Source: an uncultured Gammaproteobacteria bacterium (GTDB taxonomy: Bacteria; Pseudomonadota; Gammaproteobacteria; Steroidobacterales; Rariloculaceae). Taken from it: 64,000 nucleotides of DNA. The DNA lies in NCBI GenBank assembly GCA_964276105.1, contig CAXYEE010000026.1, positions 247 through 64,246 on the forward strand, written 5' to 3'. The notes below the pieces were generated by a model. It did no database searches. It saw only the letters and a program-made list of their open reading frames with translations, and was not told the DNA's origin. How positions within the stretch are numbered: position 1 is the first letter of the stretch; each line of letters opens with the position of its first letter. Below are positions 1 to 64,000 of this stretch, one piece after another. Position numbers and translations under genes: made by a program.

Positions 1-878
1 TGCTCAGCTTTTAGTGAAAATTCATTGCGTAGTTCAATGACGGCTTGTTGTATTGGGTGAGAAACGATTCCATTGGCGAAGGGTTTTAATCCATTCATTT
101 TTAATTCCCAACGTTTCCCAAAATCGCCGATTAGGGCTTCTTCCGAATGTCCGTCACGTGAGGCAACAGCCCAAAAACCACGTCTTCCGCCAATAATGTC
201 ATTACCACCTGTAAATCCGACATGTGCCCAATTGGCTGCTCTTAATCCATTCTCAGCAGCATGACCAGCATGCAGAGGCTTGCCATGAGTGCCAAATACT
301 TCGCGTACCCCAGCAGCAAGAGTTCCAGCGACACCAAAAGCATTGGTAAGCTGTAGATTATCTAGTCCAATGATTTTTCCAGCACCAGCTGCCGCTCCAA
401 ATACGCCTGCTGTACCAGTAATATGCCAGCCTTGGTCGTAGTGCCAAGGATGCACAGATATTGCAATTCGACAGGCAACCTCTGCCCCTAGTGTAAAGGC
501 ACAAAGCGTATCGCGACCACTAGCGCCGAGATTTTCAGAAAGTGCTAAAACCGCTGGCCAAACTGGTGCTGTTGGATGCAGAATTGTTGGAAAGTGTGTG
601 TCATCGTAGTCCTGTAGATGACAAAGAAAGCCATTTACAAGGGCTGCATTACTAGGAGATGTTCTTAGGCTCGTGCCGATTATGGCAGATTTTTTTGAAG
701 CTTCTTCATGTGTTGCCCATTCGATAAGGATTTTTGCCCCATGCGCCTCAGACGCTGATAGAGATATTGCCAACATGTTTAATAAAGTGCGTTTAGCTTC
801 GTGAATACACCAGTCTGGCAAATCGTTGTAATCTGTAGTGGTGACGAAGTTGGAAATTGATTGTGTGACGGTTGTCAT
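1..878 (-). CDS. MmgE/PrpD family protein (2-methylcitrate dehydratase-like), C-terminus beyond left window edge
   Basis: Absent from the ORF track because it runs off the edge. Reverse-strand reading from the ATG at 876-878 (AAGGA upstream) gives MTTVTQSISNFVTTTDYNDLPDWCIHEAKRTLLNMLAISLSAS...LHPTAPVWPAVLALSE...GWHITGTAGVFGAAAGAGKIIGL...GTHGKPLHAGHAAENGL. The frame is uninterrupted and matches the typical MmgE/PrpD pattern. Confidence 0.8.
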   Translation of the reverse strand, partial: MTTVTQSISNFVTTTDYNDLPDWCIHEAKRTLLNMLAISLSASEAHGAKILIEWATHEEASKKSAIIGTSLRTSPSNAALVNGFLCHLQDYDDTHFPTILHPTAPVWPAVLALSENLGASGRDTLCAFTLGAEVACRIAISVHPWHYDQGWHITGTAGVFGAAAGAGKIIGLDNLQLTNAFGVAGTLAAGVREVFGTHGKPLHAGHAAENGLRAANWAHVGFTGGNDIIGGRRGFWAVASRDGHSEEALIGDFGKRWELKMNGLKPFANGIVSHPIQQAVIELRNEFSLKAE

Positions 879-974
879 TGAGTTGTTCCTTTCTGGGGAT
901 GGGGATTATGCCTGTTGTGAAGGTGTCATAGAATCCTTTGATGGTTGTTTACAATGGTTCTACTTAGAAAGTAA

Positions 975-1988
975 GTGGGGTGGCCAAGAATGAAGATGGT
1001 TATTTTTTTTATTGCATTAATGGTTGTTCCAAGATGGTTAATCCATGCGCACCATAGTGAGGCAGGGTTTGATAAAGACACGGTGATCGCTTTTGAGGCA
1101 AAAGTAATTAAGTATGACTGGCGAAATCCTCATGTATATTTTTTGGTTGAAACCGCTGGTATTAGTGAGGATCCTATTGAGTGGAATATAGAGACTAGTT
1201 CAACCCCGATACTTAGCCGTGGCGGATGGACTCAGGATTCTCTAAAACCCGGAGATAAGGTAATTATTCGGGGTCATCCTGAACGTAATTCATCTCGTAA
1301 CTATGCGATTCTGCTAACTCTTGAAAAGGAGGATGGATTGATTCTTTCAGCCGCATCTCCAGATCCTAAGGGTATTACTAGCGCATCTAATTTATCAGGG
1401 GTATGGAAGGGATCTGGTGGTCAAGCGGATGGGGAGTTTCGACAACGTTTGAGTAGTCCTACGCTGACAGAAAAAGGAGCTATTGCAAGGAGTACTTACA
1501 ATTTTTATACCGATAGTCCAGTCGCTCAATGTATTGCGCATACGTCGCCATGGTTAATAACAACGGGCCTATATTTAAATGAAATAAACCTTCAGGATGA
1601 TATTGTTATTATGCGCAGTGAGTTTTTTGATGTAGAAAGAAAGGTTTTTATGGATGGACGTGGGCATCCGGTTGATGGTGAACGTACTCAGCAGGGACAT
1701 TCAATTGGGTGGTGGGAAAATGAGACACTAGTTGTGGATAGTAGTCTTTTCTCTGACCATAGGACTGGCAATGGTCCCGGGATACCATCAGGAGCTCATA
1801 AGCATGTTGTTGAGAGATACACTCTGAGTGAGGATCGTAGGCGTATCACCTTAGAGATCCTTTTAGAAGATGAGGAGTATCTAGCTGAGCCGCTAAGTGG
1901 CAGTATTGAGTGGATTTATGCCTCTGAATTGCAGCTTTATAGCTATAACTGTGCCCAGGATGTTTCAAGAGCGTTTAGGCAGGATTAG
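975..1988 (+). CDS. Exported fusion protein: N-terminal His-His small-protein domain (DUF6152-like) fused to a C-terminal domain of the GxSxGxW[ED]G family; function unknown
   Basis: 337-aa ORF; the more likely start is the ATG at 990 (MKMVIFFIALMVVPRWLIHA|HHSEAGF, a signal-peptide-like N-terminus). Residues ~25-125 align with the small proteins at 9662, 58756 and 62102 (HHS..F......V..Y.WRNPHVYF...W.IE......GW......GDKV.I.G). The C-terminal half carries CIAHTSPW, RKVFMDGRGHP, GHSIGWWENETLVV, VVERYT and YNCAQD, which are shared with the ORFs at 8693, 10072, 56173 and 56994. Confidence 0.8.
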   Translation: MGWPRMKMVIFFIALMVVPRWLIHAHHSEAGFDKDTVIAFEAKVIKYDWRNPHVYFLVETAGISEDPIEWNIETSSTPILSRGGWTQDSLKPGDKVIIRGHPERNSSRNYAILLTLEKEDGLILSAASPDPKGITSASNLSGVWKGSGGQADGEFRQRLSSPTLTEKGAIARSTYNFYTDSPVAQCIAHTSPWLITTGLYLNEINLQDDIVIMRSEFFDVERKVFMDGRGHPVDGERTQQGHSIGWWENETLVVDSSLFSDHRTGNGPGIPSGAHKHVVERYTLSEDRRRITLEILLEDEEYLAEPLSGSIEWIYASELQLYSYNCAQDVSRAFRQD

Positions 1989-2012
1989 CTTAAATTAAAG
2001 GAAGTTTTGACG

Positions 2013-4190
2013 ATGAGATTTTTTTCTATAGGAATAGTTATCGTAATAGCCGGTATTTTATTTGTTAGGAACAGTGCCGCTCAAATTGATTCTGATGTGG
2101 TCACAATTGATACAGACGATATTGGTGGATTGGTTGTTAGTAAATCTGGTGCTGAAGCTGGTGTATGGGTGATTGCGGAGACTAGGGATTTGCCAACAGG
2201 TTTTCGTAAGATTGTTGTGACAGATGAATCAGGCTACTACTTGATACCAGACCTGCCCTTAGCCAGTTATGACATTTGGGTGCGTGGTTATGGGCTGATC
2301 GATTCTCCAAAGTTAGAAGCAGCGCCTGGTGAAATTATTAATTTGACAGCAGTTGAAGCACCTACTCCTCAAGAGGCAGCTCAATACTATCCATCAAGTT
2401 ATTGGTATTCACTTATTGAGATTCCACCTAAAAGTGATTTTCCTGGAACAGGTCCTAATGGCAATGGAATAGCGACTGGTCTGTTAAGCCAGCTTCACTG
2501 GATTGGTCAGATGAAAGCAGGTGCAGTTGGGGGAGGGTGCTCGGTTTGTCACCAGTTAGGTAATAAAGCTACCCGTGAGATCCCACAAGAACTAGGCGCT
2601 TTTGATTCGACAGTAGATGCTTGGGACAGGCGCGTGCAATCAGGGCAGGCTGGTGCGAGCATGACAGCCGCTATGTCGAGATTTGGTCGTCGCCGCGCAT
2701 TAGAAATGTACGCAGATTGGACCGATCGAATTGTAGAAGGTGAAATTCCATCTGAGCCCCCTAGACCACAGGGTATCGAGCGCAACCTTGTAGTTACACA
2801 GTGGGATTGGGCTGATCCGGTTGGCTTTGTGCACGATACAGTCTCTACCGACAAACGGAATCCAATGCTCAATGCTAATGGTCTTGTCTATGGGGTGCAG
2901 GAGTTCAGTACACCGGATCTAAATATCCTGGATCCTGTGAAGAATAGTTTGACTCGAATTACTGCTCCTGTCCGTGATGAAAATACACCCTTTATGAATC
3001 CGCAGTTTGTATTTCAGCCCTCGGCTCATAATGGGGATGAGATAGTATGGTCTGGGAAAGCCAGTTTGCATAACCCAATGATGGATCACATGGGGAGAGT
3101 GTGGCTTACCCACACGATTCGTGCACCTGAGACCCCTGATTTTTGTCGTGAAGGCTCTAATCATCCGTCAGCAAAACTTTTTCCTGTAGAACGAAGTAAT
3201 CGACATCTTTCTGTTTATGATCCAGCAACAGAGGGTTTTTCATTGATTGATACCTGTTTTGGGACGCACCATCTACAGATAGCAGAAGATGAAGACAACA
3301 CGGTTTGGGCAAGTAATCCTGGTAGCCCAGTATTGGGCTGGTTAAATATGCGATTGTTTGATGAAACTGGTGATGAGCAACAGGCACAGGGCTGGTGTCC
3401 TTATATACTAGATACTAATGGGAATGGTCAGCAGGACGTGTATGTTGAGCCAAATGAGCCAATCGACCCAACTCAGGACAAACGTATAGATGGAGGCAGT
3501 TACGGAATTATTCCAAGCCCTGTTGATGGGTCGATTTGGGTAGCGCAGGGTTATGACGTACCAGGTGCCATAATAAGACTGAGTCCTGGAGCTAATCCTC
3601 CAAACACATGTCTTGCAGAGGTCTATGAGCCTCCCTTTAATAATCCAGCATCCACTATTAGTGGTTTTACTCCGAGGGGGATCGATATTGACCGTGAAGG
3701 AGTTATATGGACTGCCTTAGCTGGTAGTGGGCACTTTGCAAGTTTTGATCGCCGTAAGTGCTCAGTGCTTAATGGGCCAACAGCTACAGGGCAGCACTGT
3801 GCAGAAGGATGGACGCTGCATGAGACACCAGGACCTCACTTTAAGGACGTTGCCTATTCGGGTAGTGCTGATATGTTGTACTACAACTGGGTAGACCAAT
3901 TCGATACATTAGGTCTTGGTAAAGATGTGCCAATTGCGACGGGAACTGGGTCTGATTCACTATTGGTGCTACAACCCGATGGAGAGTTTCTTGTATTGCG
4001 TGTGCCTTACCCTATGGGATTTTCTACACGTGGTGTTGATGGCCGGATTGATGATCCAAATACTGGATGGAAAGGCAGAGGGCTTTGGGCAAACTACGCT
4101 ATTCATGCACCTTGGCATACTGAGGGTGGTGAAGGTGTAACCAGTAAAGCTGTTAAGTTTCAGTTGCGACCAGATCCGCTTGCGAGATAA
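2013..4190 (+). CDS. Exported protein with carboxypeptidase-regulatory-like N-domain, one CxxCH haem-c binding motif and a beta-propeller-like (Vgb/SMP-30-like) C-terminal region
   Basis: The track ORF starts at TTG 2007; ATG 2013 lies 8 nt after AGGAAG. N-terminal hydrophobic signal (MRFFSIGIVIVIAGILFVRNSAAQ). GVWVIAETRDLPTGFRKIVVTDESGYYLIPDLPLASYDIWVRGYG resembles CarboxypepD_reg. CSVCH is encoded at 2538-2552. Repeated GSIWVAQ / GVIWTAL / NTVWASN strand motifs suggest a propeller. It starts about 20 nt after the preceding gene's stop. Confidence 0.7.
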   Translation: MRFFSIGIVIVIAGILFVRNSAAQIDSDVVTIDTDDIGGLVVSKSGAEAGVWVIAETRDLPTGFRKIVVTDESGYYLIPDLPLASYDIWVRGYGLIDSPKLEAAPGEIINLTAVEAPTPQEAAQYYPSSYWYSLIEIPPKSDFPGTGPNGNGIATGLLSQLHWIGQMKAGAVGGGCSVCHQLGNKATREIPQELGAFDSTVDAWDRRVQSGQAGASMTAAMSRFGRRRALEMYADWTDRIVEGEIPSEPPRPQGIERNLVVTQWDWADPVGFVHDTVSTDKRNPMLNANGLVYGVQEFSTPDLNILDPVKNSLTRITAPVRDENTPFMNPQFVFQPSAHNGDEIVWSGKASLHNPMMDHMGRVWLTHTIRAPETPDFCREGSNHPSAKLFPVERSNRHLSVYDPATEGFSLIDTCFGTHHLQIAEDEDNTVWASNPGSPVLGWLNMRLFDETGDEQQAQGWCPYILDTNGNGQQDVYVEPNEPIDPTQDKRIDGGSYGIIPSPVDGSIWVAQGYDVPGAIIRLSPGANPPNTCLAEVYEPPFNNPASTISGFTPRGIDIDREGVIWTALAGSGHFASFDRRKCSVLNGPTATGQHCAEGWTLHETPGPHFKDVAYSGSADMLYYNWVDQFDTLGLGKDVPIATGTGSDSLLVLQPDGEFLVLRVPYPMGFSTRGVDGRIDDPNTGWKGRGLWANYAIHAPWHTEGGEGVTSKAVKFQLRPDPLAR

Positions 4191-4213
4191 TTATATTAGG
4201 TATCATTGGTTGG

Positions 4214-5230
4214 CTAGTCTGGTAACTTAATCATCAGTTTGCCAAAGTTGTCGCCGCTAAAAAGTCGTAGCAGTGTTGATGGAAAAATATCAACTTGACC
4301 TTCGGTAATGTCTTCTAGTCCAGTGAATTTTCCAGCGCTCCGCCATTCGGCAAGGTCTTTTAACATACTTGGCCATTCCGCACGGAAATCAAAATAAATA
4401 AATCCCTCCATGCGAGCACGTCGACGTAATAACAATAGATAGTTACTTGGTCCTTCGATTGCTTTAGTGAGATTATATTGAGAAATTGCTCCACAAATAA
4501 TTATTCGGGCTCCGATATTAATAACGCTGAGCCCAGCATCCAATGTGGCACCTCCCACATTATCAAAAAATATATCTATCCCATCAGGACAATATTGTTT
4601 TATGTCCTCTAAAAGGTTGCCTTTTTTATAATCAATAGCCGCATCAAATCCTAGTTCATCGATAAGGTAATCACATTTTTTATTGCCACCTGCTATTCCA
4701 ATAACCTTATTTCCCTTGATCTTGGCTATTTGACCAACATGAGCACCAACAGAGCCGGCAGCACCAGAAACGAGAATAGTGTCATCGGTCTGAAGTTTAC
4801 CAACCTTTATTAATCCGCAATATGCGGTTAGTCCAGCAATGCCGAGTGTTCCTAGATATGTTTGTGGAGGGGCTATAGATAGATCGGCTTTGATGTAATC
4901 CAAACCATCAGAGACGGCATAATTTTGAACGCCATCAAGCCCCGAGACCCAATCTCCAATCTGAAATGAGTCATTTTTTGATTCTATAATTTCACCAACT
5001 GTGAGGGCTCGCATTACAGAACCAAGCCCAACTGGTGGAACATAGGACGGGCTATCATTTAGCCATCCCCGCATTGCAGGATCAATTGAAATGTATTTAA
5101 TTTTAGTTAGTACCTGGCCTTGAGCAATCCTTGGAATAGTTCCGTCAATGATGGTCCAATCACTGTCTTTGGGAAGTCCTTTTGGACGGTTTGCTAAACA
5201 TACCTGACGATTGATTATGCTTTTTTTCAT
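4214..5230 (-). CDS. NADP-dependent oxidoreductase, medium-chain dehydrogenase/reductase family (YncB/CurA, alkenal/enone reductase-like)
   Basis: 338 aa. The nucleotide-binding motif VSGAAGSVGAHVGQIAKIKG and the overall pattern (PKGLPKDSDW...YISIDPAMRGW...GKLMIKL) are typical of this MDR subfamily. Confidence 0.85.
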   Translation of the reverse strand: MKKSIINRQVCLANRPKGLPKDSDWTIIDGTIPRIAQGQVLTKIKYISIDPAMRGWLNDSPSYVPPVGLGSVMRALTVGEIIESKNDSFQIGDWVSGLDGVQNYAVSDGLDYIKADLSIAPPQTYLGTLGIAGLTAYCGLIKVGKLQTDDTILVSGAAGSVGAHVGQIAKIKGNKVIGIAGGNKKCDYLIDELGFDAAIDYKKGNLLEDIKQYCPDGIDIFFDNVGGATLDAGLSVINIGARIIICGAISQYNLTKAIEGPSNYLLLLRRRARMEGFIYFDFRAEWPSMLKDLAEWRSAGKFTGLEDITEGQVDIFPSTLLRLFSGDNFGKLMIKLPD

Positions 5231-5334
5231 TAGTGTCTACTCAAGATTTACGTAATATTTAATAGGCTTTGTGTTCTTGATAAAAGCCTAGATTTTTTAT
5301 TGTATATGATTGAATATTGCTGAATCTTAGAAAA

Positions 5335-6717
5335 TCATTGAACTACTCTAACTCGAAAGTTCCGAGCTTTAATCTTACCTTCAACGAGTTTTTTCATGGC
5401 AAGTTTAACTGCCTCACGCCTTACGGCTACAAAAGTTTGATCATTAAAAATATTGATTTTTCCAACCTGAGACCCATTTACTCCATGTTTTCCTGTTAAT
5501 GCTCCTAGGACATCCCCAGGCCGAATTTTTTGGCGTTTTCCACCGGATATTAAAAGAGTAATCATTGTTGCTTTAGGGGGAGGGGATTTTGGTGCTAGCA
5601 GGTTACTAAGAGGTTCATCTGTAATGACTTTATCGAGTGACTCTTGTAGTAATTTCAGTTTATAGGCATCTTTTTCTCTGAATAGTGTAATCGCTACGCC
5701 CGTTTTTCCAGCACGTCCAGTACGCCCGATACGGTGTAAATGTATGTCGGAAGAAGTGGCGATATGAAAGTTAATGACTGCGTCTAAAGAATCAATATCT
5801 ATACCTCGGGCTGCCACATCGGTAGCAACTAGAATTTGAATGCTTCTATTGGAAAACTGGACAAGAGTTTGTGTGCGGTTACGTTGATCGAAGTCACCAT
5901 GTAATGCGAGGGCGCTGAATCCAGTAGTTATTAGTTTATCGGCAACCCGCTGTGTTTCTATTTTTGTATTACAGAATATTAGGATTGATTCGAATCCTTT
6001 CTGCAGAAGTAACGAACGCAGTATGTCTACTTCGTTATCATCATTAACTTTATAAAAACTCTGCTTAATAGTAATGCTGTCATGAGTTGACTCAACATGA
6101 ATTTTTATCGGGTCATTCATGACTCGTTTAACAATAGACTGTATATTTCTTGGGAAAGTAGCGCTGAAGAGTAGTGTTTGCCGTTGTTTTGGAATTTGCT
6201 CAATTATTACATCGAGAGTTTCCTGAAATCCCATATCCATCATGCGATCAGCCTCATCTAAGACGATTATTTTTAGAGTCTTTAGCCGTAATGTGCCTTT
6301 TCTTAAATGATCCTCAACGCGACCGGGTGTCCCGATAATAATATGGACACCATTAGCTATAGATGCAGCCTGTGGTCCAAATGGCAAACCACCACATAAC
6401 GTTAATACTTTTACATTTGGAATTGCACGAGCGAGCCTACGTAGTTCATTAGCAACTTGATCCGCAAGCTCCCGTGTGGGACAAAGCACTAGTGATTGTA
6501 CGTGAAAAATATTTACATCAAGTTTTGTAAGAAGACCAAGACCGAAGGCTGCTGTTTTTCCTGAGCCCGTTTTTCCCTGCGCAATAATGTCGCTATCGGA
6601 AAGGATGTGCGGCAGACTCTTTGCCTGAATGGGGGTCATATGCTCATAACCTAGGGATGGTAGATTACGAAGTAATCTGGCATCCAAAGTAAGTGATGAG
6701 AATGCTATGTTATTCAA
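5335..6717 (-). CDS. dbpA: ATP-dependent RNA helicase DbpA (DEAD-box)
   Basis: 460 aa with AQGKTGSGKT (motif I), PTRELA, VLDEADRMMDMGF (DEAD), SAT and HRIGRTGRAG. The C-terminal DbpA RNA-binding domain is present (GGKRQKIRPGDVLGALTG...FVAV). Confidence 0.9.
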   Translation of the reverse strand: MNNIAFSSLTLDARLLRNLPSLGYEHMTPIQAKSLPHILSDSDIIAQGKTGSGKTAAFGLGLLTKLDVNIFHVQSLVLCPTRELADQVANELRRLARAIPNVKVLTLCGGLPFGPQAASIANGVHIIIGTPGRVEDHLRKGTLRLKTLKIIVLDEADRMMDMGFQETLDVIIEQIPKQRQTLLFSATFPRNIQSIVKRVMNDPIKIHVESTHDSITIKQSFYKVNDDNEVDILRSLLLQKGFESILIFCNTKIETQRVADKLITTGFSALALHGDFDQRNRTQTLVQFSNRSIQILVATDVAARGIDIDSLDAVINFHIATSSDIHLHRIGRTGRAGKTGVAITLFREKDAYKLKLLQESLDKVITDEPLSNLLAPKSPPPKATMITLLISGGKRQKIRPGDVLGALTGKHGVNGSQVGKINIFNDQTFVAVRREAVKLAMKKLVEGKIKARNFRVRVVQ

Positions 6718-6900
6718 TTTAGTTAACCTGTTTGTTAGTCAGTAGTGTTACGTTATCAATTTTTGAGACTTATAGATCATGTTTTTACTCAATATTCTGT
6801 TCATACGCTGTAGCATGCTAACTAATTAAATTGTGAGTTATCAGTTCAGATACAGAAGTAGCATCAGGATCTTGTAGTTAATAGATTTTAGGAATATTCG

Positions 6901-7878
6901 ATGGGGCTTTTAATAGAAGGAAAATGGCATACTGACTGGTACGATACAAAATCAACTGGTGGGAAATTTCAGCGTACAGCCTCCGGTTTTAGAAATTGGA
7001 TAACTAAGGATGGCAGTCCTGGGTTAACCGGTAAAGGTGGCTTCAAAGCAGAACCAGATCGCTACCATTTATATGTGTCGTTGGCCTGTCCCTGGGCTCA
7101 TCGCGCCCTGATTTTTAGAAAATTGAAGGGGTTGGAGGAGCTTATTACAATTTCCTCGGTTAATTCTTTTATGGGTGACGAGGGGTGGACCTTTGAATCA
7201 GGAAATGGCGTCATTGCAGATAATGTGAACCATAAATCAAGACTGCATGAAATTTATACGAAAACATCTGAAAAATATACTGGGCGAGTGACAGTTCCAA
7301 TGCTTTGGGACAAACACAGAGATACGATAGTTAGCAATGAGTCTTCAGAAATAATAAGAATGCTTAATAGTGCCTTTGATGATGTTGGAGCTGCTGTTGG
7401 TGATTTTTATCCTACTGATAAACGTCAAGAAATAGATACTATAAATGAGCTGATTTATAACAACGTTAATAATGGCGTCTATAAGTCTGGTTTTGCAACC
7501 ACACAGGCAGCGTATGATGAAGCAGTAAATAATTTATTTGATGTATTAGAAAAGTTAGAGCAAGTCTTAACAGTAAATCGTTACCTTATTGGAGATCAAA
7601 TAACTGAAGCAGATTGGCGATTATTTACTACGTTGGTTCGTTTCGATGCGGTCTATGTCGGGCATTTTAAATGTAACAAAAAACGGATAATTGATTTTCC
7701 AGAATTATCCAATTATGTTCTGGACTTATATCAGTATCCAGGTATTTCCAGTACTGTTGATTTTGAGCATATTAAATCTCATTACTACGCCTCTCATGAG
7801 AACCTTAATCCCTCATCGATTGTTCCATGGGGGCCTCAACTTAATTTTGATCAGCCTCATAACCGTGATCGGTTCTAG
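6901..7878 (+). CDS. yqjG: Xi-class glutathione S-transferase / glutathionyl-hydroquinone reductase (YqjG/ECM4-like)
   Basis: 325 aa with RYHLYVSLACPWAHRALIFRKLKGLE (the CPWAHR catalytic motif), VPMLWD and SNESSEIIRMLN. Confidence 0.85.
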   Translation: MGLLIEGKWHTDWYDTKSTGGKFQRTASGFRNWITKDGSPGLTGKGGFKAEPDRYHLYVSLACPWAHRALIFRKLKGLEELITISSVNSFMGDEGWTFESGNGVIADNVNHKSRLHEIYTKTSEKYTGRVTVPMLWDKHRDTIVSNESSEIIRMLNSAFDDVGAAVGDFYPTDKRQEIDTINELIYNNVNNGVYKSGFATTQAAYDEAVNNLFDVLEKLEQVLTVNRYLIGDQITEADWRLFTTLVRFDAVYVGHFKCNKKRIIDFPELSNYVLDLYQYPGISSTVDFEHIKSHYYASHENLNPSSIVPWGPQLNFDQPHNRDRF

Positions 7879-7927
7879 TGTTAAATTTATCTGGATTCAC
7901 ATCCCTGTAGTTACGAAAGGATTTTGA

Positions 7928-8686
7928 ATGTTAGGAATACCGAAAATCATTCATCAGCTCTGGAAAACAGAAGAAATCCCTCAACAATGGAAGGCAGCAT
8001 CTCATTCTGTCAGAAGATATCACCCAGGCTGGGAATATCGTCTTTGGACGGATGAGAAGATGGAAACGCACGTACGCGATCTTCATCCTGAGCTTTACGA
8101 CATTTTTATGGGGTTCGACTTAAATATCATGCGTGCAGATGTATTTCGCTACATTCTGATGCATGACTTTGGTGGGATGTACTGTGACTTAGATTATGAG
8201 TTTGTTAGACCCTTTGATTATGGGGTTGAAGAACTTGTGCTGGCCCTAGAATATGATAAATCCTATGGAGATATGGAAAACCAATTAGCAAATTTTGTAT
8301 TTGCCTCCGTGCCTCAACATAAATTGTGGCGGGACATATTAGAAGATATAAAGCGTAATCCGCCAGTTATTAGCGGTAGCCTTGATGTTTGTTTTGCTAC
8401 AGGACCTAAGCTAGTTACTCGTATATTTTATAGTGATGAGGATGGACACCCAGGGGCTAAATTAACAAATCAGCCGGCGTTTAGTCCGCGGCGTGTGCAT
8501 GGCCCTTACGAGCGAAAACATTATATTAATAGTGGTGTTACCTATGGTTTTCATCATGGGTGGGGCAGTTGGAGAGATCGTTGGAACCTCGGTTACATGA
8601 AACTTAGACTCAGTAAAATGCTTGGGTTAGGGCCTGGACCTAATGAGCAAGGTAGGCCGGATGACGTTCCCCCTCTGGGGCGCTAA
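7928..8686 (+). CDS. Glycosyltransferase with DXD motif (Gly_transf_sug / OCH1-like sugar-binding region)
   Basis: 252 aa with IPKIIHQLWKTEEIP...WEYRLWTDE...RADVFRYILMHDFGGMYCDLDYE, the typical signature of this family. Confidence 0.7.
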   Translation: MLGIPKIIHQLWKTEEIPQQWKAASHSVRRYHPGWEYRLWTDEKMETHVRDLHPELYDIFMGFDLNIMRADVFRYILMHDFGGMYCDLDYEFVRPFDYGVEELVLALEYDKSYGDMENQLANFVFASVPQHKLWRDILEDIKRNPPVISGSLDVCFATGPKLVTRIFYSDEDGHPGAKLTNQPAFSPRRVHGPYERKHYINSGVTYGFHHGWGSWRDRWNLGYMKLRLSKMLGLGPGPNEQGRPDDVPPLGR

Positions 8687-8692
8687 AAAACT

Positions 8693-9652
8693 TCACTCAG
8701 AAATAGATTGGTCATCCATGTCGGTGAAATCAAAATCAAGAAATGTTGTTCCGCCATCTTCCGTTTCTATAACAATATTATTTTGACTCTGGCAGTTCCA
8801 CCAGTACTCTAAACGTAGAGGCGAACCTTCTTCCTGATGCATCTGATTATAGGTCTGTCGTGTGTACCATGGAGTTTCAAGTGCTTCAGTGTCATAAAGC
8901 CAGACATCGGCCTGAATTTTACCATCATCAGTTTTTTGCCAAATCTCAATGCTTTCTAAGGCGGTACTTAAATAAGGTAATAGCCTGCCGATCCAGCCTC
9001 CGTTCGTATACATCGTGTGTGTGATAAGTGTGTGACCATCCCAAAACCCGATTGAGTCGCCATGCTCGGTCTCGTAGGCCCAGTCCTCTGGCGTATGGCC
9101 TCGACCATCTGTATAGATCCGGCGTACTTCGTTTCGAGCCTGACCTAAATGCCAGGTCTGATGTGGCGTGACCGCAAACTCATGAGGCCGTCCATTTTTA
9201 AGCATTCCTGGATAACCCCGGGCTTGACCGCAACCTGCATGGGGGTCCCAAATCCGCCCTTGTTGAGCGTTCGCTAGTATCTCATTGTGCCTCGCGGCAT
9301 ACTCACCTTTAAGGGCGGCGGTGGTTTTAACACCAACTCGATCCCTATCGTATCTAAAGGGAGTGCCTTCTCGTTCCCATAACCCACTCCAGTCAGGAAC
9401 TTCATCAAGAGATAAGGTTGTATCCTCTGACTCGGCTTCAAGCGCTTTATAAAACTCCCATGCTGACTCGTACTGCAGGCCTATTTCGATCATTCGTTGT
9501 TTTGTTTGCGGCCAAAATTGATCGTCGACACTTTCACTATCGTAACTGTCTTCTAAAAAGTTTCCCTGAGCAAATGCTAGTGAGGACATAAATGCAAAAG
9601 TCAGAACCTTGAACATCTGATACAGGATGGTTTTAATCAATGTAATATTCAA
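8693..9652 (-). CDS. Exported protein of the GxSxGxW[ED]G domain family (paralogue A-prime); function unknown
   Basis: 319-aa ORF starting at TTG 9652; an alternative ATG at 9616 gives MFKVLTFAFMSSLAFA|QG, a signal-peptide-like N-terminus. Contains HAGCGQARGYPG, RRIYTDGRGHTPEDW, GDSIGFWDGHTLIT and WWNCQSQ. It is near-identical at the DNA level to 10072-10998 over about 800 nt. Confidence 0.8.
   Translation of the reverse strand: MNITLIKTILYQMFKVLTFAFMSSLAFAQGNFLEDSYDSESVDDQFWPQTKQRMIEIGLQYESAWEFYKALEAESEDTTLSLDEVPDWSGLWEREGTPFRYDRDRVGVKTTAALKGEYAARHNEILANAQQGRIWDPHAGCGQARGYPGMLKNGRPHEFAVTPHQTWHLGQARNEVRRIYTDGRGHTPEDWAYETEHGDSIGFWDGHTLITHTMYTNGGWIGRLLPYLSTALESIEIWQKTDDGKIQADVWLYDTEALETPWYTRQTYNQMHQEEGSPLRLEYWWNCQSQNNIVIETEDGGTTFLDFDFTDMDDQSISE
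8708..9507. repeat. Copy 1 of a ~800-bp direct (tandem, gene-spaced) duplication
   Basis: Direct comparison with 10087-10889. Positions 8708-8978 are base-for-base identical to 10087-10357 (271 nt). Further identical blocks are interrupted by short divergent patches around 8979-8991 and 9275-9365, with a 3-nt length difference. Confidence 0.95.
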
Positions 9653-9661
9653 TCTATGAGG

Positions 9662-10066
9662 TTAGTCTCTACCGGGTGTTCTCCAGTTGAGCAGCGTGCC
9701 GTCTTCTTTGGTGATAGTTTGCCACATGGCTGCTGGACGTCCATCACGCATAGGATTTCCTGTAATAGTTATTTTTGCTCCTGGGGGAAGATCGCCTTTT
9801 CGCACACCACCATGCATCATGTCTTGTGGTCCTTCACCTTCAAATCCCCATGTAGTGATGGTTCCATCATTATTTTCAATGTCTACAATTAACCAGGAAT
9901 GGGGATTAATATATCGGAATTCTTTAACTGTACCAATCAATGTAATGATTTCATCTCTATTAAACATTTCTGCAGAGTGGTGTGCAGAAATTGGAGCTGA
10001 AATACAAACAAATCCAATCAATGTGTAAAGAAGGAGCTGTAAGTTTTTTAAGCATATTTTTTTCAT
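9662..10066 (-). CDS. Small exported His-His protein (DUF6152-like); function unknown
   Basis: The track ORF starts at GTG 10075, overlapping the upstream stop as GTGA. The ATG at 10066 lies 8 nt after GGAG and gives MKKICLKNLQLLLYTLIGFVCISAPISA|HHSAEMFNRDEIITLIGTVKEFRYINPHSWLIVDIENNDG. A signal peptide with an AxA-type site would leave His-His at the mature N-terminus. Confidence 0.85.
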   Translation of the reverse strand: MKKICLKNLQLLLYTLIGFVCISAPISAHHSAEMFNRDEIITLIGTVKEFRYINPHSWLIVDIENNDGTITTWGFEGEGPQDMMHGGVRKGDLPPGAKITITGNPMRDGRPAAMWQTITKEDGTLLNWRTPGRD

Positions 10067-10071
10067 AAGGA

Positions 10072-10998
10072 TCACTCCACGACTTGTTGGTCATCCATGT
10101 CGGTGAAATCAAAATCAAGAAATGTTGTTCCGCCATCTTCCGTTTCTATAACAATATTATTTTGACTCTGGCAGTTCCACCAGTACTCTAAACGTAGAGG
10201 CGAACCTTCTTCCTGATGCATCTGATTATAGGTCTGTCGTGTGTACCATGGAGTTTCAAGTGCTTCAGTGTCATAAAGCCAGACATCGGCCTGAATTTTA
10301 CCATCATCAGTTTTTTGCCAAATCTCAATGCTTTCTAAGGCGGTACTTAAATAAGGTTGCAGCCTTCCGGTCCAGCCTCCGTTCGTATACATCGTGTGTG
10401 TGATAAGTGTGTGACCATCCCAAAACCCGATTGAGTCGCCATGCTCGGTCTCATAAGCCCAGTCCTCTGGCGTATGGCCTCGACCATCTGTATAGATCCG
10501 GCGTACTTCGTTTCGAGCCTGACCTAAATGCCAGGTCTGATGTGGCGTGACCGCAAACTCATGAGGCCGTCCATTTTTAAGCATTCCTGGATAACCCCGG
10601 GCTTGACCGCAACCTGCATGGGGGTCCCAAATCCGCCCTTGTTGAGCGTTCGCAAGTATTTCATTAAACATCTCGGCATACTCGCCTTTAAGGGCGGCGG
10701 TGGTTTGTCGACCAACTTGATCCGTATCGAACCATCGGGGGACGGGACCTTCTCGTTCCCATAACCCACTCCAGTCAGGAACTTCATCAAGAGATAAGGT
10801 TGTATCCTCTGACTCGGCTTCAAGCGCTTTATAAAACTCCCATGCTGACTCGTACTGCAGGCCTATTTCGATCATTCGTTTTTTTGTTTCTAGCCAACTC
10901 TCCGGATAGGCGTTTTTCTGAGAGAAAACAAGCGGAGGTATAAGGGAGCAAGTAAAAATTATTATTGAGCAGTAGGTTTTTAGAGAAAGATTGGTCAT
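10072..10998 (-). CDS. Exported protein of the GxSxGxW[ED]G domain family (paralogue A); function unknown
   Basis: 308 aa with a hydrophobic N-terminal signal (YCSIIIFTCSLIPPLVFSQ). It carries the same conserved blocks as 8693-9652. Its stop lies within 10 nt of the start of the small His-His gene, or overlaps it. Confidence 0.85.
   Translation of the reverse strand: MTNLSLKTYCSIIIFTCSLIPPLVFSQKNAYPESWLETKKRMIEIGLQYESAWEFYKALEAESEDTTLSLDEVPDWSGLWEREGPVPRWFDTDQVGRQTTAALKGEYAEMFNEILANAQQGRIWDPHAGCGQARGYPGMLKNGRPHEFAVTPHQTWHLGQARNEVRRIYTDGRGHTPEDWAYETEHGDSIGFWDGHTLITHTMYTNGGWTGRLQPYLSTALESIEIWQKTDDGKIQADVWLYDTEALETPWYTRQTYNQMHQEEGSPLRLEYWWNCQSQNNIVIETEDGGTTFLDFDFTDMDDQQVVE
10087..10889. repeat. 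Copy 2 of the ~800-bp direct duplication
   Basis: See copy 1. The offset is 1379 nt at the left end and 1382 nt at the right end. Confidence 0.95.
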
Positions 10999-11206
10999 AT
11001 TAAATAGTGTTTCATAAGTATTATTATTATTAATAAAGGGGATGTTGAGTACAAGACCCTATCAGACGAGTATTATCGAGTAATGGGTGTAACACCTCTC
11101 ATACTTATCTTAAAGTTTGGCGACGGCAAACCCGTAATATTATCTTCACAATAGGCAGTTAGAATCGCGCAATCTACTGCTAACAAGCAAAATCAGAGAG
11201 TTGGCT

Positions 11207-11881
11207 ATGGGAAACTATATAAGTAAGATTTTCGGGACTTCTCCCGTTGGGCCAATCCAGCAACACATGGATACGTGCTACAAGTGTACTAAGGAACTCA
11301 TTGTGTTCTTCGAATTAGTATTAAGAGAGGATTGGGACCAAGTCGAATTAGCCAGAACCCGCATCGTGAATTTAGAGCACAAAGCTGACGATTTAAAGAA
11401 ACAGTTACGAGCCCAGCTTCCAAAGAGTCTTTTTATGCCAGTACCCCGGCAAGACCTGCTGGAACTGCTGTTGGTTCAAGACCATATTGCAAATCTTGTC
11501 CGTGACGTTTCTGGCCTCGTTCTTGGCCGACGGATGATCATTCCAGAAGTGATGCAGAAAGATTTCCTCTCTTTCGTGAGTCGTAATGTAGACGCTGCTG
11601 AGAAGGCACGAAAAAGCATAAGGGAGTTGGATGAGCTTTATGAAACTGGGTTTCGTGGTGCTGAGGCAGAACTGGTTACGGCACTTGTTCAAGAGCTCGA
11701 TCAGATCGAAGACGATACCGATGCTATGCAGGCAAAGATTCGGGCAGAGTTATTTGCAATTGAGAAGGACTTGCCTCCGATAGATGTAATTTTCCTCTAT
11801 CGGATTATTGAGCTCACTGGCGGAATCGGTGATATGGCTGAGCGTATTGGGCGACGCCTAGAAGTTCTTTTGTCACATTAA
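11207..11881 (+). CDS. DUF47/TIGR00153-family protein (PhoU-like phosphate transport regulator partner of PiT)
   Basis: The track ORF starts at TTG 11201, with an ATG at 11207. It is helical and ~224 aa, ending IELTGGIGDMAERIGRRLEVLLSH. It lies 12 nt upstream of a PiT transporter gene, the conserved pairing. Confidence 0.8.
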   Translation: MGNYISKIFGTSPVGPIQQHMDTCYKCTKELIVFFELVLREDWDQVELARTRIVNLEHKADDLKKQLRAQLPKSLFMPVPRQDLLELLLVQDHIANLVRDVSGLVLGRRMIIPEVMQKDFLSFVSRNVDAAEKARKSIRELDELYETGFRGAEAELVTALVQELDQIEDDTDAMQAKIRAELFAIEKDLPPIDVIFLYRIIELTGGIGDMAERIGRRLEVLLSH

Positions 11882-11893
11882 AAGAGGCGATAA

Positions 11894-13147
11894 ATGGAGC
11901 ATCAAGTAATTTATTTGACCCTTGCGGCTGTTTTTGGCCTGTATATGGCATGGGGTATAGGTGCCAACGACGTCGCCAACGCAATGGCGACATCGATAGG
12001 GTCCGGTGCGCTGACTATAAGATCAGCATTGGTTGTTGCCGCGGTATTCGAGTTTGCGGGCGCCGTGCTTGCCGGCGGCGAGGTTACTTCTACGGTCCGT
12101 CGAGGAATCGTGGATTCTTCTTACGTAATAAACGAGCCGCAGACCTTAATATATGGAATGCTTGCTGCATTGCTTGCGGCAGGAACGTGGTTACTGATTG
12201 CGTCTCGTAAGGGATGGCCAGTATCGACAACCCATTCTATTGTTGGTGCCATTGTCGGCTTCGCCATTGTTGCTTTAGGTGTTGATTCAGTCGAGTGGCC
12301 GCAGGTGTTCACGATTATTGCAAGCTGGATTGCATCGCCATTGACAGCCGGTGTGATCGCGTACTTTATATTCAATTCGATTCATTGGCTTATTTTGGTG
12401 CGACCAGATCCTTTGCATCGTGCGCGCCTCTACGCTCCTCTGTATATCTTCGTCACAGTAACGCTCATCTCGCTGGTGACTATGTTTAAGGGCCTGAGCC
12501 ACGTCGGCCTCACGCTATCAACTGGAGAGAGCTACTCTATTGCACTGGCATTCGGTGCTGTTATCGCATTTATCGGTCGCTGGTTCGTGCTTCGTATCCC
12601 CATAGATGAGAAAGCGGATCGACAATTCCACTTCGCCACAGTAGAACGTGTTTTCGCTGTTCTTATGGTTATTACGGCTTGTAGTATGGCGTTTGCACAT
12701 GGTTCGAATGATGTAGCTAACGCCATTGGCCCTGTTGCCGCAGTAGTAAGTATCGCCCAGAGCGGCATCGTCGGACAGGACTCGCCTGTGCCGATATGGA
12801 TTCTGCTAATGGGTGGTGCCGGTATCGTAATTGGATTGGGAACTTTTGGTCGGCACGTTATCGCGACTGTCGGTGCACGGATTACCGCTCTAACTCCAAC
12901 GCGGGGGTTCTCGGCGGAACTGGCTGCGGCATTTACAATCGTGTTTGCGTCGGGCACAGGTATGCCGGTATCTACCACTCACGTATTGGTGGGCGCTGTC
13001 CTAGGCGTTGGCATGGCCCGAGGTATGACATCTATTAATTTGGCTGTGGTGGGTAGGATTTTTGTTTCCTGGGTCGTTACAATTCCAGCGGGAGCACTGT
13101 TAGCGGTTTGTTTCTTCTATTTGCTCCGGTGGCTACTGCCTATTTAA
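11894..13147 (+). CDS. pitA: Inorganic phosphate transporter, PiT family
   Basis: 417 aa and polytopic, with the duplicated PiT signature GANDVANAMATSIGSGAL and GSNDVANAIGPVAAV. Confidence 0.9.
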   Translation: MEHQVIYLTLAAVFGLYMAWGIGANDVANAMATSIGSGALTIRSALVVAAVFEFAGAVLAGGEVTSTVRRGIVDSSYVINEPQTLIYGMLAALLAAGTWLLIASRKGWPVSTTHSIVGAIVGFAIVALGVDSVEWPQVFTIIASWIASPLTAGVIAYFIFNSIHWLILVRPDPLHRARLYAPLYIFVTVTLISLVTMFKGLSHVGLTLSTGESYSIALAFGAVIAFIGRWFVLRIPIDEKADRQFHFATVERVFAVLMVITACSMAFAHGSNDVANAIGPVAAVVSIAQSGIVGQDSPVPIWILLMGGAGIVIGLGTFGRHVIATVGARITALTPTRGFSAELAAAFTIVFASGTGMPVSTTHVLVGAVLGVGMARGMTSINLAVVGRIFVSWVVTIPAGALLAVCFFYLLRWLLPI

Positions 13148-13317
13148 ATGTGTCGAAAGGGCACCGGATGTTTATAGACGAGCACAAAAAAACTAGCTCT
13201 AAGAGGTGCTCAGACAAGTTTTCTCTATAATCTTGGTATGAGTCCTAACCAAATTTTCAATAGATTATTTTCATGCATTTTAGGATTATTTCTAAACGCT
13301 ATCTCTCCAAGATGAAA

Positions 13318-13346
13318 ATCAAGCCGGATATAATATCCGGCTTGAT
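13318..13346. terminator. Bidirectional stem-loop between convergent pit and ppi genes
   Basis: ATCAAGCCGGATAT-A-ATATCCGGCTTGAT is a perfect 14-nt inverted repeat flanked by A-rich and T-rich sequence. Confidence 0.6.
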
Positions 13347-13385
13347 ATCTAGAAATAATTTCCTCTGTGCTATAGCAACTATTTT

Positions 13386-13868
13386 TTAGTCGGAAACGGT
13401 GACACTCATCATTGTGTCACCCTGTTCGATAGCGTCAACAACATCCTCTCCGGCTATGACTTTTCCGAAAACGGTGTGCTTGCCATCTAGGTGTGGTGTA
13501 GGCAAGTGTGTAATGAAAAATTGACTACCATTGGTATTTGGACCTGCATTGGCCATTGAGATGACACAGCGTTCATGTGTTAGGGGATTGTCGTTGCATT
13601 CATCAGCGAACCGATAGCCAGGGCCTCCGCTTCCTGTTCCGGTCGGGTCACCACCCTGAATCATAAAATTCGGTATCACACGATGAAACAATACGCCGTC
13701 GTAGAAACCTTGGCCTGCCAGGTACAAGAAGTTGTTCACTGTTTGCGGCGCATGCTGTGGATATAACTCAAGTTCAATGGTGCCGCGATTAGTTGTAATA
13801 GAGACAGAATAATTTTTCATCTCGTCGATGTGCATTTCTGGCGGCAAATCCCATTGTTTTATGGACAT
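13386..13868 (-). CDS. ppiB: Peptidyl-prolyl cis-trans isomerase, cyclophilin type
   Basis: 160 aa with [41 protein letters not shown] and [11 protein letters not shown]. Confidence 0.9.
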
Positions 13869-14192
13869 TTGATGACTCCTAGGTTTTTAGTTGGATATCG
13901 GGACATATGGTGTTTCCGATAAAAGGTCAAAAGGTGAATCTCACACGCTTAAAGTATTTGGTCGACGCATTATATCGAAAACCTTTTTTAACCTTATGCC
14001 AAACGCAGTTAGTTGAAGATTATCTATGAATTTTAACTGAAATGGTTACTTTTTTTATGTTGTTTATTCTAAAATGATATTGGATAAATATAATCCATTG
14101 TGATGAATTATTATCTTAATAATAAAGCTAGTAACCGTTATTGAAATTGTATTGTTAGCTCACTTATTTGATTTGGTTGATAGGAGTTGCTT

Positions 14193-15816
14193 ATGCGACT
14201 AATAGTCCGTATTCGGTTTTTTCTCGTTTTAATTGTTATTTGTCCTACTATGGTTCTATCTCAGGTGCCTGACCTTATTCTCTACAACGGTAAGATTTTA
14301 ACTGTTAATGAAGAATTTTCTATCGCTAGTGCTATTGCGATTAGAGATGAAAGAATCCTTGCTGTTGGAGATGACGCTATGATTCTTGATCTAGCAGATA
14401 CACTGACTGAGCAGATTAATCTAATTGGAAAAACTGTAATTCCTGGCCTGATAGATAACCATATTCACTATCTACGTGGAACTAATTTTGCTGCATACGA
14501 AACGCGAATTCATGGAGTGAACTCACGCGCCGAAGTGATGTCAAGAATCACCGAAAGAGCTGAAGAACTTGGGCCTGCAGAGTGGGTCTTTATTATCGGT
14601 GGTTGGAATGAGCAGCAGTTCGCCGACAAGCAGGGCGGCTTTACTCGTGAAGAGCTTGATGCAGCGGCTCCAGACAATCCGGTATTTATTCAGAGGAACT
14701 ATACGATCTTCTACATGAACTCACTGGCTGAGGAGATACTGGGGCCTCAACTTGGAAGTTTTTATACCGGCGATTCAGTTGTCAGGACTGATTATCGAGA
14801 CGGACGTACCGTGATGTATGCAGCGCTTGAATATTTTCCTTTTGCAGAAACTCTCGAAGAACGTTTGGTAGAGGTAAAAGCATTTAATGCATATTTAAAC
14901 AGTATGGGTGTGACGACCGTTTATGACGTTGGTTACCTTGACGGATCCTATGATCCAGTAACAGCACTATACGAAGAGGGTGAACTCGATCTGCGTGTTT
15001 TCTATGCTTTACGTTACTGGGCCGATTCACCGCGTACGGCTATTGCCGCAGCGGAATTACTTGATCGCGAGGCGCCATTCCAGCGTGATGACCGTTACGG
15101 TATGCACGGTATTGGCGAACACGTTTACGGTTTGCTGCATGACATGGTAGGCGAAAGGACATCCGAACCGTTTTTGCAAAATATTTATGACGATTTTCAT
15201 GTAATTGCACTCTCTGCTGCAAAAAACGGTTGGCAGGTAAACGAACATGCGATGCAAGATCTCACGGCATCAAAAATGATAAAGATATCAGAGGAAATCA
15301 GTGAACAGTATCCGATGCAAGATTTGCGTTGGACGCTTGGGCATGTAGATCTGATTAGTAAGGAAAGCGTTTGAGCGTGCCAAGAATCTAGGCTGGCACA
15401 TTACCATTGCGAATCACACAATAAAGCCAAGGATTCAAGGTATAGCATCTCCGCCGATCCGTATGATTCAGGATAGCGGGATTCTATGGGGTATGGGCTC
15501 GGATGGTACGATTGTTGCTACCTATAATCCGTTTTACACAATCTGGGAGTACACGGCCGGTAAAATCTTTCCAGATATCATGAAATATGAGAGCAACGAG
15601 GTCATTACGCGAGAAGAAGCCTTGATAGCCCATACACGGTCGAACGCCTATCTCATGTTTATGGAGGATGACCTTGGTACGTTAGAGGTTGGGAAGTATG
15701 CCGACCTTGTTGTGCTAGATAGTGATTATTTGGAAATCCCAGTTGATGACGTTCGTAATATCCAGCCCATAATGACGATGGTAGGTGGCAAGGTCGTTTA
15801 TCGAAGTGCGCCGTAA
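14193..15816 (+). pseudogene. Amidohydrolase (Amidohydro_3 / YtcJ-like metal-dependent hydrolase) interrupted by a 1-nt frameshift
   Basis: ORFs 14187-15374 (VIPGLIDNHIHYLRG ...RWTLGHVDLISKESV*) and 15463-15816 (...GSDG...GKYADLVVLD...) are the N- and C-terminal parts of one enzyme. The second frame is open from 15355 and reads ...FERAKNLGWHITIANHTIKPRIQGIASPPIRMIQDSG. Deleting one A from the AAA run at 15364-15366 joins them into about 540 aa. The likely start is ATG 14193, after AGGAG. Confidence 0.85.
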
Positions 15817-16004
15817 TGCTTTAGCATCTCTAACTACGATCTCTAAAATATTTATAGATACAGCTAGATAATAATATTACAAAATAAAACACATTAAATA
15901 TATTATTTAAATTATTGAAAATTAAAATAATAAGTATCTTTTTCCATGTATTTTTTACACGATTCTGAATCGATATGTAATCTTGTGCGATTTTTCAGTA
16001 AAGC

Positions 16005-16535
16005 TTAATTTGGTAAGACAGCTATCGCTTCAACCTCTAGAATAAAACGCGGATCGGTCGCCAATCTGACAATTTCCACTGTAGTGCTCGCCGGACGATG
16101 ACTAGGACCCCAGTATCGATTCATTACACGATTAATTGCGTCTTGGTTTTCACCAACGTTACGAACGAATCTGGTTACCCGGACTATATCAGTAAGTTGT
16201 CCACCGGCAGCTTCAACCGCCGCCTTAACGCTTTCCATGACACGAATAGTCTGAGCCTCGGGACTGAAGTCAAGATGATCGAACTCCGACGGTATATGAG
16301 GGTGGCTGTGAGGGCTTGGAGCGCCGACCGTACCAGACAGAAATACTATATTGCCTGAACGAACTTGAATCGCAGATGTAAAGGGCATATTTGCACCTGC
16401 GGAAGGCTCGGTACCCGGCAAATGAATGTATTCAAAGGGCTGGTCTGTTCCACTGCATCCGGTAAGCATCGCAGCTAGCATGGTAAAAACTACTGCTCGC
16501 ATGTGATGACTTTTATATAAATCAACCAAATACAT
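16005..16535 (-). CDS. RidA/YjgF/L-PSP family protein with lipoprotein-type signal
   Basis: The track ORF starts at TTG 16553. The ATG at 16535 follows AAGGAG. Lipobox AAMLTGC. The C-terminal region VTRFVRNVGENQDAINRVMNRYWG...STTVEIVRLATDPRFILEVEAIA is typical of the RidA family. Confidence 0.8.
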   Translation of the reverse strand: MYLVDLYKSHHMRAVVFTMLAAMLTGCSGTDQPFEYIHLPGTEPSAGANMPFTSAIQVRSGNIVFLSGTVGAPSPHSHPHIPSEFDHLDFSPEAQTIRVMESVKAAVEAAGGQLTDIVRVTRFVRNVGENQDAINRVMNRYWGPSHRPASTTVEIVRLATDPRFILEVEAIAVLPN

Positions 16536-16557
16536 TGTGAACACTCCTTTCAAAATA

Positions 16558-16918
16558 TGGTGGAGGCGGCGGGAATTGAACCCGCGTCCGTCAAGTGCTC
16601 GCGGCCTTCGGCTCTACATGCTTATTCCGTCTTTAATCTTGCTGAAAGCTACCCGACGGGCAGGGAAAACTCACAGCCAGTCTAGTTAAGTTTTAGCGTT
16701 CAGGCCCTAGACAGTCCATTCCGCGATCTTGTGTGGATGACTCCTGGAACCGGTCGCACAAGCACGAGCCGGGCAGAAGGCTTTAGTCTGTTTTTTAAGC
16801 AGCTAGAGCGTAGTTGTCTTCGTTGGCAACTATATGGTTTGCAGTTGGTTTTACGAGGTGATCTGCTCCTCGGCATGCACCTAAAGATTCACGACCCACG
16901 TCGAAGCCGATCGCCCCC
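16558..16918 (-). ncRNA. ssrA: tmRNA (SsrA), tag peptide ANEDNYALAA
   Basis: On the reverse strand the 5' end reads GGGGGCGATCGGCTTCGACGTGGGTCGTG and the 3' end reads GCGGGTTCAATTCCCGCCGCCTCCACCA, a tRNA-Ala-like acceptor/T-arm. The tag reading frame is GCC AAC GAA GAC AAC TAC GCT CTA GCT GCT TAA at 16827-16795. smpB lies immediately upstream. Confidence 0.95.
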
Positions 16919-17052
16919 TAGATGGTTGATTCTAGTGGTATTGGGCGATATTTCAAAGTTATGAGATATCTTTCATTTGGTGATGGTTGTTATTAAGCCT
17001 GTGGGGCTATGTTGGATTTAGTCCAGTATGTGTATTAGTTTTTATTCTTGCC

Positions 17053-17532
17053 TTATCTATTAACCGCTTTAAGCGCTCGGGCCTTATCCCGTTGCCAGTC
17101 TTGTTTTTTCTTTTCTGAACGTTTGTCGAATTGCTTTTTGCCCTTGGCAAGACCAATAGAAAGCTTTGCTCTACCTCGGTTCCAATAGAGTTCTAGAGGA
17201 ACGAGTGTGTACCCCTTACGATCTACTAGCCCGGACAGCCGATCTATCTCTTTTCGACGCAGTAGTAATTTTCTAGTTCGCGCTGGGTCTGTACTGACAT
17301 GGGTAGATGCAGAGGCTAAAGGTGTAAGGTAGGCTCCTAGTATCCAGACTTCAGCTTTTCGGACGACAACATAGCTTTCAGTTAGTTGTGCTTTACCAGC
17401 TCTCAGGCTTTTAACTTCCCAGCCCTCGAGTGATAGTCCTGCCTCGATCTTTTCCTCAATAAAGAAATCAAATCGCGCTTTTTTATTAAGAGCGATTGAT
17501 GCTGAGGTTTTTTTTGCGTCCTTTCTAGCCAT
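17053..17532 (-). CDS. smpB: SsrA-binding protein SmpB
   Basis: 159 aa with [32 protein letters not shown] and a basic C-terminal tail. Confidence 0.95.
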
Positions 17533-17579
17533 GATCCTCTAATGATCCTAGAATCTACACCAAATTACACGTCAGAGAG

Positions 17580-18959
17580 GTGTTAAAAGTGGTTTCAACT
17601 GGGGCGCAGCGTCGTTCTCTTCATGGTCAATGGTCTTCTCGGCTTACTTTTATTCTGGCTTTGTCAGGTTCTGCTGTCGGATTAGGCAATATATGGAAGT
17701 TTCCCTATATTGCTGGTGTAAACGGTGGAGGAGCATTTGTTCTAGTTTACTTAATATGCGTATTTGGCATTGGCCTACCAATCATGATATCCGAAATTCT
17801 AATTGGGAGGCGTGGTCGTAGGAACCCTGTCAGCACTATGTCCTTCCTAGGAGAGGAAGAAGCTGGGAATAAACATTGGCGTATCGTTGGGCTTCTCGGA
17901 GTTGTGGCAAGTTTTCTGATTCTTTCCTATTACAGTGTAGTTGCCGGATGGGCAGTGGCATATATATTCGAGGCCGGCTCTGGGGCGCTAGTTGGCATAG
18001 ACGCGCAGGGCGCATCTCATAAGTTTGAAGGGTTAACTGGTAACTGGTTTGTTTCTGGGCTCTGGCATACCTTTTTTATCATATTAACCGTGTTTGTAGT
18101 TGCGAGAGGCGTAGAGCATGGCCTGGAAAGAGCTGTTCGTATATTAATGCCTGCTTTGGTTTTTCTCCTTTTGCTTTTATTAGGATATAGCATGATTGAA
18201 GGAAATTTTTCCGAGGCTTTAATTTTTTTATTTGCGCCTAAATTTTCGGATTTATCATCAGAGGGAATTCTTTCTGCTTTAGGACATGCTTTTTTTACCC
18301 TAAGTATTGGTATGGGAGCTGTGATGGCTTACGGAGCGTATCTGTCTAATGAAGCTTCTATTATTAAAACTTCGATAGCAGTTGTAATGATGGATACAAC
18401 AATTGCTATTCTTGCGGGACTTGTAATATTCCCTATCGTTTTTGCGCATGGATTAGATCCGGCTGAAGGACCTGGGCTTATTTTTCAAACAATTCCAATT
18501 GCATTTGGACAGTTGCCAGGTGGAAGGATAATAGCAACAGTATTTTTCTTGTTACTCACATTTGCAGCGTGGACTTCCGGAATTGCATTAATGGAATCTC
18601 CTGTGGCCTGGCTTATGGAAACGACAGGACTGGAGCGCAGGAAAACAGCTATTTTTGTTGGAATGGCAATCTGGATGTTAGGTTTGCTAAGTGTTCTATC
18701 TTTTAATGAACTTAGTGATGTTGAATTATTATGGGGAACATTTTTTGAAAGTTTTGATTATTTGACTGCAAATATTATGTTACCTCTTGGTGGGTTTGCC
18801 ATTGCAATTTTTACAGGTTGGTTTATGTCCGCTAATTCAACTTCCGATGAAATTGATCCTTCTGTAGGTAGCGTCTATCGCATGTGGCGTATATCAGCCC
18901 GTTTTATTGCTCCAGTTGCCGTGTTGCTTATTTTTCTTAATGCCATAGGGATTGTGTGA
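17580..18959 (+). CDS. Sodium-dependent transporter, neurotransmitter:sodium symporter (SNF) family
   Basis: 459 aa and polytopic, with the N-terminal SNF signature WSSRLTFILALSGSAVGLGNIWKFPY. Confidence 0.9.
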   Translation: MLKVVSTGAQRRSLHGQWSSRLTFILALSGSAVGLGNIWKFPYIAGVNGGGAFVLVYLICVFGIGLPIMISEILIGRRGRRNPVSTMSFLGEEEAGNKHWRIVGLLGVVASFLILSYYSVVAGWAVAYIFEAGSGALVGIDAQGASHKFEGLTGNWFVSGLWHTFFIILTVFVVARGVEHGLERAVRILMPALVFLLLLLLGYSMIEGNFSEALIFLFAPKFSDLSSEGILSALGHAFFTLSIGMGAVMAYGAYLSNEASIIKTSIAVVMMDTTIAILAGLVIFPIVFAHGLDPAEGPGLIFQTIPIAFGQLPGGRIIATVFFLLLTFAAWTSGIALMESPVAWLMETTGLERRKTAIFVGMAIWMLGLLSVLSFNELSDVELLWGTFFESFDYLTANIMLPLGGFAIAIFTGWFMSANSTSDEIDPSVGSVYRMWRISARFIAPVAVLLIFLNAIGIV

Positions 18960-19395
18960 CCTAGTGCACACTGTTCAGCGAAGTGAACATGTGGCGTATG
19001 AGCCTGACCAGATGTTTGATCTGGTGAATGATATTGCCTCGTATCCAGAATTTCTCCATTGGTGCCAAAGTTCGCATGTTGAAAGAGAAACTGAGATGGA
19101 AATCGTAGCTATGTTGGATGTTGGGCTTGGGGGCTTACGGAAACGCTTTACAACATGTAACTCATTAAAGAGACCTCATCAGATTGATATTGACTTAGTC
19201 GATGGGCCTTTCACGAGTCTTAGCGGTGGGTGGCGTTTTCTGAAACAGAATGAACCTGGGTGCTTAGTTAAAATTGAATTAGCTTTTGATGTTGTAAGAA
19301 CCCCTTTAGATAAAATGTTTGGTTTATTGTTTGAAGAGATTGTTCGTTCCCAGGTTGAAGCGTTCATTAAGAGGGCTAATCAACTTTATGGTTGA
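18952..19395 (+). CDS. ratA: SRPBCC/cyclase-dehydrase family protein RatA (YfjG, ribosome-association / CoQ-binding type)
   Basis: About 145 aa. The start is uncertain: GTG 18952 or GTG 18964. Contains YEPDQMFDLVNDIASYPEFLHWC. It sits in the conserved smpB-ratA-rnfH-bamE neighbourhood and overlaps the rnfH start by 8 nt. Confidence 0.8.
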   Translation: MCDLVHTVQRSEHVAYEPDQMFDLVNDIASYPEFLHWCQSSHVERETEMEIVAMLDVGLGGLRKRFTTCNSLKRPHQIDIDLVDGPFTSLSGGWRFLKQNEPGCLVKIELAFDVVRTPLDKMFGLLFEEIVRSQVEAFIKRANQLYG

Positions 19396-19714
19396 TATAG
19401 ATGTTGTTATGGTTTCGGTGGTTTACGCAACCCCAAGTGATCAATGGGTTGTTAATATTCCTTTATCAGAAAATATGACTGCGCTTGAAGCTGTAAAGCT
19501 TTCAAGGCTGGTTTATGAGCATCCAGAAATCGAACTTCACCCTTTAGTCCTTGGTTTGTTTGGGAAGAAAATAAAAGATGACTATGTGTTGCAGTTAGGA
19601 GATCGAATTGAAATTTGTAGACCATTAATTAGTGATCCTCGGGAAATGCGCCGAAAATTTATTGCTTTAGGCAAGGTTATGGGACAACAAGATAACGATA
19701 CTGAAAGGAGCTAG
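19388..19714 (+). CDS. rnfH: RnfH family protein (YfjF)
   Basis: The track ORF starts at 19319, but the homologous part begins at ATG 19388 (MVDIDVVMVSVVYATPSDQWVVNIPL...GDRIEICRPLISDPREMRRK). Confidence 0.85.
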   Translation: MVDIDVVMVSVVYATPSDQWVVNIPLSENMTALEAVKLSRLVYEHPEIELHPLVLGLFGKKIKDDYVLQLGDRIEICRPLISDPREMRRKFIALGKVMGQQDNDTERS

Positions 19715-19749
19715 GCGCAACTTGATTGTGTTAAAAGTTTTGGTCAGCT

Positions 19750-20103
19750 TTATGAAGTAGGCGTAAGAATTGCATCCCGTTCTATTCGGGTCACCTCATC
19801 ATTCTGAAAAAAGACAATAAACCAACGTCTATCTACATTCGGAGAACGACCACTTTGGAAGTAGTAGGTATAATCCCACCGGTCATGATGAAAGCTATCG
19901 GATACCATTGGTGTTCCGAGAAGAAAGCGGACTTGATTCCTAGTCATACCAATGGCGACTTGTTCTATATTTGATTCGTCAAGTAGATTGCCTTGTTGGA
20001 TATCCATCCTATAGACGCAACTTGCAGAACAAACCATGGCTATTACGAGAACGACTATTTTTAGCATGTTTCTTAAACGATGATGTGTCACTATAGAGTA
20101 CAC
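19750..20103 (-). CDS. bamE: Outer membrane protein assembly factor BamE (SmpA/OmlA)
   Basis: 117 aa with a lipoprotein-type N-terminus (MVCSASC). Contains QQGNLLDESNIEQVAIGMTRNQVRFLLGTPMVSDSFHHDRWDYTY. Confidence 0.85.
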   Translation of the reverse strand: MYSIVTHHRLRNMLKIVVLVIAMVCSASCVYRMDIQQGNLLDESNIEQVAIGMTRNQVRFLLGTPMVSDSFHHDRWDYTYYFQSGRSPNVDRRWFIVFFQNDEVTRIERDAILTPTS

Positions 20104-20116
20104 CTTTGTTCTGGGT

Positions 20117-20140
20117 CATAATGACTCATATCATAATAAT
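20117..20140. promoter_or_regulatory. Candidate Fur box in the bamE/fur divergent intergenic region
   Basis: TCATAATGACTCATATCATAATAAT contains several NATWAT-like hexamers. It gives only about 11/19 matches to GATAATGATAATCATTATC in the best register I could align by eye. Confidence 0.3.
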
Positions 20141-20165
20141 AACCTAATGATTAAAACGGTATAAA

Positions 20166-20573
20166 GTGGAAAGACAAGAACTCGAAAAAGTTGGTTTAAA
20201 AGTTACCTCACCTCGTCTCAAAGTTTTGTCGATCATGGAGTCTAGTGAAGAACGACATTTGAGTGCGGAAGCAATCTATAGAGCGCTATTAGAAAGCGGT
20301 GAGGAGTTCGGATTAGCTACTGTTTACCGTGTTCTTACTCAGTTTGAACATGCTGGGCTCATCACGCGACATAATTTTGATGGTGGAGGAACGTCTGTAT
20401 TTGAGCTGGCTGACCGCACTCATCATGATCATATGGTTTGCTTAGAGACTGGGGATGTTATCGAATTTGTAGAAGATAGAATTGAGCAGTTACAAGCGGA
20501 GATAGCCGAAAAACATGGTTATGTGATTGAAGACCATAGTTTAGTTCTTTATGTCAGGCCGAAAAAATCATAA
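20166..20573 (+). CDS. fur: Ferric uptake regulator Fur
   Basis: 135 aa with LKVTSPRLKVLSIM, GLATVYRVLTQFEHAGLI and HHDHMVCLETGDVIEF. It is the Pseudomonas-type short C-terminus, without the CxxC pair. Confidence 0.92.
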   Translation: MERQELEKVGLKVTSPRLKVLSIMESSEERHLSAEAIYRALLESGEEFGLATVYRVLTQFEHAGLITRHNFDGGGTSVFELADRTHHDHMVCLETGDVIEFVEDRIEQLQAEIAEKHGYVIEDHSLVLYVRPKKS

Positions 20574-20595
20574 TTTAGTATCGTGATATAAAAAT

Positions 20596-20609
20596 AGTAC
20601 GATCGTACT
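20596..20609. terminator. Palindromic stem-loop between convergent fur and recN
   Basis: AGTACGATCGTACT is a perfect 14-nt palindrome, preceded by AAAAAT and followed by CTCTTT. Confidence 0.4.
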
Positions 20610-20627
20610 CTCTTTAAGTTTAATATT

Positions 20628-22301
20628 TTAATGATTGGCTCGTTGAACCATTTCCTCAGCATGTGCCCTGGTTGTATCAGTGATTTCAACCCCTCCTAAC
20701 ATTCTTGATAATTCGTCTACTCGTTCTTTAGATTTCAATATACGAACGTTCGTTCGGGTAGTTTTACCATCTGTGAGTTTATATATTCGAAAGTGATGTA
20801 GGCCTTGACTCGCTACTTGAGGTAAATGTGTAACACAAAGAACTTGTCTTTTCCCTGCTATATCAGAGAGTCTGCGGCCAACAATTTCTGCTATGCCTCC
20901 ACCAATTCCAGAATCTACCTCATCAAAGACAAGTGTTGATACCCCAAGCGTACCCGCGCTCACTACCTCTAATGCCAGGCTGATTCGTGATAACTCTCCG
21001 CCTGAGGCAACTTTAGAAAGTGGGCCGAAGTTTTGCCCAGGATTAAGGGCCACTTGAAATTCAACCCAATCTAATCCTGTGGCATCTGCTTGTTCAATGG
21101 TTTTATCTTTAACAACCACACGGAATCGACCATGCGGTAAACCAAGCTCAAGAATCTGACTGGTTACCGCCTCACTGAGAGATGCAGCATTGTCTATTCT
21201 GATTTTTGTAAGCTGCTTTGCAGTCTTAATGTATAAGTCTCTCGCCTTTGTCACGCTTGTTGATAATGTATCAAGTGAATCAGATGCATTCTTGAGTTTT
21301 TCGGTGTTAGTTTTCAGGTGGTCGAGGAAATCGAATAAATCTTTTCTTTCTATTTTATTTCGCGTTGCTAGCTCTCGCGCTTTTGAGAGTCTAGTATCAA
21401 TCCACTCAAGTCTATGAGGGTCTGGTTCTAAATCATCTCGGTAACGTATCAGTTCTAAAGCAGTCTCACGGATCTGTATTTCTGTTTGATTTAGCTGTTC
21501 TAAAGAATCGGATAGAGAAGAATCTAGCTCTAGAAGACTATCTAAAGAACGATGAGCAGCAGATATTAAGTGATGAGCAGATGATTCATCGCGTTCATAA
21601 ATCTCTTCTAAGATTTTATTTAAAGAGTTAGATAATCTATCTACATGCGCTAAACGATTACGTTCAATCGCAAGCGATTCAACCTCTCCCTCTTTTAAGT
21701 CAAGGATTTCAAGTTGCTCTATTTGAAAGTTTAATAACTCGAGCTTGAGTTGGCGATCATCTTTATCCTGGTTTGCGATATTAAGTTCTGCTTTAAGGCC
21801 TTGCCAGATATTAAAATTTTGTGCGACTTCTTTTGTTAATGAACTCGTGTTGCCATGATCATCAAGAATTTCTCTTTGAGCAGTCCCATGAAGAAGGGAT
21901 TGATGTGCTGTCTGTCCATGAATATTTACTAGAAAAGCGCCCAGTGTTCTTAAGTCTTGTCTAGTGACTGGAGTAGCATTGATAAATGCTCGCGAACGAC
22001 CTTCTGCATAAACAACCCTTCTTAGCAGGCAAGTTTCCTCATTATCTAATCCATGTTCGATCAGCCAGGCCATAGCAGGATGGTCAGTTGAGAATTCAAA
22101 AATAACGCTAATTTCTGCTCGTTCAGCGCCAGAACGCACGGCACTTGCATCGGCTCGATTACCGAGTGCTAACCCTAAGGCATCAACGAGAATGGATTTG
22201 CCGGCACCTGTCTCGCCTGTCATCACGCTTAAACCTGACTGTAGGTCTACCTCTACTTCGTCAATTACCGCATAGTTTTTGACTTTGATCAGTCTGAGCA
22301 T
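20628..22301 (-). CDS. recN: DNA repair protein RecN
   Basis: 557 aa with an N-terminal Walker A (MTGETGAGKSILVDAL), a long coiled-coil, and a C-terminal SGGELSRISLAL and LVFDEVDSGIGG. Confidence 0.95.
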   Translation of the reverse strand: MLRLIKVKNYAVIDEVEVDLQSGLSVMTGETGAGKSILVDALGLALGNRADASAVRSGAERAEISVIFEFSTDHPAMAWLIEHGLDNEETCLLRRVVYAEGRSRAFINATPVTRQDLRTLGAFLVNIHGQTAHQSLLHGTAQREILDDHGNTSSLTKEVAQNFNIWQGLKAELNIANQDKDDRQLKLELLNFQIEQLEILDLKEGEVESLAIERNRLAHVDRLSNSLNKILEEIYERDESSAHHLISAAHRSLDSLLELDSSLSDSLEQLNQTEIQIRETALELIRYRDDLEPDPHRLEWIDTRLSKARELATRNKIERKDLFDFLDHLKTNTEKLKNASDSLDTLSTSVTKARDLYIKTAKQLTKIRIDNAASLSEAVTSQILELGLPHGRFRVVVKDKTIEQADATGLDWVEFQVALNPGQNFGPLSKVASGGELSRISLALEVVSAGTLGVSTLVFDEVDSGIGGGIAEIVGRRLSDIAGKRQVLCVTHLPQVASQGLHHFRIYKLTDGKTTRTNVRILKSKERVDELSRMLGGVEITDTTRAHAEEMVQRANH

Positions 22302-23218
22302 TAATCGCCTGGACCGGAATCCGGTTTTTTCTGAGTCCGATTATTTTGCCCCCAAGATAATTTGGAACGGAGTAGTTCGTAGTAACTATGTCCGCGGGGG
22401 TGCAATAACTGTACGTTTTTCTCCGATATGTTAATAGTCAAGGCTTCCTCTTTACCTATCTCGCCAAGATCCTCTCCATCACAGGCTACTGTTGCCGATT
22501 GGCTTTCTAACCGAGGTTCAATACGTACAACTATTTGACTCGATGATCTTACAACTAAGGGCCTATCTGAAAGCGTATGAGGGGCGATAGGGACAATAAC
22601 AAGTGCGTCAACATCCGGTTGAATGATAGGGCCTCCACAAGACAGTGCGTAGGCAGTCGAGCCAGTTGGAGTTGCAATAATTAGTCCATCTCCACCATGG
22701 GTGTTTACATACTCACCATCCACATAGGTACAAAAGTCCTGCATATGGCCGGTATGGACAGTTTTAAGGGCTACATCATTTAGCGCAAGCATAGGTCCAG
22801 TCGTTTTATTTGAATTTGTGATTTTTGCTTCGAGCATAAGTCGCACTTCGGTGACATAGTCTCCTGAGAGAACAGCGCCTATCGTTTCAGCCATTAGTTC
22901 TGGTGAAACATCAGTAAGGAATCCTAACCTTCCACGGTTGACCCCTAAAAGTGGCACAGAGTACATAGCTGCCCGTCGCGCAGCATGCAGCATGGTGCCG
23001 TCACCACCAACAGCAATAATAAGGTCGGCCTCAGCGCCTAATTGATCAGCAGGCAAGCAAGAGGTACTGCGAAACCCTACAGGGATATTCTCCTGATCAG
23101 GAATTAGAACATCCAGCCCAAGACCCCCTAATTGGGTAAGTATCTCCAGTGCTGGCTCTGCAACCTCTGTTTCTCCAAGGTGACCCCAGAGACCAATTTT
23201 TTTGAACCTAGTAGTCAT
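22301..23218 (-). CDS. nadK: NAD kinase
   Basis: 305 aa with GGDGTMLHAARR, GVNRGRLGFLTD and ATPTGSTAYALSCGGPI. Confidence 0.93.
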   Translation of the reverse strand: MTTRFKKIGLWGHLGETEVAEPALEILTQLGGLGLDVLIPDQENIPVGFRSTSCLPADQLGAEADLIIAVGGDGTMLHAARRAAMYSVPLLGVNRGRLGFLTDVSPELMAETIGAVLSGDYVTEVRLMLEAKITNSNKTTGPMLALNDVALKTVHTGHMQDFCTYVDGEYVNTHGGDGLIIATPTGSTAYALSCGGPIIQPDVDALVIVPIAPHTLSDRPLVVRSSSQIVVRIEPRLESQSATVACDGEDLGEIGKEEALTINISEKNVQLLHPRGHSYYELLRSKLSWGQNNRTQKKPDSGPGD

Positions 23219-23389
23219 ACGGCTTAGATTAGGAACAATTAAAGGTATATTGTACTGAAGTAGCGGCTGCTACGCTTAAAACAAAATAAAGCAATAGGGC
23301 TCAGGGATTCTTGACAGTAGAGCCAGCCGGTTGCTAGCGTCTTTCATAAGAACTTTTGGTGTCTAATTTAATGCTGATTTACTAATGCT

Positions 23390-24433
23390 ATGAGTAAGTT
23401 AACAGAATTTCCAAATGAGCGTGCTCAGCATCTCTTGCGAGCGTTGGTGAACCGGTATATACAAGATGGACAGCCTGTTGGGTCACGTACACTTTCTCAG
23501 CACTCTGGATTAGATGTTAGTCCCGCAACTATCCGAAATGTCATGTCTGATCTTGAAGAACTGGGCTTTGTTACTGCGCCCCATACATCTGCGGGCCGTA
23601 TCCCTACAATAAAGGGTTACAGATTTTTTGTAGATACATTAGTGAAGCTTTGTCCCCCAAACGATGAGGAGTTAGTTCAGCTTGAGGATGTTTTGAGAGA
23701 AAGCGACCCTCAGTCATTAGCATTATCAACGTCTAATTTGCTCTCTGCGGTGACTAAATTAGCAGGTGTGGTAACTCTCCCGCGCCGGTCTTATATTGCG
23801 TTACGTCAGATAGAGTTCCTGCCTCTTTCGGAGCGTCGTGTTCTTGCAATCCTCGTCCTGAATGACAGAGATGTACAAAATAAAATTTTACATATTGATC
23901 GAGATTTTACAGAAGAGGAGTTGCGTCGCGCTGGCAACTATCTTACAGAACAGTTCAGAGGGTGTGAGATTAATAAGGTAAGAGATAGGTTGCTGAAGGA
24001 ACTACATGAAACTCGAGAGAATATGAATTCTCTTATGATTGATGCTCTAGAAATTGCCCAGCAAGCTTTTCCCTCTGAATCTCAAGAAGGTGAGTTTATT
24101 GTTGCTGGAGAGACGAATCTGATGGGGTTGGAAGGCTTAGGCGATATGGGAACTTTAAAGCGACTTTTTGAGGCTTTTGTTGGCCAACAGGATCTTCTTC
24201 ACTTGCTTGATCAGACCTTAAATGCACATGGAGTTCAAATATATATAGGTAAGGAGTCAGGATACCAACTCCTAGATGAGTGCAGTATTGTGGCTGCACC
24301 TTATATTACCGAAGACGATACTATGGGCGTACTTGGTGTTATAGGGCCTACGCGTATGGCTTATGAACGAGTTATACCTATTGTAGATATCACAGCTAAG
24401 CTACTCGGTAGTGCCTTGAAGAATAAAAACTAG
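23390..24433 (+). CDS. hrcA: Heat-inducible transcription repressor HrcA
   Basis: 347 aa with ERAQHLLRALVNRYIQDGQPVGSRTL...VSPATIRNVMSDLEELGFVTAPHTSAGRIPT. It lies upstream of grpE-dnaK-dnaJ. Confidence 0.93.
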   Translation: MSKLTEFPNERAQHLLRALVNRYIQDGQPVGSRTLSQHSGLDVSPATIRNVMSDLEELGFVTAPHTSAGRIPTIKGYRFFVDTLVKLCPPNDEELVQLEDVLRESDPQSLALSTSNLLSAVTKLAGVVTLPRRSYIALRQIEFLPLSERRVLAILVLNDRDVQNKILHIDRDFTEEELRRAGNYLTEQFRGCEINKVRDRLLKELHETRENMNSLMIDALEIAQQAFPSESQEGEFIVAGETNLMGLEGLGDMGTLKRLFEAFVGQQDLLHLLDQTLNAHGVQIYIGKESGYQLLDECSIVAAPYITEDDTMGVLGVIGPTRMAYERVIPIVDITAKLLGSALKNKN

Positions 24434-24511
24434 GCCGCATATTTCCATCAAGATATCAGATCTTGGTCTGATGGATGCCGAGAAGCTGTGGTTTTATAGA
24501 GGGAATAATGG

Positions 24512-25105
24512 ATGACTCAGGATTCTAGTGATGATGCTCAGGAACATTCTTTGGATGAGTCTGGTGAGACAAATGACCTTCAGAGTAGTAGTGCATCAAA
24601 TGAAGATGTCAAACAGGAAAAAAATGATTCTGATAAGTCAGAAGATATTGATGAACTAGATCTTTGTCGTAGCCAAGCAGCCGAGAGTCATGATAAGTAT
24701 GTTCGCATTGTGGCAGAGTTGGAAAATTATAGAAGACGTGCCGGTCGTGATATTGAAAATGCTCGTCTCTATGGAGTTGAACGTCTTGTACAAGCTCTCT
24801 TGCCTGTCAGGGATAGTTTAGAAGCTGGAGTTGCTGTTGAACAAATAGATGAAGAGGTGCTTTTGGAGGGGAAGAAAGCCACATTGAGACTATTAGATTC
24901 TGCATTCGAACAGTTTGGCATTAAAGAGTTAGATCCGGAAGCAGAACCCTTTGATCCTAGTAAGCATGAAGCAATAACACTAGCATCTTCTAATAAAGTA
25001 GAACCTGATACCGTATTGACGGTGGTTCAGAAAGGGTATGTTATGCATGAAAGGCTTCTGCGCCCAGCTCGGGTAATCGTGTCTAAGGAGCCTGATGATG
25101 ACTAA
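24512..25105 (+). CDS. grpE: Nucleotide exchange factor GrpE
   Basis: 197 aa with an acidic N-terminus. Contains YVRIVAELENYRRRAGRDIENARLYG and a C-terminal GYVMHERLLRPARVIVS. Confidence 0.95.
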   Translation: MTQDSSDDAQEHSLDESGETNDLQSSSASNEDVKQEKNDSDKSEDIDELDLCRSQAAESHDKYVRIVAELENYRRRAGRDIENARLYGVERLVQALLPVRDSLEAGVAVEQIDEEVLLEGKKATLRLLDSAFEQFGIKELDPEAEPFDPSKHEAITLASSNKVEPDTVLTVVQKGYVMHERLLRPARVIVSKEPDDD

Positions 25106-25139
25106 ACTTGAGACTAAGTAGTCGAGAGCATTCTCAATA

Positions 25140-25170
25140 CCCTTGAATTGGGTTAAAAATCCCCCATTTA
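25140..25170 (+). promoter_or_regulatory. Sigma-32 (RpoH) type heat-shock promoter upstream of dnaK
   Basis: CCCTTGAA (25140-25147), a 14-nt spacer, then CCCCATTTA (25162-25170). This matches the consensus CCCTTGAA-N13-15-CCCCATNTA and lies about 40 nt upstream of the dnaK ATG. Confidence 0.65.
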
Positions 25171-25211
25171 CATGCTAGTACTTAATTGAAGCTATTGGGA
25201 GAACTATAGCT

Positions 25212-27140
25212 ATGGGACGTGTGATTGGTATAGATTTAGGCACAACCAATTCTTGTGTTGCTGTTATAGATGGTGACCAGACTAGGGTTATCGAAAATAG
25301 CGAGGGAGATCGCACCACACCCTCCGTCGTGGCTTTTGGTAAAGACGATGAGGTCCTTGTAGGTCAAACAGCTAAACGTCAAGCAGTTACCAACCCGACC
25401 AATACTTTATTTGCTATTAAGCGTCTGATTGGTCGTCGATATGAAGACGATGTTGTTCAGAAAGATGTTGGAATGGTTTCTTACAGTATTGTGAAGGCAG
25501 ACAATGGTGATGCATGGGTTTCTGCTAATGACAAAAGCATGTCTCCACCTGAGATTTCTGCACGTGTACTGGGCAAGATGAAACAGACGGCAGAGGATTA
25601 TTTGGGCGAGTCAGTGACGGATGCAGTGATAACTGTGCCCGCATATTTTAATGATTCACAGCGCCAGGCAACCAAGGATGCAGGGCGGATTGCTGGATTA
25701 AACGTTAAACGAATCATAAACGAACCAACTGCAGCAGCATTGGCTTATGGGCTAGATAAAAAACGTGGTGATAGAAGAATTTCAGTGTATGACCTTGGTG
25801 GCGGTACTTTTGATGTCTCTATTATAGAGATTGCGGAGGTTGATGGAGAACATCAGTTTGAAGTGCTTGCTACAAACGGTGATACCTTCCTAGGCGGCGA
25901 GGATTTTGATAAAAGGATTATTGATTATCTGTCTAAGGAGTTTGAGAGAGAGAGTGGAATTGATATTCGTAAAGATCCGATGGCTATGCAGCGACTTAAG
26001 GAGGCTGCTGAGAAGGCTAAGATTGAATTATCCTCTAAGCAACAGACTGAGGTTAATCTTCCATATATAACTGCGGATTCTGCTGGTCCAAAGCATCTTA
26101 ATATCAACCTTACTCGTGCAAAGATGGAGTCACTTGTTGAGGACTTGGTTGCAAGGACGCTTCGTCCTTGTAAGACGGCGCTGAAAGATGCGGGACTGCA
26201 AGTTTCAGATATAGATGACGTGATCTTGGTGGGTGGGCAGTCGCGTATGCCTAAAGTTCAATCTGAGGTTGAAAGCTTTTTTGGCAAAGAGCCGCGTAGA
26301 GATGTTAACCCAGATGAAGCCGTTGCTATGGGAGCTGCGATCCAAGGTGGAGTCCTATCAGGTGATGTTAAAGATGTTCTTTTATTAGATGTAACACCTC
26401 TATCACTAGGTATCGAAACCTTAGGTAGGGTTATGACTCGATTAATTGAGAAGAATACAACAATTCCAACCAAGGCAAATCAGGTTTTTTCAACGGCTGA
26501 AGACAATCAAACAGCAGTTACAATTCATGTTCTTCAAGGCGAAAGAGAGCGAGCAGATGACAATAAGTCACTAGGTCGATTTGATTTGACTGATATTCCT
26601 CCTTCGCCAAGAGGTATGCCTCAAGTTGATGTAACGTTTGATATTGATGCAAATGGCATACTTAATGTTTCTGCTAAGGATAAGGCGACTGGTAAGGAGC
26701 AGAAGATTGTTATTAAGGCCTCTTCTGGACTTAGCGATGATGAGATTACCCAAATGGTTGCGGACGCTGAGGCACATGCAGCAGAGGACCAAAAGTTTAG
26801 GGAGCTCGTAGAAGTTCGAAACCAGGGTGATGCGCTTGTTCATGCAACAGAAAAAATGTTGGACGAGTTAGGAGAAAAAGCTGAAGCTGATGAGCGTGCT
26901 CGTATTGAGTCCGCAACATCCGATCTAAAGGAAGCTGTAGTTGGTGATAACAAGGAAGTAATTGAAGCTAAAATTAAGACTCTAAGTGAGGTTTCAGCTA
27001 CTTTGGCTCAAAAGCTTTATGCAGAGAGTAATGAGAATGACACTCAGCCATCCGAAGCTGATAAAGACAATGAAAATGTTGTCGATGCAGATTTTGAAGA
27101 GATTGAGAGTAACGAAGACGACGAGAAAAAGAGTGCCTGA
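25212..27140 (+). CDS. dnaK: Molecular chaperone DnaK (Hsp70)
   Basis: 642 aa with [24 protein letters not shown] and [13 protein letters not shown]. Confidence 0.98.
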
Positions 27141-27252
27141 CTCGTGCTTATTAAAAAAGAAATCACTAACTCATTGGCAATCCATATGGCTTTTTGTCTG
27201 GCTGGTTAGTTTGTTGCCTATTGATGCAAAGTGCGCTTTTAGGGATTAAGAA

Positions 27253-28383
27253 ATGTCCAAACGGGACTACTATGAAACCTTAGGGTGCGGTAGAGATGTC
27301 GATAAGGGTGGTTTGAAAAAAGCCTATCGACGTTTAGCTATGAAGCATCATCCAGATCGAAACCCTGATGACCCCGAAGCCGAAGTTCTCTTCAAAGAGG
27401 CAAAAGAGGCCTATGAAGTCCTTTCTGATAGTAATAAGCGTGCAGCTTATGATCAGTTTGGTCATGCTGGGGTTGAAGCAGGTCAAGCGGGCAGTGGTTT
27501 TGGTGCAGGAAGTGATTCATTTGGCGATATTTTTGGCGATGTTTTTGGTGATATTTTTGGGGGAAACCGTGGAGGTCGTGCACAAGTTTTTCGTGGAGCA
27601 GATCTTCGCTATGAATTGTCTTTATCATTAGAGCAAGCAGTTGCTGGTGATTCAGTTAACATCGATGTGCCAACTCAGGTTGAATGCGATGACTGCGATG
27701 GTGATGGAGCAGAACCAGGAACTGAGCCAACTTCTTGCTCAACGTGTAACGGAGTGGGCCAGGTTCGTGTACAGCAAGGGTTTTTCTCTGTTCAGCAGAC
27801 CTGTCCAAATTGTAGAGGGCTAGGCAAGATTATTACTACGCCCTGTAGTGCTTGTTCTGGTCGTGGACGTACTAGTAAAGTAAAGACTTTGGCTGTCCAG
27901 GTTCCAGCTGGTGTGGACGATGGGAACCGTATTAGACTTTCACAGGAAGGTGAGGCTGGACGTAATGGTGGCCCATCTGGTGATTTATACGTTGATATTA
28001 ATGTTAAACCACACACGATTTTTGAACGAGACGGGAGCAGTTTAAGTTGTAATGTTCCAATTAGCTTTGCATCAGCGGTCTTGGGTAGTTCGGTGGAAGT
28101 TCCCACATTAGACGGGCAAGTAGCATTAAAAATACCTCCGGAGACACAATCAGGTGATATTTTCCGGTTGCGAGGGAAAGGTGTTCGGCAAGTTCGTTCA
28201 ACTGGCGTGGGTGATCTTTTCTGTACCGTACAGATAGAGACACCAGTGAAACTAACTGATGATCAAAAAAACATGCTAGAGCAATTTGATGCTTCTCTTC
28301 AGACGGGTGGTTCACGACATAGTCCACGAGCTCGCTCATGGTTAGATGGTGTTAAACAATTCTTTGAGCGAATGGGGGCATAG
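27253..28383 (+). CDS. dnaJ: Molecular chaperone DnaJ
   Basis: 376 aa with a J-domain (HPD: KHHPDRNP), a G/F-rich linker and four CxxCxGxG zinc-finger repeats. Confidence 0.97.
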
Positions 28384-28386
28384 CTC

Positions 28387-29187
28387 ATGTTAAAAATCGT
28401 AGTTCTTGGGGCGTCTGGTCGAATGGGCCAGTCGGTTTTGAGGTGTATTAAGCAATCAGCAGATATAGAAATAGTTGGTGCTGTTACCGAGCCTGATGAT
28501 GCTGCTATGGGTAGTGATGTGGGAGAGGTTTGTGGGATTGGCCCATTAAATGTTTTCCTGACTGATGACTGTGAGGACGCCTTAAGCAATGCTCAGGTTG
28601 CTATTGATTTTACTTTGCCTTCTGCAACCAAAGAAAATATTAGGGCCTGCACAGCAACGGATACGGCGCTAGTAATAGGTACTACTGGTCTAGGGAGCAA
28701 AGAGATTGAGTTTCTTGAGTCGGGAGCAAAAAAAATCCCTTTGTTATATGGGCGAAACATGAGTGTTGGTATGAATGTTTTTATGGATCTTGTCAGTCGT
28801 ACTACAAAATCATTAGGTATTGACTATGATGTTGAGATAACTGAAGCCCATCATCGGCGTAAAGTGGATTCTCCATCTGGGACAGCAATTGCACTTGGCG
28901 AATTGATTGCAGAGACAAGGGGGGATGAGCTAAGTGATGTCGCAGTATATGACCGTCATGGTGATATAGGTGCGAGGACTCCTGGTTCCATTGGGTTTTC
29001 CGTTGTTCGTGCCGGCAACATTGTTGGTGATCACACCGTATTATTTGGCGGTCCGGAGGAGTGCATTGAGCTTACTCACCGAGCAGTTGATCGAATGGCT
29101 TTTGCGCATGGAGCAGTTCGAGCAGCAAGGTGGTTAGCTGGGCGTAAGGCGGGGTTATATACGATGGCTAACGTATTAGATCTTTAG
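28387..29187 (+). CDS. dapB: 4-hydroxy-tetrahydrodipicolinate reductase
   Basis: 266 aa with VVLGASGRMGQ and EITEAHHRRKVDSPSGTA. Confidence 0.95.
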   Translation: MLKIVVLGASGRMGQSVLRCIKQSADIEIVGAVTEPDDAAMGSDVGEVCGIGPLNVFLTDDCEDALSNAQVAIDFTLPSATKENIRACTATDTALVIGTTGLGSKEIEFLESGAKKIPLLYGRNMSVGMNVFMDLVSRTTKSLGIDYDVEITEAHHRRKVDSPSGTAIALGELIAETRGDELSDVAVYDRHGDIGARTPGSIGFSVVRAGNIVGDHTVLFGGPEECIELTHRAVDRMAFAHGAVRAARWLAGRKAGLYTMANVLDL

Positions 29188-29468
29188 TCGAATAAGCGAA
29201 AGTTTCCTGCTTATAAGCATTTCCTGCTATTTAAAGCGAGTCAGATGATAGTGGTTGATTTAAAGTTCATTTTAAAAAGGATTTTATAAAGAACAAGTGA
29301 CTTATATTTATCGTCATTTTTTTATGAGTATGTCCTTCCATGCGACAAGGCTTTACAATCTATTTCTGAGACTCCCTAGTTCATAGGGTATATGCGGGAT
29401 TGGCTGCACGCCTTGTGGCTGTTCTGTTTCGTTTATACAAGGCGCAGAAATAAAATCAGGAGCTCAGG

Positions 29469-30611
29469 TTGGTAGAGCCAGCGATACTAGCGCTCGAGGA
29501 TGGTACTATTTTCACAGGTTTATCTGTGGGGAAATCGGGTCGAGCCTTAGGTGAAGTAGTTTTTAATACCGCTATCACGGGTTATCAGGAAATACTGACC
29601 GACCCTTCTTATTGTCGTCAACTTGTAACTTTGACTTACCCGCATATCGGTAATGTTGGGACAAACTCCGAAGATATGGAGTCAGATCAGGCAGTCGCTG
29701 CCGGGTTAATTATTCGTGATCTATCTTCTGTAGTTAGTAATTGGCGATCAGAGTCAAGTTTGGCAGATTTTTTATGCCTTAATAATGTAGTAGCTATTTC
29801 AGATATAGATACACGTAAGCTTACACGTATCATCCGTGATAAAGGCGCGCAAGCAGGTTGTATTCTTACAGGACCAAATGCTAGTGCTGAAGAGGCAGTA
29901 AAGGCAGCTCAAGAACTTCCTGGGCTAAAGGGCATGGATTTGGCCCAAGTTGTAAGCACTAAAGATGTCTATAAGTGGAGCCAGGGTAGCAATTGGGAAG
30001 ATAGGCGCACCGTTTCAAGCCATGCCGACTCTAGCTTCAATGTAGTGGCATTTGATTTCGGTGTGAAACGTAATATTTTGAGGTTGCTTAAGGATGAGGG
30101 GTGTTGCGTCACTGTAGTCCCAGCTAAAACTTCTGCAGATGAGGTTATGCAGCTTCGTCCAGATGGGGTTTTTTTATCAAATGGCCCGGGAGATCCAGAG
30201 CCCTGTAAGTATGCTATTAATGCGATACAGGAGCTCCTCAATGCAGAGGTGCCTATTTTTGGTATTTGCCTAGGGCATCAATTACTAGCCCTAGCTAGTG
30301 GTGCTAATACAGTAAAAATGAAATTTGGTCATCATGGAGCTAATCATCCAGTGGTTGATTTAAAGACCGAACAGGTGATGATTACCAGTCAGAACCATGG
30401 TTTTGCAGTTGATGAGGAAACTTTGCCAGCCCATACACGTGCAACCCATAGGTCTCTTTTTGATGGTTCTCTTCAAGGAATTGAACGAACTGACAGGCCA
30501 GCATTTTCTTTTCAAGGGCACCCAGAGGCAAGTCCAGGGCCTCATGACATTAGGCCTTTGTTTGGAAGGTTTGTTGAGTTGATGAAAGTTTACAGAAAAG
30601 TAAAAAATTAG
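29469..30611 (+). CDS. carA: Carbamoyl-phosphate synthase small (glutaminase) subunit
   Basis: 380 aa. The TTG start lies 6 nt after CAGGAG. Contains [25 protein letters not shown] and the catalytic HPE. Confidence 0.95.
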
Positions 30612-30670
30612 AATTAAAACAAATATTAACAGTAACTTAAATATTTAAAGTAGATTTAAGATTAACTATA

Positions 30671-33600
30671 ATGCCACGAAGAAATGATATAAAAAGCGTG
30701 CTCATTATCGGCGCTGGGCCGATAATTATCGGTCAAGCGTGCGAGTTTGATTATTCTGGTGCCCAAGCCTGTAAGGCTCTTAAGGAGGAGGGTTATAGGG
30801 TGGTGCTTGTGAATTCAAATCCAGCAACAATTATGACAGACCCAGCAACTGCTGATGCCACATATATTGAGCCCATTCACTGGAGAACTGTAGAACGGAT
30901 AATAGAGAAAGAACGTCCCGATGCCTTACTCCCCACTATGGGTGGTCAAACCGGGTTGAACTGTGCCTTGGATCTGGATCGGGAAGGGGTTCTAGATCGG
31001 TATGGAGTGGAATTAATTGCCGCTTCAAAAGCGTCAATCGAGATGGCCGAGGATCGCAATCTATTTCGTCTTGCGATGCAAGAAATTGGACTAGAGGTTC
31101 CACAGGCAGCTGTAGCGAAGACCTTAGATGAGGCTTGGGATATTCAGAAGGATGTTGGATTTCCAACTATAGTGCGTCCATCGTTCACGCTTGGGGGTAG
31201 CGGGGGAGGAATTGCTTACAATCGTGAAGAATTTGAGGATATTGTTGAAAGAGGTCTTGATCAGTCCCCGGTGACGGAAGTGTTATTAGAGGAGTCTGTG
31301 CTTGGTTGGAAAGAGTTCGAAATGGAGGTTATAAGAGACCGTAAAGATAATTGCATTATTGTTTGTTCAATCGAGAATCTGGATCCAATGGGCATTCATA
31401 CAGGAGACTCAATAACTGTGGCTCCGGCACAAACGCTTACAGATAAGGAATACCAACTTATGCGAAACGCTTCAATTGATGTTTTGCGTAAAATTGGTGT
31501 GGATACGGGCGGATCTAATGTTCAGTTTGCGGTAAGTCCTGATGATGGCCGCTTGTTGGTTATTGAGATGAATCCACGTGTTTCAAGATCATCCGCTTTA
31601 GCATCAAAGGCAACAGGCTTTCCTATAGCTAAAGTTGCTGCAAAACTTGCTATAGGCTACACGCTTGATGAACTTCGCAATGAGATTACTGGTGGCGCTA
31701 CACCAGCTTCATTCGAACCGAGTATTGATTACGTCGTAACAAAAATACCACGCTTTACCTTTGAAAAATTCCCCTTAGCGAATGATCGTCTTACGACTCA
31801 GATGAAGTCTGTAGGAGAAGTGATGGCTATTGGCCGAACATTTCAAGAGTCGCTTAATAAGGCACTTAGAGGGCTTGAGACCGGAACAGACGGATTTACC
31901 CCTGTTTGTAAGTCATTAGAAACAGATGCCGAACTTGATGCGCTTCGACAAGAACTGCAAATGGCTGGAGGGCAACGTATTTGGTATGTTGCTGATGCTT
32001 TCAGGCGAGGCTTTCTTCTTGACGAAATATCTAATTTAACTGGCATTGACCCCTGGTTTCTGGCTCAGATAAAAGATCTTATTGAAGATGAAATGGGATT
32101 GGTGCGCGCTGGTTCTCAGGCGCTTACTTTAAAGGAGCTATACCGACTTAAGCGAAAAGGATTTAGTGATAGCCGAATAGGGGCACTTATAGGGGAAGGT
32201 GAAAGTTACGTAAGAACAAAGCGTTACGAGAACAATATAAGACCTGTTTTTAAGAGAGTTGATACTTGTGCTGGAGAATTTGCAAGCGATACAGCTTATC
32301 TTTATTCAACCTATGAGGAAGAGTGTGAGTCATACCCCACAACCTCGAACAAGATCATGATTCTTGGTGGTGGACCAAATCGAATTGGTCAGGGGATAGA
32401 ATTTGACTACTGCTGTGTCCATGCCGCTTTCGCTTTGAAGGAGGCTGGTTACGAGACAATCATGGTGAATTGTAATCCGGAGACCGTTTCTACTGACTTT
32501 GATACATCAGACCGTCTCTATTTTGAGCCTCTAACCTTGGAGGATGTTTTAGAAATTGTTGAAAAGGAGCAGCCCAAGGGAGTTATTGTTCAGTATGGTG
32601 GTCAGACACCATTGAAACTTGCGAAGCCGCTTGAAGCTGCAGGAGTACCAATAATTGGTACATCACCAGATTCGATTGATCTTGCCGAGGACCGAGAAAG
32701 ATTTAAACAGCTAATTGACAGGCTAGGTTTAAAGCAGCCGCCTAACCGCACGGCTAGTAATGAGGAGGAAGCTATTCAGATGGCGGCTGAGGTTGGGTAT
32801 CCATTGGTTGTGCGTCCATCATATGTTCTGGGTGGACGTGCTATGGAGGTTGTTTTTGAAGAAGAAGATTTAAGGGGGTACATGGCTGCGGCTGTTAGTG
32901 TGTCTAATGAAAGTCCTGTGCTCTTAGATCGATTTCTAGATTTGGCTGTTGAAGTAGATGTTGATGCTGTATCTGATGGTGAAGATGTGATCATAAGCGG
33001 AATTATGGAACACGTGGAACAGGCAGGTGTGCACTCAGGGGATTCTGGATGTTCATTGCCTCCTTTTAGTCTGGATGCGGATATTCAGGAGGTTCTTGGG
33101 GAGCAGGTTCGACAGATGGCTCGTGAATTGAAAGTGATTGGCATTATGAATACTCAATTTGCTATTCAAAATGATGTTATTTATGTTTTAGAAGTCAATC
33201 CCAGGGCTTCCCGCACGATTCCATTTGTGTCAAAAGCTACTGGACTACAATTTGCCAAGATCGCTGCTAAAGCAATGGCTGGTATAACTTTTAAAGAGCA
33301 AGGGGTGAACTCCCCCTGTAGCCGCCCGTATTATTCTGTAAAGGAAGCGGTTTTCCCATTTATTAAATTCCCTGATGCGGATCCTATTTTAGGGCCAGAA
33401 ATGAAATCGACAGGCGAGGTCATGGGTATCGGCCGCACGTTTGGTGAAGCCTATGCCAAAGCTCAGCTGGCTTCTGGAGTTTTCTTGCCTCAGAAAGGAA
33501 CGGCTCTTATCAGCGTACGTGATAGTGATAAGCCTGGGGCTGTGCAGCTTGGTAAGAGTTTGATTGCCAGAGGGTTTGAAATCTTCGCGACAGGTGAAAC

Positions 33601-33892
33601 TGCTAATGCTCTAGCTGAGGGCGGCGTTGCCTGCCGGCGTGTCAATAAAGTTAGGGAGGGGAGGCCTCACATTGTTGATATGATTAAAAATAATGAGATT
33701 AACCTTATTGTTAATACAACCGAGGGAAAGCGTGCAATCAAAGAGTCTTACTCAATTAGAGCCGAAGCTGTCCATCGAAAAATTACCTATTACACAACGC
33801 TAACAGCTGCAAAAGCGACGTGTGATGCTTTAGATCACTTAGATAACACTGTAGTTAATAGATTGCAGGATTTACATGATGAGGTTGCGTGA
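30671..33892 (+). CDS. carB: Carbamoyl-phosphate synthase large subunit
   Basis: 1073 aa with duplicated ATP-grasp halves and a C-terminal MGS-like domain. Confidence 0.98.
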
Positions 33893-34368
33893 TGGAAAAA
33901 GTTCCTTTAACAGCACGTGGTGCAGAGCAACTTAGGAAGGAACTTAAGCGTTTAAAGGCAGAGCGTCCTGTGATTAGTGCGGCTATTGGAACTGCACGTG
34001 AGCATGGGGACCTTCGCGAAAATGCTGAGTACCATGCAGCCAAAGAACAGCAGGGATTAGCAGAAGCTAGAATTCGTGATCTTGAGGGTAAGTTATCCAA
34101 CGCACAGATTATTGAGGTTTCCAAGATAAATGCAGGTGGTAAAGCCGTATTTGGTGCGACTGTTGGCCTCTTAGATGCTGATTCCAATAACACTATCGTT
34201 TATAAGATAGTTGGAGAAGATGAAGCTGACATAAAAGAGGGCTTGGTTTCTATTAAATCTCCCATTGCCCGAGCAATGATTGGTAAGTTAGTAGGAGATG
34301 ATGTGGAGGTTTCTGCTCCAAGCGGTAAACTTTTTTATGAAGTTGTTTCCGTCCAGTATGAAGATTGA
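33892..34368 (+). CDS. greA: Transcription elongation factor GreA
   Basis: [22 protein letters not shown]...[16 protein letters not shown]. The ATG overlaps the carB TGA by 1 nt. Confidence 0.95.
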
Positions 34369-34376
34369 TTTTGAAG

Positions 34377-34685
34377 TTATGCGGTTTGGCTTGTTTTTGG
34401 CAGTATTAACTTAGGATTGGCTGCTTTTCGGTACAGTAGCGCAACATTCCCAGTACGCTGTAGAAGTATTGATGCTGATCGTTGTAGTATTTTCTCTAGC
34501 AAAGCGTCTCTTTTATCTCTGTCGCCCACCCGAACACGAATTTTGAGAAGTTCATGATATTCTAGCGCTCTATCTAGCTCGCTAAAGACATTATCTGTGA
34601 GTCCTGATCCTCCTACAAAGATAATGGGTTTTAAGTCATGGCCTTTTGTTCGTAGATATTTGCATTGTGATCGATTTAGTTTCAT
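34377..34685 (-). CDS. yhbY: Ribosome assembly RNA-binding protein YhbY (CRM domain)
   Basis: The track ORF starts at 34724, but the homologous part begins at ATG 34685 (MKLNRSQCKYLRTKGHDLKPIIFVGGSGLTDNVFSELDRALEYHELLKIRV). Confidence 0.88.
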   Translation of the reverse strand: MKLNRSQCKYLRTKGHDLKPIIFVGGSGLTDNVFSELDRALEYHELLKIRVRVGDRDKRDALLEKILQRSASILLQRTGNVALLYRKAANPKLILPKTSQTA

Positions 34686-34732
34686 AAGAAAGAGTATATA
34701 AGTCATTGCCACACAGTTGTGCATTAAAGCTC

Positions 34733-35356
34733 ATGACAAAACAATCAAAATCTACTAATCATTGGAGACAAAGGCACAGGAAAGACCCTTATATGGAAAG
34801 GGCAGCAAGTGAGGGTTGGAGGTCCAGGGCGGTTTATAAATTGCAGCAGATTGAGGTTAGTAACCGCCTTTTTAGACCTGGCATGAGGTGTGTAGACCTT
34901 GGAGCAAGCCCGGGAAGCTGGAGCCAATTCGCCTCTAAAATTATTGGCTTAAACGGACGCTTATGGGCTGTAGATAAACAGCCAATGGATCCAGTCGACG
35001 GTGTAGAGTTTATTTTAGGGGATTTCACCAATTCAGAGACTTTGTCTTTGTTGCATGCTGTTCTAGGGGATGCCTCAATTGACCTTGTAATATCAGACAT
35101 GTCCCCCAATATCTCAGGTAATAAGGCTATTGATCAGCCACGAGCGATTGGATTAGCTGAAGACGCACTTACATTCGCTTTAGAGGTGCTTGGTGAGGGA
35201 GGAGATTTTCTGACTAAGCTGTTTCAAGGAGAGGGTTTTGAAGAGTTTGTTGGTCTTGTTAAGGAGAGTTTTAGTTCGGTAAGGATTATAAAACCTCGAG
35301 CGTCTCGACCAGAAAGCCGAGAGGTGTATTTGTTGGCTACAACCTATCAGATGTAG
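34733..35356 (+). CDS. rlmE: 23S rRNA (uridine2552-2'-O)-methyltransferase RlmE (FtsJ)
   Basis: The start is probably ATG 34733. Contains GWRSRAVYKLQQI, VDLGASPGSWSQ, DLVISDMSPNISG and KLFQGEGF. Confidence 0.93.
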   Translation: MTKQSKSTNHWRQRHRKDPYMERAASEGWRSRAVYKLQQIEVSNRLFRPGMRCVDLGASPGSWSQFASKIIGLNGRLWAVDKQPMDPVDGVEFILGDFTNSETLSLLHAVLGDASIDLVISDMSPNISGNKAIDQPRAIGLAEDALTFALEVLGEGGDFLTKLFQGEGFEEFVGLVKESFSSVRIIKPRASRPESREVYLLATTYQM

Positions 35357-35403
35357 TAGTGTCTTGTGTCTAGAAGTATTTTAAATTTCTTGAGGGTAAA
35401 GCA

Positions 35404-37326
35404 TTGAATGACTTAGCAAAGAACGTGATTCTATGGATTGTAATCGCAGTAGTTCTGTTATCAGTTTTTCAGAGTTTTAGCCCAAGCAATCAGAGTGTTA
35501 GTCCTATACCATACTCTGTATTTCTTAGGCAGATCAGGGATGGATCAGTAGAGGAAGTTACATTTGATGATGAGGCGATTCGCTTTGTCAGGAATGGGGA
35601 GAGTCACGTAACGTATAACCCCGAATCAGATAACACGCTTCTCATTGGTACCTTGGTAGAAAATGATGTTCTGATTGAAGCCAGTCCTCCTGAGCAGCAG
35701 TCATTTTTGTTGCAACTCTTTATTTCATCCTTCCCGATTCTGTTATTAATTGGCGTATGGGTTTATTTCATGCGGCAGATGCAAGGTGGTGCTGGTGGGC
35801 GAGGCGCTATGTCTTTTGGGAAAAGCAAGGCGCGGCTGCTTGATGAAGATCAAGTCAATGTGACTTTTGCAGATGTGGCTGGTATTGAAGAGGCCAAAGA
35901 AGAAGTTGTTGAGATTGTTGAGTTCTTGAAAGATCCAGCCAAGTTTCAACGGCTTGGTGGAAAAATCCCAAAGGGAGTGCTGATGGTTGGTTCACCTGGA
36001 ACCGGCAAAACATTACTTGCAAGGGCAATTGCAGGTGAAGCGCAAGTTCCTTTTTTTACGATTTCTGGTTCAGACTTTGTGGAGATGTTTGTAGGGGTGG
36101 GGGCATCCCGTGTCCGCGATATGTTTGAGCAGGCTAAAAAACAATCTCCCTGCATCATATTTATTGACGAAATAGATGCTGTTGGGCGACATCGTGGTGC
36201 TGGTCTTGGCGGAGGACACGATGAGCGTGAGCAGACCCTAAATCAACTACTTGTTGAGATGGATGGATTTGAGGGAAATGAAGGCGTAATAGTTATTTCT
36301 GCAACCAACCGTCCCGATGTTCTTGACCCGGCGTTATTGCGACCAGGGCGATTTGATCGTCAGGTTGTAGTGCCTTTGCCTGATGTCAGAGGACGTGAGC
36401 AGATCTTGAAGGTGCATATGCGAAAAGTCCCGGTCGCTAAGAATGTGAATCCATCAGTTATAGCTAGGGGTACGCCGGGATTTTCTGGTGCAGACCTTGC
36501 AAACCTAGTAAATGAAGGTGCTCTTCTTGCAGCAAGAGCAAATCGTAGAACTGTAACGATGGAACAGTTTGATAAGGCCAAAGACAAAATCATGATGGGT
36601 GCGGAACGGCGCTCTATGGTCATGAGTGAGGATGAGAAAAAATTAACCGCCTACCATGAATCAGGTCATGCAATTGTTGGCTTGACAGTTGCTGATCATG
36701 ATCCAGTTTATAAGGTCACTATTATTCCGCGCGGTCGTGCTCTTGGGGTTACGATGTTTCTTCCGGAAGAGGATCGTTATAGTTACTCAAAACAGCGTCT
36801 TATGAGTCAGATGAAAAGCCTTTTCGGAGGGAGAATTGCAGAAGAGCTTATTTTCGGCCCTGCCTATGTGACTACCGGCGCCTCGAATGATATTGAACGG
36901 GCAACAGATATTGCCAGAAACATGGTTACTAAATGGGGTTTGTCTGAAAAGCTAGGGCCGTTAACTTACTCTGAGGATGATGGAGAGATCTTTTTGGGTA
37001 GAAGTGTGACGCGCCACAAGCAAGTTTCTGATGTCACCGCTAATATAATTGACGAAGAAATTAGACAACTGATTGATGGTTGTTATAAGGATGCAAAGGC
37101 AATACTTGAGGAAAAGACCGATACATTGCATCTTATGGCCAAGGCTCTTATCAAGTATGAGACGATTAATGCGGAACAACTTAAACAGATTATGTCTGGA
37201 CAGGAACCTAGCCCCCCGGACGATTGGGATGACTCTGAGCCAGGAGAAGGAGAAGAGGCTCAGGACCTGGAGGTCTCCAAGGGCAATGGTGGTTCTCCGC
37301 TTGGTGGTCCCGCTAGTCAGCATTAA
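35404..37326 (+). CDS. ftsH: ATP-dependent zinc metalloprotease FtsH
   Basis: 640 aa ([19 protein letters not shown]) with Walker A GSPGTGKT, the SRH region and the zinc motif HESGHAI. Confidence 0.98.
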
Positions 37327-37383
37327 ATGCCAGATTGATACAGTTTAATTGACATCTCTATTATAGGTTAGAGGAAGAAACTC

Positions 37384-38724
37384 TTGCGGCTGCAATACTT
37401 TGGAACCGACGGTATTCGTGGAGAAGTTGGCCAGTCACCGATGACGGTTGATTTTGCTTTACAGTTAGCCAGTGCTGCTGCACGTGTCTTAGTTCCAAAC
37501 GGTGGCACAGTCTTGATTGGCAAGGATACGCGTGTTTCTGGCTATATGTTTGAGTCTGCACTTGAAGCTGGGTTTGTAGCATCAGGGATTAATGTGCTTT
37601 TAACTGGCCCTCTCCCTACACCAGCTATTGCTTTTCTTACTCGTAAGCTTGGTGCCGATTTTGGTGTCGTCATAAGCGCTTCCCATAACCCTTACTATGA
37701 TAATGGCATTAAGTTTTTTGACCGAAATGGCGCTAAATTTTCAGATCAGCTAGAGGAGTCTATAGAGACGATTCTGTTTGATAAGGCGGTCACAAAACCC
37801 TCGAGATCTCTCGGTCAGGCTAAACATGTATCCTCAGCCCGTCTAGATTATCAAGCATTCTGTAAGAGTACTATTCCAGAAGGCGCTGATTTTAAGGGAT
37901 TAAGAATTGTAGTTGATGGATCCCATGGCGCTGGCTATAAGGTGGTTCCTCGGGTACTTGCAGACCTCGGTGCTGAAGTTATTCCAATCGGCTGTTCACC
38001 TAACGGTCGAAATATAAATCAAGGTTGTGGTTCAACTCATCCTGATTTGCTTATGGTGACGGTTAATGGAGTGCAGGCTGATGTTGGAATTGCACTAGAT
38101 GGTGATGCTGATCGAGTTCTAATGGTTGATGAAGAAGGTTCTCTGGTTGATGGGGATAAATTGCTTTATGTGCTTGCTCGTGATCGTCTAGAACAAGGCA
38201 CATTGGTAGGTCCTGTTGTGGGTACCGTTATGACAAATCTCGGCCTAGAATTGGCTTTCAAAGATCTTGGTGTTGATTTCCAGCGTGCCAAAGTTGGAGA
38301 TAGAAATGTACTGGCTATGCTTCAAAAGTATGGTGGGATTATAGGCGGAGAGGCCTCTGGCCATCTAATTTGTTTAGATAAGACAACTACGGGTGATGGT
38401 TTGATTTCCTCATTACAAGTGCTTGAGATTATGTCTCGTACTCAAAAAGGCCTTAAGGAACTAGTTAGTGGGATGCAGTTTTACCCACAGAAGATAATAA
38501 ATGTAGAGGTATTAGATAACTTCAATTTAGACTCGCACCCAGAAATTGATAAAGCGATTAGTGATGCTGAAACCAAATTGGGAAGTAGAGGGCGAGTAGT
38601 TTTGAGGCTGTCTGGCACTGAACCTCTTATTCGTGTGATGGTTGAGGGTGAAAATGAGGCGAATGTTATTGCATCGGCAAATAGTCTGGCAGATTTTGTC
38701 CGAAAGATTGCTGATAACCGTTGA
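37384..38724 (+). CDS. glmM: Phosphoglucosamine mutase
   Basis: 446 aa with YFGTDGIRG, the active-site SASHNPYYDNGIKFF and DGDADR. Confidence 0.96.
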   Translation: MRLQYFGTDGIRGEVGQSPMTVDFALQLASAAARVLVPNGGTVLIGKDTRVSGYMFESALEAGFVASGINVLLTGPLPTPAIAFLTRKLGADFGVVISASHNPYYDNGIKFFDRNGAKFSDQLEESIETILFDKAVTKPSRSLGQAKHVSSARLDYQAFCKSTIPEGADFKGLRIVVDGSHGAGYKVVPRVLADLGAEVIPIGCSPNGRNINQGCGSTHPDLLMVTVNGVQADVGIALDGDADRVLMVDEEGSLVDGDKLLYVLARDRLEQGTLVGPVVGTVMTNLGLELAFKDLGVDFQRAKVGDRNVLAMLQKYGGIIGGEASGHLICLDKTTTGDGLISSLQVLEIMSRTQKGLKELVSGMQFYPQKIINVEVLDNFNLDSHPEIDKAISDAETKLGSRGRVVLRLSGTEPLIRVMVEGENEANVIASANSLADFVRKIADNR

Positions 38725-38816
38725 TTTAGCTCACTCTCCCCCTTAAGATCTCGTCGCGCTGCAGAGCGTTCTGTGTTGAAGGTATGTTACTGGCAAACTT
38801 GTAAGAGGATTAATAA

Positions 38817-39575
38817 GTGACAGCACGTACACCATTAATTGCCGGCAATTGGAAAATGAATGGGACCGTGGAGAGTAGTCAGCAGCTGATATCCGCCTTG
38901 TGCTCTGGAGTTGCTATTGATAGCGATCCAATCATGCTTATTTGTCCCCCATTTCCTTACCTGCATACTGCAGCTGCAGCACTAAAAGATGAGGCAGTCG
39001 TGCTCGGTGCGCAGAACATTGCTATGGAGCCTGGTACAGGGGCTTTCACGGGAGAAGTTTCTGGTTTGATGCTTAAAAACTGTGGTTGTGAGTATGTGAT
39101 TGTTGGTCATTCAGAACGACGTGCACTTTTTGGAGAGACGGATGCCATGGTTTCAAACAAGTTTATTATTGCTCAGACACAGGGGCTTAAGCCTATTTTA
39201 TGTATAGGGGAGACGTTAGAGGAGCGAGAAACTGGTCAAACTCAAGCTGTTATTCAGAGGCAGATTCATAAGGTGATTGATTATGCCGGACCGGCTGCAT
39301 TTGGCAGCGCAGTAGTTGCTTATGAGCCAGTGTGGGCAATTGGTACAGGGCTTACGGCTACCCCTGATCAAGCTCAAGAGGCGCACTCATTTATTCGGTC
39401 CTTAATAAGTGAACAGGATGCTACAATTGCATCTCTAATGCAGATTATTTATGGCGGAAGCATGAAAAGTGAAAACGCAAAGGAACTGCTTGCTATGGAG
39501 GATGTAGATGGTGGTTTGGTTGGTGGAGCATCACTTAATGCCGAGGAGTTTCTAGCTATTTTCCGAGCGGCCTAA
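38817..39575 (+). CDS. tpiA: Triosephosphate isomerase
   Basis: 252 aa with IAGNWKMNG, VIVGHSERR and AYEPVWAIGTG. Confidence 0.96.
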   Translation: MTARTPLIAGNWKMNGTVESSQQLISALCSGVAIDSDPIMLICPPFPYLHTAAAALKDEAVVLGAQNIAMEPGTGAFTGEVSGLMLKNCGCEYVIVGHSERRALFGETDAMVSNKFIIAQTQGLKPILCIGETLEERETGQTQAVIQRQIHKVIDYAGPAAFGSAVVAYEPVWAIGTGLTATPDQAQEAHSFIRSLISEQDATIASLMQIIYGGSMKSENAKELLAMEDVDGGLVGGASLNAEEFLAIFRAA

Positions 39576-39612
39576 CTATTAAGTTTTAGCCGCTTTATAT
39601 GAGATTAAACTT

Positions 39613-39993
39613 ATGTCGTTGCAATCAATAACGTTATACATCCACATGCTTGTGGCCATACTTATAGTGGTCCTCGTACTGATCCAGCGTGGCAAAGGAG
39701 CTGATGCGGGAGCTGGTTTTGGCGGAGGTGCGTCAGGAACAGTTTTTGGTTCTCGAGGTTCGGGAAGTTTTTTTTCAAGAGCAACCGCTGTTTTGGCTAC
39801 AGTATTTTTTGGGACGAGCCTGACCTTGGCGTATCTTGCAGGTCAGACAACAACAGCTCCGACAAGTATTCTAGATGAGGTTTTAGAGCAGTCCGATGAG
39901 ATAGCTTTTCCCTCAACCCCGTTATTAGATTCTACCGAGTTGCCAGATCTTCCAGAGAGCGTTAGTAATGAGGGCCAAGACAGTGGTAATTAA
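39613..39993 (+). CDS. secG: Preprotein translocase subunit SecG
   Basis: 126 aa with [27 protein letters not shown]. It occupies the conserved position upstream of tRNA-Leu. Confidence 0.9.
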
Positions 39994-40035
39994 TGTGGCT
40001 CGTGGGTTTGCCGTGAAGCAAAAATAAAGGTGTAC

Positions 40036-40120
40036 GCCGATGTGGTGGAACTGGTAGACACGCTGTCTTGAGGGGGCAGTGGCGAAAGCCGTGCCGGTTC
40101 GAGTCCGGCCATCGGCACCA
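40036..40120 (+). tRNA. leuU: tRNA-Leu (anticodon GAG)
   Basis: GCCGATGTGGTGGAACTGGTAGACACGCTGTCTTGAGGGGGCAGTGGCGAAAGCCGTGCCGGTTCGAGTCCGGCCATCGGCACCA. It has a 7-bp acceptor stem, a long variable arm, the anticodon loop TTGAGGG and an encoded CCA. Confidence 0.93.
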
Positions 40121-40130
40121 TCGTTAAACC

Positions 40131-40149
40131 GGGCTAATAATATTAGCCC
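40131..40149 (+). terminator. Stem-loop after tRNA-Leu
   Basis: GGGCTAATA-A-TATTAGCCC is a perfect 9-bp inverted repeat. No T-tract follows, so it may be a processing or structural hairpin rather than a terminator. Confidence 0.35.
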
Positions 40150-40197
40150 ACAATGAGAGCGTTGGCTGGTACAATCCGTGCCGGCTGAGGGTAATGA

Positions 40198-40554
40198 ATG
40201 CTTGCTAATTACGCACCTATATTAATATTTCTATGTGTCTCAGGCGGCTGGGGCTTAATCCTATTGTTTGTTGGGATGGCGCTAGGAAAAGGCGAAAAAG
40301 ACCCAAATAAGGTGGCTCCTTATGAGTGTGGTTTTGAGGCCTTTGAAGATACCCGAATGCAGTTTGATATTCGCTACTACTTGGTAGCCATTTTATTCAT
40401 AATTTTTGATTTGGAGACGGCTTTCTTGATTCCATGGGCGGTCTCGCTTGATCAGATTGGGTTGTTTGGCCTTATATCGATGGCCGTGTTTCTTGCGGTG
40501 CTAGTGGTTGGGTTTATTTATGAGTGGCGCAAAGGAGCCTTAGAATGGGATTAA
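40198..40554 (+). CDS. nuoA: NADH-quinone oxidoreductase subunit A
   Basis: 118 aa with YECGFEAF, and first in the operon. Confidence 0.95.
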
Positions 40555-41060
40555 GTCGTCAAGTGCCAGTAGATTTTCCAGAGTCCGTTGAAAATGAAGT
40601 CATGGAAAAGGGTTTTTTTGTGACCCAGGTTGATACGGTAATTAACTGGGCTAGAACGGGGTCTATGTGGCCTATGACTTTTGGTCTTGCGTGTTGTGCT
40701 GTGGAAATGATGCATGCTGGCGCCGCTCGATATGACCTTGATCGTTTTGGAATTATGTTTCGACCAAGTCCTCGACAATCTGATGTGATGATTGTTGCGG
40801 GTACTTTATGCAATAAGATGGGGCCGGCATTGCGCCGTGTCTATGACCAAATGCCAGACCCAAAATGGGTTATTTCTATGGGGTCCTGCGCAAACGGAGG
40901 GGGCTATTACCACTACTCTTATTCTGTTGTGCGTGGGTGTGATCGTATAGTTCCAGTAGATGTTTATGTGCCTGGCTGTCCTCCGACAGCCGAGGCGTTG
41001 TTGTACGGGATACTTCAATTGCAAAAAAAGATTCGACGAACCGAGACGATTGCTCGGTAA
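40545..41060 (+). CDS. nuoB: NADH-quinone oxidoreductase subunit B
   Basis: The ATG at 40545 overlaps the end of nuoA (the track ORF starts at 40524). Contains [20 protein letters not shown] and VPGCPP. Confidence 0.95.
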
Positions 41061-41128
41061 GAGTATTACTTTTTAAGGATCCCCCTAATGTCTGGTATGG
41101 GAATTTATTTATATAGAGTTTTATTAGA

Positions 41129-41845
41129 GTGACAGAACTTAGTAATAAATATGTTGCGCTTTCTGAGGCAATAAGCGCAGAGTTTGGTGACAAGCTTAAA
41201 TTGCTTGAAGATGCATCTATCGAGCTTGGTTATTCTGTCATGGCCGATGATGTCATCGAGTGTTGCCGTATTTTGCATGATAATGATGCATTAGGCTTTG
41301 ATATGTTGATGGATGTTTCTGGCGTAGATTATTTAAGCTATGGCAGAAACGAGTGGGAAACATTATCTGCTACTAGTACCGGTTTTAGTCGTGGAATCAG
41401 TAAAACAGATAGTTCTTTTGCGGGCGATGTTATAGCTGAAACAGAATATAAGCCTATTAAGCGGTTCGCCATTGTATATCACCTGCTTTCTGTGACAAAC
41501 AATTACCGATTACGGCTTAAAGTATTCTGTGAGAACGATGAACGTCCGATGGTAGATTCTGTTACTGGGATTTGGGCATCAGCTGATTGGTATGAGCGAG
41601 AAATCTTTGACCTTTATGGCATTGTTTTTCGCGGGCATCCGGATCTGCGCCGAATACTTACAGACTATGGCTTCATTGGGCACCCATTTCGGAAAGATTT
41701 TCCTCTGGTTGGTAATGTTGAGATGCGTTATGACTCCGAGAAGGGTCGTGTTGTTTATCAGCCGGTCACGATAGAGCCACGAACTTTAGTGCCTAAAACT
41801 ATACGTGATGATAACCGGTATGAACCCGACCTTAAAGACAGATAG
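41129..41845 (+). CDS. nuoC: NADH-quinone oxidoreductase subunit C (not fused to D)
   Basis: 238 aa with [31 protein letters not shown]. Confidence 0.94.
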
Positions 41846-41868
41846 TTAACTCAACAAGAGATTTTATA

Positions 41869-43122
41869 GTGCCCGAAATTCAGAATTTCACAATGAACTT
41901 TGGTCCGCAGCACCCCGCTGCACATGGTGTGTTACGTCTTGTGTTAGAGATGGATGGTGAAGTTATTCACCGTGCAGATCCGCATATTGGGCTGCTGCAT
42001 AGGGCAACAGAAAAGCTTGCAGAGAGTAAACCTTTCAATCAGTCAATTGGCTATATGGATCGATTGGATTATGTCTCTATGATGTGTAATGAGCATGGTT
42101 ATGTGTTAGCTATTGAGAAGTTGTTAGGTGTCTCACCGCCCATTCGTGCTCAATATATACGGACAATGTTTGATGAAATTACGCGAATTTTGAATCATCT
42201 ATTATGGCTTGGATGTCATGGCCTTGATGTTGGGGCTATGACAATGTTTCTGTATTGCTTTCGCGAACGAGAAGATCTTATGGACTGCTATGAGGCGGTC
42301 TCAGGTACGCGTATGCATGCGACTTATTATCGTCCAGGTGGTGTTTTTAGAGATCTTCCAGAACATATGCCTAAATATCAACGTTCAGCACATAGGTCTG
42401 ATAAAGATTTAGGGCTTATGAATGAGGACCGAAGCGGTTCTCTGCTGGATTTTATAGACGCTTTTACTGAAAGGTTTCCTGGATGTGTTGACGATTATGA
42501 AACTTTGCTTACTGATAATCGTATTTGGAAGCAAAGAACTGTGAATATAGGCGTGGTATCGCCAGAACGCGCAAAACAACTTGGGTTTTCGGGACCTATG
42601 TTGAGAGGTTCTGGGGTAGTTTGGGATTTAAGAAAAACAGAACCTTATGAGGTATATGATCAGATTGATTTTGATATTCCTGTTGGGGTTAATGGAGACT
42701 GTTATGACCGTTATCTTGTACGAATGGAGGAGATGCGGCAGTCAAACAAAATCATCAAGCAATGTCTTACCTGGCTTAGAAAAAATCCTGGCCCAGTTGT
42801 TTTGGATGATCATAAGATAGTTCCCCCGTCGCGTATCGAGATGAAAGATGACATGGAGTCACTGATTCATCACTTTAAGCTTTTTACTGAGGGGTATTGT
42901 GTTCCTGAAGGCGAGGCTTATGCTGCAATTGAACACCCTAAGGGAGAGTTCGCCTGTTATGTTATTTCAGATGGTGCTAATAAACCTTATCGCGTAAAGG
43001 TTAGGGCGCCTGGTTTTGCTCATATAGCTGCAATGAACGAAATGGTTGTAGGTCATATGTTAGCTGATGTGGTTTCTGTTATTGGCACTCAAGATATTGT
43101 ATTTGGGGAGATAGATCGATGA
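41869..43122 (+). CDS. nuoD: NADH-quinone oxidoreductase subunit D
   Basis: 417 aa with [15 protein letters not shown] and DIVFGEIDR. Confidence 0.97.
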
Positions 43123-43607
43123 GTTCGGTCACATTATCTGATCATCTGCGCGAAGAAATTGACCGATGGGTTTTGAAGTTCCCAGCAGGCCGTCAACGTT
43201 CAGCTGTTATTGGAGCTTTGCAGGCCGCACAGCATGAAAACCAAGGCTATTTGAGTGCTGAGATAATGAATGCAGTCGCAGATCATCTGGGTCTACCGGC
43301 CATTCAAGTCTATGAGGTTGCAACCTTTTACTCGATGTTTGAGACAGAGCCAGTGGGTCGGCATTGTGTCTCTGTCTGTACGAACATTTCTTGTATGTTA
43401 AGAGGATCTGGTGAGATTGTGTCCCATCTTGAAGAGCGTCTTGGGATAAAGCTTGGCGAGAGCACTAAGGACGGCAAGTTTTATTTAAAAAAAGAAGAGG
43501 AGTGTCTTGCTGCATGCTGTGGGGCGCCTATGATGATGGTCGATCATATTTATCATGAAAACCTGACCTCAACAAAAGTTGATGAAATACTCGAGCAATT
43601 GGACTAG
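43119..43607 (+). CDS. nuoE: NADH-quinone oxidoreductase subunit E
   Basis: 162 aa with the 2Fe-2S cysteines CTNISC...CLAACCGAP. Confidence 0.95.
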
Positions 43608-44917
43608 TGGTGGCCATGACTGAATTTAATCAGGTTTGTTTCGCAACGCTTAAATTTCAAGATGAACCTTGGTCGTTACAAAACTACCTGAAGTTAGGTG
43701 GGTACCAAGCGTGGGAAAAAGTGCTTAATGGCGAGCTAACTGCAGAGGCAATTATTGATGAGGTTAAAGCTTCTGGTCTCAGAGGCCGTGGCGGAGCAGG
43801 GTTTCCGACTGGTTTAAAATGGAGTTTCATGCCAAAGGATTCTGGCATCCAAAAATACCTTGTATGCAACTCTGATGAGAGTGAACCTGGGACATGTCAT
43901 GACCGTGAGATTTTACGTTATAACCCTCATGCTTTAATCGAGGGTATGGCAATTGCCTCCTATGCCATGGGTGCAAGTGTTGCCTATAATTATATTCGTG
44001 GTGAATTTTTAGGAGAACCGGTTCCTCGTTTCGAGACGGCTCTTAAAGAGGCATACGAATCTGGATGGCTTGGTGAGAACATTCAGGGGTCAGGAATCAA
44101 TGTTGATATTTATACCTTTATAGGCGCAGGAGCTTATATTTGTGGAGAGGAAACAGCCTTACTTGAGTCTCTTGAAGGAAAACAGGGTAAGCCACGATTT
44201 AAGCCCCCATTTCCAGCTAACTTTGGTCTTTACGGAGCACCAACAACTATTAATAACACGCAGAGCTTAGCTTCTGTGCCCACTATTCTTCGTAATGGTG
44301 CTAAATGGTTTTTAGATCTTGGGGTTGAAGGTTCAGGTGGAACCGGGATTTTCTCTGTCTCAGGACACGTCGAGAAACCTGGTAACTACGAAGTACCATT
44401 AGGAATTCCTTTTAAAGAATTACTGGAAATAGCTGGTGGGGTCCGTGATGGGAGAAAATTAAAGGCAATTATCCCCGGAGGCTCTTCCGTACCTGTCCTG
44501 CCAGCAGAAATGGTTATGGATCTGACAATGGACTTTGACACGCTCCGTAATGCCAAGTCCGGCCTAGGTACTGGCGCAATGATCGTGATGGATGAAACCA
44601 CTTGTATGGTTAATGTTCTTAGGCGAATCAGCCGGTTCTACTTTGCTGAGTCCTGTGGACAGTGTACTCCATGCCGGGAGGGGACGGGTTGGTTGTATAG
44701 AGTGCTATCGAGGATTTTGGAGGGTAATGGCAGGAAGGAAGATATCGATATGCTTGTTGACGTGGCCAATAAGATTGAGGGGCACACAATTTGTGCATTA
44801 GGAGATGCCGCAGCTTGGCCAGTACAAAGTTTTATTAGACATTTTCGTCATGAATTTGAATTCATGGTGAATAACGGGGGGCGCAGCCTGGTTGATGACT
44901 TGGAATCCGCTGCGTAA
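43607..44917 (+). CDS. nuoF: NADH-quinone oxidoreductase subunit F
   Basis: 436 aa from GTG 43607, with an alternative ATG at 43616. Contains [16 protein letters not shown] (FMN site) and [12 protein letters not shown] (4Fe-4S). Confidence 0.97.
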
Positions 44918-44933
44918 AAACAGGCTATAACTT

Positions 44934-47128
44934 ATGACAGATAAAATCGTCACTATTGAAGTTAATGGTGTACCAGTCGAGGCTAAAGCAGGTCAGATGT
45001 TGATCGAGGTGACTGATCGACAGGATGTTTATGTCCCACGTTTTTGTTATCACGAAAAACTGTCTATAGCAGCCAATTGTCGTATGTGCCTCGTGGAGGT
45101 TGAGAAGGCCCCTAAGCCTTTGCCAGCTTGTGCTACACCTATTGCCGATGGGATGAAGGTGTTTACACGTTCTGCCCGTGCTATCGCAGCGCAAAAAGCT
45201 ACGATGGAGTTTCTGCTGATCAATCATCCTCTTGATTGCCCTATTTGTGATCAAGGAGGTGAGTGCGAGCTTCAGGATATGGCAATGGGATTTGGAAGTG
45301 ATGTTTCTCGATATGTAGAGAAAAAAAGAACTGTTAAGGATAAAAATCTTGGCCCCCTAGTGTCTACAGATATGACACGATGTATTCATTGCACTCGTTG
45401 TGTTCGGTTTGGACAGGAAATTGCTGGAATCCAAGAGTTAGGTACAACTGGTCGTAGTGAAAATATGGAGATTGGTACCTATATTGAACGCAGTGTCGAT
45501 CATGAGCTTTCTGGCAATATTATTGACCTTTGCCCGGTAGGAGCACTTAATAATAAGCCTTATCGTTACAGCGCTAGGGCTTGGGAGATGATAGCAAAGC
45601 CTCTTATCTCGCCCCATGACTGTTCAGGTTCAAATCTTTTTGGGCATGTCTTAAGGGGGAAGCTTAAGCGTGTGGTGCCCTCGTGAAAACGAATTAATTA
45701 ATGAAACATGGATCGCTGATCGTGACCGATTCAGTTACGAGGGCGTTTATGCCGATGATCGATTGACTGTACCAATGCTTAAGACTGAGAAGGGTTGGTC
45801 AGATGTCCCATGGGAGAAAGCAATTACTCATGCATCTCGGTTTATTCAGGCTAGCATTGGCGATGACGGGAATTCTCTTGGTGCGTTGATATCTCCCACC
45901 GCAACTGTCGAGGAAATGTTTCTTTTTAGTCAAATAGCACGCCATCTTGGTAGTAATAATATTGATCACCGACTTCGTGCTCGAGATTTCCGCGACCAGA
46001 GTGCTGATCCATTATGGCCATCCTTAGGTATGCCAATAACTGAGGTCGAGGAGCTAGATGGGATTTTGGTTGTTGCTTCTAATCTACGTAGAGAGGTGCC
46101 AATGGTTGCACATCGTGTGCGTAAGGCCGCTATCAAGGGTGCATCAGTTGGTTTTATCAATCCAACGTTATATGAATACCACTTTCCTTGTGCAGCCTAT
46201 GTCGAAACCCCCCTCAATGTTTTGGTCAAATCCCTTGCATCAGTTTTAGCAGCTACACTTGAGTTGACTGATCAAGAGGCTCCACAGGGTCTAAGCTCTA
46301 TATTAGATGGTGTTGAAGTCACAGACTCTGAAAGGAAGGCCGCTCGAATTTTAATTGATCAAGATAGGACATTGTTGATCCTCGGGCAGATGGCCTTGAG
46401 ACATCCTTGCTTTGCCGATATTCGTGCTATTGCAGCAGGCCTTTGTCAAATCACTAATGCTACCCTTGGGTATTTGCCAGAAGGTGCAAATTCACCTGGA
46501 GCAGCTTTGGTTGGCGCACTTCCTCATCGTGAACTAGGAGGTCGAGCTATTGAATCGGTTGGTCTAGATGCCCAAGGAATGCTTGCTAACCCTAGGCGTA
46601 GCTATATTCTTTTTGGATTAGAGCCTGAACATGACTTAGCCGACGCAAAAACTTGCCCAGGAGGCGTTCCAGAATGCTGACACGGTTGTATGTTTTACGC
46701 CGTATGTGACGGATACACTTCTTAGTTGTGCGGATGTTCTTTTGCCAATTTCCACATTTGCTGAGACAGCGGGAACGTTTGTTAATGTCGAAGGCATATG
46801 GCAAAGCTTTGAGGCCGCTGCAAAGCCTTTCGGAGATTCTAGAGAAGGCTGGCGGGTCTTACGCGTTTTAGGTAACAACCTGAACCTTTCAGAATGTGAT
46901 TATCGCAGCGCAGCTGAGGTTCTTGAGACTCTTATGGACGAGGTTGGTGATCCAATAATTGATACTCAATACAAGGGAGAGTTTAAACCTGAAATCAAAC
47001 CTACAGAGGTTGATTTATCTGAGCTTGATGTGCCGATGTATTCTATTGATGCTGTAGTGAGACGAGGTGAAGCGTTGCAGAAGACAGCTAAAGAGCAAAG
47101 CGTCAATAAGGTTGGTAGAGAATCTTAA
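44934..47128 (+). pseudogene. nuoG: NADH-quinone oxidoreductase subunit G, split into three ORFs by two single-base frameshifts (probably sequence errors)
   Basis: ORF 44934-45686 holds the 2Fe-2S and 4Fe-4S N-terminus (CYHEKLSIAANCRMC, HPLDCPICDQGGEC, CIHCTRCVRF). ORFs 45670-46680 and 46706-47128 continue the same protein in the +1 and +2 frames. Removing one C from CCC (45678-45680) restores ...KRVVPRENELINETWIADRDRFSYEG. Removing one A from AAAAA (46647-46651) restores ...DLADAKLAQEAFQNADTVVCFTPYVTDTLLSCADVLLP. The repaired length is about 730 aa. Confidence 0.9.
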
Positions 47129-47134
47129 GTCGAT

Positions 47135-48211
47135 ATGACTAATCTTTTTTATCAATTAGATCAGTTGCTAGGATTTTTCGGCCTTCCGGAGCCAGTTCAG
47201 TTCAGTGTATTAACGGTGATTAAAGCAATGATCGTTTTGATTCCGCTGATGTTAACCGTTGCATATTTTACTTATGCAGAAAGAAAATTAATTGGCTTTA
47301 TTCAAAACCGACTAGGTCCTAATAGAACTGGGTGGTATGGGTTACTCCAACCTTTTGCAGACCTTATAAAAATGATGTTAAAGGAAGTTGTTTTACCTCG
47401 TAATGCTAATAAATTTCTTTTCTTGCTTGCTCCAGTTCTTTCTTTAACTACAGCTTTTGCGGCATGGGCGGTAATACCGTTCAGCGAAGATTTTGTTATT
47501 GCCGATATTGATGCTGGATTGCTTTATGTTTTAGCGGTCACGTCACTAGGTGTCTATGGAGTGGTTTTAGCGGGATGGGCTTCTAATTCAAAGTACGCTT
47601 TTCTAGGTGCTATGCGCTGCGCTGCACAGATAGTGGCTTATGAGATTGCTATGGGCTTTGCGCTAGTGGGTGTTTTGATGGCTAGTGGAAGTTTAAATCT
47701 TGGCGATATTGTTATGGCGCAATCAGGAACTAGCTTTTTAAGCTGGTTTATGTGGCCACTTTTCCCCTTGTTCTTGGTCTATTTTATCTCTGGTGTTGCT
47801 GAGACAAATCGAGCTCCGTTTGATGTGGCTGAAGGTGAATCAGAGATAGTGGCTGGATTTCATGTTGAGTATTCAGGGATAGCCTTTGGCCTGTTTTTTC
47901 TAGGCGAATACGCCAATATGATATTGATATCTGCTCTTACAGTTATATTTTTTTGTGGTGGTTGGCTTTCACCTTTTGCTGGGGTGCCTTTTTTGGAAGA
48001 TAGTCTCCTATCGGCGCCTCATTTTGGTTGGCTAGCTCTAAAGATGTCTTTTTTCATGTTTTGTTTTCTTTGGTTTAGAGCTACTTTTCCTCGTTATCGC
48101 TATGACCAGATTATGCGGCTTGGGTGGAAGGTTTTTATACCAATAACTATTATTTGGATTGGTGTTGAAGGCGTAATGTTTGTCAGTGGAGTCGGTCCGT
48201 GGTCGGATTAA
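47135..48211 (+). CDS. nuoH: NADH-quinone oxidoreductase subunit H
   Basis: 358 aa with [18 protein letters not shown] and [16 protein letters not shown]. Confidence 0.97.
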
Positions 48212-48225
48212 TTTAGGGTTTGATA

Positions 48226-48705
48226 ATGAAGAATTTTTTCAAAACATTTTTAATGACCGAACTTGTTAAAGGTTTAGGTCTTACTTTTAAGAATCTTTTT
48301 TCTAGAAAGATCACGATTAGATATCCTGAGGAAAAGGCACCACAATCGCCACGATTTCGTGGTCTTCATGCTCTTAGGCGTTATCCAAGCGGAGAAGAGC
48401 GCTGTATCGCTTGTAAGTTATGTGAGGCCGTTTGCCCAGCTCTGGCAATAACCATTGAATCTGATGTAAACAAGGATGGTACGCGAAGGACTACACGTTA
48501 TGACATTGACTTGTTTAAGTGTATTTATTGTGGTTTTTGTGAAGAGGCGTGTCCGGTTGATGCGATTGTCGAAACTCGAATACATGAGTATCACATGGAA
48601 ACTCGGGGAGAGAACATAATGAGCAAGGATAAGCTTTTGGCAATTGGTGATAGATACGAGCACATGATTGCTGCGGATAAAGCATCAGATGCCCCTTATA
48701 GGTAA
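48226..48705 (+). CDS. nuoI: NADH-quinone oxidoreductase subunit I
   Basis: Two 4Fe-4S ferredoxin motifs: [12 protein letters not shown] and [12 protein letters not shown]. The track ORF starts at TTG 48220. Confidence 0.96.
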
Positions 48706-48741
48706 AAGGTACACCAGGTTTTTAAAAAAGCAGTTTAAACA

Positions 48742-49344
48742 TTGATTACTTCACTCTTATTTTATACTTTCTCTTTCATCCTTGTGATTTCTGCTCTGGG
48801 AGTCATTGCAAGTCGTAATTTGGTGTATTCGGCTTTATTTTTGGTTTTGGCATTCGTTCAAAGTGCGATGCTTTGGTTGTTAATTGAGGCCGAATTTTTG
48901 GCTGTTGTTCTCGTGCTGGTGTATGTAGGAGCAGTGATGGTTCTGTTCTTATTCGTGGTAATGATGCTTGATGTTAAGTCTGAATCACTCAAAGATAATT
49001 TTAATCGTTACCTTCCTATAGGTCTCTTGCTGTCATCGGTTATTGTTATTGAAATTGTTCATGTCGTCTGGTTCCGTAGCCAAGATGTAATTTCAGTTTT
49101 ATTGCCACAGCCTAATCCAGAATCTTATAGCAACACTCAGGCTCTAGGTGGTTTGCTTTATACCGAGCATGTTTACGCATTTGAGTTAGCCGGAGTTATT
49201 TTGTTACTTGCTATTGTTGCTGCAATTTCACTGACAATGCGTCGTAGACCCGGGTTGAAGGTGCAGGATGTGTCCGCACAGGTGAAAGTTAAAAGAGAAG
49301 ACAGGGTTCGTTTGGTTAAGGTTTCCTCTAGCAAGGATTCTTAA
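48742..49344 (+). CDS. nuoJ: NADH-quinone oxidoreductase subunit J
   Basis: 200 aa and hydrophobic, with VLVYVGAVMVLFLFVVMM. It is in the expected operon position. Confidence 0.92.
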   Translation: MITSLLFYTFSFILVISALGVIASRNLVYSALFLVLAFVQSAMLWLLIEAEFLAVVLVLVYVGAVMVLFLFVVMMLDVKSESLKDNFNRYLPIGLLLSSVIVIEIVHVVWFRSQDVISVLLPQPNPESYSNTQALGGLLYTEHVYAFELAGVILLLAIVAAISLTMRRRPGLKVQDVSAQVKVKREDRVRLVKVSSSKDS

Positions 49345-49360
49345 GGTAGATGTATAAATA

Positions 49361-49666
49361 ATGATTACTATTTCTCATTATCTGGTCTTGGCTGCTGTTC
49401 TTTTTAGTCTTGCCATTGTAGGAATTTTTATAAATAGAAAAAACGTCATTTTATTGCTGATGTGTATTGAACTAATGCTACTGGCAGTTAATTTTAATTT
49501 CATAGCTTTTTCTCGAATGCTAGGAGATGAGCTTGGCCAGATATTTGTTTTTTTTATTCTGACTGTGGCCGCTTCAGAGGCCGCTATTGGTTTGGCTATC
49601 CTTGTGGTTTTATTTCGAACTAGACAGAGCGTTAATGTTGATGAGCTTGGAACATTAAAAGGCTGA
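49361..49666 (+). CDS. nuoK: NADH-quinone oxidoreductase subunit K
   Basis: 101 aa with three TM segments. Contains [16 protein letters not shown] and [13 protein letters not shown]. Confidence 0.95.
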
Positions 49667-49667
49667 G

Positions 49668-51623
49668 ATGGAAGCAATCTACCTTACAGTTGTTCTTGCA
49701 CCTCTTGTTGCTGCCGTATTTTCAGGCTTATTTGGTAAACAGATTGGACGCTCTGGGGCACATTCCATAACCATAGCCGGAGTTTCTATTTCGTTTCTTT
49801 TATCGCTATATGCGTTAAAAGTGATAGCCATTGATGGAGCCCCAATATTCAATGAGACAATCTATCGTTGGGGTTCGATAGGCGGTTTGACTATGGAAGT
49901 TGGATTCCTTGTCGATCATCTAACAGTCTTAATGATGACTGTGGTTACCTTTGTCTCCCTTGCCGTGCATATTTATACAATAGGCTATATGCATGACGAC
50001 GAAGGCTATCAGAGGTTTTTTAGTTATATCTCTTTGTTCACATTTGCAATGCTCATGTTGGTTATGTCTAACAATTTTCTGCAGCTTTTTTTCGGATGGG
50101 AAGCTGTTGGAGTAATTTCATATCTTTTGATTGGTTTTTGGTTTAAAAAAGAAACGGCAATTCTGGCTAATATGAAGGCCTTCCTTGTAAACCGTGTGGG
50201 TGATTTTGGTTTTCTGCTTGGTATAGCCGCCTTGTTAATGTATGCCGGATCCTTAGATTACTACCAGGTTTTTAGTGTTGCAGAGCAGTTGAGTGGACAG
50301 TCCATAGAACTTTTTTCTGGTATGCAGTGGTCAGTTCTAAGCGTTGCATGCATCTGTTTGTTTGTTGGTGCGATGGGAAAATCTGCTCAGGTTCCTTTAC
50401 ATGTGTGGTTGCCAGATTCAATGGAAGGGCCAACTCCAATATCTGCTCTTATTCATGCCGCAACAATGGTGACAGCTGGTATTTTTATGGTGGCTCGTAT
50501 GTCGCCGTTATTTGAATACTCGCAGACTGCTCTAAGTGTGGTTTTAATAATTGGAGCAACTACTGCATTTTTTACTGGACTGTTGGGTGTTGTGCAGCAA
50601 GATATAAAGCGGGTTGTAGCATACTCAACTCTATCTCAGTTGGGTTATATGACAGTGGCACTTGGAGCTTCTGCTTATGCAGCAGGAATTTTCCATTTGA
50701 TGACACATGCATTTTTTAAAGCATTACTTTTTCTTGCGGCTGGTTCTGTGATTATCGCCTTACACCACGAGCAAGATATACGAAAAATGGGTGGGCTACG
50801 AAAATATATGCCTATCACTTACTGGACCTCGTTAGTTGGTACCCTCGCGCTCGTTGGATTTCCTGGATTTTCAGGCTTCTTTTCAAAGGATGCTTTAATT
50901 GAGGCTGTGCACCTGTCAACAATTCCTGGGTCGAGCTATGCATATTGGTGTGTACTTTTAAGTGTCTTCGTCACTGCTTTGTATAGTTTTCGTGTGTTTT
51001 TCCTTGTGTTCCATGGGAAGGAACGTATGGACCCTGAAGTGAAAAAGCATGTGAAGGAGTCCCCAGCAGTTGTGACATTACCTCTCATTTTGCTAGCCAT
51101 TCCTTCTATTTTTATAGGTTGGCTAACCATTGAGCCTGTGCTTTTTGGAAGTTTTTTTAATCAATCAATTTTTGTGTTACAGACTCCTGGAGTGGTTGAG
51201 CAATTGGGGGAAGATTTCCATGGGCCTTTGAGCTTTATAATGCATGCCGCTACAGCATCAGTTGCTATCTATCTGGCAGCTGCTGGTGCTTTACTTGCGT
51301 GGTTTCTTTATTTGAGAAGACCGGATTTGCCTCAGCGCTTTCAGGAAAAATTTAAAATTATTCATCAGGTGCTAGAGAATAAATATTATTTTGACTCATT
51401 CAATGAGAATTTTATAGCAAGGGGTGCACGGATAACCGCAAATTCATTTTGGCGAGTAGGAGATGAGTTTTTTATAGATGGATTGCTAGTAAATGGCACT
51501 GCACGTGTTGTTCAATTCTTATCTAGTGTTATGCGGTCAATCCAGTCTGGATATCTTTATCATTATGCGTTTGCCATGGTTGTTGGTTTGGCAATCATCA
51601 TTGGTCTGTTAATCGTAGGTTGA
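49668..51623 (+). CDS. nuoL: NADH-quinone oxidoreductase subunit L
   Basis: 651 aa, an antiporter-like subunit, with WEAVGVISYLLIGFW and GKSAQVPLHVWLPDSMEGPTPISALIHAATMV. Confidence 0.97.
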   Translation: MEAIYLTVVLAPLVAAVFSGLFGKQIGRSGAHSITIAGVSISFLLSLYALKVIAIDGAPIFNETIYRWGSIGGLTMEVGFLVDHLTVLMMTVVTFVSLAVHIYTIGYMHDDEGYQRFFSYISLFTFAMLMLVMSNNFLQLFFGWEAVGVISYLLIGFWFKKETAILANMKAFLVNRVGDFGFLLGIAALLMYAGSLDYYQVFSVAEQLSGQSIELFSGMQWSVLSVACICLFVGAMGKSAQVPLHVWLPDSMEGPTPISALIHAATMVTAGIFMVARMSPLFEYSQTALSVVLIIGATTAFFTGLLGVVQQDIKRVVAYSTLSQLGYMTVALGASAYAAGIFHLMTHAFFKALLFLAAGSVIIALHHEQDIRKMGGLRKYMPITYWTSLVGTLALVGFPGFSGFFSKDALIEAVHLSTIPGSSYAYWCVLLSVFVTALYSFRVFFLVFHGKERMDPEVKKHVKESPAVVTLPLILLAIPSIFIGWLTIEPVLFGSFFNQSIFVLQTPGVVEQLGEDFHGPLSFIMHAATASVAIYLAAAGALLAWFLYLRRPDLPQRFQEKFKIIHQVLENKYYFDSFNENFIARGARITANSFWRVGDEFFIDGLLVNGTARVVQFLSSVMRSIQSGYLYHYAFAMVVGLAIIIGLLIVG

Positions 51624-51630
51624 TAATTTT

Positions 51631-53148
51631 GTGACTAGTTTTCCTCTTCTTAGTATTCTTATTTGGCTACCTATTGCTGCTGGAATATTCGTATATGCCC
51701 TAGGTACAACAGAGCATGCCACTCGTTGGGGAAAGGTTATAGCCTTATCGGCATCTGTTGCTACGTTTTTGTTAAGTGTGCCGCTTTATATCAATTTTGA
51801 TGCAAGCATATCGAGCATGCAGTTTATTGAACGCTTGCCTCGGATAGAACGCTTTGGTGCTTATTATCACTTAGGGGTAGATGGCATCTCAGTGCCTCTA
51901 ATTATTTTAACTACGTTTTTAACTCCCTTTATCATCATAGCTGGATGGGAAGTTGTTAAGCTTAGGCCAGCACAGTATTTTTCAGCTTTTCTGTTGTTAG
52001 AAGGTCTAATGATTGGCGTTTTTTCGTCATTAGACGCCCTCCTTTTTTATGTTTTTTGGGAATCCATGCTGATTCCAATGTTTATAATCATTGGGGTTTG
52101 GGGGGGAGCAAGGCGCGTCTACGCGACAGTTAAATTTTTCCTCTATACCTTCCTTGGCTCAGTATTTATGCTGATCGCTTTGATCTATATGTACCTGCAA
52201 GTAGGCGGGTACTCGATTCTCGATTTCCATCAACATCCGCTTAACTTAGCAGAGCAGATCCCTATTTTTCTAGCATTTTTTCTGGCTTTTGCAGTGAAGG
52301 TGCCTATGTGGCCTGTTCATACCTGGTTGCCAGATGCTCATGTTGAAGCTCCAACTGGTGGGTCGGTTATTCTTGCAGCAGTTCTTCTCAAGATGGGCGG
52401 TTATGGGTTTATTCGGTTTAGTCTGCCAATCGCCCCTGACGCAAGCCAAGCCCTAGCGGGCATGATGGTAACACTGTCATTGATAGCAATAATCTATATT
52501 GCTTTTGTGGCCTTAGCTCAAAAAGACATGAAAAAACTTATAGCCTACTCCTCTATCGCACATATGGGATTTGTGACATTAGGCTTTTTCGTCATATTTT
52601 TTATTGCAGTGAATTCTTCCGGTATAGAAGGGGCTACCCTTGCATTACAAGGCGGAATGATTCAGATGATTTCGCATGGGCTCATTTCGGGAGCTTTGTT
52701 TCTTTGTGTTGGTGTTATGTATGATCGTTTGCATAGCCGTGATATTGACGCATACGGAGGAGTGGCTAATACAATGCCTAAATTTGCGGCATTGATGGTC
52801 TTTTTTGCATTAGCAAATGCAGGCCTACCTGGAACATCTGGTTTTGTTGGAGAGTTTCTCGTGATAATGGGAAGTTTTCAGGCTAGTTTCTGGCTTGCAT
52901 TTCTTGCCGCAACAACTTTGATTATGGGCGCAGCTTATACATTATGGTTGATTAAAAGAGTGATATTCGGAGAAGTTGGTAACGAAGGTGTGGCTTCTCT
53001 TAAGGATATTGATAGGCGAGAATTCTTTATGTTGGGTGTGCTGGCTTTTTCTGTCCTTCTATTGGGTGTTTGGCCTGCACCGTTAATGGAGTTAATGGAG
53101 CCGACATTAGGAGCATTACTTGAGCACATTTCTCAATCAAAATTATAA
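51631..53148 (+). CDS. nuoM: NADH-quinone oxidoreductase subunit M
   Basis: 505 aa with KVPMWPVHTWLPDAHVEAPTGGSVILAAVLLK. Confidence 0.97.
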   Translation: MTSFPLLSILIWLPIAAGIFVYALGTTEHATRWGKVIALSASVATFLLSVPLYINFDASISSMQFIERLPRIERFGAYYHLGVDGISVPLIILTTFLTPFIIIAGWEVVKLRPAQYFSAFLLLEGLMIGVFSSLDALLFYVFWESMLIPMFIIIGVWGGARRVYATVKFFLYTFLGSVFMLIALIYMYLQVGGYSILDFHQHPLNLAEQIPIFLAFFLAFAVKVPMWPVHTWLPDAHVEAPTGGSVILAAVLLKMGGYGFIRFSLPIAPDASQALAGMMVTLSLIAIIYIAFVALAQKDMKKLIAYSSIAHMGFVTLGFFVIFFIAVNSSGIEGATLALQGGMIQMISHGLISGALFLCVGVMYDRLHSRDIDAYGGVANTMPKFAALMVFFALANAGLPGTSGFVGEFLVIMGSFQASFWLAFLAATTLIMGAAYTLWLIKRVIFGEVGNEGVASLKDIDRREFFMLGVLAFSVLLLGVWPAPLMELMEPTLGALLEHISQSKL

Positions 53149-53151
53149 GTC

Positions 53152-54588
53152 TTGGTGCCCCTTATGCCTGATTTGATTCCAGCCATTGCAGAGATTTTTC
53201 TTACGATTGCGCTGTGCTTGATATTAGTGATTGATACTTTTCTGAAGCAAAATCAGCGAATTATTACTTTTCGACTTGCGATGCTTGCTTTGATTGGAAC
53301 TGCATTTTGCACAGTCTACTTTGGCGTTGACGGACCTGTTACTACATTTAATGAAGCTTATCTTGCAGATCCTGCGGGCAATATTTTAAAGTTATTTGCC
53401 TATCTGATTATAGGTATTGTTTTTCTTTACTCACGAGATTATTTAATACGTGAGGGGCTCTTTAAGGGAGAATTTTTTGTACTAGCGCTTTTTGGTTTGT
53501 TAGGCGTAATGGTAATAACTTCCTCTAATAACCTTCTTATTGTGTATTTGGGTTTGGAACTGCTTTCGCTGTCGCTCTATGCTTTAGTAGCATTCGATCG
53601 TAATTCTGGTCTAGCTGCTGAGTCTGCAATGAAGTATTTTGTGCTGGGTGCGATTGCTTCTGGAACGCTTCTTTATGGTATTTCGGTCCTTTACGGGCTT
53701 ACAGGAACAATATCTATTAATGAACTTTCGCAGTACTTCTCAGCAATTGAAGAGGTAAGTCTTCTAGCCCTTTTAGGCTTAGCTTTTATCATCGTTGGGA
53801 TTGCTTTTAAATTTGGTGCTGTTCCATTTCATATGTGGTTGCCTGATGTTTATCAAGGTGCTAGAACCCCGGTAACGCTTTATATAGGTACTGCTCCTAA
53901 GTTAGCCGCATTTGCTCTGGCATGGAGGTTTTTGAGTGATGGTTTAGGTGAATTACATGGTAGTTGGCAAGACATGGTTTTAGTGCTTGTTGTCTTATCA
54001 TTGATACTTGGTAATCTAGCAGCAATCGCTCAAACAAACCTCAAACGGATGCTCGCCTATTCAACCATCTCACATGTTGGTTTTATTCTGATGGGGTTTG
54101 TTACAGGAAGTTTAGAAGGCTTGCGTGCTTCAATGTTCTATACCTTGACCTATGTGCTAATGGCAGCAGCAGCTTTTGGCATGATTATTGCTCTAAGCAG
54201 AAAAGGATTTGAAGCTGATAAATTAGAGGATTTTAAGGGGCTCAATGGACGAAGCCCTTGGTTTGCATTAATGATGCTTATGATCATGTTTAGCATGGCA
54301 GGCGTTCCACCGTTTGTTGGTTTTTATGCAAAACTGATGGTGTTAGAGAGCGTTTTGGATGCGGAGCTTTTTGGATTGGCTATAACAGGAGTTATATTTG
54401 CTGTTGTGGGAGCTTTTTATTATCTGAGGGTTGTTTGGTACATGTATTTTTCTGAGCCATCAGATACTTCTGCTCTTACGATTTCCAGCGATTTTCAGTT
54501 AATACTTAGCGCGAATGTATTAGCTTTACTTGCTCTTGGTTTATTCCCTGGATTTTTGCTGGACCTATGTAGCCGAGTCTTATCCTAA
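53152..54588 (+). CDS. nuoN: NADH-quinone oxidoreductase subunit N
   Basis: 478 aa from TTG 53152, with an alternative ATG at 53164. Contains FKFGAVPFHMWLPDVYQGARTPVT. Confidence 0.96.
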   Translation: MVPLMPDLIPAIAEIFLTIALCLILVIDTFLKQNQRIITFRLAMLALIGTAFCTVYFGVDGPVTTFNEAYLADPAGNILKLFAYLIIGIVFLYSRDYLIREGLFKGEFFVLALFGLLGVMVITSSNNLLIVYLGLELLSLSLYALVAFDRNSGLAAESAMKYFVLGAIASGTLLYGISVLYGLTGTISINELSQYFSAIEEVSLLALLGLAFIIVGIAFKFGAVPFHMWLPDVYQGARTPVTLYIGTAPKLAAFALAWRFLSDGLGELHGSWQDMVLVLVVLSLILGNLAAIAQTNLKRMLAYSTISHVGFILMGFVTGSLEGLRASMFYTLTYVLMAAAAFGMIIALSRKGFEADKLEDFKGLNGRSPWFALMMLMIMFSMAGVPPFVGFYAKLMVLESVLDAELFGLAITGVIFAVVGAFYYLRVVWYMYFSEPSDTSALTISSDFQLILSANVLALLALGLFPGFLLDLCSRVLS

Positions 54589-54626
54589 AAACTGTTATCA
54601 AGTTCGATAATTGCTTATTGCGCGCC

Positions 54627-54655
54627 TTGCGACTGCTGGCGTGCGTTAGTATGAT
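54627..54655 (+). promoter_or_regulatory. Sigma-70 type promoter for the tRNA-Met gene
   Basis: TTGCGA (54627-54632), a 17-nt spacer, then TATGAT (54650-54655). A GC-rich discriminator GCCGC follows, and the tRNA 5' end lies 14 nt downstream. Confidence 0.6.
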
Positions 54656-54668
54656 GCCGCTTCTCGAT

Positions 54669-54745
<77 letters not shown>

Positions 54746-54799
54746 TCTGTTCCTTCTTTAAGTCGATACCCATCTAAAATCAATAATGGGGGAATACAT

Positions 54800-55465
54800 A
54801 TGCGTGTTTTGATTTTTTTTCTTTCAGTAGTTAGTCAGCTTTGGTTTTCTGGAGCCTCCTTTGCACAAGGGTGGATTGAATTCGTTGATCAGGTTGATCG
54901 TTTTGGAGTTAATTTTCCAGGTGAACCTGAAATTCGCGAATTTAGCTATACCTCAGAGTTTAACGCTATCTTTCCTGGACGAGTTTATTCAGCTCAAGTA
55001 GGAAGCAATAGTTATTCGGTCACTGTGGTCCATTTTGCAGATGCAGAGCGAATTCATGATGCTATGGAAAAAACGGTGGCACAAAGCGGCCCAAGCAATT
55101 GGCTTTATGACCAAAGAGCGTCTGTAGCCCGTGCGGCTCGTGAATTCCGTCAAAGAGACGGTGAAGTAACTTATGATGCTTGGTCTCATATAGACCGAGT
55201 GGAAGGACTTCAGCTACAACTTACAAATGCAGATGGGTCCAGAACCTTTGCGGGTATCTATTTGAATGGCAATGTAGACCGGCTATACGTTTTAGAGGCT
55301 ACAGTTGATGCTAGGTCGCCATCACCTGGATTATTTCAGCAATCACTTAGATTCTTAGATGACGTAGGGGATAGAATTCGTTATCGATTATCAACAAATG
55401 GTTGCTCTGTATATCCTGATATAGAACCCAATAATCCAGCTATAGCAGTACTATCTATTCGATAA
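54800..55465 (+). CDS. Hypothetical exported protein
   Basis: 221-aa ORF with a signal-like N-terminus (MRVLIFFLSVVSQLWFSGASFA|QG). I recognise no family. Confidence 0.6.
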   Translation: MRVLIFFLSVVSQLWFSGASFAQGWIEFVDQVDRFGVNFPGEPEIREFSYTSEFNAIFPGRVYSAQVGSNSYSVTVVHFADAERIHDAMEKTVAQSGPSNWLYDQRASVARAAREFRQRDGEVTYDAWSHIDRVEGLQLQLTNADGSRTFAGIYLNGNVDRLYVLEATVDARSPSPGLFQQSLRFLDDVGDRIRYRLSTNGCSVYPDIEPNNPAIAVLSIR

Positions 55466-55500
55466 GGCTATATACATTCGGGTATTTTGCTGATTTGGCT

Positions 55501-55911
55501 TTACAGTTGAGGGGGTAAAGGGATTTCGTTTAGGGTTCCTAAAAGGCCATTAAAACATTGGATTCGAGCGCCCTCTTTAAGCCCAGAGGTTAGGTTAATA
55601 GCTTCTTCATCCGGGTAGATGGCTAACTGCACAGCCACGAGGACGGCCTGTAGATAGGCCCGTTCGAGGAATTTTTGTTCATAGGGGTAGAGACTATTTT
55701 CAACTAAGGGTCTACCTTTTTCTGCATATTCATCTAGGTCTGCCGTACCAATTTCGGGGTTGGGGGTTGCAGCTCGTGCCCATTCAAATAGTAGATCCCA
55801 CTTTTCAATGAGTCTATCGCAATATTCGTTTGCAACTTCAGCATCAGGGGATTGTTGAGAAAAGCTGGGTGATATAGCTAGAAGACCAGCTAGTAGTATT
55901 CCATTTTTCAT
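55501..55911 (-). CDS. Hypothetical exported protein
   Basis: 136-aa ORF with a signal-like N-terminus (MKNGILLAGLLAISPSFS|QQ). I recognise no family. Confidence 0.55.
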   Translation of the reverse strand: MKNGILLAGLLAISPSFSQQSPDAEVANEYCDRLIEKWDLLFEWARAATPNPEIGTADLDEYAEKGRPLVENSLYPYEQKFLERAYLQAVLVAVQLAIYPDEEAINLTSGLKEGARIQCFNGLLGTLNEIPLPPQL

Positions 55912-56172
55912 TGATATAGTTTCGTGATAGAGACTTAAGAGTCTATCCTAAGTTTGAAATTTAAGATGAAAAAAATTGAAAATAATATGGTTAACTAGGG
56001 CTATATCAACATAAATTGATTTCATGGTTATGAGTAGCTTTATATGTAATTCAATTGAGTATCTACCTTATGAGTAAAATTTACATAAACAAAGAGAATG
56101 AACGCCCCACGTGTTGTCAGTAAAAATAAGGGTTACACTCTTATCTTGATCTTCTAGGGGGAGTGATAAGAG

Positions 56173-56985
56173 GTGCTAAAGATCAGGCTGAGAAGCTCAG
56201 TATCAACATTCCTGTTGCTTGTTTTAATGAGTAATGTTGTAAAAGGACAGTCTTCTGAGACTGAGTTTCCTAGGGGTTGGGATGGCAAGCCTAATTTAAA
56301 TGGAATTTGGCAGGCAATTGGTACGGCACACTGGGATATTCAGGATCATCCTGCAAGTGCTGGATTACCTGAGTTTGGAGCAATCGGTGCAATCCCCCCA
56401 GGCCAAGGTGTGGTGGATGGGAATGAGATTCCCTATCAACCTTGGGCCTTAGAGCAGAAACAAAAAAACTTTGATGACCGTTTTACGATGGACCCGGAAA
56501 TCAAATGTTATTTGCCAGGAGTTCCTCGAGCAACCTACTTGCCTTATCCTTTTCAGATAATTCAAGGCACTGATAAGACCATGATTGTTTATGGCTTTGC
56601 AGAAGCCAGTCGTACAATCCATATGAATGTAGAAAACCCAAAACCTGCACCAATTGATAGTTGGATGGGGCGTTCCCATGGGAAATGGGAAGGGGATTCC
56701 TTTGTGGTCAATGTGGCAGAGTTTAATGGACAGTCATGGTTTGATCGAGCCGGTAATTTTGCTAGTGAAACACTTCGTGTGGAAGAGCGATATACACCTC
56801 TTGGTCCAAATGCTCTTATGTACCAGGCTACTATTGAAGACCCAAATGTTTTTACTGAATCTTGGACTATTAGCATGCCACTCTATCGTAGGCTAGAGGA
56901 TCTAGTGCAAGTTTTAGAATTTAAGTGTGTCGAGTATTCAGAAAGTATTTTATACGATCACCTTAGACGGCAGCCCGTAGAGTAA
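56173..56985 (+). CDS. Exported stand-alone GxSxGxW[ED]G-domain protein; function unknown
   Basis: 270 aa with a GTG start after GGGGAG and a signal-like N-terminus (KIRLRSSVSTFLLLVLMSNVVKG|QS). The family blocks are LNGIWQ, KCYLPGVPR, SRTIHMN, GRSHGKWEGDSFVV, VEERYT and FKCVEY. Confidence 0.8.
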   Translation: MLKIRLRSSVSTFLLLVLMSNVVKGQSSETEFPRGWDGKPNLNGIWQAIGTAHWDIQDHPASAGLPEFGAIGAIPPGQGVVDGNEIPYQPWALEQKQKNFDDRFTMDPEIKCYLPGVPRATYLPYPFQIIQGTDKTMIVYGFAEASRTIHMNVENPKPAPIDSWMGRSHGKWEGDSFVVNVAEFNGQSWFDRAGNFASETLRVEERYTPLGPNALMYQATIEDPNVFTESWTISMPLYRRLEDLVQVLEFKCVEYSESILYDHLRRQPVE

Positions 56986-56993
56986 ACATACAG

Positions 56994-58745
56994 TTGCAGA
57001 GGTATTACAAGTTGCAAAGAAAAAACTTTGTTTTTACAACCCTTATGCTAGGGATAATAACGTTGATGCCATACCCAATACTGGGTGCAAATTATCATCA
57101 TGTACATATTCTTGCTCCTAGCCCGCTCGAAGCAGTGAAATGGTATACAGATTATCTGGACTGTGATTCGATTGTAAATCGTATAGATGCAGTTAGTTGT
57201 GATGATATTGAAATTGTCTTTATTGCACGAGCTACCTTAGGAGGTACTCAGGGTACTGGCGTTAATCACATAGCATTTTCAGTCCCTAACCTTGAAAATA
57301 AAATGACTGAACTTGAAAGAGTGGGAGTGTATGGATCAGGTGTTAGGCTGCATAGATTTTCGGATGGTTCAATATTCCAAGATATTCCTGGTTTATATAA
57401 GTCTGGCTTTATTTTTGATCCATGGGGGACTCGGATCGAGCTTGTAGAGGATGCAGACCTTTTAGGATTTCACCATGTTCATTTGAGTTCACCAAACCCT
57501 GAAGAAACATTACTTTGGTATCAGGAAGTTTTTGATGGTGAATTAGCAAGATTGAAGGGGGAGATAGATGGTGTTTTGTTGGGTGATATCTGGGTTCTAG
57601 TGTCCGAGCATTTATCTGGTAGTCCAGCACCAACGCAAGGACGTACTCTTGAAAATTTAGGGTTTGTTGTGCCAGATCTTAATGTAGCGATATCTGGTTT
57701 TCAGGAAAAAGGGCTAGGTGTTCAGCTTGATTCTTTAGGTGAGGGCGGAAGGCCGCAACGCGCTTTTTTGCTTGGGCCTGATAATGTAAATATTTCAGTC
57801 GTTGAATCAGGTTGGGTTAGTGTAAGCGCACAGCAAAAAGTCGATAGGCCTTTAGCAATAGAGCTTCAAGAGCGTTACAGCACATCTTCTACTCCTTGGG
57901 GTGAGCCTGATCTTCAAGGAATTTGGACAAGTGATGCAGCTCATGGGATTCCTTTAGAGAGACCTCTTAATGCTGTACAAACAGTTCCGCTAACACCTGA
58001 AGAAGCGGCTGCCCGTCGCGAAAGAGGAACGCTTAATAGCATTTGGGGGTATGAAAGAGAGTGGCGTGATACTACGTTAGGGTATGCAAAAAACGCTCCC
58101 TCTACCCAAGTGTCATTGATAATTGACCCATCTGATGGTCGACTCCCACCCATGACCCCTTATGGTGAGTCGCTTGTTGCAGCAGCAGAGCTTGCAGCAA
58201 ATCAGCAAAGGTTACCCGCAGGGCCAGAAGATTTAAGTACAGATGATCGTTGTATTACGCGCGGGCTTCCGGGACTGATGTTGCCTAGGGTATATAACAA
58301 TGGATTACAAATTGTCCAAGGCCCAGGTTATGTCGCAATACAAAAGGAAATGGTTCATGAGACGCGTGTAATTCCAACCACAGAAAAACCACATCTTGGG
58401 TCTTCTCTAACCCAATGGCTTGGAGATTCCCGAGGATATTGGGATGGAGAAACACTGGTGGTAGAGGCGCTAAATTTTAATGGTCGGTCACCATTCAGGG
58501 GCGCTGGTAAAGATATGAGGTTAACTGAACGTTATACACGTATTGGACCAACTACGATTGAATATATGTTTACCGTAGTCGATAGCACGATATGGACTAG
58601 TCCTTGGACTGGAATTTTTCATTTTGAAAAAGATGATGATCAGTATGAGCTTGTCGAATATGCATGCCATGAGGGAAATTATGGCCTCACAGGTATATTA
58701 AGTGGTGCTCGTGCTACGGAAAGGGAATCTGCCGCTAATCAGTAA
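56994..58745 (+). CDS. Exported fusion: two VOC (glyoxalase/bleomycin-resistance/dioxygenase-like) domains + C-terminal GxSxGxW[ED]G domain
   Basis: 583 aa; the start is TTG 56994 or ATG 57045. The N-terminal half has two repeats of the VOC pattern (YHHVHILAPSPLEAVKWYTDYL...GVNHIAFSVP...FDPWGTRIELVE and FHHVHLSSPNPEETLLWYQEVF...LENLGFVVPDL). The C-terminal half carries LQGIWTS, DRCITRGLPG, ETRVIPT, GDSRGYWDGETLVV, LTERYT and YACHEGN. Confidence 0.8.
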   Translation: MQRYYKLQRKNFVFTTLMLGIITLMPYPILGANYHHVHILAPSPLEAVKWYTDYLDCDSIVNRIDAVSCDDIEIVFIARATLGGTQGTGVNHIAFSVPNLENKMTELERVGVYGSGVRLHRFSDGSIFQDIPGLYKSGFIFDPWGTRIELVEDADLLGFHHVHLSSPNPEETLLWYQEVFDGELARLKGEIDGVLLGDIWVLVSEHLSGSPAPTQGRTLENLGFVVPDLNVAISGFQEKGLGVQLDSLGEGGRPQRAFLLGPDNVNISVVESGWVSVSAQQKVDRPLAIELQERYSTSSTPWGEPDLQGIWTSDAAHGIPLERPLNAVQTVPLTPEEAAARRERGTLNSIWGYEREWRDTTLGYAKNAPSTQVSLIIDPSDGRLPPMTPYGESLVAAAELAANQQRLPAGPEDLSTDDRCITRGLPGLMLPRVYNNGLQIVQGPGYVAIQKEMVHETRVIPTTEKPHLGSSLTQWLGDSRGYWDGETLVVEALNFNGRSPFRGAGKDMRLTERYTRIGPTTIEYMFTVVDSTIWTSPWTGIFHFEKDDDQYELVEYACHEGNYGLTGILSGARATERESAANQ

Positions 58746-58755
58746 GGTGTTGCTA

Positions 58756-59172
58756 ATGCGTATACCATCGCTAGTATTTTTTATAATAAGTATTTGTCTG
58801 TTACAGCAGTCAGGAGTATCGCTTGCTCATCATGCGTTTTCTGCAGAGTTTGACCAAACAAAACCTGTCACTCTTCGTGGCACGGTTACTAGGATGGAAT
58901 GGATAAATCCTCATTCTTGGCTGCATATCGACGTTATTCAAGAAGACGGTAGTGTAGAAAACTGGATGATAGAGGCAGGACCCGCGGGGGTTCTTGTTCG
59001 CCGAGGATGGACAAGAGAGTCGGTAGCGATTGGTACTGACGTTTTAGTTGAGGGTTATCAGGCCAGGGATGGCTCAAATCGTGCAAATGGTAGGGATGTC
59101 ACATTGCCAGATGGACAGCGCCTATTTGCAGGTTCGGGAGGGATAGGCGCTGCACCACAGGTAGAAGAATAA
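58756..59172 (+). CDS. Small exported His-His protein (DUF6152-like); function unknown
   Basis: The track ORF starts at GTG 58702, inside the upstream gene. ATG 58756 lies 10 nt after that gene's stop and gives MRIPSLVFFIISICLLQQSGVSLA|HHAFSAEFDQTKPVTLRGTVTRMEWINPHSWLHIDV...GWTRESVAIGTDVLVEG. Confidence 0.85.
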   Translation: MRIPSLVFFIISICLLQQSGVSLAHHAFSAEFDQTKPVTLRGTVTRMEWINPHSWLHIDVIQEDGSVENWMIEAGPAGVLVRRGWTRESVAIGTDVLVEGYQARDGSNRANGRDVTLPDGQRLFAGSGGIGAAPQVEE

Positions 59173-59389
59173 TAGTAAGTGTGAGGAGAAAGTTGCAGGC
59201 CGCAAAAGTTTTTGGAATAAGTTTTTTGTTCTATAAGATGTGTTGAGTTTCTTATTCACTACGTAACTATAAATTACTAGCATTGCGAGAATTAATGGTT
59301 AGCTTTGTTAGGAAAAAATTTGTTGTCTTCTACAACCCTTGTTTGAAGGGTAAGATGATCAGTATTACCGCTAATTTGTGGAGGACTCA

Positions 59390-60643
59390 ATGTATAAAAT
59401 AAAAATTGATTTACATAGCTTGAGAAAAGGATTAAAGGCAATAATGTTGCTCGTAGTTTTTTTTATTGCAGCTTGCAGTCAAGGCACTGGAGATGTTGAT
59501 GTTACTGTCTATCAAGGAGCACGATTAATTATTGGGGATGGCTCAGTAATAGAAAATGGTGCTTTTGCTGTTAATGATGGCCAGGTTGTGGCTGTTGGAA
59601 CCACTGCTAGTATCTCTATAGATGGTGCTATGACAGTAGATCTAAGCGGCATGACTGTAATCCCGGCAATTGTTGATGCTCATGTTCATATGAGTAACAC
59701 CCGAGAGGAAATTCTTGATGATCTTCGTCGGCGAGCACATTTTGGTGTGGGAGCTGCTATGAGTATGGGCTCTGATCCTGAAGGTGTTCCATTAGAACTA
59801 CGAGATGAGATTGTGCCTGGACATGCGCGGTTTAAGTCAGCAGGACTTGGTATTACTAGACCCGAACCAGGCAGAAGAATGGTTCATTGGGTTGATACAC
59901 CTGCTCAAGCACGTGAAGCGGTGCAGACAGAGGCGTCTCGTAATGTTGATGTAATAAAGGTTTGGGTTGATGATCGGGATGGTCTTTATGATCAATTGAC
60001 GCCGGAGCTATATGGTGCAGTTATTGATGAAGCACATCAGCATGATATTCAGGTTTCTGCACACCTTTTTGAGCTGGAAGATGCTAAAGGACTGTTACGG
60101 GCTGGTGTTGATATTCTTGCACATGGAGTGCGTGATCGAGACATTGATGTCGAATTTATCTCTCTTGTAAATGAACGTCCAAACCTTGTGTTAATACCAA
60201 ATCTTCCAGGTCGTGGTATTAGTTCTGATTACAGTTGGTTAGAGGGTTCTATTCCGGACGAAGATTTTCAACGACTACAAAATATGGATGCAAGCTCCCA
60301 GGCACAATCAGCGCATGCTATACAAGCTAGAAACCTTTCTAGGTTAAGCCAAGAAGGTATGACTATAGGAATGGGGACAGATGGTAATACTCCATGGGGG
60401 GCACATATTGAGATGGAGGATATGGTTCTTGCAGGCATGTCTCCTGGTGATGTCATTGTGTCTTCAACCAAAAATTCTGCTGAGATTCTAGGATTAGACG
60501 ATATGGGTATTCTTGAAGAAGGTTATAGTGCTGACTTTGTCGTTTTAAGTGCTAACCCGTTGGATGACATTAAAAACACAAGGCAAATCTCATCGGTTTA
60601 TCTACGTGGTGTGGAGGTAAATCGCGAGGGGTTTGTATGGTAA
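59390..60643 (+). CDS. Amidohydrolase family protein with lipoprotein-type signal
   Basis: ATG 59390 follows GGAGGA. Lipobox FFIAAC. The metal-binding motif is VIPAIVDAHVHMS, with later SAHLFE, ILAHGV and GMGTDGN, and a C-terminal GYSADFVVLSANPLDD. Confidence 0.85.
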   Translation: MYKIKIDLHSLRKGLKAIMLLVVFFIAACSQGTGDVDVTVYQGARLIIGDGSVIENGAFAVNDGQVVAVGTTASISIDGAMTVDLSGMTVIPAIVDAHVHMSNTREEILDDLRRRAHFGVGAAMSMGSDPEGVPLELRDEIVPGHARFKSAGLGITRPEPGRRMVHWVDTPAQAREAVQTEASRNVDVIKVWVDDRDGLYDQLTPELYGAVIDEAHQHDIQVSAHLFELEDAKGLLRAGVDILAHGVRDRDIDVEFISLVNERPNLVLIPNLPGRGISSDYSWLEGSIPDEDFQRLQNMDASSQAQSAHAIQARNLSRLSQEGMTIGMGTDGNTPWGAHIEMEDMVLAGMSPGDVIVSSTKNSAEILGLDDMGILEEGYSADFVVLSANPLDDIKNTRQISSVYLRGVEVNREGFVW

Positions 60644-60751
60644 GAGGGTTTTTTCTTAGAGATGAGAGTTTTAAGAGAATTCTTTCATGTCATTAATTTA
60701 TAGAGCTATCCAATTATTTAAATGAACATGACTGTTGGGAAGTGAGGCAAA

Positions 60752-62038
60752 ATGATGAATGAACATAGTCAGAAACGTTGGGTTTCTAGAGCAGGTTTCT
60801 TGGTTTTCTGTGTATTAGGAATCTATTATCAGAATGTTCAAGGACAGACTGAGCCAGGCTCTGGGTTTGCTGCAGTGCCAGGATTAAGGGGCGGGCAAGA
60901 TGTTCATGGTCCCTATGAGGTGGTGCCAAACTGGCCAAAGCCGATGTCAGAAAGTCTTCCAGGTCACGAAGGCTGGACTTGGTCCGTTACCATGGATGTT
61001 TTTGCTGAGAGTCCAGATCGTGTATTCCTAGTTCAAAAAGGTGAGCTAGCTCTTATTGAGGAAAGACCTGATTCGGTCTGGTTACCAGAGCTTGGTGCTG
61101 GTTTGCGCTACCCCAATTTTCGTTTACCACTCCGTCAAGCTGGGGCAGGTATTCCAAATGGAGATCGGTTGGATGAGCCGGGTAATGGCCGGCCGGGAAT
61201 TGATTGGCGTTGGGAGCACTGCGTTCTAGTAATTGATCGTGAAGGAAATATTGTTGAGGAATGGAGTCAGTGGGACCACCTATGGTATCGGCCTCATGAT
61301 GTTGAGATTAGTCCGTATGATCCAGATAAACATGTTTGGATCGTTGATGCCGATGGTCATTTTGTTGCTAAGTTTACAAATGACGGTTCAGAGTTGGTTA
61401 TGACATTGGGTACGCCGGGGGAGCCAGGAGAGTCTGACAATCATTTTAGACGTCCTACATTTCTGGTTTTTATGGATGAGAACACCATGTACCTTGCCGA
61501 TGGTTATGACAATACTCGGATCATTAAATACGATATGGATGGCAATATTTTAGCCCAATGGGGTGAGAAGGGACGAGGTCAAGGCCAAGAGACAAGGCCA
61601 GGTTATTGGAATAATGTTCATGGTATTGCTGTTGACCCTACAACACGGCGAGTTTATGTGAATGACCGTGATAATGGACGTGTCCAGGTATTTGATGAAG
61701 ATGGTAATTATTTGGATGAATGGCAGTTTTGGTCAGGTAGGCGAGGACAGCCTCAGGATATACATAGCTTTATTGTTACAAGTGATCAAAAACTATGGGC
61801 AGCAGATCAGGGTACCCACAAGATTTTAGGGTACGATCTTGATGGTTATTTTCTTTACTCATGGGGTAGTTGGGGAGAGTATCCCGGAGGTATGTGGGGT
61901 GTTCATGGGATGTCAACTGATAACGAAGGTAACTTTTACACTGCCTCTGTTAATAACGGACGTATTCAAAAGTTTCGCCCTCGAGAAGGGGCTAATCCTG
62001 AATTTTTGATTGGTAAGCCATGGCCAGGCGCTTGGTAA
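60752..62038 (+). CDS. Exported NHL-repeat beta-propeller protein (peptidyl-alpha-hydroxyglycine lyase-like fold)
   Basis: 428 aa with a signal-like N-terminus (WVSRAGFLVFCVLGIYYQNVQG|QT). Repeated NHL-type blades: MYLADGYDNTRIIKYDMDGNIL, VYVNDRDNGRVQVFDEDGNYL, LWAADQGTHKILGYDLDGYFL and FYTASVNNGRIQKF. Confidence 0.75.
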   Translation: MMNEHSQKRWVSRAGFLVFCVLGIYYQNVQGQTEPGSGFAAVPGLRGGQDVHGPYEVVPNWPKPMSESLPGHEGWTWSVTMDVFAESPDRVFLVQKGELALIEERPDSVWLPELGAGLRYPNFRLPLRQAGAGIPNGDRLDEPGNGRPGIDWRWEHCVLVIDREGNIVEEWSQWDHLWYRPHDVEISPYDPDKHVWIVDADGHFVAKFTNDGSELVMTLGTPGEPGESDNHFRRPTFLVFMDENTMYLADGYDNTRIIKYDMDGNILAQWGEKGRGQGQETRPGYWNNVHGIAVDPTTRRVYVNDRDNGRVQVFDEDGNYLDEWQFWSGRRGQPQDIHSFIVTSDQKLWAADQGTHKILGYDLDGYFLYSWGSWGEYPGGMWGVHGMSTDNEGNFYTASVNNGRIQKFRPREGANPEFLIGKPWPGAW

Positions 62039-62101
62039 GTAAACAGTAGGCATATAATTTGGTCTAATCCAAGCTGTCTTTATGGTAATTGTTTGGAAGT
62101 A

Positions 62102-62545
62102 ATGAAAACAATGATTAAAAGCCTTATTGTTTTGGTAGGCATACTTCTTGCGATGTTGTGCGTTATGGCGCGTGCTCATCACGGTGATGCAGGTCGATAT
62201 GATGAAGCAATTATCACATTAACTGGGACGGTTATTGCACTGCAGCTAATTAATCCGCATTCTATATTGATACTTGATGTGAAAAACCAGGATGGTGAGG
62301 TGGTCAGGTGGCAAGCCGAGTTTTCAAATGCCGCTAGTCTGGCTAGGATTGGCTGGACTACCCAGACGCTACAATCTGGTGATGAAGTTGTGGTGGCTGG
62401 TCGTCGTGTAAAAAGCGGCGCACCTTATATCAACCTCAGCGAACGAGCTCGAATTTTCAAACTAGAAACATGCGAAGATATCTATCGTTCTGGAATGATT
62501 TTTGGGGAAGCACCAGATTATCCAGCACCAGCTTGCAGTATGTAG
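62102..62545 (+). CDS. Small exported His-His protein (DUF6152-like); function unknown
   Basis: The track ORF starts at TTG 62093, with ATGs at 62102 and 62111. MKTMIKSLIVLVGILLAMLCVMARA|HHGDAGRYDEAIITLTGTVIALQLINPHSILILDV...GWTTQTLQSGDEVVVAG. Confidence 0.8.
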   Translation: MKTMIKSLIVLVGILLAMLCVMARAHHGDAGRYDEAIITLTGTVIALQLINPHSILILDVKNQDGEVVRWQAEFSNAASLARIGWTTQTLQSGDEVVVAGRRVKSGAPYINLSERARIFKLETCEDIYRSGMIFGEAPDYPAPACSM

Positions 62546-62569
62546 GTTATATGATATAGCGTGCACCTA

Positions 62570-63589
62570 ATGTTCAAGCCGTTCCATATTCTGGTAGTTA
62601 TTTCCTGCTATTTTTTTGCTTGTTCTGCGTGGGCGCAAGGTGGTTCTGATTACTATTCTGGACGTACTGTAACTATATTGGTTGGCTCTGGTTCTGGTGG
62701 TCTAACAGATACATCGGCACGGTTAATAGCACAATTTCTTGAAAAACATATCCCTGGTGAGCCAACAGTAATAGTCCAAAATATGCCTGGTGGTGGAAGC
62801 GTCACGATGGCAAATCATGTAACTAGATCGGTTCCTCGAGACGGAACGGTGATTGGTTATCCTGTTCCTGGAATGATTACTGCAGAGCTTCTCGAACCAG
62901 ATCGGGCGAAATATGAAGGCCGCACGTTAAACTGGATAGGTTCAGCGTTTCGAACTACTAATACCATTTCCGTGCTTAGCAGAACGGGTGTGAAAAGCTT
63001 GGAGGATGCCAGGCAGAAACCTCTGTTTCTAGGGGCTTCTGGTAGAGGATCGCCTTTATATCAAATTCCAGCTCTAGCAAAGGGACTTCTTGGGTTGAAT
63101 TTTACGATTATCACTGGTTATGAAAGCGGTAGCGAGGTTGTTTTGGCAATGGAACGTGGCGAAGTTGATGGTCAGGCAATAGCATTAGATTTCTGGGCAG
63201 GACAGCGTCCGGAGTGGCTTTTAAATGATTCCCTGATACATCTCTTGAGAATTGGCCCACTTGATCCTGATAGAGCCCCTGGCGTACCCCACTTACGTGA
63301 CCTTGTCAGCGGAGATCGGGATAAAGCTCTGGTAGAGCTTTTCGAGATTGGGTTCACACTAGGATGGCCTCTTTTTGCGCCTCCCGGTGTACCTAATGAA
63401 AGAGTGATTATTTTGCGTGAAGCTTTTTCTAAGGTAGTAAAAGATCCGGATTTTTCTGAGATTATTGAGACAACCCTTCATATAGAGCTAGACCCTATAA
63501 TGGGTCCAGAGTTGGCTAACTATGTAGATCAGGCGCTAAGCACTCCTCAACCGTTAGTTGATGAAATGATTAAAATATTAGGGTTGTAA
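62570..63589 (+). CDS. Periplasmic solute-binding protein, Bug/TctC (tripartite tricarboxylate transporter receptor)-like
   Basis: The track ORF starts at GTG 62561, with an ATG at 62570. Signal-like N-terminus (MFKPFHILVVISCYFFACSAWA|QG). TILVGSGSGGLTDTSARLIAQFLEKHIPGEPTVIVQNMPGGGSV resembles the Bug/TctC N-terminal signature. No tctA or tctB lies next to it in this window. Confidence 0.5.
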   Translation: MFKPFHILVVISCYFFACSAWAQGGSDYYSGRTVTILVGSGSGGLTDTSARLIAQFLEKHIPGEPTVIVQNMPGGGSVTMANHVTRSVPRDGTVIGYPVPGMITAELLEPDRAKYEGRTLNWIGSAFRTTNTISVLSRTGVKSLEDARQKPLFLGASGRGSPLYQIPALAKGLLGLNFTIITGYESGSEVVLAMERGEVDGQAIALDFWAGQRPEWLLNDSLIHLLRIGPLDPDRAPGVPHLRDLVSGDRDKALVELFEIGFTLGWPLFAPPGVPNERVIILREAFSKVVKDPDFSEIIETTLHIELDPIMGPELANYVDQALSTPQPLVDEMIKILGL

Positions 63590-63595
63590 GTAGAA

Positions 63596-64000
63596 TTAAG
63601 CGCTGAGTCTATCGTTAACAATTGCTTCAAAACGACTATCTGGGGATAAGAGATCCCGAGCTACCATCCAGTCATAAATACGTTCATATTCTTCTGGTGT
63701 ATAAGGCCGTGGATAGACATAACGAAATCTGCCTAAATAAAAATCCTCTTCAGAAATACCTATAACATCTGATGGCACTTCCTCGATCATATATTTCAGA
63801 TAAGGCTCTATACTTTGATTGATTTTATCGACAGCACTATGAATAGCACGGTCGACGCTGGCATAGCCTTTAGGGTCTAAACTTGGGACACCAACCTCTG
63901 CGCCCTCATAGAATGCCTCGCAAATGATCTTATGGCCACGTTTTACGGCAACTGTTATCCATGGCTCCATAAGTGCAGCAGCACCAATTTTCCCGTCTTC
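63596..64000 (-). CDS. Hypothetical protein, N-terminus beyond right window edge (possibly the C-terminal part of an NMT1/SsuA-like solute-binding protein)
   Basis: The frame stays open upstream of the listed Met (63970) to the window edge (...EDGKIGAAAL-MEPWITVAVKRGHKII...). The functional guess rests only on weak pattern resemblance. Confidence 0.45.
   Translation of the reverse strand, partial: EDGKIGAAALMEPWITVAVKRGHKIICEAFYEGAEVGVPSLDPKGYASVDRAIHSAVDKINQSIEPYLKYMIEEVPSDVIGISEEDFYLGRFRYVYPRPYTPEEYERIYDWMVARDLLSPDSRFEAIVNDRLSA

Follow-up and report, generated by a model that had tools for sequence, protein, structure and literature searches.

The gene at positions 2013 to 4190 of the window (the whole 64,000-nt stretch that we analysed, from an uncultured gammaproteobacterium) raises the question of what function is served by an exported protein that joins a c-type haem motif to a beta-propeller, and whether it acts together with the product of the gene just upstream. 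The open reading frame, on the plus strand, encodes 725 amino acids, starting with an ATG at 2013 and ending with a stop codon at 4188 to 4190; an alternative TTG start at 2007 would give 727 residues, and the 95% identical homologue P0001 likewise has 725. The earlier note had placed this frame about 20 nt past the stop of a fusion gene; the frame is as described there, and the gap measures 24 nt. The protein can be divided as follows.

2013 to 4190, plus strand: the exported protein, with a CarboxypepD_reg domain, a cytochrome c and a seven-bladed propeller in this order (reading frame, homologues, AlphaFold, Foldseek)
2013 to 2081, plus strand: Sec-type signal peptide, residues 1 to 23, with predicted cleavage after SAA (read from the sequence)
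2121 to 2321, plus strand: CarboxypepD_reg-like beta-sandwich, residues 37 to 103 (Pfam at the level of the family; AlphaFold pLDDT about 95)
2355 to 2762, plus strand: helical haem domain, residues about 115 to 250, a putative divergent class-I cytochrome c (helices 119 to 241; weak Pfam matches)
2538 to 2552, plus strand: CSVCH haem-attachment motif, residues 176 to 180, with C176, C179 and H180 (conservation in homologues)
2661 to 2663, plus strand: Met217, proposed sixth (distal) haem ligand (Met in 230 of 234 homologues)
2787 to 4166, plus strand: seven-bladed beta-propeller, residues 259 to 718 (Foldseek matches to Vgb lyase; conserved residues 93% or higher)
3411 to 3437, plus strand: DTNGNGQQD loop, residues 467 to 475, with the DxNxNGxxD pattern of a Ca2+-binding-like loop (from the motif)

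As for the location of the protein, inspection of the N terminus (MRFFSIGIVIVIAGILFVRNSAA, with Q after the cleavage point) pointed to a Sec-like signal, in agreement with the signal-like N terminus noticed earlier; in the AlphaFold model of the whole protein (pLDDT 81, pTM 0.85), the signal region, residues 1 to 28, has a pLDDT below 50. A lipobox-like signal replaces the Sec type in about 11% of the homologues, and we predict that some relatives of the propeller protein are lipid-anchored, the 725-aa protein itself being exported by Sec to the periplasm. Attachment of c-type haem needs export to the periplasm, an oxidising compartment. Furthermore, three pairs of cysteines, C378/C415, C583/C596 and C462/C533, co-vary across the homologues (the members of the last pair are both present in 33 sequences and both absent in 198), and together with the signal peptide they fit disulphides formed in such a compartment. 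The comparison with a relative gave a dN/dS of 0.07 at a dS of 0.34, indicating strong purifying selection on the propeller gene.

Downstream of the signal, the CarboxypepD_reg profile (PF13620) matches residues 37 to 94 with an E value of 0.0043 and 17.8 bits, below the cut-off of 32.3, whereas it is matched by all 23 of the diverse family members examined (best E value, 2e-8). A beta-sandwich is confidently modelled by AlphaFold at residues 37 to 103, and the family profile of this Ig-like domain matches SdrD B-repeat structures in a PDB profile search. The segment had been called CarboxypepD_reg-like beforehand; this assignment holds at the level of the family, with the single protein lying under the threshold.

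In the helical domain that follows, CSVCH is the sole C..CH motif of the whole protein, in accordance with the single c-type haem motif counted in the earlier note; the chance expectation, given the protein's own composition, is about 0.002. The same note held that its reading would fall if the motif were not conserved in orthologues. Among 234 full-length homologues, C176 is present in 227, C179 in 230 and H180 in 231, and CxxCH is retained in about 97 to 99% of them, down to 36% identity and across several phyla, so that this check does not overturn the reading. Seven full-length homologues without CxxCH were examined: four are apparently frame-shifted, one has an unrelated N terminus and one carries a CX3CH variant, the clear losses being those of P0127 and P0135. 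In three sequences His180 is missing, and two of these also miss Met217; the latter residue is absent from the haem-less P0135, yet present in the haem-less P0127. In the AlphaFold model, the helices at residues 200 to 241 come after Met217, and the pLDDT is low exactly at residues 171 to 188, around CSVCH, as expected where the model carries no haem.

The class of the domain is less sharply marked. The 725-aa protein has no Pfam Cytochrom_C or Cytochrome_CBB3 match, and family members never reach the curated threshold; among haem domains excised from 30 members, Cytochrome_CBB3 (PF13442) was matched weakly by nine and Cytochrom_C (PF00034) by five, with best E values of 0.002 to 0.003. The domain profile aligns with cytochrome c-552 (3zox) from CxxCH through the C-terminal ADW helix at an E value of 1.6, and the sequence and profile search of the PDB gave a weak motif match to the reaction-centre cytochrome c-554 (E value, 0.027). 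We regard the haem site as genuine and infer from the conserved residues that haem is covalently attached and ligated by a His/Met pair.

Turning to the C-terminal part, the model places about 29 strands in residues 259 to 718, a number compatible with seven blades, with [IVL]W strand motifs at residues 345, 363, 431, 508, 565 and 691. The best fold matches that Foldseek found in the PDB were the streptogramin/virginiamycin B lyases 2qc5 and 2z2o (E value, 5e-9; target-normalised TM, 0.78; 10% identity), the range for 2qc5, 2z2o and 2z2p being 5e-9 to 5e-7 in E value and 0.76 to 0.80 in TM; further matches were the PQQ glucose dehydrogenases 1c9u and 3a9g and the lactonases Drp35 (2dg0) and RPA3624 (8djf). 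A propeller of the Vgb-lyase or SMP-30 type, which had been suspected from strand motifs, is thus borne out by the seven modelled blades and by virginiamycin B lyase as the best fold match. The Vgb_lyase profiles (PF24684; NCBIfam VgbA/VgbB) leave the 725-aa protein unmatched, and among 23 relatives they are matched weakly by two in Pfam (2.8e-5) and by one in NCBIfam (6.5e-4).

The residues conserved in the propeller, at 93 to 99% across phyla, are H274/D275, H353, H420, Y497, R555, Y623, R678, H702 and E704, most of which lie where the innermost strands begin; the loop at 700 to 706, around H702 and E704, is conserved yet modelled with low confidence. We propose that these residues form an active site, their putative convergence being suggested by the blade topology. 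With hhalign, Y497 falls at the PxGIT position of one Vgb blade in a weak alignment (probability, 14%; a single blade aligned), and the conserved His, Asp, Tyr and Arg may occupy the blade positions that bear the catalytic residues of Vgb. The catalytic His/Glu Mg2+ site of Vgb, which we take to be His228, Glu268, His270 and Glu284 in the Staphylococcus aureus enzyme, differs from the constellation found at the equivalent blade positions here (H274, H353, H420, Y497, R555 and Y623), one blade being alignable. No cofactor or metal signature was found in the propeller of the 725-aa protein. In the DTNGNGQQD loop, D467 is conserved in 232, N469 in 216, N471 (as N or D) in 227 and D475 in 207 of the 234 homologues; by its motif the loop looks like a Ca2+-binding loop, and EF-hand_5 gave a weak match in one family member.

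From these elements it is possible to hypothesize a periplasmic haemoprotein oxidoreductase with one His180/Met217 haem c and a Vgb-type propeller holding the catalytic centre, a reading that we judge to be evenly poised between right and wrong. The protein would be exported by Sec to the periplasm, where a covalent c-type haem would be ligated by His180 and Met217, the haem domain standing between the N-terminal Ig-like (CarboxypepD_reg) domain and the propeller. Binding and turnover of a substrate would take place on the top face of the propeller, at its centre, where successive blades may bring together His274/Asp275, His353, His420, Tyr497, Arg555 and Tyr623, and where these residues probably hold a metal ion. 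Single electrons would then be relayed by the haem c, in one direction or the other, between this site and either the respiratory chain or a soluble partner in the periplasm, for instance a cytochrome c, in the same general working mode as quinohaemoprotein dehydrogenases and cd1 nitrite reductase. What the analysis establishes is the arrangement of the domains, the conservation of the haem motif and of the residues at the blade centre, the location outside the cytoplasm and the extent of the family; an attached haem, its Met ligand, a metal in the propeller, the sense of electron flow and a substrate are predictions.

The fold itself admits a different explanation, namely that the propeller performs no redox chemistry and works as a metal-dependent lyase, lactonase or esterase (similar to Vgb, Drp35 or SMP-30), and that the haem domain, outside the catalytic electron path, has a structural role, has a regulatory one (sensing of redox state or of a gas) or is vestigial. 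Closest in structure are Vgb, Drp35 and the lactonases, metal-dependent lyases and hydrolases that carry out no redox chemistry, with the Vgb lyase as top match, and weak Vgb_lyase and SGL Pfam matches occur in two family members. Moreover, the haem-less P0127 and P0135 keep H274, H420, Y623 and most of the other propeller residues, so that the propeller may be functional without haem, for instance in hydrolysis, as a lyase or in binding. The neighbourhoods point the same way: in the gammaproteobacterial loci L002, L090 and L096 a secreted, PETase-like alpha/beta-hydrolase and an EamA transporter adjoin the propeller gene, and Lactamase_B, GDSL lipase and amidohydrolase genes are common neighbours in the family. 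On the other hand, CxxCH and Met217 persist in about 97 to 99% of the members in several phyla, which a vestigial site would hardly explain; class-I domains with His/Met ligation typically carry electrons and do not act as sensors; and, at about 10% identity, the Glu/His Mg2+ site of Vgb cannot be mapped here. We consider this explanation rather unlikely, and we retain the haem-linked oxidoreductase as the preferred reading.

The size of the family adds to the interest of the question. An exhaustive search at E values below 1e-30 yielded about 1200 clusters (50% identity), a word-index search gave at least 8000 matches, and two peptide patterns were matched in more than 588 species genomes; the hosts belong to the Acidobacteriota, Gemmatimonadota, Bacteroidota and Gammaproteobacteria. 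Current annotation calls these proteins "carboxypeptidase regulatory-like domain-containing" or hypothetical. In line with the earlier remark that the architecture is not that of a characterised enzyme, the Pfam and NCBIfam search with the 725-aa protein returned no model for the whole protein, and its only match was the sub-threshold CarboxypepD_reg. No solved structure with the full architecture emerged from PDB sequence, profile and fold searches, those by sequence and profile yielding the c-554 motif, the SdrD B-repeats and one Vgb blade. A literature search that covered DUF6152, COG4257, the combination of a streptogramin lyase and a cytochrome, and that of a seven-bladed propeller and a c-type cytochrome turned up no paper on the family in the library searched.

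In 81 genome loci of the propeller family, surveyed by all-against-all clustering of the neighbours, there was no informative universal neighbour and no conserved redox partner. The DUF6152/domain X cluster discussed below was the only recurrent one; the clustering otherwise gave frame-shadow open reading frames inside the propeller gene and a Vicinamibacterales-specific synteny block (multihaem cytochrome, TPR protein and unknown protein, in seven loci). Periplasmic redox genes do occur beside the propeller gene in some loci, with two dihaem cytochromes c in L134, a GSDH in L168, and a PQQ dehydrogenase with a cytochrome c in L086. That neither a conserved enzymatic partner nor a recognisable cofactor motif accompanies the family would suit a protein without enzymatic activity, either an electron carrier of the periplasm or surface or an adhesin, in which the propeller and the Ig-like domain dock the cytochrome onto a protein, polymer or mineral; NHL and other propellers and Ig-like domains are often binding modules, and the lipobox-like signal of about one homologue in nine would give membrane anchoring. 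Against it, the asymmetric His/Asp/Tyr/Arg ring, so strongly conserved at the canonical catalytic face, resembles an active site and not a docking surface, and the hosts are mostly aerobic heterotrophs, with no known extracellular electron-transfer gene sets near the propeller gene. We give this alternative the least credence of all those considered, and the catalytic, haem-linked propeller remains our working hypothesis.

The second part of the question concerns the upstream gene, for which the relevant features are these.

940 to 1851, no strand assigned: 912-nt segment present here and deleted in the closest relatives, with loss of the partner's start and most of its gene (BLASTN against L082)
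975 to 1988, plus strand: partner gene of 337 aa, with a signal peptide, a DUF6152 OB-fold and a lipocalin/FABP-like beta-barrel ("domain X") (Pfam, AlphaFold, Foldseek)
1989 to 2012, plus strand: intergenic spacer of 24 nt, containing the ribosome-binding site AAAGGAAG

Residues 24 to 108 of the partner match DUF6152 (PF19649) with an E value of 7.3e-21 and 74.5 bits against a cut-off of 27. In its AlphaFold model (pLDDT 89), Foldseek relates the N-terminal part to OB-folds and the C-terminal part to a CRABP2-like barrel, at E values of about 3e-4. The mature N terminus is His-His-Ser, and H26, H27, S28, H53 and H101 do not vary among 42 homologues, which makes metal binding by the partner plausible, its basis being the invariant His-His-Ser with His53 and His101. 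A paper on "signal-strapping" in N-terminal-His metalloproteins does not cover DUF6152 (PMC12537917).

Between the two genes, the ribosome-binding site lies at 1997 to 2004, upstream of the ATG at 2013, and neither a terminator-like nor a promoter-like site is predicted in the spacer; judging from this arrangement, the two genes are probably co-transcribed in this genome. The pair recurs in relatives from the Gammaproteobacteria: it is kept in the orthologous loci L087, L088 and L093, also with a spacing of 24 to 28 nt, and is permuted elsewhere (in L090 the order is reversed and the genes overlap by 4 nt, in L168 a gap of 40 nt separates them, and in L134 they converge). A propeller-family gene lies within 6 kb in 11 of 85 partner-centred loci, and DUF6152/domain X occurs in 12 of 81 propeller-centred ones. 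It could be supposed that the propeller protein and the DUF6152/lipocalin-like protein are redox partners, with electrons passing, in either direction, between the haem c of the former and a His-His metal centre of the latter; by analogy with cellobiose dehydrogenase or PQQ pyranose dehydrogenase feeding the copper of an LPMO, oxidation of a co-substrate would fall to the propeller, and a hydrophobic substrate would sit in the lipocalin-like barrel. The spacing, the ribosome-binding site, the recurrence of the pair and the invariant residues of the partner, with AHH at the predicted signal-peptide cleavage site in all four DUF6152 copies of the window, speak for it.

Several observations weigh against such a dependence. 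About 85% of the family loci lack DUF6152/domain X. In L082, L083 and L084, which come from three different samples and have common synteny, the partner gene has been lost by deletion; a BLASTN comparison of L082 with the window gave two blocks, at 689 to 939 and 1852 to 2111, joined at the microhomology ATCCTTT. An in-frame 3' remnant of 137 nt persists in these relatives, so that the difference is a deletion in them, and a recent insertion of the upstream gene in the window is ruled out. Despite the deletion, the propeller gene of these nearest relatives (95% identity) is intact and under purifying selection. Furthermore, the window contains at least four copies of DUF6152 and at least four of domain X, which also occur as separate adjacent genes (window 10075 to 8693, minus strand, and loci L028 and L031), and DUF6152 modules of this genome lie beside a glyoxalase-like protein, an amidohydrolase and an NHL propeller without haem. 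With DUF6152 so multiplied, some adjacency to the propeller gene is expected by chance, and adjacency alone is ruled out as proof of a two-gene system. The literature search found no paper on DUF6152, whose metal binding is putative. We therefore regard an electron exchange between the two proteins as distinctly unlikely. Of the two-gene system proposed in the earlier note, the recurrence of the pair, including the reversed order with overlapping genes, stands; an obligatory partnership does not, and the DUF6152/lipocalin-like gene is a facultative accessory of the propeller gene. The natural deletion of the partner in near-identical strains offers a ready-made genetic test of the relevance of the DUF6152 module.

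The preferred reading, that of a haem-linked propeller oxidoreductase, would have consequences beyond this locus, since the family is very large, uncharacterised and found in abundant soil and marine phyla. It would represent a widespread and unstudied route by which aerobic heterotrophs pass electrons from periplasmic substrates to the respiratory chain. Moreover, it would extend to redox chemistry the propellers of the Vgb/SMP-30 type, hitherto known, to our knowledge, as hydrolases and lyases.

Compared with known systems, the closest likeness in structure is that to Vgb (2qc5, 2z2o; PF24684), which shares the seven-bladed propeller and the blade motif ...P-x-G-I...D-G-x-[IV]-W... and is the best structural match; nonetheless, the identity is about 10%, with no Pfam match in the 725-aa protein and weak ones in two of 23 relatives. 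Vgb itself, an Mg2+-dependent lyase of the cytoplasm, consists of one domain of about 300 aa and has no haem, whereas our protein is exported and has long blade insertions (a propeller of about 460 aa), putative disulphides and an insert resembling a Ca loop, besides its Ig-like and cytochrome c domains.

The quinohaemoprotein dehydrogenases (type II PQQ alcohol dehydrogenase, and PQQ sugar or sorbosone dehydrogenases with cytochrome c) provide the working model, as they combine a periplasmic propeller enzyme with a single His/Met class-I cytochrome c and a soluble acceptor, and 1c9u and 3a9g are among the fold matches. They differ in having eight (PQQ-type) or six (GSDH-type) blades against the seven Vgb-type blades modelled here, and in our protein the cytochrome is N-terminal to the propeller and no PQQ-binding residues were identified. 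Membership in this group is ruled out, as the Pfam profiles PQQ, PQQ_2 and GSDH gave zero matches in the protein and 23 relatives. Cytochrome cd1 nitrite reductase (NirS) has the same order of domains, an N-terminal class-I cytochrome c and then a catalytic propeller, with electron entry via haem c. Its propeller is eight-bladed and binds haem d1, whereas about seven blades are modelled here and no nir genes lie near the gene; Cytochrom_D1 (PF02239) is unmatched by the protein and the 23 relatives, which rules out membership in this group as well.

In the CuZ domain of N2O reductase, in thiocyanate dehydrogenase and in galactose oxidase, the propeller is seven-bladed and His/Tyr metal ligands come from the innermost strands of successive blades; such copper-centre propellers exchange electrons with a separate cytochrome c or cupredoxin. 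They have no sequence or Pfam similarity to our protein and are absent from its best 50 fold matches, and, as for its putative metal site, the conserved histidines number only three or four. For the pair of genes at 975 to 1988 and 2013 to 4190, the analogy is that of cellobiose dehydrogenase or PQQ pyranose dehydrogenase (AA12 and AA8) with LPMO, where a dehydrogenase with a cytochrome domain delivers electrons to a secreted metal protein with an N-terminal His. In the fungal systems the haem is of the b type (AA8), and its companion is either a flavin domain or a PQQ domain with six blades; the partner in our window has an OB-fold and a lipocalin-like barrel instead of the LPMO fold, and the pairing is facultative. 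As a broader analogy, which we hold to be very improbable, the family might constitute a new class of periplasmic haem-c/metallo-propeller oxidoreductases that in Gammaproteobacteria, with an N-terminal-histidine DUF6152 metalloprotein fused to a lipocalin-like substrate holder, would parallel the electron relay of fungi from dehydrogenase and cytochrome to LPMO; the substrates would be hydrophobic or of the ester type, and the co-located PETase-like hydrolase and EamA exporter would take part in the process.

The propeller gene runs from an ATG at 2013 to a stop codon at 4188-4190 in both the ORF listing and the raw sequence; an in-frame TTG is present at 2007. A good ribosome-binding site, AAAGGAAG, lies at 1997-2004, ahead of the ATG, and on the plus strand no terminator-like or sigma-70-like site is predicted in the spacer and its surroundings. 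The gene pair and its flanks are arranged as follows.

878-1, minus strand: MmgE/PrpD gene, divergent flank
975-1988, plus strand: fusion gene, stop 24 nt 5' of the propeller ATG
2013-4190, plus strand: propeller gene, 725 aa
4214-5230, minus strand: NADPH-dependent oxidoreductase, convergent flank

The N terminus of the propeller protein, MRFFSIGIVIVIAGILFVRNSAA/QIDSD, presents the n-, h- and c-regions of a Sec signal. Exactly one C..CH motif occurs, CSVCH at residues 176-180 (nt 2538-2552), whereas its Cys and His content would predict about 0.002 by chance, and [IVL]W strand motifs lie at residues 345, 363, 431, 508, 565 and 691. All the elements that the earlier note had described for this ORF, from the signal-like N terminus to the haem motif and the propeller repeats, were found at the positions it had assigned to them.

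The AlphaFold2 model, obtained with 44 homologues as input, is confident (mean pLDDT 81, pTM 0.85) and comprises three regions.

Residues 37-103: beta-sandwich, pLDDT about 95
Residues 119-241: helical domain with the CxxCH inside
Residues 259-718: about 29 strands

Values below 50 at residues 171-188, the haem site, are to be expected of a model that lacks the haem; pLDDT is also low in a few loops, among them the highly conserved 700-706 (PWHTEGG). In the Foldseek comparison with the PDB, the top matches were the streptogramin/virginiamycin B lyases (Vgb) 2qc5, 2z2o and 2z2p (E 5e-9 to 5e-7), with a target-normalised TM of 0.76-0.80 at about 10% identity, followed by the six- and seven-bladed propellers of Ycf48, PQQ glucose dehydrogenases and the lactonases Drp35 and RPA3624. 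The query-normalised TM did not exceed 0.35 for any PDB match; it follows that no solved structure matches the whole architecture. Pfam returned for the query CarboxypepD_reg alone, below threshold (E 0.0043), a domain matched by all 23 of 23 diverse relatives (best 2e-8), while Vgb_lyase (2.8e-5) and SGL were each found in 2 of the 23. NCBIfam holds no model for the family and gave weak VgbA/VgbB matches in one member only. By the profile tests, the protein falls outside the Vgb, PQQ and cd1 families.

The family is very large, with at least 8000 matches in a word-index search and, in an exhaustive search of cluster representatives, 5903 at E <=0.001 and 1197 at E <=1e-30. Its sequences are already in databases as hypothetical proteins, so there is no novelty in the sequence as such. 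The combination of CarboxypepD_reg, class-I cytochrome c and Vgb-type seven-bladed propeller is uncharacterised: it has no curated model or solved structure and is absent from the searched literature.

A single CxxCH is present in 143 of 150 retrieved full-length proteins; most of the other seven look frame-shifted, and clear losses are confined to P0127 and P0135, paralogous clusters that are natural haem-less variants with the helical domain kept. In a 234-sequence alignment reaching down to 36% identity, C176 is kept in 227, C179 in 230 and H180 in 231 sequences. Met217 follows His180 by 37 residues; 230 of the 234 sequences have it, and besides His180 it is the sole nearly invariant Met or His of the helical domain. 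Two of the three sequences without His180 also lack Met217, which is absent in P0135 and retained in P0127. Among 30 excised haem domains, Cytochrome_CBB3 was matched by 9 and Cytochrom_C by 5, weakly (best E about 0.002), and the haem-domain profile could be aligned to Nitrosomonas cytochrome c-552 (3zox) over a stretch that starts at the CxxCH and reaches the C-terminal '...ADW' helix (E 1.6); neither the query nor the excised domains reached the curated class-I cytochrome c thresholds. We take the predicted haem domain to be a genuine, though divergent, class-I cytochrome c domain, in which ligation is probably His/Met. Furthermore, the pairs C378/C415 and C583/C596 are complete in 222 and 226 of the aligned sequences, and a lineage-specific pair, C462/C533, is complete in 33, missing in 198 and mixed in 3. 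These co-varying pairs would fit disulphides and, together with the signal peptide, support export.

In the propeller, H274, D275, H353, H420, Y497, R555, H574, Y623, R678, H702 and E704 are 93-99% conserved across phyla. By blade-motif register, H274, H353, H420, Y497, R555 and Y623 occupy the 'x' of the Vgb-type P-x-G-I-T, where the innermost strand begins. In Vgb this position carries catalytic residues, and it is the position that, in most propellers, faces the central cavity of the top side. One blade was alignable by hhalign, with Y497 on the Tyr of 'GPYGIT', a weak match (probability 14%) to an approximate Vgb sequence. The conserved residues, whose spatial clustering we infer, look like an asymmetric, chemically varied ring resembling an active or metal-binding site; beside such a ring, a docking or electron-carrier protein without catalysis seems very improbable. 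A conserved loop inserted between blades, DTNGNGQQD (residues 467-475, nt 3411-3437), fits the DxNxNGxxD pattern of Ca2+-binding loops, which makes it a putative Ca2+ loop.

P0127 and P0135 keep most of the conserved propeller residues, which argues that the propeller has a function able to survive haem loss. In particular, both keep H274, H420 and Y623, and P0135 also Y497. The strongest argument for a Vgb- or lactonase-like non-redox enzyme, with the haem as an accessory, is this survival of the propeller without haem; we consider that reading rather unlikely. A periplasmic haemoprotein oxidoreductase is the best-supported reading, to which we give an about even chance.

The 337-aa partner consists of DUF6152 (E 7e-21) fused to an unannotated domain (domain X). 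In its model (pLDDT 89) the N-terminal part resembles OB-folds and the C-terminal part FABP/CRABP-like barrels (E about 3e-4, TMt about 0.6). Across 42 homologues, H26, H27 and S28, directly after the predicted signal-peptide cleavage site, are invariant, as is H53, and H101 is invariant or nearly so. DUF6152 and domain X each occur at least four times in the window, beside unrelated enzymes; the copies include a second module with separate genes and a third cluster (56173-63589, plus strand).

8693-9652, minus strand: domain X, 319 aa, second module
9662-10075, minus strand: DUF6152, 137 aa, Pfam 2e-27, second module
10072-10998, minus strand: domain X, 308 aa, second module
16558-16918, minus strand: tmRNA gene, Rfam 210 bits
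40036-40117, plus strand: tRNA gene
54669-54742, plus strand: tRNA gene
56173-56985, plus strand: domain X, third cluster
Between the preceding and following genes, plus strand: glyoxalase/dioxygenase-superfamily protein, 583 aa
58702-59172, plus strand: DUF6152, followed by an amidohydrolase
60752-62038, plus strand: NHL/SGL beta-propeller, 428 aa, without CxxCH
62093-62545, plus strand: DUF6152, followed by a TctC-like binding protein

The separate genes of 8693-10998 show that the ORF 975-1988 joins two parts which are usually encoded by neighbouring genes; DUF6152 also lies directly downstream of the second, haem-less propeller. From about 23.4 kb to the window end, all ORFs of at least 150 aa are on the plus strand and GC skew is strongly positive, which looks like ordinary chromosomal leading-strand organisation.

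All four DUF6152 copies (975-, 9662-10075, 58702-59172 and 62093-62545) carry AHH where signal peptidase is predicted to cut, which would give mature proteins beginning with His-His. An N-terminal-His metal site in the DUF6152 OB-fold is a reasonable hypothesis if one compares histidine-brace proteins and the Ni/Cu binders with an N-terminal His that were described recently (PMC10952591, PMC12537917); DUF6152 is outside the coverage of those papers, and the searched literature yielded no paper on this putative OB-fold site.

All-against-all clustering of 81 propeller-centred loci (Acidobacteriota, Gemmatimonadota, Bacteroidota, Phycisphaerae, Binatia and one Gammaproteobacteria MAG) revealed no universal neighbour; DUF6152/domain X alone recurs, variously oriented, in 12 loci. 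Conversely, a propeller-family gene lies within 6 kb in 11 of 85 loci centred on fusion-protein homologues. Three loci (L087, L088, L093) share the window's order with a 24-28-nt gap (fusion 80%, propeller 89% identical), L090 has it reversed with a 4-nt overlap, L168 has propeller then fusion with a 40-nt gap (51% and 43% identity), and in L134 the genes are convergent. In gammaproteobacterial relatives (L002 1787-8287, L090 576-6059, L096 2233-7881), the propeller gene and the fusion gene or genes are accompanied by an EamA transporter and a secreted PETase-like alpha/beta-hydrolase of about 390-424 aa, with the gene order rearranged. That the genes stay so closely coupled while their order changes points to a functional link that is real but facultative.

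The multiplicity of DUF6152 and domain X in the window counts against over-reading this link, as do the three closest relatives (L082, at 5841-5851; L083; L084), which come from three independent samples and are 95% identical in protein sequence to the window's propeller protein. They lack window 940-1851 through a 912-nt deletion at an ATCCTTT microhomology, which took out most of the fusion gene, including its start; 137 in-frame nt of its 3' end remain, as does the ribosome-binding site, and the propeller gene is intact, with dN/dS 0.07 at dS 0.34. The deletion places the upstream region 879-939 next to the propeller gene, an arrangement that would fit a single promoter ahead of 975 driving both genes in the window. 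That the propeller protein is a redox partner specific to the DUF6152 protein, much as cellobiose dehydrogenase feeds an LPMO, we regard as unlikely.

Several loci carry other propeller-adjacent genes, those of periplasmic cytochromes among them: tandem propeller paralogues (L028, L030, L031, L037), two dihaem class-I cytochromes c (L134 7076-9099), a YncE-like propeller with a two-CxxCH protein (L131 4022-5910) and, upstream in a Vicinamibacterales block (L020, L023, L033, L043, L044, L052, L080), a multihaem cytochrome of about 650 aa.

In the oxidoreductase reading, catalysis would take place at the central face of the propeller, probably assisted by a metal, and the His/Met haem c would act as a relay that exchanges single electrons with a soluble partner. 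The propeller protein has its fold in common with Vgb and shares the general design of a cytochrome c joined to a propeller with known enzymes, among which quinohaemoprotein dehydrogenases and cd1 nitrite reductase may serve as the model for the proposed electron relay.

Follow-up and report, generated by a model that had tools for sequence, protein, structure and literature searches.

Genes A and B of a marine gammaproteobacterium, two large genes lying in direct orientation 1.38 kb apart with a DUF6152 gene between them, are old paralogs whose duplication is older than the split from their relatives. The region that they share has been homogenized, in discrete tracts and with transfer in both directions, and we consider it very probable that this results from gene conversion acting recently outside two short patches in the lineage of the window (the whole 64-kb stretch of DNA analyzed). 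The homogenized A/B pair was seen in one lineage only. Hereafter, wA and wB designate gene A and gene B of the window, and L-numbers designate comparison loci in other assemblies.

Organization of the locus

The genes and the upstream promoter match are as follows:

10072-10998, minus strand: gene A, an ORF of 308 aa encoding a secreted protein, modeled as a calycin-like beta-barrel preceded by N-terminal helices
9662-10066, minus strand: DUF6152 gene between A and B, 134 aa from the ATG at 10066, with a signal peptide
8693-9652, minus strand: gene B, an ORF of 319 aa with a TTG start at 9652, paralog of A
11020-11048, minus strand: sigma-70-like promoter match upstream of A, a consensus match of a kind found 3 times versus 5.6 expected in shuffles

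Public annotation places the start of gene B at an ATG at 9616, giving a protein of 307 aa (P0269); the gene has its own signal peptide, and its N-terminal linker is 11 aa longer than that of A. The small ORF extends over 9662-10075, with an in-frame GTG at 10075 that overlaps the stop of A, and the length of 134 aa obtained from the ATG at 10066 is that of its orthologs. The gene A protein is an exact match to P0262, which lies on an 89,090-bp NCBI/ENA contig, and the mosaic B (P0269) and wA (P0262) are each recorded on one 89-kb metagenome-derived contig only. Both entries came from a cluster look-up, an exact search of the contig index having returned neither gene. Since a scan of the interval between A and the end of B found no terminator-like site, A, the DUF6152 gene, and B could tentatively be read as a single operon.

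Differences between A and B are clustered

Repeat search, MAFFT, and blastn delimited a shared region in both genes, within which tracts and patches alternate:

10087-10897, minus strand: shared region, copy 1, inside gene A
8708-9515, minus strand: shared region, copy 2, inside gene B
8708-8978, minus strand: homogenized tract of 271 nt, identical to 10087-10357, with 34-46 differences there in sister loci
8979-8991 (in A, 10358-10370), minus strand: patch 2, 5 differences in 13 nt
8992-9274 (in A, 10371-10653), minus strand: homogenized tract of 283 nt, 2 differences
9275-9365 (in A, 10654-10747), minus strand: patch 1, 24 differences in 91 nt and a one-codon indel
9366-9498 (in A, 10748-10880), minus strand: homogenized tract of 133 identical nt (MAFFT, run analysis)

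In an alignment of 811 columns, the two copies are 95.7% identical and differ by 32 mismatches and one 3-nt indel. No exact run is longer than the 271-nt tract, and further exact runs reach 197, 133, and 82 nt. Patch 2 changes GGWTGRLQ in A to GGWIGRLL in B. Further differences between A and B fall within the ~18 nt that open the shared region and within the last 5 codons, and the signal-peptide-encoding 5′ parts of the two genes are unrelated. When sites were permuted, none of 20,000 permutations reached a 271-nt run over the 821 core sites, none of 20,000 reached the observed run over the 328 family-polymorphic sites, and 6 of 20,000 did so over the 116 sites that differ between the L004 paralogs. 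The clustering of differences is thus significant (Sawyer-type run test, P<5e-5). These results bear out what the preliminary description had reported, namely, the big-small-big order on the minus strand, a near-identical duplication of about 800 bp, complete identity of its first 271 nt and of other blocks, a concentration of differences at 8979-8991 and around 9275-9365 with a one-codon indel, and distinct signal peptides and last five residues.

Orthologs of each copy in other assemblies

Beyond the window, the big-small-big order is found on more than six marine metagenome contigs, in independent assemblies (L004, L030, L031, and L067-L073). Orthologs of both A and B, with their copy-specific ends and patches, are present in L004, L030, L031, and L067-L070, and B orthologs comprise L004B, L030B, L031B, L039B, and cluster P0002. 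In nine other assemblies, the corresponding A′ and B′ copies share 85.3-86.7% identity with a longest identical run of 50-58 nt, compared to 95.7% and 271 nt in the window. Counted over the same five segments, the window copies show 4/151, 24/91, 2/283, 5/13, and 0/271 differences, versus 14-16, 27-30, 20-30, 3-5, and 34-46 in sister loci.

Wherever wA and wB differ, wA carries the L001A/L021A state and wB the L004B state, and the same match was obtained at 58 diagnostic sites fixed between four A-orthologs and at least two B-orthologs. Such sites, defined as fixed between several A-orthologs and several B-orthologs, replaced polarization by L004A and L004B only, which was dropped because the L004A lineage is itself divergent. 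On the evidence of these sequence states, the patches are old paralog-specific relics and not fresh diversification.

Tracts homogenized in both directions, probably by gene conversion

For wA against wB, synonymous divergence (dS) reaches 0.585 in patch 1 and 0.687 in patch 2 but only 0.021 in the remainder. Outside the patches, the value of 0.021 compares with 0.26-0.30 between either window copy and orthologs, and with 0.459 between L004A and L004B; wA and L021A differ there by a dS of 0.26, while their flanking genes differ by 0.06-0.11. In the two large tracts, wA and wB show 0/271 and 2/283 differences, whereas either copy differs from an ortholog at 9-25 positions; third-position differences amount to 2/185 in the window and 48/185 in L004.

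Within the identical tracts, both copies are A-type at 16 diagnostic sites and B-type at 6, direction calls that depend on few sites, some possibly reflecting ancestral polymorphism, and on a distinction between A-type and B-type that old clade-wide conversion blurs outside the patches. In the 283-nt tract, diagnostic states of A type stand next to others of B type, and lineage-specific mutations are common to both copies. Eight states are shared by wA and wB and absent from all 11 close relatives, such as the Gln in ANAQQGR, which is Glu in A-orthologs and Lys in B-orthologs. Moreover, a short A-to-B conversion island lies within patch 1 (A nt 293-325). Comparison with related genomes, as had been proposed, gave a conversion signature in both the clustering (P<5e-5) and the diagnostic sites. 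The earlier proposal of gene conversion sparing specificity-determining segments stands for conversion itself, given the tracts, diagnostic states, and run test; an omega below 1 and conversion inside patch 1 speak against selective sparing.

The course of events may be reconstructed as follows. Two old paralogs of one secreted-protein gene flank their partner DUF6152 gene, and homologous, non-reciprocal recombination of the RecA type between the copies would recently have overwritten most of the shared 811 nt, in at least two conversion events and in both directions. Tracts would begin and end where local identity is too low for strand exchange, i.e., at the loop patch (~70% identity and an indel), at the short second patch, and at the two ends of homology, and stalling at those segments would have kept old copy-specific sequence there. 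The patches are the least similar segments of the A/B pair in every lineage (~70% identity with an indel), so recombination is expected to stall there without selection. Low local identity thus probably stops conversion tracts at the patches, and we infer a RecA-type mechanism whose tract ends are set by divergence and not by selection.

Selection on the patches and the fate of B

Alternatively, conversion could occur frequently along the whole gene, with selection against converted alleles preserving two loop variants as specificity determinants. We regard this as rather unlikely, even though three observations speak for it. First, dS between A-type and B-type sequences is higher in patches (0.84-1.4) than outside them (0.35-0.46) in all lineages, implying that the patches repeatedly escaped conversion over a long time. 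Second, the loop that holds patch 2, beside R212, is otherwise invariant. Third, intact B is under strong purifying selection (omega of 0.04 between wB and L004B). However, patch 1 has an omega of 0.43 and patch 2 one of 0.15 in the wA/wB comparison. These values give no sign of positive selection in the patches, although an omega below 1, taken over 32 codons, tests only weakly for selection for two loop variants. With a patch dS of 0.59-0.69, these omega values also fail to bear out the localized diversifying change for which a dN/dS analysis had been suggested. Patch 1 of the window was itself entered by conversion, and as the least conserved region of the family, it could escape through low identity alone.

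The loss or decay of B in close relatives likewise argues against selection preserving two loop variants. An internally deleted B pseudogene was found in L021 and L032, and B is absent from L001-3 and L033. Close relatives and the window thus cover four locus states: two diverged copies, two homogenized copies, one copy with an internally deleted pseudogene, and one copy only. B, being intact, decayed, or absent among close relatives, is dispensable and accessory. Restoration of B from an L021-type pseudogene by repair from A was considered and rejected, since that pseudogene lacks the very segment that contains the B-type patch 1.

Less likely alternatives: assembly artefact and recent duplication

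A collapsed or chimeric assembly had also been raised. Here, an assembler would have fused the more similar stretches of two real copies into one consensus, by bubble merging or repeat collapse, and kept apart only the patches in which they differ too much. Other assemblies independently confirm the gene order and the presence of both copies, which disposes of that part of the concern; the mosaic B itself comes from a single 89-kb metagenome-derived contig. That the mosaic arose in this way appears improbable to us. In its favor, the MAG contig L005 ends ~60 nt past an A′-to-B switch at the 3′ conserved block, indicating that the repeat does disturb assemblies, and states unique to the window's contig in both copies would also be expected from collapse. 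On the other hand, the copies in nine other assemblies are 85-87% identical without an exact run above 58 nt and are thus too different for similarity-based merging, so that even then the true copies of the window would need to resemble each other far more closely than those of its sisters. A collapsed 271-nt repeat normally breaks contigs, whereas the window's contig spans both copies over at least 64 kb, and the mix of A-type and B-type states in the tracts fits neither parental haplotype. The L005 switch was not accepted as a natural A′/B crossover deletion, given the proximity of the contig end. Because metagenome assemblies are disturbed by the repeat, reads should be used to check how many copies such loci have and what their sequence is.

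It is hardly credible that B is a very recent duplicate of A that then diversified rapidly and locally, possibly under positive selection; the preliminary description had listed a very recent duplication with localized diversifying change among its options. The long exact tracts alone would fit a young duplicate. Against this, B orthologs sharing its patches, signal peptide, and C-terminus occur in many assemblies, and in its patches B carries the states seen in B-orthologs and in the consensus of the wider family. Elsewhere, the orthologs of the two copies are only 85-87% identical to each other, and the patches, saturated at synonymous sites as well, combine a dS of 0.59-0.69 with an omega below 1.

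The encoded proteins

Scans of Pfam and NCBIfam assigned no family to the gene A protein, for which 1280 homologs were found; a sub-threshold Prim-Pol match was taken as chance. A profile search at E<=1e-3 retrieved a barrel superfamily of 5671 representatives of 50%-identity clusters, to which no Pfam model corresponds. Some members stand alone and some adjoin DUF6152, while others are fusions with DUF6152 or a glyoxalase/VOC domain; Pfam scans of the longer members for fused domains yielded one DUF4168 only. The structure model reached a pLDDT of 87.6 with a 107-sequence alignment, compared to 48.9 with a shallow alignment of 24 sequences. Foldseek matched it to FABP, CRABP, SAHS, and avidin barrels (E ~1e-3), weak matches with TM scores of 0.5-0.6 when target-normalized and 0.28 when query-normalized. 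On the model, patch 1 takes in loop 83-104 and the first part of helix 105-119, and patch 2 falls in the conserved loop 206-221, adjoining the invariant R212.

The small protein belongs to DUF6152 (PF19649), with an E value of 2.3e-27 and 95.4 bits against a gathering cut-off of 27, over profile positions 3-93 of 98. The motifs HHS, NPHSW, and PMxDGRPA are invariant in 20 DUF6152 homologs. The predicted mature N-terminus is His-His-Ser, the cleavage site A|HHS having been placed by eye, and this end together with the conserved NPH histidine may hint at a metal site. Nearly every related locus has a DUF6152 gene after the large one, and DUF6152-barrel fusion proteins exist. The barrel protein/DUF6152 pair also occurs several times within the window. 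PDB sequence searches with profiles of the large and DUF6152 proteins returned nothing meaningful, and in the literature library searched, no paper on DUF6152 or PF19649 was found.

As a working hypothesis, the products might form a periplasmic module in which a ligand-binding protein, made of helices and a calycin-like barrel, works with DUF6152; judging from the model, the barrel protein might come as two isoforms whose main difference would be a single surface loop. A fuller version, which we hold to be a long shot, is a two-protein periplasmic system in which DUF6152 would be a metal-binding subunit serving two calycin-like ligand-binding isoforms, conversion keeping the partner-binding scaffold identical and selection keeping the specificity loops apart. 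Such a system, if true, would be one so far undescribed. The gene pair is the more open question at this locus: a secreted barrel protein outside Pfam and a DUF6152 protein with an invariant His-His N-terminus, widespread in marine and soil Proteobacteria and neither of them studied so far.

Comparison with known systems

The large protein may resemble calycins (FABP/CRABP, avidins, and lipocalin-like proteins) in its modeled antiparallel barrel and GxW-type first strand (GDSIGFWDG), and its top PDB fold matches all come from this group. It differs from them in showing no sequence similarity and weak fold scores, in carrying an additional helical N-terminal part of ~110 residues and a C-terminal extension of ~50 residues, and in its many invariant Arg, Asp, and His residues. 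Its small partner matches DUF6152 above the curated cut-off, a family without a described function. An N-terminal histidine serves as a ligand in periplasmic copper proteins such as CopC, YcnI, and those with an LPMO-type histidine brace. DUF6152 may offer a lead in this direction, being small and secreted with an invariant His at its predicted mature N-terminus and a further invariant His ~27 residues on, but it has no detectable sequence relation to them.

The evolutionary phenomenon is an ordinary textbook process and no discovery, though unusually well documented here, and the locus provides a compact natural example of the homogenization or loss of tandem paralogs and of the escape of divergent segments. 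The tufA and tufB genes of Salmonella and E. coli evolve in concert by gene conversion between paralogs. Recurrent conversion between prokaryotic paralogs has been catalogued (PMC6053082), and it also affects the PE/PPE and esx loci of M. tuberculosis (PMC13061034, PMC12046097). As in these cases of bacterial concerted evolution, A and B are closer to each other than to their orthologs in discrete tracts, with homogenized synonymous sites, two-way transfer, and divergent segments that escape. In contrast, only the partner gene stands between A and B in one putative operon, the second copy is accessory, and homogenization was seen in a single lineage.

Locus layout and the A/B repeat

Three co-oriented ORFs make up the locus, in which two large paralogous secreted-protein genes, A and B, flank a small gene encoding a member of DUF6152.

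10072-10998, minus strand: gene A, ORF of 308 aa
9662-10075, minus strand: ORF of the small (DUF6152) gene; the ATG at 10066 gives 134 aa, as in orthologs
8693-9652, minus strand: gene B, ORF of 319 aa with a TTG start (start in the public annotation: ATG at 9616)
9275-9365 / 10654-10747, minus strand: patch 1, 91 nt with 24 A/B differences and a 3-nt indel
8979-8991 / 10358-10370, minus strand: patch 2, 13 nt with 5 A/B differences

The repeat shared by A and B (8708-9515 versus 10087-10897) spans 811 columns at 95.7% identity, with 32 mismatches, one 3-nt indel and exact runs of 271, 197, 133 and 82 nt. Besides the two patches, differences occupy the first ~18 nt of homology and the last five codons, and the signal-peptide-coding 5′ parts of the two genes are unrelated. 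The observed run was reached in 0/20,000 permutations using all sites, again in 0/20,000 using sites polymorphic in the family, and in 6/20,000 using sites that differ between sister-locus paralogs. The account of a duplication with mosaic divergence in the preliminary description is accurate.

Four states of the locus were found among relatives, including that of the window. In L001-L003 and L033, A (protein ~94% identical to that of the window) and the small gene are followed directly by a convergent glycosyltransferase gene, and B is absent. Of B, the closest relatives, L021 and L032 (Gammaproteobacteria MAG; A 96% and Pit/PhoU 98-99% identical), retain nothing but the 5′ end and the final ~180 nt, which contain stop codons, and B is therefore an internally deleted pseudogene there. 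Close relatives can do without B. Several independent marine metagenome assemblies, Tara Oceans among them (L004, L030, L031 and L067-L073), carry intact copies of both large genes in the complete big-small-big order; there, the counterparts A′ and B′ are 85.3-86.7% identical and their longest exact run is ≤58 nt. In the window, both copies are intact and mostly homogenised. Since the order recurs in independent assemblies, both copies and their arrangement, which the preliminary description wished to see confirmed, are real and old, and the high A/B identity is the sole peculiarity of the window.

In more distant Rariloculaceae, several big/DUF6152 pairs lie side by side (L018 4611-6891; L012 5110-11896), indicating that tandem amplification of this module recurs. 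One of these big genes, after which come a small gene and another big gene, aligned in tblastn only as three overlapping fragments and is possibly disrupted.

Gene conversion between A and B

At each A/B difference, window A carries the A-ortholog state and window B the B-ortholog state, a pattern that holds at 58 diagnostic sites, at which four A-orthologs and two or more B-orthologs are fixed for different states. The dS between window A and B is 0.585 in patch 1 and 0.687 in patch 2 versus 0.021 elsewhere; outside the patches, the two copies of L004 show a dS of 0.459. Across the two large tracts, the copies differ at 2/185 third codon positions in the window versus 48/185 in L004. The patches are thus relics, old paralog-specific sequence left untouched, and not newly diversified sequence.

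Within the identical tracts, both window copies are A-type at 16 diagnostic sites and B-type at six (nt 156, 381-397, 642 and 858 of A), so sequence passed in both directions and at least twice. Conversion also reached into patch 1, where B is A-type over nt 293-325 (numbered in A; TTAALKGEY versus TTANLKGEY in B-orthologs). Furthermore, eight states common to both window copies are missing from 11/11 close relatives, such as the Gln in ANAQQGR (Glu in A-orthologs, Lys in B-orthologs), and are therefore mutations of this lineage copied between the genes. Between window A and its L021 ortholog, dS is 0.26 outside the patches and 0.046 in patch 1, with neighbouring genes at 0.06-0.11, which fits overwriting of part of A from B. 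Across all lineages, dS between A-type and B-type sequences is higher in the patch (0.84-1.4) than in non-patch sequence (0.35-0.46), suggesting that older conversion acted outside the patches too. Taken together, the homogenised tracts, bidirectional transfer and lineage-only states support the gene conversion reading of the preliminary description: A and B are a real, old paralog pair, recently and incompletely homogenised.

Homologous recombination requires near-identical stretches and is aborted by mismatches, so low local identity suffices to explain where the tracts end. No stretch is less conserved across the family than patch 1, which in every locus combines ~70% identity between copies with an indel; patch 2 is short and dense in differences, and the remaining boundaries are ends of homology. 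Tracts would end where A and B are locally too dissimilar to recombine. Selection maintaining two loop variants would agree with the repeated escape of the patches and with purifying selection on B where intact, but is not required by the data, and close relatives dispense with B.

Partial assembly collapse is an improbable source of the mosaic. For the exact window A and B proteins (P0262 and P0269), a single 89,090-bp contig is the only record, and the repeat does disturb assemblies: in L005 (MAG UBA6522, DJLG01000009.1; 6840-6966), the large gene is A′-type but switches at the 3′ conserved block to B-type last codons and downstream sequence, skipping the small gene. Because that contig ends ~60 nt after the switch, a repeat-induced join is more likely there than a natural crossover deletion between repeats. 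However, collapse in the window would need true copies already far more alike than the 85-87% found elsewhere, and contigs usually break at a repeat of 271 nt that has collapsed. Recent duplication followed by localised diversifying change, also offered in the preliminary description, is refuted by the ortholog states and high dS of the patches and by their omega values (0.43 in patch 1, 0.15 in patch 2), which give no pointer to positive selection.

Haplotypes around the locus

Two haplotypes occur in the interval that separates the cyclophilin gene from gene A (window 10899-13200 versus the region upstream of A′ in L004/L067). The window, L021 and L001 carry Pit and PhoU-like genes and, on A, the signal peptide MTNLSLK; L004, L030 and L067 carry an amidohydrolase gene and the signal peptide MNRTNLS. 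The breakpoint lies within the 5′ end of A, at ~10897. Moreover, dS to L021 rises from 0.06-0.11 upstream (Pit, PhoU-like, DUF6152; 9662-13147) to 0.34 downstream (glycosyltransferase, GST; 6901-8686), a jump indicating either recombination at the strain level or a chimeric join in the vicinity of gene B.

The barrel and DUF6152 families

Gene conversion is an ordinary, well-known mechanism; the gene family acted on here is uncharacterised. The large protein matched no Pfam or NCBIfam family and has no PDB sequence relative. A word-indexed search returned 1280 homologs and an exhaustive profile search 5671 representatives of 50%-identity clusters (E≤1e-3), and all named homologs are "hypothetical". 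Its structure model (pLDDT 87.6, built from 107 sequences) comprises a signal peptide, N-terminal helices, a beta-barrel at ~146-259 and a C-terminal extension; PDB Foldseek matches were weak, and all were calycins (FABP/CRABP, SAHS, avidins, nitrophorin). On this model, patch 1 covers loop 83-104 plus the beginning of helix 105-119, and patch 2 falls in loop 206-221, adjoining the invariant R212.

In nearly all relatives the large gene lies beside the DUF6152 gene, whereas the rest of the neighbourhood differs between them. The two domains are also fused, in L027 (2675-3730; hhalign E 1.3e-4) and in the window, where further members and their neighbours are as follows.

975-1988, plus strand: secreted 337-aa fusion, DUF6152 N-terminal (mature HHS), then a barrel homologous to that of A/B (hhalign E 6.3e-7)
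2007-4190, plus strand: secreted 727-aa protein following the fusion gene, with a CSVCH motif (CxxCH, haem-c-like) and no Pfam family
56173-59172, plus strand: second cluster of both families, including a paralog of 270 aa that consists of the barrel alone (hhalign E 3.5e-5) and a 583-aa protein in which a glyoxalase/VOC domain is joined, by eye, by C-terminal barrel-family conserved motifs
58702-59172, plus strand: DUF6152 gene of the second cluster
59378-60643 and 60752-62038: amidohydrolase and NHL/SMP-30 propeller protein, just before the fifth DUF6152 region
62093-62545, plus strand: fifth DUF6152 region of the window, its fourth stand-alone gene
62093-63589, plus strand: region in which a TctC-like (tripartite tricarboxylate transporter) binding protein lies directly downstream of the fifth DUF6152 region; the match is weak and just sub-threshold (E 1.6e-5, 25.0 bits versus a cut-off of 27)

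Literature searches returned no paper naming DUF6152. Its predicted mature N-terminus, His-His-Ser, is invariant and follows an AxA-type signal-peptide end; NPHSW and PMxDGRPA are likewise invariant. These features suggest a putative metal site using the N-terminal histidine, on the model of CopC, YcnI and LPMO-type proteins.

Follow-up and report, generated by a model that had tools for sequence, protein, structure and literature searches.

Enzymes of the VOC (glyoxalase/bleomycin-resistance/dioxygenase) superfamily are textbook cytoplasmic metalloenzymes, and chemistry of the glyoxalase or epimerase type needs cytoplasmic thiol or CoA substrates. The metal site of PcpA comprises His11 with His227 and Glu276, so that a strand-1 histidine of the N-terminal domain is joined by a histidine and a glutamate of the C-terminal domain (PMC3204407), and maize glyoxalase I has one functional and one cryptic metal site (PMC5412262). 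Among secreted proteins, DUF4198 and DUF6702 have a conserved N-terminal histidine after the signal peptide that chelates metals experimentally; a histidine directly after signal cleavage, together with further conserved histidines and acidic residues, is the signature by which families of this type were found, and PF19649 (DUF6152) is not mentioned in that work (PMC12537917). In the 64-kb stretch of DNA analysed here (the window) we find a predicted exported VOC didomain fused to an uncharacterised, putative barrel, with a paralogue of the barrel on one side and a His-His protein on the other, in contrast to the cytoplasmic VOC norm. This is a testable system spanning three very large uncharacterised families, in which residues for mutation can be named.

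Organisation of the three-gene unit

The features of the unit, which are referred to throughout, are the following.

55912..56172, + strand: AT-rich intergenic region upstream of g1, common to g1 and the divergent gene 55501-55911
56173..56985, + strand: g1, GTG start, 270 aa; predicted exported stand-alone domain X, signal peptide of about 25 aa
56994..58745, + strand: g2, TTG start, 583-aa open reading frame; predicted exported VOC-VOC-domain X fusion
56994..57089, + strand: predicted g2 signal peptide, residues 1-32 (7-32 if the start is TTG 57012), reading MQRKNFVFTTLMLGIITLMPYPILGA, then mature NYHHVH
57090..57452, + strand: VOC domain 1 (VOC1) of g2, residues 33-153; HHVH at 57096-57107, C57/C69 pair, E73, H92, E149, E152
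57465..57818, + strand: VOC domain 2 (VOC2) of g2, residues 158-275; HHVH at 57471-57482, N221 at 57654-57656 (AAT), E271
57891..58742, + strand: domain X of g2, residues 300-583, paralogous to g1, C420/C558 pair
58756..59172, + strand: g3, ATG start, 138 aa; predicted exported DUF6152 protein

The three reading frames are separated by 8 and 10 nt, and the coordinates given in an earlier, sequence-only reading of this DNA are borne out. An in-frame TTG at 57012 is nevertheless the likelier start of g2, giving 577 aa and a first gap of 26 nt, because AGAGG lies 9 nt upstream of it and it aligns exactly with the start of an 80%-identical homologue (P0003). The GTG of g1 has GGGGAG 9 nt ahead of it and ATG 58756 of g3 has AAGGTG 6 nt upstream; an alternative opening of g3 at GTG 58702 is possible. 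The intergenic region presumably holds the g1 promoter and contains a single weak sigma-70-like match (55954-55983), and a scan upstream of g1 for boxes like those of Fur, Zur, NikR, CsoR or CueR gave no score higher than shuffled controls. A search for terminators inside or just 3' of the unit gave nothing convincing. The same strand, short gaps, kept order and lack of an internal terminator are those of an operon, and co-transcription of g1, g2 and g3 is predicted.

All three families carry predicted Sec-type signal peptides. By a simple hydropathy and charge criterion, a positive n-region and hydrophobic core are present in 116/120 g2, 100/120 g1 and 117/123 g3 homologues, which extends to the whole family the export-type N-terminus that the sequence-only reading had claimed for g2. 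Signal peptides of g2 homologues have a median length of 27-28 aa with cleavage typically between ARA and AD, while that of g3 is predicted to be cleaved between xxA and HH, and neither a twin-arginine motif nor a lipobox was found in the N-termini of g1, g2 or g3. Invariant cysteine pairs are found in all three families, among them those of VOC1 and domain X.

g2 is a VOC didomain protein

By profile, fold modules and ligand positions g2 belongs to the VOC superfamily. Residues 35-150 match PF00903 (Glyoxalase) at 32.5 bits (gathering score 20.6, E 1.2e-7) and PF13669 at 27.6 bits (cut-off 27); VOC2 by itself has no match in Pfam and is an internal duplicate of VOC1 (26% identity, E 4e-13), so the VOC assignment made in the sequence-only reading holds directly against Pfam for VOC1 but not for VOC2. 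Its HHVH motifs are indeed found at residues 35-38 and 160-163, each on the first predicted strand of its own domain. The AF2 model of this region shows four βαβββ modules (pLDDT ~90, and ~85-94 in VOC1) and has structural matches to 267 PDB VOC chains at E<=1e-3 (Foldseek). Whole-didomain matches are to 1zsw, maize GlxI, PcpA (4huz) and 3oaj (E 1e-11 to 1e-9, TMt 0.55-0.64). All these relationships are remote, with 11-16% identity to the structural matches and a best PDB profile match among characterised VOC proteins of E 2.5e-5. Full-length homologues of ~580 aa number more than 1873 (59-92% identity) and bear no annotation beyond "VOC family protein".

The canonical metal-ligand positions are occupied in 117-121 of 121 homologues at most sites. 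In VOC1, E73 is present in 121/121, H92 in 120/121 and E149 in 117/121, with C57 and C69 in 121/121; H36 is kept in 95/121 and is F or Y in 26/121, and in 14 homologues all the strand-1 histidines of VOC1 are replaced (D-F-Q). In VOC2, H160 and H163 are present in 121/121, H161 in 117/121 and E271 in 120/121, and position 221 is His in 117/121 and Asn only in the window g2, P0001 and P0002. The window g2 retains H36, E73, H92, E149, H161 and E271 and so, because position 221 is Asn instead of His, is predicted to keep one complete metal site and a degenerate second. If the metal sites span the two domains, the losses of H36 (to F/Y) and H221 (to N) would fall in the same site. The metal-ligand triad that the sequence-only reading had wanted checked is conserved across the family but for H36, the HHVH of VOC1 being dispensable in some members, and is impaired at N221 in the window copy. 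Absence of a VOC match, of the ligands or of a signal peptide, any of which that reading had said would overturn it, was in no case fully observed.

Domain X and its free paralogue g1

The sequence-only reading described g2 as two VOC modules joined to the same domain that forms the whole upstream protein, and this is correct: g1 residues 101-254 align with g2 residues 412-560 at 30% identity (E 5e-19), and profile searches limited to open reading frames of the window recover the shared domain at E 4e-22 and 8.5e-26. No match to g1 was found in Pfam or NCBIfam, and domain X is without a Pfam model and, by sequence, without a PDB relative. The family is large, with at least 8000 matches to g1 at E<=1e-3 and 12,555 domain X cluster representatives at 50% identity. 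Within g2, conservation is highest in domain X, where identity between phyla is 60-74%, compared with 43-57% in the VOC part; its cysteines C420 and C558 are conserved in 121/121.

The g1 orthologues share invariant C112, C252, H59, H150, M151, M165 and H169. This His/Met cluster is absent from other X domains; across the superfamily nothing is shared beyond the Cys pair, Gly/Trp positions and single Arg, Glu and Asp residues, and no superfamily-wide residue set resembling a cofactor site was found. The AF2 model of g1 is an eight-strand β meander of moderate confidence (pTM 0.71, pLDDT 67.7), and confidence in the models of domain X, from g1 or from the g2 C-terminus, is no more than moderate or low. 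Calycins (FABP/CRABP/SAHS) are all that the g1 model resembles structurally, and these matches are weak (E ~1e-3, TMt ~0.55).

g3 is a DUF6152 protein with an N-terminal His-His

g3 matches PF19649 (DUF6152) at 121.1 bits (cut-off 27, E 2.2e-35). Its signal peptide ends in SLA, placing His-His (58828-58833) at the predicted mature N-terminus, with an NPH motif following at 58906-58914. Conservation in the family is nearly complete: A24, H25, H26 and E73 are present in 124/124, H53 in 123/124 and H57 in 121/124. A search of the literature gave no paper that mentions DUF6152, and none on any of the three families.

Gene order and paralogues

Surveyed across genomes as the sequence-only reading had proposed, the architecture proves widespread. 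g1 lies directly upstream and DUF6152 directly downstream of g2 in 49/93 g2 genes, and the g1-g2-g3 order is present in Gammaproteobacteria, Vicinamibacterales, Bryobacterales, Thermoanaerobaculia and Terriglobia, with 60-80% identity between the Gammaproteobacteria and Acidobacteriota. That reading had, however, treated the small His-His protein as an appendage; instead it is DUF6152 and X that are conserved as a pair, X having several different domains joined to it, VOC among them. X and DUF6152 are nearly always neighbours or parts of one protein: of the DUF6152 genes examined, 72/76 adjoin an X gene or are fused with one. X-DUF6152 pairs occur without any VOC domain. The window has five X and four DUF6152 copies, those outside the three-gene unit being the following.

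975..1988, + strand: DUF6152-X fusion paralogue, 337 aa; PF19649 at residues 24-108 (E 7e-21), domain X HMM at residues 176-312 (E 6e-10 and 1.5e-7)
8693..10998, - strand: X-DUF6152-X paralogous module; X 10072-10998, DUF6152 9662-10075, X 8693-9652
62093..62545, + strand: fourth DUF6152 copy, with an NHL propeller gene 5' of it and a TctC-like binding protein 3'; no adjacent X gene

The fourth DUF6152 copy is found at the same position in loci L001 and L081.

The neighbours of X-DUF6152 pairs vary. An amidohydrolase lies beside such a pair in the window and in L034. Cultured carriers of X-DUF6152 pairs include Novosphingobium sp. PP1Y, with an M20 peptidase and LigB alongside, and Novosphingobium humi, where a TetR-family regulator follows the pair; some pairs have a TonB receptor and a TctC-like binding protein in their vicinity. 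In the loci compared, no transporter, P-type ATPase or metal-sensor gene was found conserved beside the three-gene module. In one cluster representative, P0256, a g1-like domain comes after a mono-haem cytochrome c (PF13442, E 2e-15). The DUF6152-X fusion in the window is followed by the gene of an exported protein of 727 aa in which a CxxCH motif is conserved. A 53%-identical homologue of this protein adjoins the three-gene module on an acidobacterial contig, and in 14/87 loci the protein is encoded no more than 6 kb from g2.

Proposed function and alternative explanations

Our preferred reading, held tentatively and with a little under an even chance of being right, is that the three genes form a conserved Sec-exported module acting together in the periplasm, in which g2 is a metal-dependent VOC enzyme working with a barrel paralogue and a His-His partner. 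It builds on what is shown above: the domain architecture, the homologies, the export signals seen throughout the families, the conserved ligands and the cross-phylum synteny. From these we infer that the proteins form a complex, that g3 binds a metal and that catalysis takes place, as well as the class of substrate. g2 would be the catalytic component, its four-module didomain arranged like that of monomeric glyoxalase I or PcpA, with a site formed by H161, H92 and E149 if it spans two domains or by H36/E73/H92/E149 if it lies within one. This didomain would be fused to a disulfide-stapled β-barrel (domain X), of which g1 would be the free paralogue, and g3 would bind a metal ion through its mature N-terminal His-His and the NPH histidine and dock on domain X. 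As to chemistry, a metal-dependent change of a small organic molecule without a cytoplasmic cofactor is the most probable. O2-dependent cleavage of a catechol-like or hydroquinone-like ring is our first suggestion, although ring cleavage by g2 is only a guess, and hydrolytic or isomerase chemistry is the second. As export is by the Sec route, the metal would be acquired in the periplasm, which favours Cu, Zn and Ni over the Fe(II)/Mn(II) of ring-cleaving VOC dioxygenases. Against an enzyme count N221, the remoteness of the relatives (11-16% identity), the D-F-Q replacements in 14 homologues and the moderate or low confidence of the X models. Because domain X is more conserved and X-DUF6152 pairs occur without VOC, the VOC didomain may moreover be peripheral to the core function of the module.

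The same histidines could serve a periplasmic module for metal capture or trafficking rather than an enzyme, with the VOC domains acting as His-rich metal sites. Metal (Cu, Ni, Zn) would be taken up by DUF6152 through its N-terminal His-His, by g1 through H150/M151/M165/H169 and by g2 through the HHVH strands, and handed on among the three proteins or to neighbouring exported metalloenzymes. We think this unlikely, though several observations favour it: the invariant mature His-His with conserved NPH, H57 and E73 in DUF6152, the invariant H59, H150, M151, M165 and H169 of the g1 orthologues, the Sec-route export, the placing of X-DUF6152 pairs beside varied metallohydrolases and dioxygenases (amidohydrolase, M20 peptidase, LigB), and the documented precedent of N-terminal-His metal carriers (PMC12537917). 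It fits poorly with the lack of a metal-regulator operator upstream of g1 and of a conserved transporter, P-type ATPase or metal-sensor gene beside the module, and the g1 His/Met cluster is not common to other X domains. The regulator that follows the Novosphingobium humi pair belongs to the TetR family, which usually senses small organic ligands, not metals, and a VOC protein that has all its ligands is generally an enzyme or binds small molecules. We hold it very unlikely that the VOC didomain binds a small molecule without catalysis, so that the module would serve to store away or carry a toxic compound or a nutrient in the periplasm. The superfamily includes pure binding proteins, e.g. those of bleomycin and mitomycin resistance (compare the name of PF00903), calycin-like barrels are typical ligand carriers, paralogues are many (five X and four DUF6152 in 64 kb), and a TonB receptor and TctC-like binding protein accompany some pairs; but to our knowledge binding-only VOC proteins lack His/Glu metal ligands, which in g2 are conserved in 117-121 of 121 sequences, and no transporter gene is consistently linked to the three-gene module.

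The prominence of domain X can also be taken to mean that X and DUF6152 are the real functional core, possibly redox, with the VOC didomain one interchangeable accessory domain. X is fused variously to DUF6152 (975-1988), VOC-VOC (g2) and mono-haem cytochrome c (P0256), the 727-aa CxxCH protein is linked both to the DUF6152-X fusion and to g2, and X is the best conserved part of g2. We nevertheless consider such a core distinctly unlikely, as the cytochrome c fusion is a single cluster representative, X has no superfamily-wide residue set like a cofactor site, and the structures that it weakly resembles are calycins, which bind ligands, rather than redox proteins. It is scarcely credible that the proteins are cytoplasmic or membrane-anchored and adjacent by chance, their N-termini being mis-called starts or uncleaved anchors. 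Some gene callers do begin g2 and g1 at an internal Met (566-aa and 252-aa calls), with loss of the charged n-region, but the longer N-termini, with positive n-region, hydrophobic core and AxA motif, are kept across phyla and have no lipobox cysteine, the Cys pairs of VOC1 and X are invariant, and gene order is kept in 49 loci of distant phyla.

A broader proposal, which we regard as doubtful, is that DUF6152, as a new metal-binding fold with N-terminal His-His, and X, as a disulfide-stapled barrel, make up a widespread two-component periplasmic module that recruits interchangeable catalytic or redox domains. The recruited domains would be VOC-VOC here and cytochrome c elsewhere, with a conserved 720-aa haem-motif partner besides, and marine and soil bacteria would then possess a class of oxidative enzyme systems in the periplasm that has so far gone unrecognised.

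Comparison with known systems

Zea mays GLX1 (PDB 5D7Z, 6BNZ) likewise has four βαβββ modules in one chain, gives the best global superposition on the g2 didomain (TMt 0.63-0.64) and has His/Glu/His/Glu at the canonical positions; its cryptic site parallels the degenerate site of g2 (N221). Identity to g2 is 14-15%. Glyoxalase I is cytoplasmic and acts on a glutathione hemithioacetal, whereas g2 is predicted to be exported and has disulfide-type Cys pairs and an extra 280-aa domain. As a candidate glyoxalase I (lactoylglutathione lyase) g2 was rejected, scoring 19.8 bits with TIGR00068 against a cut-off of 120, and its predicted periplasmic location would be inconsistent with a glutathione-dependent reaction.

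Dioxygenases of the PcpA/MhqO/1ZSW type, which also have "HH" on the first strand, are the top Foldseek matches (1zsw E 1.8e-11, 4huz E 1.8e-10, 3oaj E 4.6e-10). The modelled global fold of g2 matches that of 4huz (TMt 0.55), and g2 has His/His/Glu positions that would be compatible with a site of the PcpA type; identity is 12-16% (PcpA 12%), with no profile-level sequence match and no equivalent found of PcpA Tyr266. They are cytoplasmic Fe(II) enzymes of ~320 aa, against ~245 aa for the g2 didomain. Type I extradiol dioxygenases (BphC/XylE), two-domain enzymes whose active site is within the C-terminal domain, were rejected as a class for g2, Foldseek superposing one domain only (rmsd ~19 Å, TMt ~0.3); no profile match fell below E 1e-3, a catechol dioxygenase (9wgj) being at E 0.0033. 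For VOC2, the characterised protein with the best profile alignment is FosB (E 7e-4), whose metal ligands H7 and H66 align with g2 H161 and position 221. FosB and FosA differ in being single-domain dimers and cytoplasmic thiol transferases, and NCBIfam Fos models score far below their cut-offs on g2.

Domain X, in the g1 model, has in common with the calycins an antiparallel β meander barrel, but is twice as long, is set apart by its conserved Cys pair and N-terminal PDLxGxW motif, and shows no sequence relation to them. g3 resembles the secreted N-terminal-His metalloproteins (DUF4198, DUF6702, "anglerases", CopC and the LPMO histidine brace) in having His first after the predicted cleavage, with further conserved His and acidic residues, and differs in its Pfam family, PF19649, and in its doubled His-His. 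Should it prove to be a metal donor or catalytic partner, it would represent a new family among the N-terminal-histidine metalloproteins.

Organisation and domain content of the triad

The three ORFs of the cluster, here called the triad, are as follows.

56173-56985 (+): g1, ORF of 270 aa, a stand-alone copy of the barrel domain that we call X
56994-58745 (+): g2, ORF of 583 aa, two VOC domains (VOC1 and VOC2) fused to a C-terminal X
58756-59172 (+): g3, ORF of 138 aa, DUF6152 (PF19649)

The ORF coordinates agree with the gaps of 8 and 10 nt first read from the sequence. An AGAGG lies 9 nt 5' of an in-frame TTG at 57012 in the g2 reading frame, and this TTG matches exactly the annotated start of P0003, a g2 homologue with 80% identity; spacing and match together make 57012 a likelier g2 start than 56994, and the first gap would then be 26 nt. 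Residues of g2 are numbered from 56994 throughout. The g3 ATG (58756) has AAGGTG 6 nt upstream. A simple scan and hairpin folding found no convincing terminator inside the triad or directly 3' of it, the hairpins 3' of g3 not exceeding shuffled sequence in stability (z = 0.02), and consensus scans 5' of g1 for Fur, Zur, NikR, MntR-like, CsoR and CueR sites scored no better than shuffles.

The sequence-only reading of g2 as two VOC modules followed by the domain that makes up the upstream protein is confirmed by a Pfam match, an internal duplication and the alignment of g1 with g2. Residues 35-150 of g2 lie above the Pfam Glyoxalase threshold, residues 158-289 duplicate 34-157 (E 4e-13), and g1 101-254 aligns with g2 412-560 (30% identity, E 5e-19), the g1-family and g2-family profiles each retrieving the other family (E 4e-22 and 8.5e-26). 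The HHVH motifs noticed in both modules (35-38 and 160-163) each fall, as proposed, on the first strand of their own VOC domain in the predicted g2 model, for which pLDDT is ~90 across the VOC region. Pfam assigns g3 to DUF6152 (E 2e-35). Domain X, which makes up g1 and the last 280 aa of g2, has no Pfam or NCBIfam match, also when 12 diverse members were scanned; PDB sequence searches with g1, g2 and g3 gave no significant match, and a broad X profile gave none at E<=10. The g1 model (pLDDT 67.7, pTM 0.71) is an antiparallel β meander, and its sole structural neighbours are FABP/CRABP/SAHS calycins, which match weakly (E ~1e-3).

Conservation of the triad across phyla

More than 1873 full-length g2 homologues of ~580 aa are found, whose annotation goes no further than "VOC family protein". 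Scanning one genome per species gave 295 relatives, the best 80 of which are all from MAGs, of Vicinamibacterales, Bryobacterales, Thermoanaerobaculia, Terriglobia and Gammaproteobacteria including Ca. Rariloculaceae; among these 80 the nearest relatives with a name are MAGs of uncultured Gammaproteobacteria. In the loci of these relatives g1 lies directly upstream in 52 of 93 g2 genes, DUF6152 directly downstream in 50/93, and both in 49/93, the other g2 genes being extra tandem copies or solitary paralogues. The triad recurs across phyla, and the original observation is strengthened by this family-wide evidence. Across phyla, g1 shares 58-79% identity with its window counterpart and g3 61-83%; within g2 the figure is 60-74% in X and 43-57% in the VOC part. 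In many Vicinamibacterales one or two more full-length g2 paralogues come after g1-g2-DUF6152, and other loci have a solitary g2 without g1 or DUF6152 (extra or solitary copies: L003, L005, L006, L015, L033, L035, L038, L069, L079, L083); given these tandem and solitary copies, the VOC-X fusion has diversified independently of its g1 and DUF6152 partners.

Outside the triad, neighbouring genes are common to close relatives only, among them the nuo operon on the upstream side and, downstream, genes for an amidohydrolase, an NHL propeller, DUF6152 and a TctC-like protein. When flanking ORFs were clustered all against all, shadow ORFs of the high-GC genomes swamped the signal and only lineage-specific neighbours emerged. 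The flanking genes of the window are these.

54800-55465 (+): exported 221-aa protein with no family match; a 55%-identical homologue adjoins DUF6152 and X genes in the acidobacterial MAG L068
59378-60643 (+): amidohydrolase with a lipoprotein-like N-terminus (…FFIAAC…)
60752-62038 (+): NHL β-propeller with a signal peptide
62093-63589 (+): DUF6152 copy followed, 15 nt on, by a TctC/TAXI-like periplasmic binding protein, with no X gene

Amidohydrolase and propeller are syntenic with the triad in the related Gammaproteobacteria L001 and L081, the latter having its TctC-like gene on the opposite strand. In the Vicinamibacteria MAG L034 g2-g3 is followed by an amidohydrolase with 53% identity to the window copy.

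Domain X and DUF6152 as the apparent core

The 64-kb window holds five X domains and four DUF6152 genes, which besides the triad comprise the following.

975-1988 (+): DUF6152-X fusion, a single 337-aa protein with DUF6152 N-terminal (mature HHSEAGFD) and X C-terminal
10072-10998 (-): X
9662-10075 (-): DUF6152
8693-9652 (-): X
from 62093 (+): the fourth DUF6152

Since both families are joined in one protein at 975-1988, the fusion argues for their physical interaction. Among 76 DUF6152 genes from the window and the fetched loci, a sample biased toward g2 loci, 9 form fusions with X and 63 stand beside a same-strand X gene. X and DUF6152, the small His-His protein, appear to be the conserved core and not accessories. 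X itself is represented by 12,555 clusters at E<=1e-3. Pairs of X and DUF6152 occur in cultured Novosphingobium. On the N. humi plasmid NZ_CP103870 (L088) the pair is preceded by a hypothetical protein that matches GH39 weakly and in part, and followed by a TetR regulator; on the PP1Y megaplasmid NC_015583 (L089) the pairs have a LigB ring-opening dioxygenase, an M20 peptidase and a TonB-dependent receptor in their neighbourhood. Genetic work could start from these strains.

The X paralogues of 8693-10998 (308 and 319 aa), which flank their DUF6152 gene, are nearly identical; their central and C-terminal parts hardly differ in sequence, suggestive of a recent tandem duplication. Two X architectures outside the window are each known from a single representative: P0256, a close g1 relative in which an N-terminal mono-haem cytochrome c domain (PF13442, CQACH) follows the signal peptide, and the tandem X-X protein P0241. 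H59, H150, M151, M165 and H169 are invariant in g1 orthologues, and the last four lie at the base of a predicted β hairpin, where they possibly form a His/Met metal site; this cluster is absent from the X of g2 and from the cytochrome-fused relative. Directly 3' of the DUF6152-X fusion, 2007-4190 (+) encodes an exported protein of 727 aa that has one CSVCH haem-c motif and a weak CarboxypepD_reg-like match at its N-terminus. A 715-aa homologue (53% identity, CxxCH kept) is convergent with a g1-g2-DUF6152-g2 cluster on the acidobacterial contig L083, and by tblastn the family lies <=6 kb from g2 genes in 14/87 loci.

In DUF6152 two His follow the predicted cleavage site directly (xxA|HH), invariant in 124 sequences, in which NPH53, H57 and E73 are conserved too; distant Novosphingobium copies retain AHHSF...FD...PH. 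Secreted families that bind Ni or Cu/Co were recently found, and validated, through a conserved His at the first mature position; DUF6152 is not one of them (PMC12537917). A literature search for DUF6152 or PF19649 found no paper that mentions either. Metal binding by g3 is a well-motivated reading of this conservation.

Export

All g2 homologues inspected start with a classical Sec signal, e.g. MNRTRIALTLVAAAASLVAIPAVARA|ADYHHVHI. By the simple criterion of a positive n-region and a hydrophobic core, 116/120 g2, 100/120 g1 and 117/123 g3 homologues have an export-type N-terminus, so that the signal seen in g2 is family-wide; neither twin-arginine motif nor lipobox is present. The pairs C57/C69 (VOC1), C420/C558 (X of g2) and C112/C252 (g1) are invariant in 121/121 sequences, as expected if these are disulfide-bonded periplasmic proteins. 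An ATCUN reading of the mature g2 N-terminus (N-Y-H) was rejected, since in most homologues the mature protein would begin with A-D-Y-H-H, placing His at positions 4 and 5.

Canonical metal-ligand positions of the VOC domains

Ligand positions were located by their distance from the conserved W/F-Y of helix 1, with the E. coli GloA ligands (H5/E56/H74/E122) as reference, and by profile alignment to the fosfomycin-resistance metalloenzyme FosB, in which H161 falls on H7 of FosB and position 221 on its H66. This gives H36/E73/H92/E149 as the canonical set of VOC1 and H161/H221/E271 as that of VOC2.

Conservation of g2 residues at and near the ligand positions
H36: 95/121; F or Y in 26
E73: 121/121
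H92: 120/121
E149: 117/121
E152: 121/121
H160: 121/121
H161: 117/121
H163: 121/121
H221: 117/121
E271: 120/121

Most canonical positions are kept family-wide, but position 221 is Asn (AAT, 57654-57656) in the window g2 and its two closest relatives.

Proposed function

The proposal of a metal-dependent ring-cleavage or isomerase-type chemistry in the periplasm is partly supported: its VOC identity, export signal and most ligands hold, while the specific chemistry is conjectural. Glyoxalase I (GlxI) and methylmalonyl-CoA epimerase chemistry requires cytoplasmic thiol or CoA substrates, which would leave g2 with O2-dependent ring cleavage, hinted at by a fold like that of the hydroquinone-cleaving dioxygenases PcpA and MhqO, or with hydrolytic or isomerase reactions. 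A firm enzymatic reading is weakened by the remoteness of g2 from all characterised VOC proteins, by the degenerate site of the window copy, and by the X-DUF6152 pairs that occur without VOC. Sec export counts against it as well, since it generally makes Cu, Zn or Ni likelier metals than Fe(II) or Mn(II). No relevant paper came up in a literature search on VOC proteins that are exported.

In one rival explanation g2 is a non-catalytic binder; in another the triad traffics metal, against which stands the lack of a metal-regulator box in the scans upstream of g1. A redox system centred on X with cytochrome partners would fit the cytochrome c fusion P0256 and the CxxCH family near g2. The most economical model would be a periplasmic three-part module, in which the VOC metal site comes from g2, where it is joined to X, with g1 as the free X paralogue and g3 as a metal-binding partner docking on X. 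The triad is an uncharacterised, phylum-spanning variant of the VOC superfamily, embedded in two large families annotated without function, X and DUF6152.

In Foldseek the whole g2 didomain superposes on maize monomeric GlxI, 1zsw, PcpA and 3oaj (TMt 0.55-0.64), whereas BphC-type dioxygenases match one g2 VOC domain only, suggesting that each g2 site may be built from both VOC domains as in GlxI and PcpA. Site A would then comprise H36/E73 with H221/E271, and site B H161 with H92/E149; both lineage-specific losses would fall in site A, leaving site B intact in the window g2. Judged by ligand positions, one complete metal site would be left in this copy under either a cross-domain or a within-domain arrangement. 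An intact site B beside a degraded site A would echo the pairing of a functional with a cryptic site in maize GlxI (PMC5412262), and the cross-domain reading would likewise echo the His11, His227 and Glu276 ligands of PcpA (PMC3204407).
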